A stretch of DNA of 32,000 bases from the NCBI GenBank assembly GCA_963718915.1, contig CAVRAI010000006.1, positions 30,001 through 62,000 on the forward strand, in the 5' to 3' direction. A program made the position numbers and the translations under genes. The notes beneath the pieces are model-generated. The model saw only the letters and a program-made list of their open reading frames with translations, made no database searches and was not told where the DNA came from. This document shows, in pieces, positions 1-32,000 of this stretch; position 1 is the stretch's first letter; each line of letters starts with the position of its first letter. The DNA is from an uncultured Chloroflexia bacterium (GTDB taxonomy: Bacteria > Chloroflexota > Ktedonobacteria > Ktedonobacterales > JADMIN01).

Positions 1-53
1 GGCAGGCGGGACGACTCTCAAGCTGGGGTATACGAACCCCTTGACCGATACGT

Positions 54-650
54 TTGGGGCGCATCCGCATCCTGGGGTCAGCCATTGACCTGAACGATGG
101 CGCAACCTTCACGCTTGCCTCGCCAGAGGGGTTAGAGATGTCTGCCCCGCCACGGTCACTCCTCCTTGCCGGGAACATCCGCACGCAGGGCGAGATTGCC
201 ACGCGCGCCATCGTCCGGCACAATCGGACGGTGACGGCCAGATTGATTGTTGGCCCGTCCAGTAGTAGCGCCGCGCTCATCGCCAGTATCCGCACCCTGC
301 TCGTCTGGCTGGCTGCTCCTCCTCAGATCCCGATCACGCTCCAGTATCAGCCATTCAATGCCAGCACGCCGCTCTATCTGGATGTGGTGGGGGCGTCGCA
401 TAATCTGCCTGCCGACGAGGGGCAATGGCTACGCGGCCAGTTTGAGCCGCTGACGATCAGCTTCATCACCCGGCCAGGACTACGCGGGGATCGCGTGACC
501 CTCCAGAATCTCGTCGCCAACCCTGGCCTGGAACAGCCTGGCGACTGCTGGCATGGTAGCCTTCCTGGACACCTTCGCGAATACGAACTTCTACGCCAGC
601 CAGGCGGGGAGCGCGCCAACGGCAGGCTCGGTCAACAACAACTATCCTGA
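54..650 (+). CDS. hypothetical protein, first gene of a tail-fibre-like / glycan-binding cluster; last ~100 nt probably not genuine coding frame
   Basis: TTG-start ORF preceded by an in-frame TGA at 42-44. The translation looks protein-like up to ...LQNLVANPGLEQPG (an NPGxE motif as seen at the start of CBM-type modules). After that it becomes R/Q/G-rich, while the overlapping frame (553 onward) becomes protein-like. No family recognised. Confidence 0.35.
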   Translation: MGRIRILGSAIDLNDGATFTLASPEGLEMSAPPRSLLLAGNIRTQGEIATRAIVRHNRTVTARLIVGPSSSSAALIASIRTLLVWLAAPPQIPITLQYQPFNASTPLYLDVVGASHNLPADEGQWLRGQFEPLTISFITRPGLRGDRVTLQNLVANPGLEQPGDCWHGSLPGHLREYELLRQPGGERANGRLGQQQLS

Positions 651-1506
651 TGTGGTCATGGCTGACACGCCGCTGCGCTATTACCGCATGGGTGAAGCCA
701 GCGGGACGACGGCCTATGACGTGAGTGGGAGCGGGGCGAATGGGACGTACAACGCTAGCCCCACCCTTGGCTCGGCGGGAGCCATCAGCGGCGATAGCGC
801 GGATAAGTCTGTGACGTTCAACGGGTCGTCGCAGTATGTGGGTGGCATCTCAGTGACCGGCATGCCGACGGGCAACGGGGTGGCCAGCATCGAGGCGTGG
901 GTGTTTGTCACTGGCGCACCTGCCAGCAACGCGATCATCGCGGGCTATGGCAAAAGCGCGGCGCATCAGCGGCTGGGCATCTACATGGACACGTCGCGTA
1001 AACTGTACGCCGACACACAGAGCGGCGCAACCGGCGGCAGCGCAGCGGTCAGCATCAACGCCTGGCACCACGTGGTCGGGACGTGGGACGGCACGACGCT
1101 CACCTGCTATGTGGATGGCGCGGTGGGCGGGACCACTGCGACACCTGGTGCGATGACGACCCCTGGCTCCGCGACCGCGATGACGATTGCCGTGGATGTG
1201 ACCGCCGCTGGCTCCTGGTTCCCTGGTCGCATTGATGAAGTCGCGTACTACGGCGCCTGTCTCTCCTCGACGCGGATCACCGCCCACTACAATGCGGGCA
1301 ACGCGGGCACAGGCATGGGAACCATGACCAACGCGCTGACCCTCGCCTCGGGTGCGCGTATCAGTTTCGGCTGTCCCGCCTGGCAGGCGCTCAACACCTG
1401 GCAGGCGCGGTTCCGCTACACAGTCGGGCAGGACGGTCGGACTTTTATCTGCACTACACCGATGCCAGTCACTGGCTGCGCGTGGAAGTCACTGGGACTG
1501 CCCTGA
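553..1506 (+). CDS. LamG / concanavalin-A-like lectin domain protein (Laminin_G_3 type), 3' end frame-disrupted
   Basis: Typical LamG_3 signature: DxSGxGxNGTY...SVTFNGSSQYV...ASIEAWV...NAWHHVVGTWDGTTLTCYVDG...FPGRIDEVAYYGACLSSTRITAHYNAG. The final ~20 codons (TFICTTPMPVTGCAWKSLGLP*) look out of frame. The protein-like signal continues in another frame from ~1440. Confidence 0.6.
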   Translation: MVAFLDTFANTNFYASQAGSAPTAGSVNNNYPDVVMADTPLRYYRMGEASGTTAYDVSGSGANGTYNASPTLGSAGAISGDSADKSVTFNGSSQYVGGISVTGMPTGNGVASIEAWVFVTGAPASNAIIAGYGKSAAHQRLGIYMDTSRKLYADTQSGATGGSAAVSINAWHHVVGTWDGTTLTCYVDGAVGGTTATPGAMTTPGSATAMTIAVDVTAAGSWFPGRIDEVAYYGACLSSTRITAHYNAGNAGTGMGTMTNALTLASGARISFGCPAWQALNTWQARFRYTVGQDGRTFICTTPMPVTGCAWKSLGLP

Positions 1507-2353
1507 CGATCGACACACAATGTGACGTCGACTACCACGCTGGCGACGACGAGTATCAGCCTGGCCTCAAACGTGTGGTACTGGCTGCGTGTGACACAGT
1601 TCCCCGCCGCGCCTGGGAGTCCTGGCGAGGTCGCCGATGTGCAGGCGACCATCCTCACCGATGGCAATACGCCTGGAACGGTGGGCGCATCCCTCTTCAC
1701 CGCTGGGCCAGTCCCGACGCAGGATGCCGTCACCGCGCTCTCAGGCAGGCCACAGATCGAGGCCAGTCGGGCGCATCGCTCATCCTTGGTGGGCCATATA
1801 CGCAGCGTGCATACGCGTCAGTCTGTTTGGGCCGGGTGGCTGGCAACTCGACCCATCCTCCGGCACGCCAGTGGGATCAGCAGCCTGGGAAGGGCAAGGA
1901 CAGTCCAGCGCCAACACATATCCCAGCGGGCCAGTGAGCAGCTATGGCGCCGGTCGCTTTGACGCGCCACCCACAGCCGCATGGGACATCCTGTTCCACT
2001 CCTACAACGGCGGGACGCCTACGGGAACGTGGGCCATCCCCTGCTCGCCCTCACAGCAGATGGCAGGCTCGCTCTACGTCAAGAGCAACGGCCTGGCAGG
2101 CTCGGCCTCACTCTCGCTCGTCTTGCGCGAATTCGACGCCAGCGGCTCGCTGCTGCGCTCCAGCACACTCGCCACACTCAGCGGCAATCAGTCAAGCTGG
2201 ACACAACTGGCCGGGACAGCCACCACCGGGGCCATCTGCGCGTATGTCGATCTCGCTCTGCGCGCCCTCGACGCCACGAGCGCCAGCGCCAACGGCACGA
2301 TCTGGCTGGACAACGCGCAACTGTGGAATAAGACGCAACTGCGCGAAGCATGA
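1443..2353 (+). pseudogene. continuation of the LamG gene spread over three reading frames, ending in a CBM4_9 / galactose-binding-like module
   Basis: Protein-like segments by frame (frame = coordinate mod 3):
- frame 0: FYLHYTDASHWLRVEVTGTALTIDTQ
- frame 1: NVTSTTTLATTSISLASNVWYWLRVTQF...GRPQIEAS
- frame 0: GASLILGGPYTQ
- frame 2: DPSSGTPVGSAAWEGQG...GTWAIPCSPSQQMAGSLYVKSNGLAGSASLSLVLREFDASGSLL...WTQLAGTATTGAICAYVDLALRA...GTIWLDNAQLW
The last segment shows a CBM-like pattern. The stop overlaps the next ATG (ATGA at 2350-2353). Confidence 0.45.
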
Positions 2354-3424
2354 GCAGCATGCCGTGGTGCGACCTGCGCGCGGCCGTCTCGCCTGCGATG
2401 CTGGTGGTCTCAGGACTCGCTGGCGACCTGCCTGCGCCGTGCTATCTCGCCCTTGGCACATACGTCGCCTCACTGCCACAGAGCGGCGCCTTGAGCCTCT
2501 ACGTGGGTCGCAAGGCGATCACCAGCCCACGCGCGCAACTGGTCGGCGTCTCCTACGGCGCATTCTCGCGCAGCCTTCTCGCCGCAAGGTTTCGCGCAAC
2601 TGGACGCCAGCAGCTACGGCGGGTTCGACTCGCTACGCCTCGGTCGGCTCAGGCGGGCTGGAATCCACGCGCGTTCTCGCTGCTCGCCTCGGATGCGTCG
2701 GGCATCTATCACTTGCTGGCCAGAGTCAAGACGGCGCAGATCGTGGGGAACCTGGGCAGCATCACCCTGCGAGCGGTGAGCACCCAGCAGACGGACGCCT
2801 GGTTCAATCAGGTGGGTGGGGCGGATGTCGTCAGCACCTGGAACGGCGCGTATGTGACGCCGTTCGCAGCGCAGAATGTCTGGACTATCGCCGATGCGGG
2901 GCAGTGCAATCTGCCGTCCTTCCCACAGGGTGCGCTGAATGATCCCACGCAGTTGTACCTCATCCCACGCGCACAGTGGCAGGATAGCAGCGGCAGCCCG
3001 CAGAATGGGTATACCAACTGGCAGGCGCTGCTTGCCCATAGATGGCTCGCTGCTCGTCGCCACGGTCAACAATCCCAGCAACAGTGCGGGCGCGATCACG
3101 AATAGCTGGCTGTGGACGTATGCCGATGGGCTGCTGCTGAATCGGTCGGGGGCGTCAGATGGGCCGTCATGGACGTACAGCATCGAGACGAAGGCGCAAC
3201 CGAACCCGGCGGTGGGCGCTGGTGGAGCGGGGACGCCATCCAGCGGGTCAATCAACGTCAATAGCGGGGCTGATCCTGCCCTGACGGTAGACCCTTCTCA
3301 AATCGGCGCAAACAATAACGTCGGGGTCAACCAGCTCGTCGCCATCGTCAGCGATCAGGCGGGCGGGGTGTATCCGTGCTTTGGCGAGGTCAGTTACTCG
3401 CCGCTGTATCTCGAACCACGGTAA
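2350..3424 (+). pseudogene. hypothetical tail-fibre-like protein; reading frame changes near 3030 (and possibly 2575-2650)
   Basis: ORF 2350..3105 is protein-like until ...NGYTNWQALL, then R/Q-rich. ORF 2939..3424 becomes protein-like exactly there (PIDGSLLVATVNNPSNSAGAITNSWLWTYADG...EVSYSPLYLEPR*). A single-nt indel near cttgccc (~3030) would join them. No family recognised. Confidence 0.4.
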
Positions 3425-3611
3425 GGGTTATCGTGCATCGCAGGCGTCGTCACGCGGCGCTGGGCCAGCGATACGTCAGGTGGGGCCAGAGATGTGCAGA
3501 CCAAAGCGCTCGTCTGACCAGGCAAAATACGCGGGCAGATCGTCCGCCGCGCCCGTCGGCGAGACCCGCCCGCACCCACGCCAGCGCGGCAGCGGCGTCT
3601 TCCGAACGGCG

Positions 3612-4013
3612 TCACCGCGCGCGAGTTCGCCGGCCAAGCGACCGCAGAACCGCCTCCGGGCCAGCGCGTAACGCCTGTTCCACATCGACGCCAACGCGCG
3701 TCTCAGGTGTTGCTTGCGCCGCCCGCCAGATGAGCAGCGCATCGTCAGGTCGTGCGAAACGTGCCACGGCGGCAATCAGGCGATAGAGTGTCTCGGGTGC
3801 GCCCTCGCCCGTCGCCCTGATGGCATCCGTCTCGCGCTGAAGCAGCCAGATTGCCACCGGATAGTCACCTGGCTGCAGATCAGCCAGCAACGCCTCGGTG
3901 AGGGCCGTTCGCCACGCGACGTCTTCCTGGCGCGCCTCCGCGGTGTCAGCGCGGGCGAATGGGCGTTCTCCCGCGCGCAAGCGTTGGAGGTCACGCGCCG
4001 CGAGGCCGCTCAT
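3612..4013 (-). CDS. hypothetical protein, translationally coupled to the upstream dnaX C-terminal ORF
   Basis: 133-aa ORF whose ATG overlaps the stop of ORF 4010..4699 (ATGA). No recognisable domain. The protein-like signal may continue in another frame down to 3476 (...GAADDLPAYFAWSDERFGLHISGPT*). Confidence 0.4.
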   Translation of the reverse strand: MSGLAARDLQRLRAGERPFARADTAEARQEDVAWRTALTEALLADLQPGDYPVAIWLLQRETDAIRATGEGAPETLYRLIAAVARFARPDDALLIWRAAQATPETRVGVDVEQALRAGPEAVLRSLGRRTRAR

Positions 4014-4699
4014 GTGCCGTCGCCATCGTGGAGCGCCCGTACCTCGGCCAGCTCCGTGCCACCCATACGCATCAGCTCTTGAATGACGGGGTCAGCGCGC
4101 ACCTCACGCTCAAGGGCGGCGATGTCAGGCAGATGCATCCCTTCCGAGGTCGCGGCGTCGGCGGGTGGAGGAGTGATCGGTGGCTGGGTAGCTGCGCCCT
4201 TCGTCTGGGTCTTCTGCGTCGTGTGTGACATGTGTGACGGGCGTGACGATCCAGCGGCCTGTACTGTCGGGAATGGCACGATGTTGTTGGGCGCCGATCC
4301 ATCGGGCTGACTCGATGGCGGGGGCGGAGAGGACGGCCGCTGCGGCGGTTTCGTGGCAGGCTGGCCAGAGCCACCCTCACTGGCAAGCACCAGCCGCACG
4401 CGCATCGGTCGTTCCAGAACCTGTTCCAGCGCCCATTCGACCGCCTCACGCTTGGATGGCTCGCGCAACTTCTCCAGATGGAAGGGCCACTTCACCGCAA
4501 TCGTCAGTGATAGCGGGCTGCCAGCGTCCAGCCGCACCGGCTGCGCATCGCTCAGCAAGCCCGAGACCATCGAGCTTTTCTGCTTGCAGACCTTCTTGAT
4601 CATCGTCCAGCGACGCTGAATATCGCGCAACATGTTTACCAGCGCGTCATCCTGCTCCGCCTCCATCAGGGGGGGATCGGGTGGGAGTGACACTGGCAT
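4010..4699 (-). CDS. dnaX: DNA polymerase III tau-type C-terminal region encoded as a separate ORF (P/S-rich linker plus conserved C-terminal module)
   Basis: RRWTMIKKVCKQKSSMVSGLLSDAQPVRLDAGSPLSLTIAVKWPFHLEKLREPSKREAVEWALEQVLERPMRVRLVL follows the W..i...vk..s......L..a.Pv....d.L.L.f....h...l........e..l......p..v.lv pattern of Bacillus-type DnaX C-termini. It lies in the same reading frame as ORF 4754..6124 and directly downstream of it. Confidence 0.6.
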   Translation of the reverse strand: MPVSLPPDPPLMEAEQDDALVNMLRDIQRRWTMIKKVCKQKSSMVSGLLSDAQPVRLDAGSPLSLTIAVKWPFHLEKLREPSKREAVEWALEQVLERPMRVRLVLASEGGSGQPATKPPQRPSSPPPPSSQPDGSAPNNIVPFPTVQAAGSSRPSHMSHTTQKTQTKGAATQPPITPPPADAATSEGMHLPDIAALEREVRADPVIQELMRMGGTELAEVRALHDGDGT

Positions 4700-4753
4700 T
4701 GGCGCAGGCGCCAGGCCGCCTCGGCTTCCGACGTACCAGCTTCTGATGGCGCG

Positions 4754-6091
4754 TCACCCATGGGCGCGGGCGCCACGACATCCGCGTCGGTCTCTTCGCG
4801 GGACGACGAGTTGGCGACGGGCGCTGGCTGATGTACGGTAACCGTCACCGCTGACTGTGACGCTGACTGTGAGCTGACGTGATGCTGGTGCGTGTGGTGA
4901 TGCTGGCTGTGACGCTGGCTGCGGCGAACGTGGAGCGCGGGCGGGCGTCGCGGGTCGCGGCTGCTTTTCAGCGGGCGAGTAGTCGTTTGTTGAGTCGTTA
5001 TGCGCGCAGACGCCGACGCATTCGAGGAAGGCAAGCTCCAGAGCGAGCTGCGGCACGGGCAGACCTCGCGCTGGCTGCTCGTTGCGCGCGAAGACACGAG
5101 CGCAATCCGCCAGTTCTTCGAGGGTGAAGCGCCCGGCAAGGTCTGCCGTCGCCCGGGCCTCTTCGGCGGTGCGATCCATAATCGTGGCGACATCCGCGCC
5201 TGCCCGCGCCAGCATCAGCGCGCGCCATTCCTCGGCATATTGCGAGGAGAGTTGCCGCGGGTCGGCTCCGCTGGAGACCAGCGTATGGATACGCTCCAGC
5301 CCGTCAGCGGTATTCTGATCGGCGACCGCTTCGATCATTGCGCGCAGGGCAGCGGGATCGGCCAGGCCAAGCATCCCGCGCACGCTTTTCGCGTCGATCT
5401 CCGTTCCACAGAACGTGATCGCCTGATCGAGCAGGCTGAGCGCATCGCGCATGCCGCCCTGGGCCGCGCGCGCGATCATCTCGGCGGCGGCTGGCTCCAG
5501 GGTCAGTCCCTCGCCCTCAGCGACGTGGTGGAGGTGAGAGACGATATCGCGCATGCGATGGCGGCGGAAGTCGAACCGCTGGCAGCGCGAGATAATCGTG
5601 GGCAGCACTTTGTGCGCCTCGGTAGTCGCCAGCACAAAGATCACATGCGGCGGCGGTTCTTCCAGCGTCTTCAGCAGCGCGTTAAAGGCCGAGGTCGAGA
5701 GCATATGTACTTCGTCGAATACATATACTTTGTGATGGCCGTCGCTGCCAAGTAGATTCACGTTCTCACGCAGGTCGCGAATGTTCTCCACACTGGTATG
5801 CGAGGCGGCATCGATCTCGATCACATCGGGCGAGCGCCCGCTGGTAATCTCCTGGCACGAGATACACTCGTTACATGGCTCACCATTGTGGGGATTCTGG
5901 CAGTTGATCGCTTTGGCCAGCAGCCGGGCGACGCTGGTTTTCCCCGTCCCGCGCGGACCACAGAAGAGATAGGCATGCGCCAACCGCCCGTCGCGCACGG
6001 CGTTGAGCAGCGTGCGGACGACCTCTTCCTGCCCGACGAGGTCGGCGAATGTCTGTGATCTCCATTTGCGGTAGAGGGATTGCGATGCCAT
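4754..6091 (-). CDS. dnaX: DNA polymerase III subunit gamma/tau, N-terminal clamp-loader part (AAA+ domains I-III)
   Basis: Motifs seen:
- YRKWRSQTFADLVGQE
- Walker A GPRGTGKTS
- Zn module CNECISCQEI
- Walker B VYVFDEVHML
- sensor FVLATTE
- SRC motif IISRCQRF
ATG at 6089-6091 (MASQSLYRKWR) is preferred over the TTG at 6124. The last ~40 codons before the TGA (4754-4756) are R-rich and look out of frame. Confidence 0.9.
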   Translation of the reverse strand: MASQSLYRKWRSQTFADLVGQEEVVRTLLNAVRDGRLAHAYLFCGPRGTGKTSVARLLAKAINCQNPHNGEPCNECISCQEITSGRSPDVIEIDAASHTSVENIRDLRENVNLLGSDGHHKVYVFDEVHMLSTSAFNALLKTLEEPPPHVIFVLATTEAHKVLPTIISRCQRFDFRRHRMRDIVSHLHHVAEGEGLTLEPAAAEMIARAAQGGMRDALSLLDQAITFCGTEIDAKSVRGMLGLADPAALRAMIEAVADQNTADGLERIHTLVSSGADPRQLSSQYAEEWRALMLARAGADVATIMDRTAEEARATADLAGRFTLEELADCARVFARNEQPARGLPVPQLALELAFLECVGVCAHNDSTNDYSPAEKQPRPATPARAPRSPQPASQPASPHAPASRQLTVSVTVSGDGYRTSASARRQLVVPRRDRRGCRGARAHG

Positions 6092-6370
6092 GCGATGCCC
6101 CACGTTTGTATCAAGTCGTAACAATCGGAATTGTGCGCGTCAGATAGACCGAGCGTGTCAGTTGGCTGGATCGCAGCGCCATGTTCGCGCTTCCGCCAGA
6201 ACAATTATATCTTAAACGAAGGGGACAGGCGTGCCGTTCACTGCTGACCCATACGGCCATCGCGGACGCCGTGAAGGCGAGTTATTACCGAAAAGATGGC
6301 CTGGACAGGCATCGGAAATCAGGTGTAGTCAATGGTAGAGAAAGGTACCGGTTGGAGTTTAGGAATAGGG

Positions 6371-6397
6371 GAAAGAAAAAGTGGGTCGTGCACCCAC
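6371..6397 (-). terminator. hairpin plus T-run at the 3' end of the SRP RNA
   Basis: Minus strand GTGGGT-gcacg-ACCCAC followed by TTTTT. The hairpin partly overlaps the 5'/3' closing helix of the RNA. Confidence 0.45.
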
Positions 6398-6653
6398 CGT
6401 TGATCCGCGCCATTAGACCCCGAAACTCTTCCAGCTCAGGCCCAGTGCTCCCACGGCGCCCGGAGAGGTCCACTTACCGCTGCTTCCTTCCGGACCTGAC
6501 GGGGTTCGCAAACATCCGCCGCGTGGGGTCTAAACCCTCATAACCATCCAAGCTCCAGAATCGGCAGGCGTACGACCGCGGGCAGGAATTCAGCCCCGCA
6601 TAAGAGCGTTTCGGGTACAGGGCAGCCCTGGCTCCCCACCTAGCACGACCTCG
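6378..6653 (-). ncRNA. ffs: signal recognition particle RNA, long Bacillus-type with Alu domain
   Basis: - Minus strand contains the universal domain IV core GUCAGGUCCGGAAGGAAGCAGCGGUAAG (plus 6473-6500).
- The 5' Alu-domain segment GGUCGUGCUAGGUGGGGAG...GCCCUGUACC nearly matches B. subtilis scRNA.
- The 3' GCACGACC pairs with the 5' GGUCGUGC.
- It lies immediately upstream of dnaX, the conserved scr-dnaX synteny.
Ends are +/- 5 nt. Confidence 0.9.
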
Positions 6654-6658
6654 CGACT

Positions 6659-6687
6659 ATTGTACCGCGCCCCATCGCGAAAGTCAA
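6659..6687 (-). promoter_or_regulatory. sigma-70-type promoter of the SRP RNA
   Basis: Minus strand TTGACT (6687-6682), 17-nt spacer, TACAAT (6664-6659). The predicted start ~7 nt downstream coincides with the RNA 5' end inferred from homology. Confidence 0.7.
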
Positions 6688-6834
6688 AAGCATAGGAAGC
6701 AGGGAGTGTGGATGGACGTGGATGGATGTGGATGGGGGTAGACCGCTCGAAGATCAGGCGCACAAACAGGCATGCAACAAGGTATGCGACCAGACGAGTC
6801 CGGCCTTGCCGCCGGACTCGACAACGCCCTTATG

Positions 6835-7323
6835 CTACTTGCCTGCCGGGACTTTCCTGACCACTGCGGCCTTTGGCATCGGTTTGGCAACCATCTTCGG
6901 CGCGCCGACCGATTGCTCCATCAGCGTGATGATGATCTTGAGCGGCTCGATGTTACCTGCCTGCTGCTCGGCCTCGGTGACAATCGCCTGGCGACGGATG
7001 GTGGTTTCACCTTGTGGCAGCGCGGGGAACAGGTCGTTGCCTTCGAGATAGCCTGCCTCGATCAGTACCCTGACCGGCGCATACTCGAAGACCCGCGCCA
7101 GCGCCCGGCACCGCTCTGGTGTCGGCAATACTGGCTCGTCATCCCTCAGGTAACGTCCAAGCGATGCCTCGTCAATCGGCGCGTGATGCTCGACACAATA
7201 CTTCGCGAACTCGCGGATTAGGTAATGGTCTCCGCGTCGCTGGTAAAAGTCAAGATCGCGCAACTCCTTACGGAGCCAGTCGCGAAATCGAAGCCGAGTC
7301 TTCAGATCCACCTTATTGTTCAT
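6835..7323 (-). CDS. helix-turn-helix (XRE/Cro-like) domain protein
   Basis: 162-aa ORF. The segment IREFAKYCVEHHAPIDEASLGRYLRDDEPVLPTPERCRALARVFEYAPVRVLIEAGYL resembles an HTH_XRE layout (recognition helix, 'P.pe.l..lA..l.v....Ll'). Weak by-eye call. Confidence 0.45.
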   Translation of the reverse strand: MNNKVDLKTRLRFRDWLRKELRDLDFYQRRGDHYLIREFAKYCVEHHAPIDEASLGRYLRDDEPVLPTPERCRALARVFEYAPVRVLIEAGYLEGNDLFPALPQGETTIRRQAIVTEAEQQAGNIEPLKIIITLMEQSVGAPKMVAKPMPKAAVVRKVPAGK

Positions 7324-7891
7324 TAGTAGCTGGCTCCTACCTACAGTATCCGCGCCTATCCGCTTTTCTCATGAAACAAATTCCAGAGACAGTCTGCGAA
7401 AAATAGGAGGGGACACTGATAGTATACGGTTAGTCTTACACCTCACTCAATAATATTGTAGAAATTCTTACCCTGTCAAGTCCAGAACCTGTTTTAGCTA
7501 TCACATTACGACTATTTGCCTCAGCAGTTAGTACTATTTACCAATAAGCAACCCACCTATCCTCCGCAAAAGTGCGTACATAAGCGATTACACTTCGATT
7601 GTCTGCGTCGGATGCCCGCTATCAGAGTGAGGGTGACACACGTGCACACTATTAAATTGGGAGGAAATTAGCGTTTCATTGACTGGCAAGCGAACATCCG
7701 CATCGAACTGTAGCAGCGCTGCGCGGTATTGCTCAGTATGACACGTGCGATAGCAAATAGACATCGCTCAGGATCGCTGCAATTGGCCGTCCTCGTCCGC
7801 GACACCAGCGCGCGTCGCACCCTCGCGCCAGCTGCCCCATGTGCGGCTGCTCCACTTGCATGATGGGTGTGAACAGTGGTATAGTTGCCTC

Positions 7892-8422
7892 ATGCATCAA
7901 TTACCAGTGGCAAATAATCCTGACGTCGGCTCGCCCGAAACAGCGCCCGACGAACTCTCAACGTTGACGCTTGAAACGATCCCGCCAGTGATGCGCGCGA
8001 TTCGTACGCTGATGCGCGCCGAACGGGAGAACGACCTCACCGTTCCACAATATAGAACTCTTGGCTTCATTGGTCGGCATCACAATGCCTCGCTCAAAGA
8101 TGTGGCCGACCATTTTGGGATACCAATGTCTGGCGCCTCGCGGCTGATTGATAAGCTGGTGGATCGCAAACTCATTACCCGAACCACGGACACTTCGGAT
8201 CGCCGCAAGGTCATACTGAACCTGCTTCCCGCTGGCGAGGAACTGCGCGCCAGATCCCGCCAGCGCGCCCAGCAGGGCCTCGATGCCGCGTTTCAGCGCC
8301 TCACACAAACCGAACGAGACACCATCGCCAATGCACTGCCGCTTCTGCGCGATCTCTTCAGCAACGAAACATCGGTAGCGCGGACGACGGGCGCGACCAC
8401 CGGCGAGCCGCCTCCCTGCTGA
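7892..8422 (+). CDS. MarR family transcriptional regulator
   Basis: LTVPQYRTLGFIGRHHNASLKDVADHFGIPMSGASRLIDKLVDRKLITRTTDTSDRRKVILNLLPAGEEL is a classic winged-helix MarR core. ATG at 7892 is preferred to the GTG at 7841. Confidence 0.85.
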   Translation: MHQLPVANNPDVGSPETAPDELSTLTLETIPPVMRAIRTLMRAERENDLTVPQYRTLGFIGRHHNASLKDVADHFGIPMSGASRLIDKLVDRKLITRTTDTSDRRKVILNLLPAGEELRARSRQRAQQGLDAAFQRLTQTERDTIANALPLLRDLFSNETSVARTTGATTGEPPPC

Positions 8423-8439
8423 GCGGCGCGTCGCTCCAT

Positions 8440-8475
8440 GACGTAAGCCACGACGTAAGCCACGAGGTTAGCCGC
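8440..8475 (+). promoter_or_regulatory. tandem 12-mer (GACGTAAGCCAC x2 plus degenerate GAGGTTAGCCGC) in the MarR-ABC intergenic region; candidate operator
   Basis: Directly visible: 8440-8451 and 8452-8463 are identical, and 8464-8475 matches at 8 of 12. It sits 30 nt upstream of the ABC ATPase start. Confidence 0.3.
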
Positions 8476-8505
8476 CTTGCTCCCTTTCACTTCTTCAGCC
8501 ATTCC

Positions 8506-9333
8506 ATGAACACTATGAGGAACGCCATTGTGACTTCGCCAATTCTTGTGACATCGCATCTGACACGTGTTTTTGGGGAAATGAGAGCAGTTGATGGTCT
8601 CGATCTGGAGATTGCTCCCGGTGAGGTCTTTGGCTTGCTGGGGCCAAACGGCGCGGGCAAGTCGACGAGCATCAAGATGCTCACAACACTCCTGCCGCCG
8701 ACAGCTGGAACCGCCACGATTGCTGGCTACGATATCGTGCGACAGCAGGCGCTGGTTCGCCGGGTCATTGGTTACGTGCCACAGGCGCTTTCAGCCGATG
8801 GAACGCTCACCGGTTATGAAAACCTCCTGATCTTCGCGAAATTGTACGATGTGCCGCGCGCTATCCGTCAGGAGCGCATTGCCCACGCGCTCGCGGTGAT
8901 GGAGCTGACCGAGGTGGGTGATAAGCTGGTGCGCACCTATTCTGGCGGCATGATTCGCCGGTTGGAGGTTGCCCAGGCGCTCCTCCACGGCCCGCTGGTG
9001 CTCTTTCTCGATGAGCCAACCGTGGGACTCGATCCCGTGGCCCGTAAGGCGGTCTGGGATAGCCTGAGCGCCCTGCGCGAGCAGATTGGCATGACGATTT
9101 TCCTTACGACGCACTACATGGAAGAGGCCGACAGCCTCTGTCAGCGCGTCGCCATCATGCACCGGGGCAGAGTCGCAACCATGGGTACTCCAGCTGAGTT
9201 GAAGGCAAGCATCGACCAGCCTGGGGCAACTCTGGACGACGTCTTCGCTTACTATACTGGCCACGACCTCGACGCGGGTGGCTCGTATCGCGATGTGACG
9301 CGCGCCCGTCGCGCCGCGCGCCGACTCGGCTAG
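8506..9333 (+). CDS. ABC transporter ATP-binding protein (DrrA / ABC-2 exporter type)
   Basis: Walker A GPNGAGKST, Q-loop, signature YSGGMIRRL, Walker B LVLFLDEPTVGLD, H-loop TTHYMEEA. Confidence 0.9.
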   Translation: MNTMRNAIVTSPILVTSHLTRVFGEMRAVDGLDLEIAPGEVFGLLGPNGAGKSTSIKMLTTLLPPTAGTATIAGYDIVRQQALVRRVIGYVPQALSADGTLTGYENLLIFAKLYDVPRAIRQERIAHALAVMELTEVGDKLVRTYSGGMIRRLEVAQALLHGPLVLFLDEPTVGLDPVARKAVWDSLSALREQIGMTIFLTTHYMEEADSLCQRVAIMHRGRVATMGTPAELKASIDQPGATLDDVFAYYTGHDLDAGGSYRDVTRARRAARRLG

Positions 9334-9367
9334 TCAAACCGATCTATCGCCATGGAGAATATTCCTG

Positions 9368-10234
9368 ATGACGCTACCTACTACCACCACTACCGAGAGC
9401 AATGATCAGGCCATGCTCGCCTTCGTGCCGCTCAGCTTGAAGCAGCCGTCGCCGTTGGGCAAGGTGGCCACCTTTCTACGCAAGACGCTCACCATCGCCG
9501 AGTGGGAGGTGCGCAAACTGCGCCACGATCCCACCGATCTGCTGACGCGCGCCGTCCAGCCAGCGCTCTGGCTGCTGATCTTCGGCGAGACGTTTACGCA
9601 TATTCGCGCCATCAACACCGGCAAGGAGAGCTATCTGCAATTCATGGCGCCGGGGATTCTGGCGCAAAGCATCCTTTTTATCGCGATATTCTATGGCATC
9701 GCGGTGATCTGGGAGCGCGACCTGGGCGTGATCCATAAGTTTCTGGCAAGCCCCTCACCACGCGCGGCGATTGTCATCGGCAAGGCGCTCTCCGCAGGCG
9801 TGCGCGGGCTGTCCCAGGCGGTCATTATCTACGTGCTGGCGCTGCTGCTGGGCGTGCGGATGAACTGGAACCCACTGGCGCTGCTGGGCGTCGCGGTGAT
9901 GGTGGTCCTCGGCGCGGCCTGCTTCTCGACCTTCTCGGTGATTATCGCCTGCCTGCTACGCACCCGCGAGCGTGTGATGGGCATCGGCCAACTGCTGACG
10001 ATGCCGCTGTTTTTCGCCAGCAATGCGATCTATCCCATCGCGATCATGCCGATCTGGCTGCAATTCGTCGCCAGGGTCAATCCGCTGAGCTACGAGGTGG
10101 ATGGGTTACGCGGCCTGATGGTGGTCGGCGGCGAGCATATCAACCCTATCGGCCTGGACTTCGCCGTGATACTGGTCATCACCAGCATCCTGATTGTGCT
10201 GGCGGTGCGGCTCTATCCGCGTCTGATCCAATAG
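9368..10234 (+). CDS. ABC-2 type transporter permease
   Basis: 288 aa with ~6 hydrophobic helices. The N-terminal WEVRKLRHDPTDLLTRAVQPALWLLIFG and C-terminal NPLSYEVDGLR motifs are typical of the ABC2_membrane family. GGAGAA RBS 9 nt upstream. Follows the ATPase by 34 nt. Confidence 0.85.
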   Translation: MTLPTTTTTESNDQAMLAFVPLSLKQPSPLGKVATFLRKTLTIAEWEVRKLRHDPTDLLTRAVQPALWLLIFGETFTHIRAINTGKESYLQFMAPGILAQSILFIAIFYGIAVIWERDLGVIHKFLASPSPRAAIVIGKALSAGVRGLSQAVIIYVLALLLGVRMNWNPLALLGVAVMVVLGAACFSTFSVIIACLLRTRERVMGIGQLLTMPLFFASNAIYPIAIMPIWLQFVARVNPLSYEVDGLRGLMVVGGEHINPIGLDFAVILVITSILIVLAVRLYPRLIQ

Positions 10235-10454
10235 TCGCACTGGTTTCGTTTGAGAATAGCGGCGTCAGCTTTGGGATACGACGCCACACCGTGCATCCTC
10301 CGCAAAAACACCGATTTTCCCCGCTTTCGTCACATTGCGACGCGGGAAGTGACCCATGTCACTCGCCAGCTTTGCCCCCGGCGTGTTACCATGAACCGCG
10401 CAACTCATCCTGGTATTGGTGGTGTGGAGGTTTGGATCTCTACCAATTGGAAGA

Positions 10455-12743
10455 ATGGAGATACAGCACATGTGGGGACGGCCAAAAGCCGATGGCGCGC
10501 AACAGCAGCCCGCCGCGCCAGACGGAAGTGTCGCGGCGCCGCAGCCGATACGCACTCCCAATGACCTGCTCCGGCGCGCCGAATGGGATCGCCTTGCCGA
10601 CGCCGACCGCGAGACGTTGATGCGCCCATTCCAGGGACGCGAGGTACCGGCGTTTGGCGACGTGGCCAGCGAGGCCTCAACTCATGCCGACCTGCGGCTA
10701 CAGGACTGGGTCGCGCAGCTCATCTCGCCCAGCTTTCAGCCACAGACCGCCGCCTATGTGCGCGCCTGGCTCTCAGATGGCTCGCCCGATGGCCACCTCT
10801 ACGTCGGCGGCTTCGGTGGACAGGGGCGCACGAGTCTCGTCGCCTCGCTGGCCCGGCAGGTGATGGTCAACGCGCTGGTTCCGGTCGAGTACTGCTATGT
10901 GCCTGACCTTGATGCGCTCGGCAAGCCGATGGCGCTGGCGGTGCCGGATGACACGGGCGCGGACTTCACCGATGCGCTGCAGACCGGATTGCGCCTGATC
11001 GCCGGAAACTGGGATGGCGCCAGCGGCGAGGGTGATTCTAGCGATAATAGCAGCGATGCGAGTGCGGCCAGTGAGGGCAGCGATAGCGGCGATGGCGGCA
11101 ACACGAGCGCAAACAGCGCCAGCAACGGCGCCGCTGCCAGCCAGGAGGCCAGCGCAAGCGCGTCATCCGCACCCGCCAGTAGCCCCGACCCGGCGGCGAT
11201 TGCCCAGCAGCGCGGCACGCTCGTCACCAAGATCATGGCCATCGTGACATCGGCGGCGCCCAGCGATGACGCGCGCGCCTACGTGGCGAAGCTCACCGCG
11301 GCGTTGCAGCAGCTTGCCAGCAAGGGCGATGATCTGCCATTCGCTGAGGACAGCGTTCCTACGGCCCATGTCACCCCCACGCCCGACTCGCTGCCCGGCG
11401 GCTCGGCGGAGAAGGGCGCGCCCGTCGTCGTGGTCTCGCTGGGGCAGACCGATCTCTCAGACGCGCTGCTGCGGGCGAACGGCGGCGTGCTCATCCTCGC
11501 GGCCACCGATACGCTCGATTCGAGCACGTGGAACTCGCTCTCCACATCGCTACGCAATCGCTCGCTGCTGCTCAAGCAGGGCTGGCCCGCGATTCCGCTC
11601 TCGGTGCATGTCGTGATGATCGGTTCAAACAGCTCCTACACAGCGCTGGTCAACAATACCGAAGATTTTAGCCGGATTTTCCGCTACGAGATCTGGTGCA
11701 ACTACGATACTGAGTGGCGGCGTGAGGCCGAGGCCACCTATGCGGCCCTCGCCACTGGTGTCAGCACGCGCCACAGCCTGCCAGCCTTCGATCCATCTGG
11801 TGTCGCCCGGCTCGTCGAGGAGGGCGCGCGGCGAGTGGATGGTCTCCAGCGGACACGCCTCTCGACCGATCTGCTGCTGCTGCACGATCTGGCGCTTCAG
11901 GCGGGGCGTGTGGCCAAGGCGCGCAACTCCGCCACGACCAGCGGCCAGGATGTCGATAACGCGCTCTTCCAGCGCAGGCAGCTTCAGGCGGGCAGCGCCG
12001 AGCGGGTGCGCTACGCGATCCTCTCCGGCCAGGAGATGACGGCGACGTTTGGCGCGGCGATTGGCCAGATCAACGGCCTGGGCATCTACGAGGTTCATCC
12101 CTCGGAAGGCACGTTCGCCGTGCCGATGCGTATCAGCGCCATCGTCAGCGTCGGCAAAGACTATTCGCTGCTCGACATCGAACGCGGCGCGGAACAGGCG
12201 GACGCCGAGCATATTCGCGGCCTGATGACGATGGAGGGCTACCTGGCGAACCGTTACGGGCAGGATCGCCCGGTGAGTCTGGCCGCGCGCATCCGCTTCG
12301 AGCAGCAGCATGGCGGCACCGGCGGCGATAGCGCCTCGGCGGCGGAACTCTTCGCGCTGCTCTCGGCGCTGGCGCAGGTAGCCATCCGGCGCTCGGTGGC
12401 GGTTACCGGCGCGGTCGGCCAGTATGGCGAGATTCAGCCGATTGGTGGCGTGAATACGAAGATCGAGGGCTTCTTCGACCTCTGCCGCGCGCGACGTGCG
12501 GCGGGCGAGCAGCCCGTCGGTGGCTACGGCGCCATCATCCCCGCGGTCAACACCCGCGACCTGATGCTCCGTCCCGACGTGGCCTACTCCATCGCGCAGG
12601 AGGGCTGGTTCAGCATCTGGCCGATCAACTGGGTGGATGAAGGCATTCCCCTGCTAATGGGCGTTGGCGCCGATCAGATACACGCGCGGGTAAACGACCG
12701 CCTCAAGCGCTTCTACGAGCTGGCGACGCAGTCACGCAAGTAG
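10455..12743 (+). CDS. Lon-like serine protease (S16, COG1067/LonC-like) with degenerate P-loop and a low-complexity insert
   Basis: - C-terminal S16 domain: GGDSASAAELFALLSALAQVAIRRSVAVTGAVGQYGEIQPIGGVNTKIEGFF (catalytic Ser in GDSAS, Lys in GGVNTK).
- N-terminal GHLYVGGFGGQGRTSLV...EYCYVPDLDALGKPMALAVPDDTGADF matches the COG1067 layout, with GxxGxGR in place of GK.
Start is uncertain: GTG 10416, ATG 10455, or ATG 10469 with a GGAG 9 nt upstream. Confidence 0.75.
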   Translation: MEIQHMWGRPKADGAQQQPAAPDGSVAAPQPIRTPNDLLRRAEWDRLADADRETLMRPFQGREVPAFGDVASEASTHADLRLQDWVAQLISPSFQPQTAAYVRAWLSDGSPDGHLYVGGFGGQGRTSLVASLARQVMVNALVPVEYCYVPDLDALGKPMALAVPDDTGADFTDALQTGLRLIAGNWDGASGEGDSSDNSSDASAASEGSDSGDGGNTSANSASNGAAASQEASASASSAPASSPDPAAIAQQRGTLVTKIMAIVTSAAPSDDARAYVAKLTAALQQLASKGDDLPFAEDSVPTAHVTPTPDSLPGGSAEKGAPVVVVSLGQTDLSDALLRANGGVLILAATDTLDSSTWNSLSTSLRNRSLLLKQGWPAIPLSVHVVMIGSNSSYTALVNNTEDFSRIFRYEIWCNYDTEWRREAEATYAALATGVSTRHSLPAFDPSGVARLVEEGARRVDGLQRTRLSTDLLLLHDLALQAGRVAKARNSATTSGQDVDNALFQRRQLQAGSAERVRYAILSGQEMTATFGAAIGQINGLGIYEVHPSEGTFAVPMRISAIVSVGKDYSLLDIERGAEQADAEHIRGLMTMEGYLANRYGQDRPVSLAARIRFEQQHGGTGGDSASAAELFALLSALAQVAIRRSVAVTGAVGQYGEIQPIGGVNTKIEGFFDLCRARRAAGEQPVGGYGAIIPAVNTRDLMLRPDVAYSIAQEGWFSIWPINWVDEGIPLLMGVGADQIHARVNDRLKRFYELATQSRK

Positions 12744-12778
12744 GCTGCGAATCTCTCTCCCAGCGCCCTCTCCCCTAA

Positions 12779-12803
12779 CCCCCTCCCCTAAAGTGGGAGG
12801 GGG
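12779..12803 (+). terminator. GC-rich hairpin downstream of the Lon-like gene
   Basis: CCCCCTCCC-ctaaagt-GGGAGGGGG, a 9-bp perfect stem 36 nt after the stop. No clear U-tract. Confidence 0.35.
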
Positions 12804-12846
12804 ACCAGAGCGTTTGCTGACGGGCAATAGTAGCTACTGGCGCCAC

Positions 12847-13300
12847 GCCGTAGGCTGAAGACCTACAGCTAATCCTTGCAAACGTGTACTCCTATGTCTT
12901 TTAGTAAGGTCAATAGAGAGCGTAAGCTGCGGCATGATGAGCCTTCGGCATGACCTCCGAAGAGTGTGCCAGGGCGTGCGAACCGGAGCCTGCCCATTCG
13001 CCGTAGCGTTATGAACGTTCACTTTATATTCCGAACACCACACGTCGTGGCGGGCGAGGCAGGCCGGAGCATAATGTACTTTTACCATGTACGACGGACA
13101 CGAGCATTGCGATGGGGTGAGCGTGCCGGAAGCCCAAAGGCCCCGGCGAATGGGTAGGGAAATTCGCCGTAGCGTTCACGCTACGGTCTGCCTCACCTAC
13201 CACGACGTAGGGTGTTCGGATGAAAAAGTAAATCACATAACGCTACGGCCTGCTCGCCCTACCGCGACGCATGGTGTTCGGCGTTTATTCCAAACATTCA
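12847..13300. repeat. cluster of short interspersed palindromic repeat units (family A: hairpin GCCGTAGCG-ttca-CGCTACGGC plus flanks; ~60-nt units in direct and inverted orientation)
   Basis: - The 35-mer GGyCTGCyTCrCCyrCCrCGACGyrkGGTGTTCGG occurs at 13187-13221 and 13246-13280 (direct) and at 13030-13064 (inverted).
- Hairpin core at 13165-13187, with partial cores at ~12990-13005 and ~13238-13246.
- GCCGTAGGCTGAAG at 12847-12860 recurs at 31321-31334.
The small ORFs across this region translate to repeat-derived peptides and are not credible genes. Confidence 0.6.
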
Positions 13301-13336
13301 TCATGCTGCGAACGGCCCCAATCAATCCAAGGCCTT

Positions 13337-13417
13337 TCACTCTTCCAGCCACTCGGTGATGAACCGCTTGCTGGCGTGGATGTCGATCTGCCAGAGCGAT
13401 CCCTCGCTGATATTGCG
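13337..13417 (-). pseudogene. 3'-terminal fragment of a cupin gene (paralogue of 15119..15463)
   Basis: Minus-strand translation NISEGSLWQIDIHASKRFITEWLEE* compares with the intact cupin C-terminus NIGEGTLQQIDIHASKRFITEWLED*. DNA identity to 15119-15200 is ~80% over ~80 nt. Similarity is lost upstream. Confidence 0.55.
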
Positions 13418-13599
13418 GTCCCTTACCCCGTCCCGAATCTGTCTCCGCCCTGAGGTTAGCACGGGACTAGACCTGCGGTCTCCGCTTCCAGGTGGTGCGT
13501 AGCTGGCGTGTCGTCGTCTATCTTGCTTAGAAACGTGAGCGCTTCTCGCGTTCTAGTGCCGACACAGAATATGCGACAGAATATGCGCAAGAGGGAGCC

Positions 13600-14991
13600 A
13601 TGACAACGATCGAACTTGCTCCAGGAGTGTCTCAGTCCGCAACGCGCGCTGAGCGGTACGCTTACGGCAAGTCCTTGCGTACCCAGGTCCCCCATAACAG
13701 TCATGGAGAGTGGGCTCCAGCGACTGACAGGCCTGATCCGCTCACTCTGCTCGAGGAGCAGAACCGCACTCGTTTGCCGCAACTGGCGCCGATCCGCATG
13801 GGACGTATGTCGCTGTCCCCGTTCGCATTCTTACGTGGCGCAGCGGTGGTCATGGCGTCTGACCTGGCGACGACGCCCGTCTCGGGTATCACGGTGCAGC
13901 TCTGCGGCGATGCGCATGTGAGTAACTTCGGCGGCTTCGCTACGCCAGAGCGCGACCTAGTCTTCGACGTGAACGACTTCGACGAGACCTTGCCAGGAGC
14001 ATGGGAATGGGACGTGAAGCGGATGGCTGCCAGCATCGTCGTCGCTGGTCGAGACAATGGGTATTCGGCTCACGATATCAGGCAGGCAGTCGTAAGGAGT
14101 ATCCAGCAGTACCAGACCGTGATGCACCAAGGGGCCAACATGACTTGCCTTGATGTGTGGTACACGCACATCGATGCTGAACACCTATCGGCGCACGTGA
14201 AACACAAAGAACAGGATCGTATTCTGAAGGATGAAAAGCGGGCGGGTCACCGCACGAACGAGGGGGTCTTTCCCAAACTGGCTGAGGTGGTTGATGGGCA
14301 GTACCGCATCAAGGATGACCCGCCTCTGATTGTGCACGTACAGCAACTGGGCAAGACACAACAAGCCGAAGCCGAAGCGATCAAGGGCTATTTTGAGGCC
14401 TATGCGCAAACACTGCCAGATGATCGCAAGGTGCTGCTCAGCAAGTATCGCGTCGTCGACATAGCGTTGAAAGTGGTAGGAGTGGGCAGCGTTGGAACAC
14501 GCTGTTGGGTCGTGCTGCTCATGGCAGGCGGGGATGGAGACGACCCTCTCTTCCTGCAGGTCAAGGAAGCAGATGCATCGACACTCGAGCCCTATTTTGG
14601 CAAGAGTGTTTACGCCAACAATGGCGAGCGCGTGGTGCAGGGGCAGCTCCTGATGCAGGAAGCGAGTGACATCTTCCTGGGCTGGACACGAGGCAAAGAG
14701 GTCGACTTCTATGTGCGGCAGTTGCGCGATATGAAGTTTTCCGCGGATATTGCGACGATGACGAAGAAGATGTTCGATTCCTACACCTGGTTATGCGCTT
14801 CGGCGCTTGCGCGAGCGCATGGCCGTAGCAGCGACCCCGCCCAAATCAGTGGCTACCTGGGCCACAGCAATGCGTTTGCACACGCGATTGCCCGCTTTGC
14901 CGAGACCTATGCTGACCAGACTGAACTCGACCACGCGGCGTTGCTCGCGGCTATCAAGAAGGGCCGCATTCAGGCGAAGGTCGACGTATAG
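13600..14991 (+). CDS. DUF2252 domain-containing protein
   Basis: RMGRMSLSPFAFLRGAAVVMASDLATTP..GITVQLCGDAHVSNFGGFATPERDLVFDVNDFDETLPGAWEWDVKRMAASIVVAGRDNG is the hallmark DUF2252 N-terminal block. 463 aa is a typical length. Confidence 0.8.
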   Translation: MTTIELAPGVSQSATRAERYAYGKSLRTQVPHNSHGEWAPATDRPDPLTLLEEQNRTRLPQLAPIRMGRMSLSPFAFLRGAAVVMASDLATTPVSGITVQLCGDAHVSNFGGFATPERDLVFDVNDFDETLPGAWEWDVKRMAASIVVAGRDNGYSAHDIRQAVVRSIQQYQTVMHQGANMTCLDVWYTHIDAEHLSAHVKHKEQDRILKDEKRAGHRTNEGVFPKLAEVVDGQYRIKDDPPLIVHVQQLGKTQQAEAEAIKGYFEAYAQTLPDDRKVLLSKYRVVDIALKVVGVGSVGTRCWVVLLMAGGDGDDPLFLQVKEADASTLEPYFGKSVYANNGERVVQGQLLMQEASDIFLGWTRGKEVDFYVRQLRDMKFSADIATMTKKMFDSYTWLCASALARAHGRSSDPAQISGYLGHSNAFAHAIARFAETYADQTELDHAALLAAIKKGRIQAKVDV

Positions 14992-15118
14992 TAATCGTTC
15001 CCAAGAAGCGAGTATCTATGGCATCTCGCAGCGCACACGAACGTGCGCCGGATGTGGTCACGCCGTGCATCTCGAATACTTGCGTAGCGCCTTTGGATTG
15101 TGTCAGCGCTGGCCGTTG

Positions 15119-15463
15119 TCAGTCTTCCAGCCATTCGGTGATAAACCGCTTGCTGGCATGGATGTCGATCTGCTGTAGTGTCCCCTCGCCGATGTTCACG
15201 AACTTGTGCGGCGTCTCCGGCGGAACGATGATGATCTGCCCCGGCTGCCCTTCGAGCGTCTCCGCGCCAACAGTAAAGAGTGGGCGGCCCTCCTGGACGA
15301 TGAAGATCTCTTCATATGGATGCTTGTGCAGCTTCGGCCCTGCTCCAGGTGGCAGGTCTACCCAGATGAAGGAGACGCTGCTATCCCCGTGCAGGTAGCC
15401 CTCGAACTCGTAGCTGCCGACGCCTTCCCGAATATCATCCCGGTGCAAGATTGTATAGGACAT
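15119..15463 (-). CDS. cupin domain protein
   Basis: GPKLHKHPYEEIFIVQEGRPLFTVGAETLEGQPGQIIIVPPETPHKFVNIGEG contains both cupin motifs (H.H...E and P....H.f.N.G). Strong RBS GGAGAGGAGG 6 nt before the ATG at 15463. The longer ORF extension to 15814 was rejected. Confidence 0.8.
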   Translation of the reverse strand: MSYTILHRDDIREGVGSYEFEGYLHGDSSVSFIWVDLPPGAGPKLHKHPYEEIFIVQEGRPLFTVGAETLEGQPGQIIIVPPETPHKFVNIGEGTLQQIDIHASKRFITEWLED

Positions 15464-15806
15464 CCACGTCCTCCTCTCCATGCAGTGCAACACAGCGCTA
15501 CTGATGTGGGTCACTGCTGGAGAGCGTACATCAGGGTCGCTGCAATCGCCTACAGCGCATAGACCTTGAAGTCGCTCAGTCGCAGCGTCCGTGTAATCAA
15601 AGCGGGTCGCGTCTGTGGAGAGCAGTGGCGTCTGGGTGGCGCTCGCCTGACTGGCGACGTGGCCGTCGATCAGCAGGCTCCTCGTCGAGGACGCTTCGTC
15701 GCCCAGCGGGAACGCTGCTGCCCTCCTGTTCGTCTGGCTCACATCGGCGACTGTAGGGTGCGCCAACGCCCATTTATGAGATGCAGATGTGCTAAGCATT
15801 GGTTGC

Positions 15807-15835
15807 TTGACCACGTAGTATATCTATGCTAGATT
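15807..15835 (+). promoter_or_regulatory. candidate sigma-70-type promoter for the TPR-lectin / TIR-TPR operon
   Basis: TTGACC (15807-15812), 17-nt spacer, TAGATT (15830-15835). This would give a ~215-nt leader before the GTG at 16058. Sequence match only. Confidence 0.35.
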
Positions 15836-16057
15836 CTGGAAGCCAGGTATACTGGCATTCCTGGCGCATGCACCCGCTCGGAGAGCGATTCCACTCCACC
15901 TGTGTGCGGGAAGAACATAGGTCATTGCGTGCCGTACAAGGGATGACCTCGATGTGATGACGATGCTGACGCTGCTATGGAACCTGTTCTCGTGCATGTC
16001 CCCGCCCTCCTCTTGATTGGCCCGTTTTGCGCTTGATGCAGAAGATGGAGAGTTCGA

Positions 16058-18469
16058 GTGAACGCAGACCTGCAAATGCTTGCCGAGGCCGCCACTAACG
16101 CGTTTGATCAGGAACACTACGAAGAAGCGCTGAAGAAGTACCAGGAGATCACACAACTCGATCCGAAAACCGCGTGGGCCTGGGAGCGTTTAGGCGCGGT
16201 CTGCCTCGCAATGAACGACTATAAGGGTGCGCTCCGATTCTGCACTATCGCGCTGGCGCTCGATCCCAAAAGTGGCTCGGCCTGGTTCAATCGCGGTAGG
16301 GCCTGTACGGAATTGCGACAATATCATCGAGCTATTGCAGCCTATAAACAGACCTTGAAGCTGGGTTATGACAAATCGTACTCCTACAACAACACAGGCG
16401 TTGTGTATGAGCGGTTGGGACAATACGATAAGGCGTTGTCCAACCACGATCTGGCCATACAGGCGGATGGCACGAATACGCTGGCTGTGCTGAATAAAGG
16501 GTTGATCCTCGCTCATTTCCAGCGCACCCAGAAGGGCTACGAGGAGGCGCTACGCTGTTTCGACCAGGTCCTTAGTTCGGATCCCGACAACCTGAAAGCT
16601 CTTAGTAACAAGGGGGATGTGCTCTGTCATCTCAAGCAGTTCAGCCGCGCGCGCGCCGTCTATGAGCGGATATTAGGTCTCTCCCCCAAATACACGGCTC
16701 CCTGGAATGATCCAGGTGTTCCCCTCACCGACAATCGCCTGAAAGAGCTTGAGAAAGAGGACTCGAAACGAAGTGATCAGGCGCAGATTAAGCAATTTCG
16801 TGCGGCAGGCTGGCGCTACGGCGGGGTCATCGGCGGCATCTTGCTCTTGCTCCTGGTCATCAGCACCTTCCATGAAGGTGTCGATGTCACCCAGGTGTTT
16901 CCAGCGCTCGCGGGCGATCTCACATTCGCAGCGCTCTTGGTTGTTTGCACGCTCATTTTCGGCCTCTATGGCGCATACGTCGGCAGACGGTTCGCGGCGT
17001 CCCTTGAAGCGCGATTCGGCTTCTTGAGCAAGACAACCTGGACTATTCTGGCGACGCTCGGTAGCGGGGTCATCGGGTTCGTCTGGAGCGCAATCGCCGT
17101 CCTGCTGCTCAATCGACCTGCCATCGATTGGTGGCAGTACTGGAACTTCCTCGTTGCCGCCATCATCACGGCGATTGCGATCATCGTCGGCGCTGTGCTG
17201 GGAATCGGCCTGGTGATCTGGGCGATTAACAAGGTGTACCAGAAGGCTGAGGCGGTCAAGGAAGCTATCGAGCAGTATCAGGATGCTTTCAATGCGGAGA
17301 TCTTTGGCGAGGCCATTGGCATTCAAATCATGAGTCCCCTTCAGAGCTGGGTACTCATGACCGAGATTGAAGATTGGCTCACACGTATTGACCGCGAGGA
17401 TTTGAAAGCGCTGGTCAACAAGATCGTCACGAATGACTTCGGCGAAGAGAAGCGTAAGGCCATCCTGATCTCAGGCGCGGTTGGCGCGGGAATAGGTCTT
17501 TTCCTGGGCATAATTCTCAGCCTGCTGCTCTTGCTGTCCGCTGCGCTGGTCATCCCTTATCAGGAAGTTATCCTGGGGATTGCGGTCTTCTCGGCGGTCA
17601 TTGGCCTGGTGTTGGGCCTCGCCTTCGAGAAGCGCCTGCGCCCCCGTGACGAGGTTGCGGCGGCATTCAATCGCATTCCCAGCGGAACAAGTCTGGCTGT
17701 TGCGGGCAGCGTGCTTGGCATCATGGGCAGCGTCGTCATTCTGGCCGCAACCCACCTGTCACTGCCCACGCTCGAAGCAGTCTATTCGCAGAGCTACGGT
17801 GGCCTGATTGGTGGGGCTATTCCGGGGATTATTCTTGGCGCCATGGTCGGACACCTTATCGGCTTCTTCAGCCCGAAGCAGGCTGATATTAACCGGAGCG
17901 CTGTAGCGGTTGGCGCTGGTAAGGTGTTTTCAGGCGTTTCGGCTGTCGGTAAAGTCGCGCTGGGTGGCGCCGTGGCGGTGGCGGTCATCCTGTTTTGTGG
18001 CTTCCCGCTCTTTGGCGCAATCCTTTACCACCCTGCTTCAGCCGCCGCCGATCAAACGGTCACAGTTGACGCGGGCAAGGGCTGGCAGGATACTGGATTT
18101 GTCGTTCAACCGGGAGATGAGCTCACGATCACCTATGTGTCCGGGCAATGGTCTGTTACAGGGAGCAACTCGCCACTCTCTGACGCCAACGGCAAACCAG
18201 CGAATCCGCCTGCCGATCTCTATTGCCATTGCGGTGAGCCGCTCCCAGGCGTATCGACTCAGGCGCTCATCGGCAAGGTAGGCAATGGCGGCAAAGCGTT
18301 CCTGGTTGGCGATAGTTATACCTTCACCGCTGCCACCAGTGGCGATATATTCTTGCGCATAAATGACCGTGATAGTCATCTCGGCGATAATACCGGTGCG
18401 CTACAGATAGTGATGTCGCTGGTGACGCCAACGCCAACACCGGCGTTAACACCAACAACCACGCCATAG
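16058..18469 (+). CDS. TPR-repeat / polytopic membrane / PA-IL (LecA)-like lectin domain protein
   Basis: 803 aa, with RBS GGAGAG 6 nt before the GTG start.
- aa 1-~215: ~6 TPRs (e.g. AWFNRGRACTELRQYHRAIAAYKQTLKL).
- aa ~255-650: about 9 hydrophobic helices by eye, with a ~75-aa soluble loop.
- C-terminus: aligns block by block with P. aeruginosa LecA (VQPGDELTITYVSGQWS / ANGKPANPPADLYCH / ALIGKVGNGGKAFLVG / GDIFLRINDRDSHLGDNTGALQIVM).
- Tail: TPTPTPALTPTTTP. Confidence 0.8.
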   Translation: MNADLQMLAEAATNAFDQEHYEEALKKYQEITQLDPKTAWAWERLGAVCLAMNDYKGALRFCTIALALDPKSGSAWFNRGRACTELRQYHRAIAAYKQTLKLGYDKSYSYNNTGVVYERLGQYDKALSNHDLAIQADGTNTLAVLNKGLILAHFQRTQKGYEEALRCFDQVLSSDPDNLKALSNKGDVLCHLKQFSRARAVYERILGLSPKYTAPWNDPGVPLTDNRLKELEKEDSKRSDQAQIKQFRAAGWRYGGVIGGILLLLLVISTFHEGVDVTQVFPALAGDLTFAALLVVCTLIFGLYGAYVGRRFAASLEARFGFLSKTTWTILATLGSGVIGFVWSAIAVLLLNRPAIDWWQYWNFLVAAIITAIAIIVGAVLGIGLVIWAINKVYQKAEAVKEAIEQYQDAFNAEIFGEAIGIQIMSPLQSWVLMTEIEDWLTRIDREDLKALVNKIVTNDFGEEKRKAILISGAVGAGIGLFLGIILSLLLLLSAALVIPYQEVILGIAVFSAVIGLVLGLAFEKRLRPRDEVAAAFNRIPSGTSLAVAGSVLGIMGSVVILAATHLSLPTLEAVYSQSYGGLIGGAIPGIILGAMVGHLIGFFSPKQADINRSAVAVGAGKVFSGVSAVGKVALGGAVAVAVILFCGFPLFGAILYHPASAAADQTVTVDAGKGWQDTGFVVQPGDELTITYVSGQWSVTGSNSPLSDANGKPANPPADLYCHCGEPLPGVSTQALIGKVGNGGKAFLVGDSYTFTAATSGDIFLRINDRDSHLGDNTGALQIVMSLVTPTPTPALTPTTTP

Positions 18470-18513
18470 GTCGGAGAGGCCAGTAGCTCACCCAGTCGCC
18501 AGGAGCGCCACTC

Positions 18514-20661
18514 ATGAGCAGTACCAGGATATTCGTGAGCCATAGCCATGTTGATAATGACTTCTGCCTGAAGTTGGTCGAGGGGCTGACCACGGCAGGC
18601 GCGGATGTCTGGTATGACGAACACGATCTTGGCGCCGTCGAATTGACGCGAACTATCATGGCGGAACTGCGCCAACGCCCGATTTTCCTGCTGGTGCTTT
18701 CCCCAGAGGCGCTGCTCTCACAGTGGGTGGAAAATGAGAGCCTATGGGCATTCACCCTGTATCAGCGTGACCGAGAGCGTTCACGAGTCATCCTGCCAAT
18801 TCTGGCGCGGGATGTTCGCCCAGAAGAAATATGGCTATTTCTCTCAGAATTCAAGCGCATCGAGGGGGGAAACTGTCGCGCGTTGCCGACGCAAGAGGCC
18901 GTTGCCAGGGCGCTGGCGATGCTCTCGCTGACCACACCTGGTGGCTCTGCGCATGAGCTGTCGGCTGGATCGTTTACCATCGACTATCTCTTTGAGCAGG
19001 GGACAGCGTTGTTGGCGCAGAAACGGTTTGCCGAGGCGCTCGCTATCTTCGACACCGCTATTGTGGTCGAGCCAGCTAATTCGACGGCGTGGAGCTATAA
19101 GGCACGTACGCTCTCGAATATGCCAGGGCGCACCGCCGATGCGTTCGCCGCCGCCGAAGAGGCGATTCGGCTGAATCCTCGGAATGTGATTGCCTGGAAC
19201 TGCAAAGGCAATGCCCTGCGTGATCTCAAACGCTTTGAAGAAGCCATTACCTGCTATGATGAGGCGCTCCACCTCGACCCGAAATATACGACGGTCTGGA
19301 GCAACAAAGCGCTGACTCTCCTCAACCTGGAACGCTATGAGGAAGCTATTGCATGTAGCGAGAAAGCCATCGAACTCGATCCCGATGGCTATTCGATTTG
19401 GCCATCGAACGGATACGGCTGGACTGTCAAAGGCATTACGTTGCGTATCATGAAGCGGTACGATGAGGCGCTTGACTGTTTCGACAAAGCGATTGAAATT
19501 GATGCTCAGGATGATTATGCCTGGCAAAGCAAAGGGCTGACGCTGAATAGCATGCGGCGCTATGACGAGGCTATCGTTTGCTACGACCGGGCTTTTGCGG
19601 CCAACCCCCAAAATACCTTCGCCCTGACGAGCAAAGGGCTGACGCTGAGCAGCCTTCAGAAAAGCTACGACGAAGTGATGGCCTGCTTCAAACAGGCGAT
19701 TGCTATTGCCTCAGAGACTGCCGATAGTTGGAGAGCGCAGACCGCCTACCTGCTCGATCTGCGTCATTTCGACGAGGCGCTCCCCTCGGCGACGAAAACG
19801 GTTGAACTCGATCCAACAGATGGGCCGTCCTGGCTGATGAAAGCGGAGGCGCTCAGAGAGTTGAAGCGCTATGATGAGGCTCTTCCTTGCTATGACAAGA
19901 CGGTTGAGTTGGATCCAACAGAGGTAATGGGCTGGTCCGACAGAGGGGTGACCTTGATGATGTTGAAGCGCTATGAGCAGGCGATTGAGTCTTTGAATCA
20001 GGCGCTGCAACTCGATGGACAGAATCTTCCAACGCTGAAGAATAAAGGCTACGCGCTCGAACAACTCGAACGTTTCGAGGAGGCGCTCCGCTGCTACGAG
20101 CAGATGCTGGCGATTGATCCCCGGAATTACAGCGGCTGGACTTCAAAAGGAAATGCGCTCTGGCGGTTAGAGCGCAATGATGAGGCGCTTGCCAGCTTTG
20201 AGCAAGCCACAGCCATCGAACCACAAAACGGATTTGGCTGGCGCTGCAAGGGTATCGTGCTAGAGCAATTCAAACGCTATGATGACTCGCTCGCCTGCTA
20301 CAATCGGGCGCTGGCTCTTGACCCGCAGGATGCGATGACGATGCGGCTAAAAGGGTGGCTCTATTTCACGAATCTGCATAACAACGCCGAGGCGCTGGTC
20401 TGGTTCGATAAGTCGCTCCAGGCCAATCCGCAGGACGCTACCAATTGGCTCAACAAAGCCCGCGTGTTGAGCGCGCTGCGACGCCATGACGAGGCGATAA
20501 CCTGCTGCGATAAAGCGATTGCGCTTGACCCACAGAGTGGTCAAGCATGGCATGTCAAAGGCGAGATGCTGATGGCGTCAGGCGGATTCTTGACCAAGCC
20601 ACGTCGCATGGAGGCTGAGGCTGCCCTGGAGCGTGCGCGTGAACTCGGCTATGGCCGATGA
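18514..20661 (+). CDS. TIR domain - TPR repeat protein
   Basis: - N-terminal ~130 aa is TIR_2-like: RIFVSHSHVDNDFCLKLVEGLTTAGADVWYDEHDL...PIFLLVLSPEALLSQWVENESLWA, with the S-x-W-x3-E motif that carries the catalytic Glu in NADase TIRs.
- About 16 consecutive 34-aa TPRs follow (AWxxKGxxLxxLxRYDEAIxCYDKAIELDP).
- No NTPase domain lies between them.
Starts 44 nt after the preceding gene. Confidence 0.85.
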   Translation: MSSTRIFVSHSHVDNDFCLKLVEGLTTAGADVWYDEHDLGAVELTRTIMAELRQRPIFLLVLSPEALLSQWVENESLWAFTLYQRDRERSRVILPILARDVRPEEIWLFLSEFKRIEGGNCRALPTQEAVARALAMLSLTTPGGSAHELSAGSFTIDYLFEQGTALLAQKRFAEALAIFDTAIVVEPANSTAWSYKARTLSNMPGRTADAFAAAEEAIRLNPRNVIAWNCKGNALRDLKRFEEAITCYDEALHLDPKYTTVWSNKALTLLNLERYEEAIACSEKAIELDPDGYSIWPSNGYGWTVKGITLRIMKRYDEALDCFDKAIEIDAQDDYAWQSKGLTLNSMRRYDEAIVCYDRAFAANPQNTFALTSKGLTLSSLQKSYDEVMACFKQAIAIASETADSWRAQTAYLLDLRHFDEALPSATKTVELDPTDGPSWLMKAEALRELKRYDEALPCYDKTVELDPTEVMGWSDRGVTLMMLKRYEQAIESLNQALQLDGQNLPTLKNKGYALEQLERFEEALRCYEQMLAIDPRNYSGWTSKGNALWRLERNDEALASFEQATAIEPQNGFGWRCKGIVLEQFKRYDDSLACYNRALALDPQDAMTMRLKGWLYFTNLHNNAEALVWFDKSLQANPQDATNWLNKARVLSALRRHDEAITCCDKAIALDPQSGQAWHVKGEMLMASGGFLTKPRRMEAEAALERARELGYGR

Positions 20662-20671
20662 AGCTCACTGG

Positions 20672-20737
20672 CCGTAGCGTTCACGCTACGGCGAATTTCC
20701 CTACCCATTCGCCGGGGCCTTTGGGCTTCCGGCACGC
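20672..20737. repeat. family-A repeat copy, near-perfect inverted copy of 13121-13186; its hairpin may double as a bidirectional terminator
   Basis: 20672-20737 equals the reverse complement of 13121-13186 except for the 2 loop positions of the GCCGTAGCG/CGCTACGGC hairpin (64 of 66). It starts 11 nt after the TIR-TPR stop, between convergent genes. Confidence 0.8.
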
Positions 20738-20811
20738 TCCCCACATACAACGACCCAGCCAGACTTGGTATAATCTACTGGTATCTGGATCCAGGCGAAG
20801 ATACTACGACA

Positions 20812-22614
20812 TCAATACGGTCTGCTCGTCCGTGCGGCCTCTATTTCTGCCGCTTTTCTTCCCAAAAACGCTATGACGATAACTATCAGATAGAAGAATT
20901 GGCCCCCACCCAGCAGCACGAGAGACTCTTCTACGACACTACGGATGGTGGAAAGTGCAATTTGGTGATTGGTAAACAGGTTGAATGGCGCCTGTACATT
21001 GGCAAGATTCAGCGTTGCCCCTGGTAACGCTGTGTTTAACAGAATGTCCGCGCCTACCAGACTTCCTGTCAGAAGTAGCACGAGCAACAGTACTGCTCTC
21101 GAAGTGTCATTGTCCCGGTCTACAGAAATGGCAAGCATCCCAGTGAAAGCGGCAATGCCGGCAAAGACAAGTCCGATCAGGTTGCCATTCAAGGCGGAGA
21201 AGATATCTGGATTTATGGCAATCCAGTGGTAGCAGACTCCCAACAGCAGGAAGAATATGCCCCCCTGAAATTGGAGCATCTCGTACTCTTTCTGGATCCC
21301 CGCAAGCTCTGGCGGTTGTTGCGGCAGCAATGAACCTTGTATTTTTTCGCCACCCTGGTTGGCTTGTCCTGTTTGTTGAGACGATTTTAGGCTATTTGAA
21401 CCGTCTGGCAATGCAAGAATAGCCTGGGGCGCCGCGAGTATGCCCGCGGATCGGCGTTGATGGTTCGCGACCTGGTCCGCTCGAAACGACTCTCGCGCGA
21501 GTTGAGTCAGCGGGAAGAACAGGAGGAAAATTGAGGCTGCTACACCACCTTCAAGCCAAATCGCATAATTCAGCCCGCTATTGTGTGTTATACCCACAAA
21601 TGCCCCACTTGCCGCAATCAGAGTAACTGCTAGAGCGAGCAATGGAAGGAATGTCATGCGTTTGAATTTTTGGCCATAGGCGATTACAAAGACGGCATCA
21701 AACTGAATGAGCAGATAGAACACGGCGGCAATATTCAATACGACAGGGTCAACAACATGCCACGTTGACTCGGAGATAACCCCCAGGAGCCAAAATACGA
21801 GATTGAGGACCGTTGAGACAAGCAGATAGCGAACCAGGAGACTCACTGACTGTTCTTTGGATGCGGAAGGCTTTGAGAAGGCTGGCCCAAAGAAGAAGGA
21901 GAGAACGAAGGCAGTCACAATAGCAGCGAGAAGATACCATTGCACGATCAAAGAATCGTGCCAAAATAACGTCAGGGCGATAGCAAGAGTGTTCACAAGG
22001 ATGTAGGTTGCGAGCACTCGCTGTGCGCCTGGGGCTTCCTTGGCGGCTTGTGAACCCCAAATTAAAACCCCAAAATATTGGGCAGCAAGTGGCGCCACGG
22101 CGAGGATTTCAGCAACAATCAGGAATGTGAGCGGCCAGTGTTGCAGCTCCCATCCTATTACCAGGCCCACGAGCGTGATGAGCAGAAAGAAGGTATCTAT
22201 TCGACTGCCGTTAGGTGTGTTGAACTGCGCTAACCAGCCTACTGTCAATACCAGGCCACACACGGACAAAAGACCGTGAAGAATCACGGCAATCACCGTA
22301 TATGTTGGCAGCGCGGGAATGAATAACCATGAGGTATTCGGAATGGGCGGTGGGAACGGGAGCCGCGTCGGGGGAGTAGCGAACGCCAACCAAACGGCAT
22401 AAAGCGGTAACAATTCGTAGACCAGGAGCCACTTCAGTTCAAGTTTCAGCACAAATCCAAATTGACGCGATCTGAGCTCGAAAGCAAAATTCACGATACC
22501 AAGTATAAGTGAAAGCACAATGCCAGCGAGAAAGAAAGGGTATAGCGCTGGGTTCTGCCCTTTCTCGGCAACGAATATTCCATGATTCCATATGGTGTCG
22601 AGCAAATTCTGCAT
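20812..22614 (-). CDS. large polytopic integral membrane protein, no recognisable family
   Basis: 600 aa from the ATG at 22614 (RBS GGTGGGGGGA 5 nt upstream; the ORF extends to 22674). More than 14 hydrophobic segments, with a central Q/G/S-rich hydrophilic loop (...SSQQTGQANQGGEKIQGSLLPQQPPE...). It has the lowest GC in the window. Confidence 0.7.
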   Translation of the reverse strand: MQNLLDTIWNHGIFVAEKGQNPALYPFFLAGIVLSLILGIVNFAFELRSRQFGFVLKLELKWLLVYELLPLYAVWLAFATPPTRLPFPPPIPNTSWLFIPALPTYTVIAVILHGLLSVCGLVLTVGWLAQFNTPNGSRIDTFFLLITLVGLVIGWELQHWPLTFLIVAEILAVAPLAAQYFGVLIWGSQAAKEAPGAQRVLATYILVNTLAIALTLFWHDSLIVQWYLLAAIVTAFVLSFFFGPAFSKPSASKEQSVSLLVRYLLVSTVLNLVFWLLGVISESTWHVVDPVVLNIAAVFYLLIQFDAVFVIAYGQKFKRMTFLPLLALAVTLIAASGAFVGITHNSGLNYAIWLEGGVAASIFLLFFPLTQLARESFRADQVANHQRRSAGILAAPQAILALPDGSNSLKSSQQTGQANQGGEKIQGSLLPQQPPELAGIQKEYEMLQFQGGIFFLLLGVCYHWIAINPDIFSALNGNLIGLVFAGIAAFTGMLAISVDRDNDTSRAVLLLVLLLTGSLVGADILLNTALPGATLNLANVQAPFNLFTNHQIALSTIRSVVEESLVLLGGGQFFYLIVIVIAFLGRKAAEIEAARTSRPY

Positions 22615-22822
22615 CACTGTCCCCCCACCCATCAAAGTAGTGTTAGTTGACGCCGAACAACCCAAAACTTGCACGTATAATGAACCATATAAGCGACAAT
22701 GTCAACAGAACTGGTGTTCAAGTGTCACTAGCAGTTCTTAGCGAGCGGTTTTTGGTTGCTGAAATGCTACATTGATGGAATCGTGTCGGCAAAGTTACTA
22801 ACACAGAAAATTGAGAAGAGAT

Positions 22823-24073
22823 CTAAATCGCAGAGATTGCCATCAGCGCCGTGATGAGTCGGGCTACGTCGCCTGGCGTGTTATACGCCTGAATCGAGAT
22901 GCGCACGAAGCGTTGATCCTGCCAGTCAACCACGGGTATCTCGATCTGGTATTCGTCCCAGAGCCGCCGCTGAAGCTCCTCTCTGGATACATCGGTGCGC
23001 GGAATGGGGATCGCGCGCATCTGACTGTACCACTCTGTCGTCTCCGGGCTGATGGGTGGCAGGCCGGTGAGCGCGCCGATACGCTGGCTGGCGGATGCGA
23101 CGAGCTCGTGGCATGCTGCGCGGACGGCGGGCCAGTCGTGTTGCTGCTGGAAGTCGAGGGCGGTGGGTACGCTCAGGTAGGCGGCGGGATCGCTGGTGCC
23201 GGTCCAACCGAAGTAGTCCTGAAAGGGTGACGGGCCGGGCGCGATGGCGCGCCAACCCCAGCTCACCACCAGCGGCTGGAGCATCGGCTGGCGGTCGGGG
23301 CGTGCGTAGAGAAACGCCGACCCCTTGGGCGCGCAGAGCCATTTATGCAGATTACCGGTATAGAAATCAGCGCCGATCTCGTCCAGGCAGAGGGGAATCT
23401 GGCCGGGGGCGTGCGCGCCGTCGATGATTGTGACGATGCCCTCCGCCGCTGCCCGTCGACATATCTCGGCCACCGGGAAGATCAGCGCTGTCGGCGAGGT
23501 GATATGGCTGATGACCAGCGCGCGCGTTCGTGGGGTGACGCCCTGCCAGAGTTGCTCGATGACATCCTCGGCGCTGGTGACGGGTAGCGCAATCGGCTGG
23601 CTGTGATACCGCGCGCCCTTTGCCTCGCAGACAAACGTCCACGTGCGCTCGACCGCGCCATACTCATGCGTGTTGCCCAGCACCTCGTCGCCCGGCTCCA
23701 GCGGGAATGAGTGCGCGACGACGTTGATGCCGTAGGTGGTGTTGGGCACGAAGACCAGGTTATCGGGCGATGTGCCAAGAAACGCGCCCAGCGGCGCGCG
23801 CGCCTCCGCCAGCAGGCCGTCCAGCCGCCGACCCAGGAACTCGACCGGTTGCTCCTCCAGCGTCCGCTGCCAGCGCTGATACGCCTCGAAGACGGGACGG
23901 GGAGACGCGCCAAAGCTGCCATGATTGAGAAAGGTCATCCCTGGGCGCAGCAGAAACTCCGCGCCAGCGCTCGCCACGGGCGTATCGGCGCGCTCATACT
24001 CTGTCAGGTCGGCCACAAGCTCACTCACTTTCACATCGCTCATATCGCTCAATTGATCATATCGCTGGCGCAT
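22823..24073 (-). CDS. aminotransferase class V-fold PLP-dependent enzyme (isopenicillin-N-epimerase / cysteine-desulfurase-like)
   Basis: LNHGSFGASPRPV...NTTYGINVV...ALVISHITSPTALIFPV...IIDGAHAPGQIPL...DFYTGNLHKWLCAPKGSAFLY contains the PLP lysine in the HKW motif. The start may instead be the ATG at 24043 (MSDVKV), which removes the overlap with the GNAT gene. Confidence 0.8.
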   Translation of the reverse strand: MRQRYDQLSDMSDVKVSELVADLTEYERADTPVASAGAEFLLRPGMTFLNHGSFGASPRPVFEAYQRWQRTLEEQPVEFLGRRLDGLLAEARAPLGAFLGTSPDNLVFVPNTTYGINVVAHSFPLEPGDEVLGNTHEYGAVERTWTFVCEAKGARYHSQPIALPVTSAEDVIEQLWQGVTPRTRALVISHITSPTALIFPVAEICRRAAAEGIVTIIDGAHAPGQIPLCLDEIGADFYTGNLHKWLCAPKGSAFLYARPDRQPMLQPLVVSWGWRAIAPGPSPFQDYFGWTGTSDPAAYLSVPTALDFQQQHDWPAVRAACHELVASASQRIGALTGLPPISPETTEWYSQMRAIPIPRTDVSREELQRRLWDEYQIEIPVVDWQDQRFVRISIQAYNTPGDVARLITALMAISAI

Positions 24074-24551
24074 CGGCCTCCAACGTCAGCATGTACTCTT
24101 CGGTCTCCTGGCCGCGCGCGTTGGCGAAGCCGCTCCCCTCGCCCGTGATGACAAACCCGCACTTTTGCAGCACCCGTAGCGAGGCGGCATTGTCTTTGGC
24201 GACATGGGCATAGATGGGGCGCGTGATCTGATAATTGAGAAACGCCGCCAACGCCTGTGTGGCGACGCCTCTTCCCCAGAACTCCCGGCCCAACCAGTAG
24301 GTAACCTCCAGCTGGCCGAAATCCTCGAAGCTCGCCACGCTGCCCGCTACCTGCCCATCGCAGAGGATGGTCTGGTTGGTGACGGTCGCGTCGCCGCGAA
24401 TCCTGGCCCAGTGGTCATCGAAGGCATCTCTATCGGTCGGATCCTTCGATGTGAAGGCGGCCATGTGGTTGGCCTCCGGGTCAAGTTGCTGCTCGAAGAA
24501 GATCGGTAGGTCGTCGTCATGTATGTCACGCAACACGATGTCGTTAGCCAT
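24057..24551 (-). CDS. GNAT family N-acetyltransferase (RimJ/RimL-like)
   Basis: MANDIVLRDIHDDDLPIFF...VTYWLGREFWGRGVATQALAAFLNY...HVAKDNAASLRVLQKCGFV contains the acetyl-CoA motif W.G.G.at.A. RBS GGGGGAG 6 nt before the ATG at 24551. Confidence 0.8.
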   Translation of the reverse strand: MANDIVLRDIHDDDLPIFFEQQLDPEANHMAAFTSKDPTDRDAFDDHWARIRGDATVTNQTILCDGQVAGSVASFEDFGQLEVTYWLGREFWGRGVATQALAAFLNYQITRPIYAHVAKDNAASLRVLQKCGFVITGEGSGFANARGQETEEYMLTLEADAPAI

Positions 24552-24575
24552 AGCAACTCCCCCATACAAACACAC

Positions 24576-25682
24576 TCACGCGGGCGCGTTCCAGACGTGA
24601 ACAACGCCATCCAGGCTGGCTGAGGCGATTTTACTGCCGTCAGGCGACCACGCCACCGCGTGCAGCAGCCCGCCCGGCTGCCCTTTGATCTTTTCTTGCG
24701 AGACATGCCCGCGATAGGTGAAGACGGCCGTCCCATTCGTGGCATCCCAGACCTGCACCAGTTGATCCGCGCCACCAGAGGCGATATATTTGCCCTGGGG
24801 CGACCAGCTCACTGTCTCGACCGGCGCCTTGTGGCCAGTAAAGGTGGTGATAGTATTCGCCTGAATGGTATCCCATACCTGGGCTGTGCCGTCGCTGCTG
24901 GCCGAGACAACCTGCGTGCTGTCGGGTGACCACGCCACACTATTCACCGCCTGCGAGTGATTGCGATAGACGATGCTGTCGCCGCCGGTCACGGCGTTGA
25001 AAACGCGCGCCGTGTAATCGCCACTGCCGCTGGCGATCCGCGTGCCATCGGGGGACCAGCGAACCGTGAAGACAAAGCTGAGATAGCGGGTATAGGTGAA
25101 CAGCGTCGAGGCCGTCGATGCGCCCCAGATGGCCGTGGTGTGGTCGGCGCTGCCACTGGCGATCTTCGTGTTATCGGGCGACCAACTGACTGAGTTGACA
25201 TCGTTGGTATGGCCAGTATACGTCTGAATCATTTTGCCGGTCGGCGCGTCCCAGACCTGGGCGGTGTTATCAGCGCTGCCCGTCACCAGGAGCGTGCCAT
25301 TGGGCGCCCAGCCAACGTCCCACACCTCCTTGGTATGGCCCTTGTAGGTGAGCAGGGTCTCGCCCGTCGCGGCATTCCAGACCATGACGGTCTGATCGGT
25401 GCTGGCCGAGGCGATTTTTGTGCCGTCAGGCGACCAGGCGAGACCATTGACCGAGGCGCTGTGGCCTTTATAGACGAGGAGCGGCGAACCTGACGAGGGT
25501 ACCTTCGTCGCGGCGGGCGAGAAACCGGGAACCGCACAGCCCGCGACTCCCAGCGCCAGCGCGCCAGCGGCCAGCCCGCGCAGCATATCCCGCCGCGAGA
25601 TGCGCGCCGCCATTTTCCTCTCGCTTGCCGCACTCATCTCGCCCATCTCACTCGTACCATCCATCGCGCGCCCTATCTGCAT
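24576..25682 (-). CDS. WD40 beta-propeller protein with Tat-type signal and lipobox (exported lipoprotein)
   Basis: - SRRDMLRGLAAGALALGVAGC is a twin-arginine motif plus hydrophobic region plus an L-x-x-C lipobox.
- Seven repeats of GHxxxVxxVAWSPDGxxIASxSxDxTxxVW follow.
The true start is probably the ATG at 25613 (MAARISRRD). Confidence 0.85.
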   Translation of the reverse strand: MQIGRAMDGTSEMGEMSAASERKMAARISRRDMLRGLAAGALALGVAGCAVPGFSPAATKVPSSGSPLLVYKGHSASVNGLAWSPDGTKIASASTDQTVMVWNAATGETLLTYKGHTKEVWDVGWAPNGTLLVTGSADNTAQVWDAPTGKMIQTYTGHTNDVNSVSWSPDNTKIASGSADHTTAIWGASTASTLFTYTRYLSFVFTVRWSPDGTRIASGSGDYTARVFNAVTGGDSIVYRNHSQAVNSVAWSPDSTQVVSASSDGTAQVWDTIQANTITTFTGHKAPVETVSWSPQGKYIASGGADQLVQVWDATNGTAVFTYRGHVSQEKIKGQPGGLLHAVAWSPDGSKIASASLDGVVHVWNAPA

Positions 25683-25748
25683 GATCCTTCCTCGTCCGCT
25701 TTCCTGTCTTCGCTAGCGTGCTATCCCATACACGTACGTTCTACATCT

Positions 25749-27158
25749 TTATGGCGTTGGCGATTCAGTCGATATGGCGGTTGCCGTCGCCGTCGCCGTA
25801 GGGACGGGCGCGTGGGTGGCGGTCGGCCTTGGCGCGGGCGGCGAGGTCGGTTTGGGGGTCGCGGTCGGGAACGGCGTATTCAGCGGCCCAATGATAACAT
25901 GCGTTGGGGCCAGCGTCGCGGGTGGCTGGGTTGGCGTTGGCACGCCGGATTGCGCGGCGTTCGCCAGCAGCGCGCCCCCCACGCCGACGATACCGAGCAG
26001 CAGCAGAGCCGCGGCGAGCAGCAAGAGCACGAAGGGACGTCTGTTGGACGAGTCCGACTGTGAACGGACGCGGAACAGCCGCAGATCGGGCGTTGGTAGC
26101 GCGCCACTGCTCCCGCCTGACTCGTCAGCGGGCGCGGCCTCGGGCTGGGCCGGGAATTTCTCAGTGGCAACCTCGTCTATCGCCACCTCGTCGCCGATGA
26201 CGGGCGCATACTCCCCCAGCATGTGCGGCGTGAGCGGCATCGTGGTAAACGAGCGTCCGGGGATATGCGGCGCGTCGGGACGGACAGGCAGCGCCGCGTT
26301 GAGTCCGACGATGAATCGCTGCACCGTCGGCCAGCGCTCCGTGGGGTCACGCGCCAGCGCCCGCAGGATGGCGCGCTCCAGCAGCGGATTGATACCAGCG
26401 GCGTGCTGCGATGGTGGCGGGATCGGCGTGGTGAGCGCCTTCGCCGCGACATCATAGATCGTATTGCCGCTGTAGGGCGGTGTTCCGGTGAGCAGTTCAT
26501 AGAAGATGACGCCGAGCGCGTAGACATCGGCCCGCTGGTCGGCTGGCTGACCGCGCAGCTGTTCCGGCGCCATATAGGCTGGCGTGCCGATGAGCGAGGA
26601 GAGCGTGCCCAGCGAGCGGCGTTCCACGCTCTCTGGCGAGAGGTCGCGCCCGACGCCGAAATCGCTGACGAAGCCCTGCCCAGCTACGTTCAGCAGCACG
26701 TTCTCCGGCTTGAGGTCGCGATGGATGATGTTCGCCGCGTGCGCCGCCGCCAGCCCGGTCGCGACCTGTCGCAGCAGCGTCACGGCCCGATAGAGCGGCA
26801 GATAGCCCGTGCGCAGGAGAATCGAGCGCAGCGATTCGTACATCAGCGGCATCGAGAGGTAGAGCAGTTTGCCTTCCTGCCCGAAGCCATGGATTGGCAG
26901 GATATAGTCCGCCTTGAGGAGCCGGACGCGCGAGGCGATGTCGTGCATTGCGCCCATGTAGGCGATATTGGCGGCGACGCCCGGCATGAAGATTTTGAGC
27001 GCGACGGGCTGCGGTATCGCGGGATGCTGCGCCTGGTAGACCTCGGCAAGCTGGCCAGCGCCAACCAGCCCACCAAGCTGATACGCGCCAACGCGGCTCC
27101 CCGCGAGCGTCCCTTCGCCCTCTGCCATACCGTTCCCCACCCTGCTCTCCGCCAGCAT
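25749..27158 (-). CDS. Hanks-type Ser/Thr protein kinase with C-terminal TM helix and Pro/Thr-rich extracytoplasmic tail
   Basis: GAGQLAEVY...ALKIF, HRDLKPENVLL, DFG, GTPAYMAPE, then FVLLLLAAALLLLGIVGVGGALL (TM helix) and a PTPTQPPATLAPT...TATATATA tail. Confidence 0.9.
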   Translation of the reverse strand: MLAESRVGNGMAEGEGTLAGSRVGAYQLGGLVGAGQLAEVYQAQHPAIPQPVALKIFMPGVAANIAYMGAMHDIASRVRLLKADYILPIHGFGQEGKLLYLSMPLMYESLRSILLRTGYLPLYRAVTLLRQVATGLAAAHAANIIHRDLKPENVLLNVAGQGFVSDFGVGRDLSPESVERRSLGTLSSLIGTPAYMAPEQLRGQPADQRADVYALGVIFYELLTGTPPYSGNTIYDVAAKALTTPIPPPSQHAAGINPLLERAILRALARDPTERWPTVQRFIVGLNAALPVRPDAPHIPGRSFTTMPLTPHMLGEYAPVIGDEVAIDEVATEKFPAQPEAAPADESGGSSGALPTPDLRLFRVRSQSDSSNRRPFVLLLLAAALLLLGIVGVGGALLANAAQSGVPTPTQPPATLAPTHVIIGPLNTPFPTATPKPTSPPAPRPTATHAPVPTATATATAISTESPTP

Positions 27159-27254
27159 ATCCGCTCTGCGGTGCGCGGTCTTGTGTGCTGGCCGAGATAT
27201 TGTAAAGGTCTGGCTGGCGATATGTCAATCAGGCAGGTACCTTGCCGATAGGAG

Positions 27255-28184
27255 TCAGCGCTGGTTGAGCAGGTCGAGGATCGGCAGGAAGCGCTCGAAG
27301 CCGACCATCCCTTCCGGCTCGATGACCAGAATCAGGTGTTGCGCGCCGACCTCGATGAAGCCGCGCAGGCGGTCCGCGATCTCCTGGTTCGTACCGGTAA
27401 GCTGGTAGGGCTTGCCCTCCGCTGGCTGGCCATCCGGCCCCAGCTTCAGTATCGCGCCCGCCGTCATTTCCAGCGTGGCGGGGTCGCGCCTCTCTTCCTC
27501 ACAGGCCTGACGCATCCCTGCCAGACGCTCGGCCACCACCGCTGGCTGGGTGTGCCAGGCGGTATTCCAGGCGTCGGCATAGCGCGCCACCAGCCGCAAC
27601 ATGCGCGGGCGTCGCGCCCCAATCAAGATAGGCGGCCCTTTGGGCGAGGGGCCGCGCGGACGCAGCACCGCGTCGCTGGCGGTGTAGTATTCGCCCGAAA
27701 AGTCCACCTTGCCCTCATGCAGCAGCGGCACGATGATCTGCAAGGCCTCCTCGAAGCGGCTCGCCAGGTGCTCGAAGGGGTAGCCAAAGGCGGTGTATTC
27801 TGGCTCGTGCCAGCCAGCGCCCAGCCCCAGGATGAAGCGGCCGTTGCTGATCTCGTCGATGCTATCGGCCATTTTGGCGGTTAGCGCGGGATTGCGGAAG
27901 GAGGTCGCCGCGACCATCGGGCCAAGCTGTATGCGCGAGGTGACGGCGGCGAGGGCGCTGAGAAACGTGAGCGATTCCCATTGGCCGACTTCGCCTTCTT
28001 CGGGCATGCGGGCGATAAAATGGTCCGCCACCCAGAACGAGTCGATCCCTGCCGCTTCGGCTGCCAGGGCCAGCGCGCGCACATCGCTGAAGCGCGGCGT
28101 CGTGCCCTCGGCTGGCATGTCATCCAGCGACGCCAGATAGCCAACTTTGAATGTTCTGCCTGAGGTCGCCGTCTGCTCTGCCAT
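27255..28184 (-). CDS. LLM-class (luciferase-like) flavin/F420-dependent oxidoreductase
   Basis: GIDSFWVADHF...LESLTFLSALAAVTSRIQLGPMVAATSFRNPALTAKMADSIDEISNGRFILGLGAGW..EY.AFGYPF is the typical LLM core. RBS GGGAGAA lies inside the end of the preceding gene, with only 5 nt between its stop and this ATG. Confidence 0.85.
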   Translation of the reverse strand: MAEQTATSGRTFKVGYLASLDDMPAEGTTPRFSDVRALALAAEAAGIDSFWVADHFIARMPEEGEVGQWESLTFLSALAAVTSRIQLGPMVAATSFRNPALTAKMADSIDEISNGRFILGLGAGWHEPEYTAFGYPFEHLASRFEEALQIIVPLLHEGKVDFSGEYYTASDAVLRPRGPSPKGPPILIGARRPRMLRLVARYADAWNTAWHTQPAVVAERLAGMRQACEEERRDPATLEMTAGAILKLGPDGQPAEGKPYQLTGTNQEIADRLRGFIEVGAQHLILVIEPEGMVGFERFLPILDLLNQR

Positions 28185-28189
28185 GTGCG

Positions 28190-28417
28190 CTATTCTCCCT
28201 GGTGTGCCATACCCGCCGGGCCAGCCTGCTCATCGTCATCCGCGTCGGCGCGTAGATGCTCGAACGGTGTGTGGCAGGCGCGGCAATAATACTGATCGGT
28301 TAAGAGCTGCGAGCCAAAGAGCGCCAGTAGCTCGACCTCCACCGAGCCGCAGAAGGGACAGCTCACCGCTGGCTCTGAGACGCCCGATGGCTGCTCTTGC
28401 TCTTCATGACGCTTCAT
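28190..28417 (-). CDS. stand-alone PaaD-type zinc-ribbon protein (C-terminal half of canonical PaaD)
   Basis: MKRHEEQEQPSGVSEPAVSCPFCGSVEVELLALFGSQLLTDQYYCRACHTPFEHL matches the CPxCGS...E.GST.....Y.C..C..PF pattern of the PaaD C-terminus. ATGA overlap with the paaC stop (28414-28417). Confidence 0.6.
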   Translation of the reverse strand: MKRHEEQEQPSGVSEPAVSCPFCGSVEVELLALFGSQLLTDQYYCRACHTPFEHLRADADDDEQAGPAGMAHQGE

Positions 28418-29235
28418 ACCCGCGACTCTTTTCGTCGTTGCTTGCTCTTGCCCGTTTTGGCAGGCGCAAGCTGGTAAGTCACGGCGTCCCAGCGATCCCA
28501 GGGCAGCGGCTCGGTGAGTTCCCAATGTTTGCCGACACGGCGTAGCGGCAGATCGAAGTCGACCGCGCCGAGCATCGGGCCGATCACCGCCAGGAAGCGC
28601 GCGCGTAGCTCGTCGGTGGTCGCATCGAGCACGCCCGCCGCCTTCAAGGGATCGCTGGCGCCGGACGAGTCTGCTGGGCCAAACCAGCAGAACACCTCAT
28701 CCCAGACACGACGAAGCGCCTGCCGCTGAGACTCGCGCGCCGCGCCACCCTCGCGCGCCATCCGCCGCACCCAGCCCTCGCCGTGCTGCGCGTGCATCCG
28801 CTCTTCCTGCAAGACTTTGCGGCTGCGGCCCGCCAGCGGCTCGAAGCTGGAGTCTTTGCCCGCCTCGAAGACGACAGTGAGCGCGTTGTCAATCATGACG
28901 TTGGCGGCGACGAAATCTTCCCAGCCGCCGAACGGCTCGCTCAGGCAGGCGAGCGCGGTAAACGCGGTGCGCGTCTCCGGGTCGGTCTCGGCGCCAGCCT
29001 CAGGGGCGAGCGTCTTCAGCACGGGGTAGATGGCGCGCGCATGGCCCAACTCATCCTGCGCCATAGCTGCCGCCGCCACGCTCGATTCCAGCGTTGGCGC
29101 GCTACTGCACCACTCGGCGTAGCGTCTGCCCAGGAAGTATTTGTTATCGGCCAGCCGCGCCATTAGGGCGAAGATCGCCTCGGTGGGCGCCTGTGTCGCT
29201 TGTGTTGTCTCGCTCATGGATGTCTCCCGCTTCAT
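28414..29235 (-). CDS. paaC: 1,2-phenylacetyl-CoA epoxidase subunit C-like protein
   Basis: LADNKYFLGRRYAEWCSSAPTLESSVAAAAMAQDELGHAR...LQEERMHAQHGEGW is the PaaC/PaaI ferritin-like pattern. The alternative ATG at 29217 (MSETTQ) has a GGGAGA RBS 6 nt upstream. Confidence 0.8.
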   Translation of the reverse strand: MKRETSMSETTQATQAPTEAIFALMARLADNKYFLGRRYAEWCSSAPTLESSVAAAAMAQDELGHARAIYPVLKTLAPEAGAETDPETRTAFTALACLSEPFGGWEDFVAANVMIDNALTVVFEAGKDSSFEPLAGRSRKVLQEERMHAQHGEGWVRRMAREGGAARESQRQALRRVWDEVFCWFGPADSSGASDPLKAAGVLDATTDELRARFLAVIGPMLGAVDFDLPLRRVGKHWELTEPLPWDRWDAVTYQLAPAKTGKSKQRRKESRV

Positions 29236-29243
29236 TAAGACGG

Positions 29244-29416
29244 CTGGCGACTAAAGTCGCGCCTGAAGGGCCTCGCTCCGCTCCGCCACAAAACCCGCCT
29301 GCGCGGGTTTCAATAACCCTGATGCGACCGGCTATACTGCTGAGATACAGTCCTGGGGAGTCCGCGCAGGCGGACTTCGTGGCCGCAGGCCCTTCAGGCG
29401 CGACTTTAGTCGCCAG
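29244..29416. mobile_element. 173-nt MITE-like element with perfect 29-bp terminal inverted repeats (family B), inserted between paaB and paaC
   Basis: - 29244-29272 (CTGGCGACTAAAGTCGCGCCTGAAGGGCC) is the exact reverse complement of 29388-29416.
- The interior holds two further hairpins: AAACCCGC-ctgc-GCGGGTTT and AGTCCGC-gcag-GCGGACT.
- The left arm plus first hairpin (29258-29310) recurs at 31212-31264.
No coding capacity. Confidence 0.6.
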
Positions 29417-29424
29417 TCGTCCCC

Positions 29425-29703
29425 TCACGACGCGATGACCGTCACCAGCGCATCGCGCGGGATGACCACCATCTCGATCCAGGCGAACTCGTCGTAGATG
29501 CTGCGGGCGTAGACGCGCGCCAGCTCGGGATCATCCGCCTCGACGGTGCCCACCTGTTGCAGCGGCTTCTCATACTCGCGCCGCGCCAGCACCAGCCAGA
29601 CCCGGTCCGCCATTACGTGACGATGGGTGACGCTCTTGCCCTCCAGCGCATCGGGCTGTGTCGCGGGGTCGTCCAGCGCGTCATATTCGGAGACATAGCT
29701 CAT
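29425..29703 (-). CDS. paaB: 1,2-phenylacetyl-CoA epoxidase subunit B-like protein
   Basis: 92 aa. RVWLVLARREYEKPLQQVGTVEADDPELARVYARSIYDEFAWIEMVVIPRDAL follows the PaaB pattern (W.vf.R......h.hVGs.hA.D.e.A...AR..Y.rR.e....WVv). ATGA overlap with the upstream gene. Confidence 0.8.
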   Translation of the reverse strand: MSYVSEYDALDDPATQPDALEGKSVTHRHVMADRVWLVLARREYEKPLQQVGTVEADDPELARVYARSIYDEFAWIEMVVIPRDALVTVIAS

Positions 29704-30023
29704 AGCGCAACCCCCTGTAGCATCAGCGCGTCGCGTCCCTCGGCGCTGAGTCGGCTCTTCGTCCAGACCGGCAGCCAGACCGTCTCGATCTCCACGTCGG
29801 TGACGCCGGGCAGCGCCAGCAGCGCCGCGCGCACGTCCTCTTCGATCATCTGCATCGCCGGGCAGCCCATCGCGGTATAGGTCAGCGTGATATGCGCCGT
29901 CTCGTCCACACGCTCCGCCGCGACGACCAGCCCCATATCGACGATGGAGATAGCCATCTCCGGGTCGGGCACGCCGCGCAGGGCGTCCCAGAGCGCGTCA
30001 TGGGGATATTCGGCGGCCATCAT
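29700..30023 (-). CDS. paaD: DUF59 / MIP18-family protein (N-terminal half of canonical PaaD)
   Basis: LRGVPDPEMAISIVDMGLVVAAERVDETAHITLTYTAMGCPAMQMIEEDVRAALLALPGVTDVEIETVWLPVWTKSRLSAEGRDAL is the DUF59/PaaD core. Its start overlaps the paaA stop (TGATG). Confidence 0.75.
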   Translation of the reverse strand: MMAAEYPHDALWDALRGVPDPEMAISIVDMGLVVAAERVDETAHITLTYTAMGCPAMQMIEEDVRAALLALPGVTDVEIETVWLPVWTKSRLSAEGRDALMLQGVAL

Positions 30024-30973
30024 CAGGCCACCTCCTCACCCAGCAGCCGCGCCAGCCCCTTGTTGCCACGCTGGAGGGTCGCGACAAATTCCTCGTTCTT
30101 GGGGCCGCGCTTCTTCCAGCGCTTCATGACTTCATCCCAGGTGATTTGTCCATCTTCGAGCAGCCAGCGCTTCTCGCGTTCGTCGAAGGTCGCCGGGAAG
30201 GCGCAGTCAACCACCCACGTCTGGCTGGCGTCGTCGAAGTGCGCCGGAACGTCGAAGCCAAGCTCCTGGCAGAAGGGAACGGCGGTGCTCATCCACTGCT
30301 GGCGTAGCTGGTCGTTGCTCTTGCCCTTGAAGCCGAAATCAAGCTGCTCGGTGTGCTTCTTGAGGTCGTCTGGCAGGCCAAACCACTCGACGGTCAGCAG
30401 GAACATCCAGTTGATCGCGTTCTGCAGCGTCTCGTGGTCGGCGGTGTTGGGCGCGAGCTTGCGCATCCACTGCTCGCCGTGGCGCAGGTGGAACGTCTCT
30501 TCTTTATCTACTTTGATGAGCGCGCGCTTCCACGGGCCGAAGGTCGTGCTGCTATAGACATCGCTGAGGAGGATGTAGCCTGCGCGGTCGTAGAAGGCAT
30601 TGGCGACGATCAGCTCATACCAGCTATCCAGCGGCACGTCGAAGGCATAGGGATATTTCCACTTGACGGGTTCGCGCCGGTAGATCAGCTCCTCGGTGTC
30701 CACGCCGAGGTCGCGCAGCAGGCGGTAGGCGATGTGGGCGTGGCCCAGCTCATCCTGGATGATGGCGATGGCCGAGCCGAAGGTGTTGATGTTGGGGGCG
30801 CCGCGCGCGGCGTAGAGGTAGGCGGGCGCGCTGACAAGCTCGGTATCGGCTGAGACGGTGAGGATGCGTTTCATGCCTTCGAGATACGCCGGACTCATAT
30901 GCTCGACGCCCTCGATTAGTCGCTGTTCGTGGATCCGCTCCAGCACGGCGGAATCGGTCAGTAAGGCGTCCAT
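30023..30973 (-). CDS. paaA: 1,2-phenylacetyl-CoA epoxidase catalytic subunit A-like diiron protein
   Basis: IIQDELGHAHIAYRLLRDLG, ANAFYDRAGY, KVDKEETFHLRHGEQWM, ...RWKKRGPKNEEFVATLQRG are diiron ligand motifs and the C-terminus typical of PaaA. 316 aa. Confidence 0.9.
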   Translation of the reverse strand: MDALLTDSAVLERIHEQRLIEGVEHMSPAYLEGMKRILTVSADTELVSAPAYLYAARGAPNINTFGSAIAIIQDELGHAHIAYRLLRDLGVDTEELIYRREPVKWKYPYAFDVPLDSWYELIVANAFYDRAGYILLSDVYSSTTFGPWKRALIKVDKEETFHLRHGEQWMRKLAPNTADHETLQNAINWMFLLTVEWFGLPDDLKKHTEQLDFGFKGKSNDQLRQQWMSTAVPFCQELGFDVPAHFDDASQTWVVDCAFPATFDEREKRWLLEDGQITWDEVMKRWKKRGPKNEEFVATLQRGNKGLARLLGEEVA

Positions 30974-31211
30974 CGGGCCTCCTTAGTCTGCATTCAGCTT
31001 CAGCGCCAGGGATTCTCTACACCGGACATACGGAAACATACGCACAGCGCACGCGCGTATTCAAGGCCATCGCAAAGGGGTGCATATCTCCATTTGGATA
31101 TAGGGTATCTTACGCGGGCGGGGGTAGTGTGTCAAGGAGCGGAGGAGGCACACGAGCGTTATTTTATGGTAATGGGCACGTGCCCGGCGCGCATGCGCGG
31201 GCGGTTAAAAC

Positions 31212-31264
31212 CGCGCCTGAAGGGCCTCGCTGCGCGCCGCCACAAAACCCGCCTGCGCGGGTTT
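31212..31264. repeat. family-B repeat copy (half-element)
   Basis: CGCGCCTGAAGGGCCTCGCTgCGCgCCGCCACAAAACCCGCCTGCGCGGGTTT matches 29258-29310 with 3 mismatches in 53 nt. It contains the AAACCCGC/GCGGGTTT hairpin. Confidence 0.7.
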
Positions 31265-31336
31265 GCAGAGATGTGGGCCAAAGGCTGCGACAAAGGGCGT
31301 GTTTCGTGCTGGATGAGCGCGCCGTAGGCTGAAGGC

Positions 31337-31393
31337 ACCGGCGAATGGGGCCGGGAAATTCGCCGTAGCGTTTACGCTCCGGCCTGCTCACCC
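31337..31393. repeat. family-A repeat copy (diverged)
   Basis: CACCGGCGAATGGGGCCGGGAAATTCGCCGTAGCGTTTACGCTCCGGCCTGCTCACC aligns with 13141-13197 at roughly 85% identity. It is preceded by GCCGTAGGCTGAAG (31321-31334), which also occurs at 12847-12860. Confidence 0.6.
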
Positions 31394-31450
31394 CACTGCA
31401 AAGTCCGTGTCCGTCGCACATGCTAAAACTACATCAGTCGCCCGCCGCGC

Positions 31451-32000
31451 TATCCCCTCCACCCCAAATCCTTCGCGCGCATCTCCGCTGCATCAGCCTC
31501 GGCGGTACGCCCCAGTTTGCGCAGGCTAGATAGCCTTTGTTATTCCAGACATGCAGCGAGCGTTCGGGTCGAGGGCCAGCGCCTGGTCATAGGCAACCAG
31601 CGCCTCCTCGTAGCACTTGAGACTGACGAGCGCGGTGCCCTTGTTGTTCCAGGCGGCGTCATTGTTCGAGTCAAGTGCAATGGCCTGCTCACAGGCCGTC
31701 AGCGCCTCATTGTAACGCCCCAGGTTGGCGAGCGCGGCACTCCTATTATTCCAGGCGAAACTGTAGCTTGGGTCGAGCGCCAGTGCCCGGTCGCTGGCTG
31801 CCAATGCCTCCTGATAGCGACCCAGATCGTGCGAGAGCGGCGCCCTTCCTGCTCCAGATCCACGCCTGCTTGTCGTCAAGCGCGAGGGCGCGGACGCTGG
31901 CGTCCAGTGCCTCGGTAAATCGGCTCGAGTTGTAAGAGTGCGTCAGCACGATTGGCCCATGCCTCGAACGAGTCAGGGGCAAGCTGGGCGGCGCGCTCGA
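31451..32000 (-). pseudogene. TPR-repeat gene with several frame changes, continues beyond the window end
   Basis: TPR-like translation is recoverable only by hopping frames:
- ERAAQLAPDSFEAWANRADALLQL
- SRFTEALDASVRALALDDKQAWIWSRKG
- LSHDLGRYQEALAASDRALALDPSYSFAWNNRSAALANLGRYNEALTACEQAIALDSNNDAAWNNKGTALVSLKCYEEALVAYDQALALDPN
- HVWNNKGY
- SLRKLGRTAEADAAEMRAKDLGWRG*
The final TAG is at 31451-31453. Confidence 0.6.

Follow-up and report, generated by a model that had tools for sequence, protein, structure and literature searches.

Single bacterial proteins that join a TIR domain to TPRs form a known class: TIR+TPR is a catalogued bacterial TIR architecture (PMC7075850), and TIR-II of E. coli, a single protein of this kind, acts against phage in a way that requires its TIR active site (Nat Commun 2024, PMC11350192). 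TIR-II is described as the most widespread TIR system, and in some cases one or two further proteins go with it (PMC11350192). Two-gene arrangements have also been described. In Thoeris, the TIR gene adjoins a partner; some partners are membrane proteins, and one partner has a TPR domain that is proposed to perceive the signal made by the TIR (bioRxiv 10.64898/2025.12.03.692087). BcTir/BcTpr of Bacillus cereus is a two-gene TIR/TPR anti-phage operon whose proteins form a complex (bioRxiv 10.1101/2023.05.26.542521). In the Avs/STAND TIR-NTPase-TPR and effector-NTPase-repeat proteins, the TIR domain is N-terminal and the TPRs are C-terminal, and these proteins are enriched in multicellular, large-genome bacteria (PMC7159879).

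The locus described here consists of two ORFs in the window, that is, the whole 32,000-nt stretch of Ktedonobacterales (Chloroflexota) DNA that was analysed (Table 1). Like TIR-II, with which we compare it by described architecture alone, gene 2 carries TIR and TPRs in one protein; unlike the window pair, TIR-II has no described lectin or polytopic membrane partner, and ∼30% of TIR-II systems have an ATPase domain, whereas gene 2 has none and belongs to a family confined to Ktedonobacterales-type genomes. ThsB of Thoeris lacks a 15-TPR array, and an extracytoplasmic lectin occurs in no described Thoeris type; the ThsB models of PADLOC match the gene 2 TIR weakly (E 4e-7), and no ThsA-type effector (SIR2/SLOG, TM-Macro, or other described type) is found in gene 1 or in any window ORF. 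In BcTir/BcTpr, the NAD-glycosidase domain belongs to the TPR protein, and its partner consists of a TIR alone, whereas the window has the TIR and a long TPR array in one protein, together with a membrane lectin partner. Unlike the Avs/STAND proteins, gene 2 has no NTPase: Pfam shows only TIR_2 and TPR families, with no P-loop NTPase between them. Among the window ORFs there is likewise no CBASS, Pycsar, or SPARTA partner (CD-NTase, PycC cyclase, or Argonaute), and PADLOC returns only weak, domain-level TIR matches. An initial annotation of this DNA had described a TIR effector with no NTPase, SIR2, Ago, or cyclase partner, as the domain and PADLOC searches of the window ORFs also find, and had recognized no named system. 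PADLOC indeed matches no complete system (gene 1 has no hit at all, and gene 2 has only generic, partial TIR/TPR matches), but the TIR+TPR class itself is already known from TIR-II.

Both ORFs lie on the same strand, 44 nt apart, at precisely the coordinates first assigned to them. Because dN/dS relative to a close relative (L007) is 0.48 for gene 1 and 0.32 for gene 2, both are real genes under purifying selection. Gene 2 has its own ribosome-binding site (AGGAG at 18501-18505, 8 nt ahead of the ATG), and no terminator-like site is present on the coding strand of the spacer. The suggestion that the module has one candidate promoter holds in part: the upstream 9/12 match exists, but the 3′ end of gene 1 contains promoter-like matches that are as good as the 15807-15835 site, and the region as a whole has 11 such sites, compared with 4.9 expected.

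Table 1. Positions of the features discussed in the text, numbered from the first letter of the window
Feature	Position	Strand	Remarks
Promoter-like site	15807..15835	+	TTGACC-17-TAGATT + TG extension; upstream of gene 1; 9/12 consensus match only
Gene 1 ribosome-binding site	16047..16052	+	GGAGAG, 5 nt ahead of GTG; direct sequence reading
Gene 1	16058..18469	+	803 aa, GTG start; TPRs (predicted cytoplasmic), 9 TM segments, LecA-like lectin (predicted outside)
Gene 1 N-terminal TPR array	16106..16690	+	6 units, residues 17-211; no signal peptide, predicted cytoplasmic
Gene 1 hydrophobic segments 1-4	16802..17239	+	residues 249-394; K/R-rich loop 311-327 predicted inside
Gene 1 soluble loop	17240..17455	+	residues 395-466 (length 72), cytoplasmic by prediction
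Gene 1 hydrophobic segments 5-9	17456..18040	+	residues 467-661; two K/R-rich loops (528-541, 607-622), both predicted to face inside
Gene 1 C-terminal LecA/PA-IL-fold lectin	18050..18427	+	residues ∼665-790, predicted extracytoplasmic
Lectin loop N769-D770-R-D-S-H-L-G-D777-N778-T-G780	18362..18397	+	aligned to LecA N99-D100...N107-N108-S-G110 (1l7l, 5odu, 30ew)
Intergenic spacer	18470..18513	+	44 nt, gene 1 stop to gene 2 start
Gene 2	18514..20661	+	715 aa, ATG start; TIR-TPR protein
Gene 2 TIR domain	18514..18921	+	Pfam residues 6-103; modelled beta/alpha fold to ∼residue 136
Glu75 codon	18736..18738	+	predicted catalytic glutamate (W71-V-E-N-E75), from alignment with AbTir
Gene 2 TPR array	19000..20535	+	15 units, residues 163-674
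75-nt structured repeat copy	20670..20746	.	starts 9 nt after gene 2 stop; MFE -38.8 kcal/mol, z = -3.0

Domain architecture of the two proteins

Residues 6-103 of gene 2 match TIR_2 (PF13676) with a score of 56.6 bits, well over the cutoff of 28 (E 4.7e-15), and the modelled TIR region, which includes a family-specific WLFL..FKRIE segment, has a pLDDT that is mostly >85. It carries the motif S69-Q-W71-V-E-N-E75, in which E75 is at least 90% conserved (24 family members) and aligns, at the sequence level only, with the Glu of W-T-N-Y-E in AbTir (7uwg/8g83), the W-x-x-x-E position of helix alphaC. A phmmer search of the PDB matches 3h16, 7uxr, 7uwg, 8g83, and 9mud, and the nearest solved relatives by sequence include proven NADases, such as AbTir, annotated “NAD(+) hydrolase.” This TIR is of the AbTir/PdTIR/BtTIR type, and because it retains the catalytic glutamate, it would most likely cleave NAD+ upon TIR self-association. 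In the model, helices 108-136 are followed by a short low-confidence linker and by TPRs from residue 156, and the TIR-to-TPR junction spans about 25-60 residues; the array is followed by a helical cap and tail (residues 675-715), with the tail “RxxEAxxAExRAxxLG” common to the family. The catalytic-Glu motif SQWVENE had been read correctly in the initial annotation, as had the fusion of the TIR to a long TPR array; its count of ∼16 TPRs becomes 15 clear units plus the C-terminal cap. The gene 2 family is large, with several paralogues per genome, and has members in Ktedonobacterales/Chloroflexia MAGs only; searches of viral contigs, phages, and plasmids yielded no relatives, the phage and plasmid tblastn matching the TPR part alone.

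Residues 1-215 of gene 1 match Pfam TPR families (E 2e-25), and a purpose-built repeat HMM places the units at residues 17-37, 42-71, 76-102, 110-139, 158-176, and 183-211; they are ordinary TPR_1/TPR_2 units, with ∼30% identity to the TPRs of gene 2. The array is predicted to be cytoplasmic because a signal peptide is absent. Topology was assigned with a 19-residue Kyte-Doolittle hydropathy scan rather than a trained predictor; the scan detects no hydrophobic segment ahead of residue 249, followed by segments at 249-278, 277-310, 328-356, 358-394, 467-527, 542-572, 579-606, and 623-661, counted as nine TM helices (467-527 being of double length). The K/R-rich loops at 311-327, 528-541, and 607-622 fit an N-in/C-out orientation, and the same hydropathy and positive-inside pattern recurs in a homologue of the type found in the divergent MAG L004 (P0123; 36% identity). 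Given the nine hydrophobic segments and the three K/R-rich inside loops, the lectin end of gene 1 probably lies outside the cell and the TPRs inside. The six TPRs, the nine hydrophobic segments, and the missing signal peptide agree with the cytoplasmic TPR array and the ∼9 TM helices first proposed, and the prediction that an odd TM count places the lectin outside is matched by both the hydropathy and the positive-inside pattern. The 72-residue loop has no Pfam match, and its FGE and WL..I.R positions are kept in L004, as is a GxFSPKQAxI motif in the region of residues 467-661. The membrane region as a whole is extremely rare, with three lineages among 1.84 billion representatives and no match in two metagenome scans. 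Gene 1 has no enzymatic domain, and Pfam, NCBIfam, and PADLOC detect in it none of the known domains that bind signals or act as effectors (SIR2, SLOG, Macro, SAVED, SLATT).

At the C-terminus of gene 1, followed by a Pro/Thr-rich tail (to 18466), the Pfam PA-IL family (PF07828) scores 20.8 bits on gene 1 alone, just below the cutoff of 22.5 (E 4e-4, residues 675-785). The assignment as a LecA-fold lectin, made from profiles and a structural model, is nonetheless firm, because an 18-sequence lectin family profile matches PA-IL (E 8e-9) and PllA (E 1.8e-8) in the PDB, because all 11 PDB matches with E<=1e-3 in a fold search with the AlphaFold model (pLDDT 91.4, pTM 0.83) are LecA, PllA, or EclA (target TM 0.70-0.79), and because 17 of the 112 lectin homologues match PA-IL directly (best E 1.3e-15); the LecA/PA-IL-type lectin of the initial annotation is thereby retained. 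Within the loop listed in Table 1, D770, D777, and N778 align with D100, N107, and N108 of LecA (PllA likewise has D at the N107 position), and N769, D770, and G780 are invariant across the gene 1 homologues. In LecA, we take this loop to be the Ca2+/galactose site, with D100, N107, and N108 binding Ca2+. The HMMER alignment to LecA covers the C-terminal half only, and the N-terminal half with the H50/Q53 positions (galactose contacts) falls outside it; in an alignment by eye, gene 1 has the stretch NPPAD there, and the residues seem to differ. LecA from Pseudomonas aeruginosa, PllA from Photorhabdus, and the N-domain of EclA share the beta-sandwich fold and the ND...G[DN]NxG loop, but they are small soluble lectins, whereas in gene 1 the domain forms the predicted ectodomain at the C-terminus of a protein with nine TM segments.

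Conservation and genomic context of the pair

The pair is present in the close relative L007, where it is colinear with the window, and in the divergent MAG L004 (also in L046), with ∼35% identity for gene 1, ∼60% identity for gene 2, and different flanks. Gene order in L004 and L046 is the same, with a gap of 23 nt (or a called overlap) compared with 44 nt in the window, and the L004 homologue of gene 1 also has 803 aa and an identical domain layout. Homologues of the two genes are thus adjacent elsewhere, as expected of a genuine two-gene module. The window, L007, L004, and L005 form a TIR clade that is supported by a bootstrap of 100/100, and gene 1 is present on both sides of its basal split; within this clade, L005 has no gene 1 within 6 kb. 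Gene 1 and gene 2 form a predicted conserved two-gene operon that is specific to one Ktedonobacterales clade, and the exact pair is carried by two independent lineages only. Gene 1 is absent at 38 of 42 related TIR-TPR loci, and because these 38 loci stand alone, the TIR-TPR family functions without gene 1 in most genomes and gene 1 is dispensable for the family. TIR-TPR relatives sometimes adjoin type I restriction-modification genes.

The GC3 of the module is 0.65, compared with 0.77-0.84 in the flanks, and dS relative to L007 is 0.18-0.20 in the module and 0.47-0.53 in the flanks; the low GC3 and low dS speak for accessory DNA. The initial annotation had considered this lower-GC, repeat-flanked segment consistent with accessory or defence-island DNA. 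The low GC and the repeats are real, but there is no defence island and the repeats delimit no element: the window neighbours (DnaX, MarR/ABC, a Lon-like protein, DUF2252, cupin, aminotransferase, GNAT, WD40, and a Ser/Thr kinase) are not defence-like, and no known defence genes were found beside the module among the window ORFs. A mobile element bounded by the 75-nt inverted repeat that flanks the module was also rejected, since each repeat copy belongs to an indel found in the window alone, one to the left and one to the right of the module, outside the block conserved in L007; colinearity with L007 includes the leader (15773-16057) and ends at 20678. Going by its modelled structure, the copy behind gene 2 may serve as a terminator hairpin or 3′ boundary, and it is probably not part of the module proper because it is not conserved in L007.

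Coupling of the lectin to TIR domains

Homologous lectins are coupled to TIR domains in two further, independent cases. In an operon of L047, a TIR-DUF7019 gene is followed by a 3TM-lectin gene (lectin identity 54%), and P0264, known from one 1.4-kb contig, is a single-chain TIR_2-TM-lectin protein with one TM helix (lectin identity 39%, E 2e-23). BLASTP finds no relation among the TIR_2 domains of gene 2, L047, and P0264, and Glu is present at the catalytic position in the latter two as well. The homologous lectin also caps the receptor Ser/Thr kinases P0222 and P0263 and the kinase-like-TPR-TM protein P0163, which suggests that the LecA-like ectodomain provides the input of signalling proteins that span the membrane. 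These contexts are few and were chosen by similarity (P0124, P0134, and P0140 are uninformative, and P0126 adjoins UbiD). In most lectin homologues, the domain belongs to a protein that is plainly extracellular and carries PKD, fn3, CARDB, or peptidase modules, two homologues have caspase domains, and homologous lectin domains elsewhere come after signal peptides or single TM anchors. The central idea of the initial annotation, that a lectin outside the cell is coupled to a TIR in the cytoplasm, gains independent support from L047, P0264, and the kinase-TM-lectin receptors; the TPR-TPR relay proposed with it cannot be the general principle of the TIR-lectin link, because L047 and P0264 link the two without any TPR.

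Our preferred explanation, which we hold tentatively and as somewhat short of probable, is that the operon couples a cell-surface glycan receptor (gene 1) to a TIR NADase (gene 2) in an outside-in direction. Gene 1 would be a receptor that itself has no enzymatic output, having the six TPRs and the 72-residue loop inside and a Ca2+-type LecA-fold lectin outside. A multivalent glycan, carried by a phage, a neighbouring cell, or the cell’s own envelope, would bind the lectin and thereby cluster or rearrange the membrane protein, the cytoplasmic face of which would recruit or release the TIR-TPR protein; the TIR domains would then assemble into an active NADase, leading through NAD+ depletion or a cADPR-type signal to growth arrest or death. 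Anti-phage defence would be the default guess for the biological role.

The two genes could instead be co-located but functionally independent, gene 2 being a self-sufficient sensor-effector, as its 38 stand-alone relatives and TIR-II of E. coli would be, and gene 1 a lectin anchor for adhesion, filament or biofilm cohesion, or envelope organization; the two would then share no more than inheritance and transcription. Most family members, and L005 too, do without gene 1, the LecA-type domains of most homologues are in plainly extracellular proteins, LecA is described in the literature as a biofilm and adhesion lectin, and the promoter-like sites in the 3′ end of gene 1 could drive gene 2 alone. 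We nevertheless consider independence rather unlikely: adjacency has been kept, with gaps of 23-44 nt, through divergence to 35% identity and a change of context, and independence leaves unexplained both the homologous lectins beside (L047) or fused to (P0264) TIRs of different lineages and the presence of a cytoplasmic TPR array on a lectin anchor. Another possibility is a Thoeris-like operon, with a polarity opposite to that of the initial annotation, in which the 15 gene 2 TPRs would sense a phage protein, the TIR would make a cADPR-type signal, and gene 1, perceiving it with its cytoplasmic TPR or loop region, would damage the membrane through the nine-helix domain. Such an operon gives the outside lectin no role, and P0264 joins the TIR to the lectin through one TM helix in the same chain, which contains no effector; the kinase-TM-lectin proteins use the lectin as an input module; moreover, gene 1 has neither a known signal-binding domain in the Pfam, NCBIfam, and PADLOC searches nor TPRs other than ordinary ones resembling those of gene 2. 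New Thoeris types do have TM-helix effectors, and the TPR domain of ThsI has been proposed to perceive cADPR (bioRxiv 10.64898/2025.12.03.692087); BcTir/BcTpr also consists of a TIR gene and a TPR-bearing partner, and membrane disruption requires no enzymatic domain, of which gene 1 has none. On balance, we regard reversed polarity as improbable.

The same hardware could serve a social role, analogous to the fungal allorecognition systems, with the lectin reading glycans on neighbouring filaments or spores (kin, non-kin, or damage cues) and the TIR setting off programmed cell death or a halt in development in these multicellular filaments. The filamentous, differentiating lifestyle of Ktedonobacteria counts in favour of such a role, as do the confinement of the family and its paralogues to Ktedonobacterales/Chloroflexia MAGs, the lack of relatives in the viral contigs, phages, and plasmids searched, the caspase domains on two lectin homologues, and, as weak evidence, the position of the locus outside any defence island. 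TIR/caspase-effector conflict systems are, in addition, enriched in multicellular prokaryotes (PMC7159879). The type I restriction-modification genes that sometimes lie beside TIR-TPR relatives argue the other way, and we give the social role only a slim chance. We think it very improbable that the TIR, like those of animal TLR adaptors, serves assembly without catalysis, and that the pair is a membrane-associated TPR/TIR scaffold for some other process with no NAD+ chemistry. TPR arrays are scaffolds, and TIR domains are commonly protein-interaction modules (PMC7075850), but the catalytic Glu and S-x-W-V-x-x-E are conserved in the family, the Glu is found also in the unrelated TIRs of L047 and P0264, and proven NADases (AbTir) are among the solved structures nearest to it in sequence.

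The preferred outside-in explanation invites a functional analogy with the animal Toll-like/IL-1 receptors, in which a ligand-binding domain outside the cell is connected across the membrane to a TIR in the cytoplasm; exactly this order is found in the single chain of P0264, whereas the window would split this receptor logic across two proteins. The animal ectodomains are LRR or Ig rather than lectin and show no homology to it, no common descent is implied, and the bacterial TIRs, with their catalytic Glu retained, are closer in character to NADases than to TIRs that recruit adaptors. Within these bounds, the lectin-TIR couplings, including the one fused into a single protein, suggest that bacteria have a receptor laid out like an animal Toll-like receptor.

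Architecture of the two-gene module

The module consists of two co-directional ORFs separated by a 44-nt spacer, each preceded by a purine-rich ribosome-binding site, with coordinates identical to those of the initial annotation (see table). Near the module, an Rfam scan detected neither riboswitches nor leaders. In gene 1, residues 1-215 match TPR families (Pfam TPR_1, E = 2e-25), with six units counted by a repeat HMM, and the first hydrophobic segment in a hydropathy scan starts at residue 249. From there on, eight stretches of hydrophobic residues, one of them of double length (i.e., nine helices), alternate with three short K/R-rich loops (311-327, 528-541, and 607-622), a pattern that would be expected for an N-in/C-out protein. 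The same pattern is present in P0123, a 36% identical gene 1 homologue of the type seen in locus L004, in agreement with the initial reading of about nine transmembrane (TM) helices and a lectin outside the cell.

Features of the module and of the window-specific indels relative to the syntenic locus L007
Feature	Position	Strand	Remarks
Ribosome-binding site, gene 1	16047-16052	+	GGAGAG, purine-rich
Gene 1 (TPR-9TM-lectin)	16058..18469	+	ORF, 803 aa, GTG start
Ribosome-binding site, gene 2	18501-18505	+	AGGAG, purine-rich
Gene 2 (TIR-TPR)	18514..20661	+	ORF, 715 aa, ATG start
Indel vs L007	12744-15117		DUF2252 gene 13600-14991; 78-nt duplicate of cupin gene 3' end
Indel vs L007	20679-22839		Holds the 620-aa polytopic membrane ORF
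620-aa polytopic membrane ORF	20812-22674	-	GC 0.51, GC3 0.54

The C-terminal domain of gene 1 matches Pfam PA-IL marginally (20.8 bits, below the cutoff of 22.5). It has more than 2,000 relatives in an exhaustive HMMER search; a profile of 18 relatives matches PA-IL (E = 8e-9), PllA (E = 1.8e-8), and LecA (0.005) in the PDB, and 17 of 112 lectin homologues pass Pfam PA-IL directly. The AlphaFold model of the domain (pLDDT 91.4, pTM 0.83) has 11 significant PDB matches, all of them LecA, PllA, or EclA (target TM 0.70-0.79), and together these results bear out the assignment as a LecA/PA-IL-type lectin. The loop N769-D770...G-D777-N778-x-G780 aligns with LecA N99-D100...N107-N108, which we take to be the Ca2+/sugar loop; the alignment leaves unaligned the N-terminal half, the half of LecA that holds H50 and Q53, presumably its galactose contacts. 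In relatives, the domain is found after a signal peptide (P0126) or single TM anchors (P0124 and P0132), which fits an outside location of the gene 1 lectin.

Gene 2 begins with a TIR_2 domain (Pfam score 56.6 bits, cutoff 28; E = 4.7e-15). Beyond it lie a segment particular to the family and an array of 15 TPR units, and the C-terminal tail is conserved; the TIR-TPR fusion thus stands as first described, with the estimate of ~16 repeats revised to 15 by the repeat HMM. The closest TIR domains by sequence are PdTIR (3h16), BtTIR (7uxr), AbTir (7uwg/8g83, annotated as an NAD+ hydrolase), and Cat1. W71-V-E-N-E75 aligns with AbTir W-T-N-Y-E, making E75 presumably the equivalent of the AbTir catalytic Glu and upholding, at the sequence level, the catalytic-Glu motif noted earlier. 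Residues 1-300 are modeled confidently (pLDDT 90); a fold search with the TIR-TPR model was dominated by TPR structures and returned no TIR superposition. An unusual conserved trait of this TPR flavor is a Cys at one helix-B position in most gene 2 units (window 19000-20535; e.g., ITCYDEA, LDCFDKA, LACYNRA, and LRCFDQV) and in two gene 1 units.

NTPase, SIR2, cyclase, and Argonaute domains are absent from both proteins and from the window. PADLOC has no match to gene 1, and its matches to gene 2 are limited to partial TIR/TPR ones, so that, generic matches aside, the module indeed corresponds to no system in that database. The TIR class itself is nonetheless not new: TIR-II, a validated E. coli anti-phage system reported to be the most widespread TIR system (PMC11350192), likewise combines TIR and TPR in one protein, and bacterial proteins of >700 aa with an N-terminal TIR and a C-terminal TPR region have been catalogued as a group (PMC7075850). 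A TIR/TPR operon, BcTir/BcTpr, has also been described (bioRxiv 10.1101/2023.05.26.542521). The module thus joins a known TIR-TPR type with a lectin partner for which we could not find a previous description; neither PADLOC nor the literature searches turned up a TIR system whose sensor, lectin or otherwise, lies outside the cytoplasm.

Conservation of the pair and its genomic setting

All relatives come from Ktedonobacterales or 'Chloroflexia' metagenome-assembled genomes (MAGs). The TIR-TPR family yields 660 matches in a word search and 42 loci in species-representative genomes, often with multiple paralogues per genome. When all loci were searched by tblastn, gene 1 was found directly upstream of a TIR-TPR gene only in L007 (MFD00031.bin.2.123, the nearest relative, 89% identity over the module; 85%/89% for the pair) and in L004 (35%/58-61%), with L046 as another assembly of that type. 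In L004, an 803-aa gene 1 homologue with an equal three-part layout is followed, after a 23-nt gap, by a ~750-aa TIR-TPR gene, and the pair is thus conserved despite flanks (OmdA, GH57, and a glycosyltransferase) unrelated to those of the window. In a neighbor-joining tree of TIR domains, the window, L007, L004, and L005 form one clade (bootstraps 100/100) that splits into (window, L007) and (L004, L005); because the window, L007, and L004 carry the pair, each of the two basal branches contains gene 1. L005 itself lacks gene 1 within 6 kb. Its divergent 773-aa neighbor, considered as a substitute partner, spans the membrane once, has no match in Pfam, and is unrelated to gene 1.

The membrane region of gene 1 is very rare: the only occurrences found are those in the window/L007 type, in the L004 type, and in P0134. 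The last represents a third gene 1 lineage; it has TM helices and lectin but no TPRs, and its gene has co-directional neighbors on either side. Metagenome scans with P0134 and with an alignment of the gene 1 TM region gave no matches, and word-index searches with the lectin domain of gene 1, alone or together with the TM region, returned only gene 1 itself and P0132.

Several observations concern the loci themselves. In L007 (5990-8099), the gene 2 ATG position reads ATC and frameshifts split both module genes; since the flanking aminotransferase gene is also frameshifted, assembly error is likelier than pseudogenization. Several MAGs hold three to four TIR-TPR paralogues whose TPR parts differ in length (~320-770 aa), reminiscent of a diversified repertoire of receptors, and tandem TIR-TPR paralogues lie in L018 (4423-8307) and L012 (2199-7686). 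In L001/L006 (1217-5348), the TIR-TPR gene directly follows the type I restriction-modification genes HsdM and HsdS, near a HigB/HigA-like pair.

The window's other genes are ordinary (LamG-like, DnaX, SRP RNA, MarR plus ABC transporter, Lon-like, DUF2252, cupin, class V aminotransferase, GNAT, WD40 plus Ser/Thr kinase, luciferase-like monooxygenase, and PaaA/C), and the proposal that this is defense-island DNA is not borne out. Across the TIR-TPR family, support for a defense island is weak as well: type I restriction-modification genes adjoin the TIR-TPR gene in two or three of ~26 loci. Two loci have TIR paralogues in tandem, and the remaining neighbors are ordinary. Among these window genes, the SRP RNA is of the large bacterial type (Rfam RF01854, 142.6 bits; 6386-6648, minus strand) and adjoins dnaX (4754-6124). 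At 24576-27158 (minus strand), a 368-aa WD40 beta-propeller gene, whose repeats make up the 39-nt direct-repeat family D1, lies directly beside a 469-aa Ser/Thr kinase gene, forming another pair of repeat protein and signaling enzyme. A 775-aa protein (10416-12743, plus strand), kept in L007, weakly matches LonB-type AAA, LID, and Lon_C models (E values from 3e-10 to 5e-6) and could be either a BrxL-like defense protease or a housekeeping Lon-like protein.

As to the earlier description of a lower-GC, repeat-flanked segment, the low GC holds at third codon positions (GC3 of 0.65-0.66 in the module against 0.77-0.84 in most flanking genes) and the inverted repeat is real: 75-nt copies at 13112-13186 and 20672-20746 are 95% complementary, and a third copy lies at 31311-31387. 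The repeat is intergenic and structured (perfect palindrome core, GCCGTAGCGTTCACGCTACGG; fold z = -3.0), and its three copies in 32 kb compare with zero expected by chance. It occurs in none of the fetched loci, not even in the syntenic L007, and in this genome it appears to be a REP/MITE-like element. The module (15773-20678) and L007 are colinear, and the two inverted copies lie in the window-specific indels on either side of this block, so we rejected the notion of a repeat-flanked mobile segment. The first indel also holds the cupin duplicate (13337-13414 vs 15119-15196, 85%); the membrane ORF in the second has no Pfam, NCBIfam, or PADLOC match and no tblastn match in L001-L045. A second dispersed repeat family (29239-29421 and 31197-31264; 68-nt direct copies of 90% identity, 35-nt near-perfect inverted arms) is intergenic, around paaA-like genes.

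The module does look accessory in character. Its dS relative to L007 is 0.18-0.20, against 0.47-0.53 (~2.5-fold) for the flanking Lon-like and aminotransferase genes; together with the lower GC3, this suggests that the lineage acquired the module recently or exchanged it by recombination, and that horizontal exchange between lineages involved just the module block. With dN/dS of 0.48 (gene 1) and 0.32 (gene 2), against ~0.19 for the flanks, both genes are under purifying selection. Carriage by a prophage or plasmid was considered and rejected, as viral-contig scans with both genes and phage and plasmid tblastn searches found no relatives other than generic TPR matches.

LecA-like lectins joined to TIR and other signaling domains

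Homologous lectins are coupled to TIR domains at least three times, in three distinct ways: in the TPR-9TM-lectin plus TIR-TPR operon of the window, in a second operon, and in a single chain. In the second operon (L047), a co-directional gene (612-1877) for a 421-aa TIR_2+DUF7019 protein lies upstream, at a distance of 153 nt, of the gene for P0132 (~3 TM helices and a lectin domain 54% identical to that of gene 1); the DUF7019 domain (E = 1.2e-16) is placed C-terminal to the TIR domain. In the single chain, P0264 (403 aa), TIR_2 (residues 5-143, 50.2 bits) is joined to a LecA-like lectin that is 39% identical to that of gene 1 (E = 2e-23) and retains the ND...DNxG loop; between the two, one TM helix is flanked by a charged linker on the TIR side and a Ser/Thr/Pro linker on the lectin side. 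By BLASTP, the TIR domains of P0264 and L047 are not significantly similar to that of gene 2 (E = 20 and 0.037), and each keeps a Glu at the W/F-x-x-x-E position (DFVRLE and FVASE).

Homologous LecA-like ectodomains are also joined through a TM helix to receptor Ser/Thr kinases (P0222 and P0263) and are carried by a kinase-like-TPR-TM protein (P0163), and two of the 112 lectin homologues have Peptidase_C14 (caspase) domains. Taken together, the operon, the fusion, the window's module, and the kinase and caspase proteins indicate that these lectins have repeatedly been joined to cytoplasmic signaling or death domains, in a small sample of contexts that was picked by similarity rather than randomly. 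In that sample, P0126 adjoins UbiD, and three further contexts were too short. The LecA-like ectodomains on kinase and caspase proteins constitute an uncharacterized family of lectin-type receptors. The two-gene observation of the initial annotation is confirmed and its interpretation supported in part: the core idea, an outside lectin coupled to TIR, is strengthened from beyond the window, and the points on the defense island, the repeat flank, and an unnamed TIR class are corrected.

Possible mechanism, alternatives, and implications

TIR NADases are activated by TIR self-association (SARM1, AbTir filaments, TIR-SAVED, TIR-STING, SPARTA), and LecA-type lectins are multivalent oligomers. The analysis shows the domains, the predicted topology, the kept adjacency, and the recurrent TIR-lectin coupling; going beyond these, we propose that a multivalent glycan could cluster the gene 1 membrane protein through its lectin. 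The cytoplasmic face (the TPRs and a 72-residue loop) would respond to the clustering and recruit or release the TIR-TPR protein, which would lead to TIR assembly and NAD+ cleavage. In P0264, coupling of lectin to TIR would be direct. A TPR-TPR relay between the two proteins is possible in the module; because L047 and P0264 lack TPRs, it is not a general principle. That in some bacteria an outside LecA-fold lectin senses surface glycan and drives cytoplasmic TIR assembly, in the manner of a Toll-like receptor and built at least three separate times out of homologous lectins and unrelated TIRs, is a reading that we advance tentatively.

Somewhat unlikely, in our view, is that genes 1 and 2 function independently; the remaining 38 TIR-TPR loci have varied neighbors and no gene 1, and where gene 1 does occur upstream, as in L004, the pair is kept in unrelated surroundings. 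A Thoeris-like reversal, with gene 1 as the effector, gains credibility from Thoeris effectors that carry TM helices or TPRs (bioRxiv 10.64898/2025.12.03.692087), and we consider it improbable all the same. Equally doubtful is a social or developmental cell-death role, a reading to be set beside the caspase-bearing lectin homologues. That the gene 2 TIR is a non-catalytic scaffold appears very improbable; E75 is at least 90% conserved across 24 gene 2 relatives. Should the TIR-lectin link be spurious, what remains would be an ordinary member of a known TIR-TPR class beside a membrane lectin.

To our knowledge, bacterial TIR systems have been described as responding to infection from inside the cell. 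A response from within the cell is what is reported for the TIR systems in PMC11350192 and bioRxiv 10.64898/2025.12.03.692087. If glycan sensing by the lectin does drive TIR assembly, TIR immunity or cell death in bacteria could be triggered from outside (by phage adsorption or cell-cell contact) and not by cytoplasmic cues only. Wiring of a TIR output to a glycan-binding domain outside the cell would represent the first case in bacteria of surface-triggered TIR signaling and would parallel, in concrete form, the ectodomain-TM-TIR layout of animal Toll-like receptors, with the single chain P0264 and the two-gene modules offering small constructs for ligand-induced TIR activation. A receptor role would then fall to the LecA-like domains, which are widespread yet little studied in Chloroflexota and elsewhere among bacteria and are also found on receptor kinases and caspase-bearing proteins.
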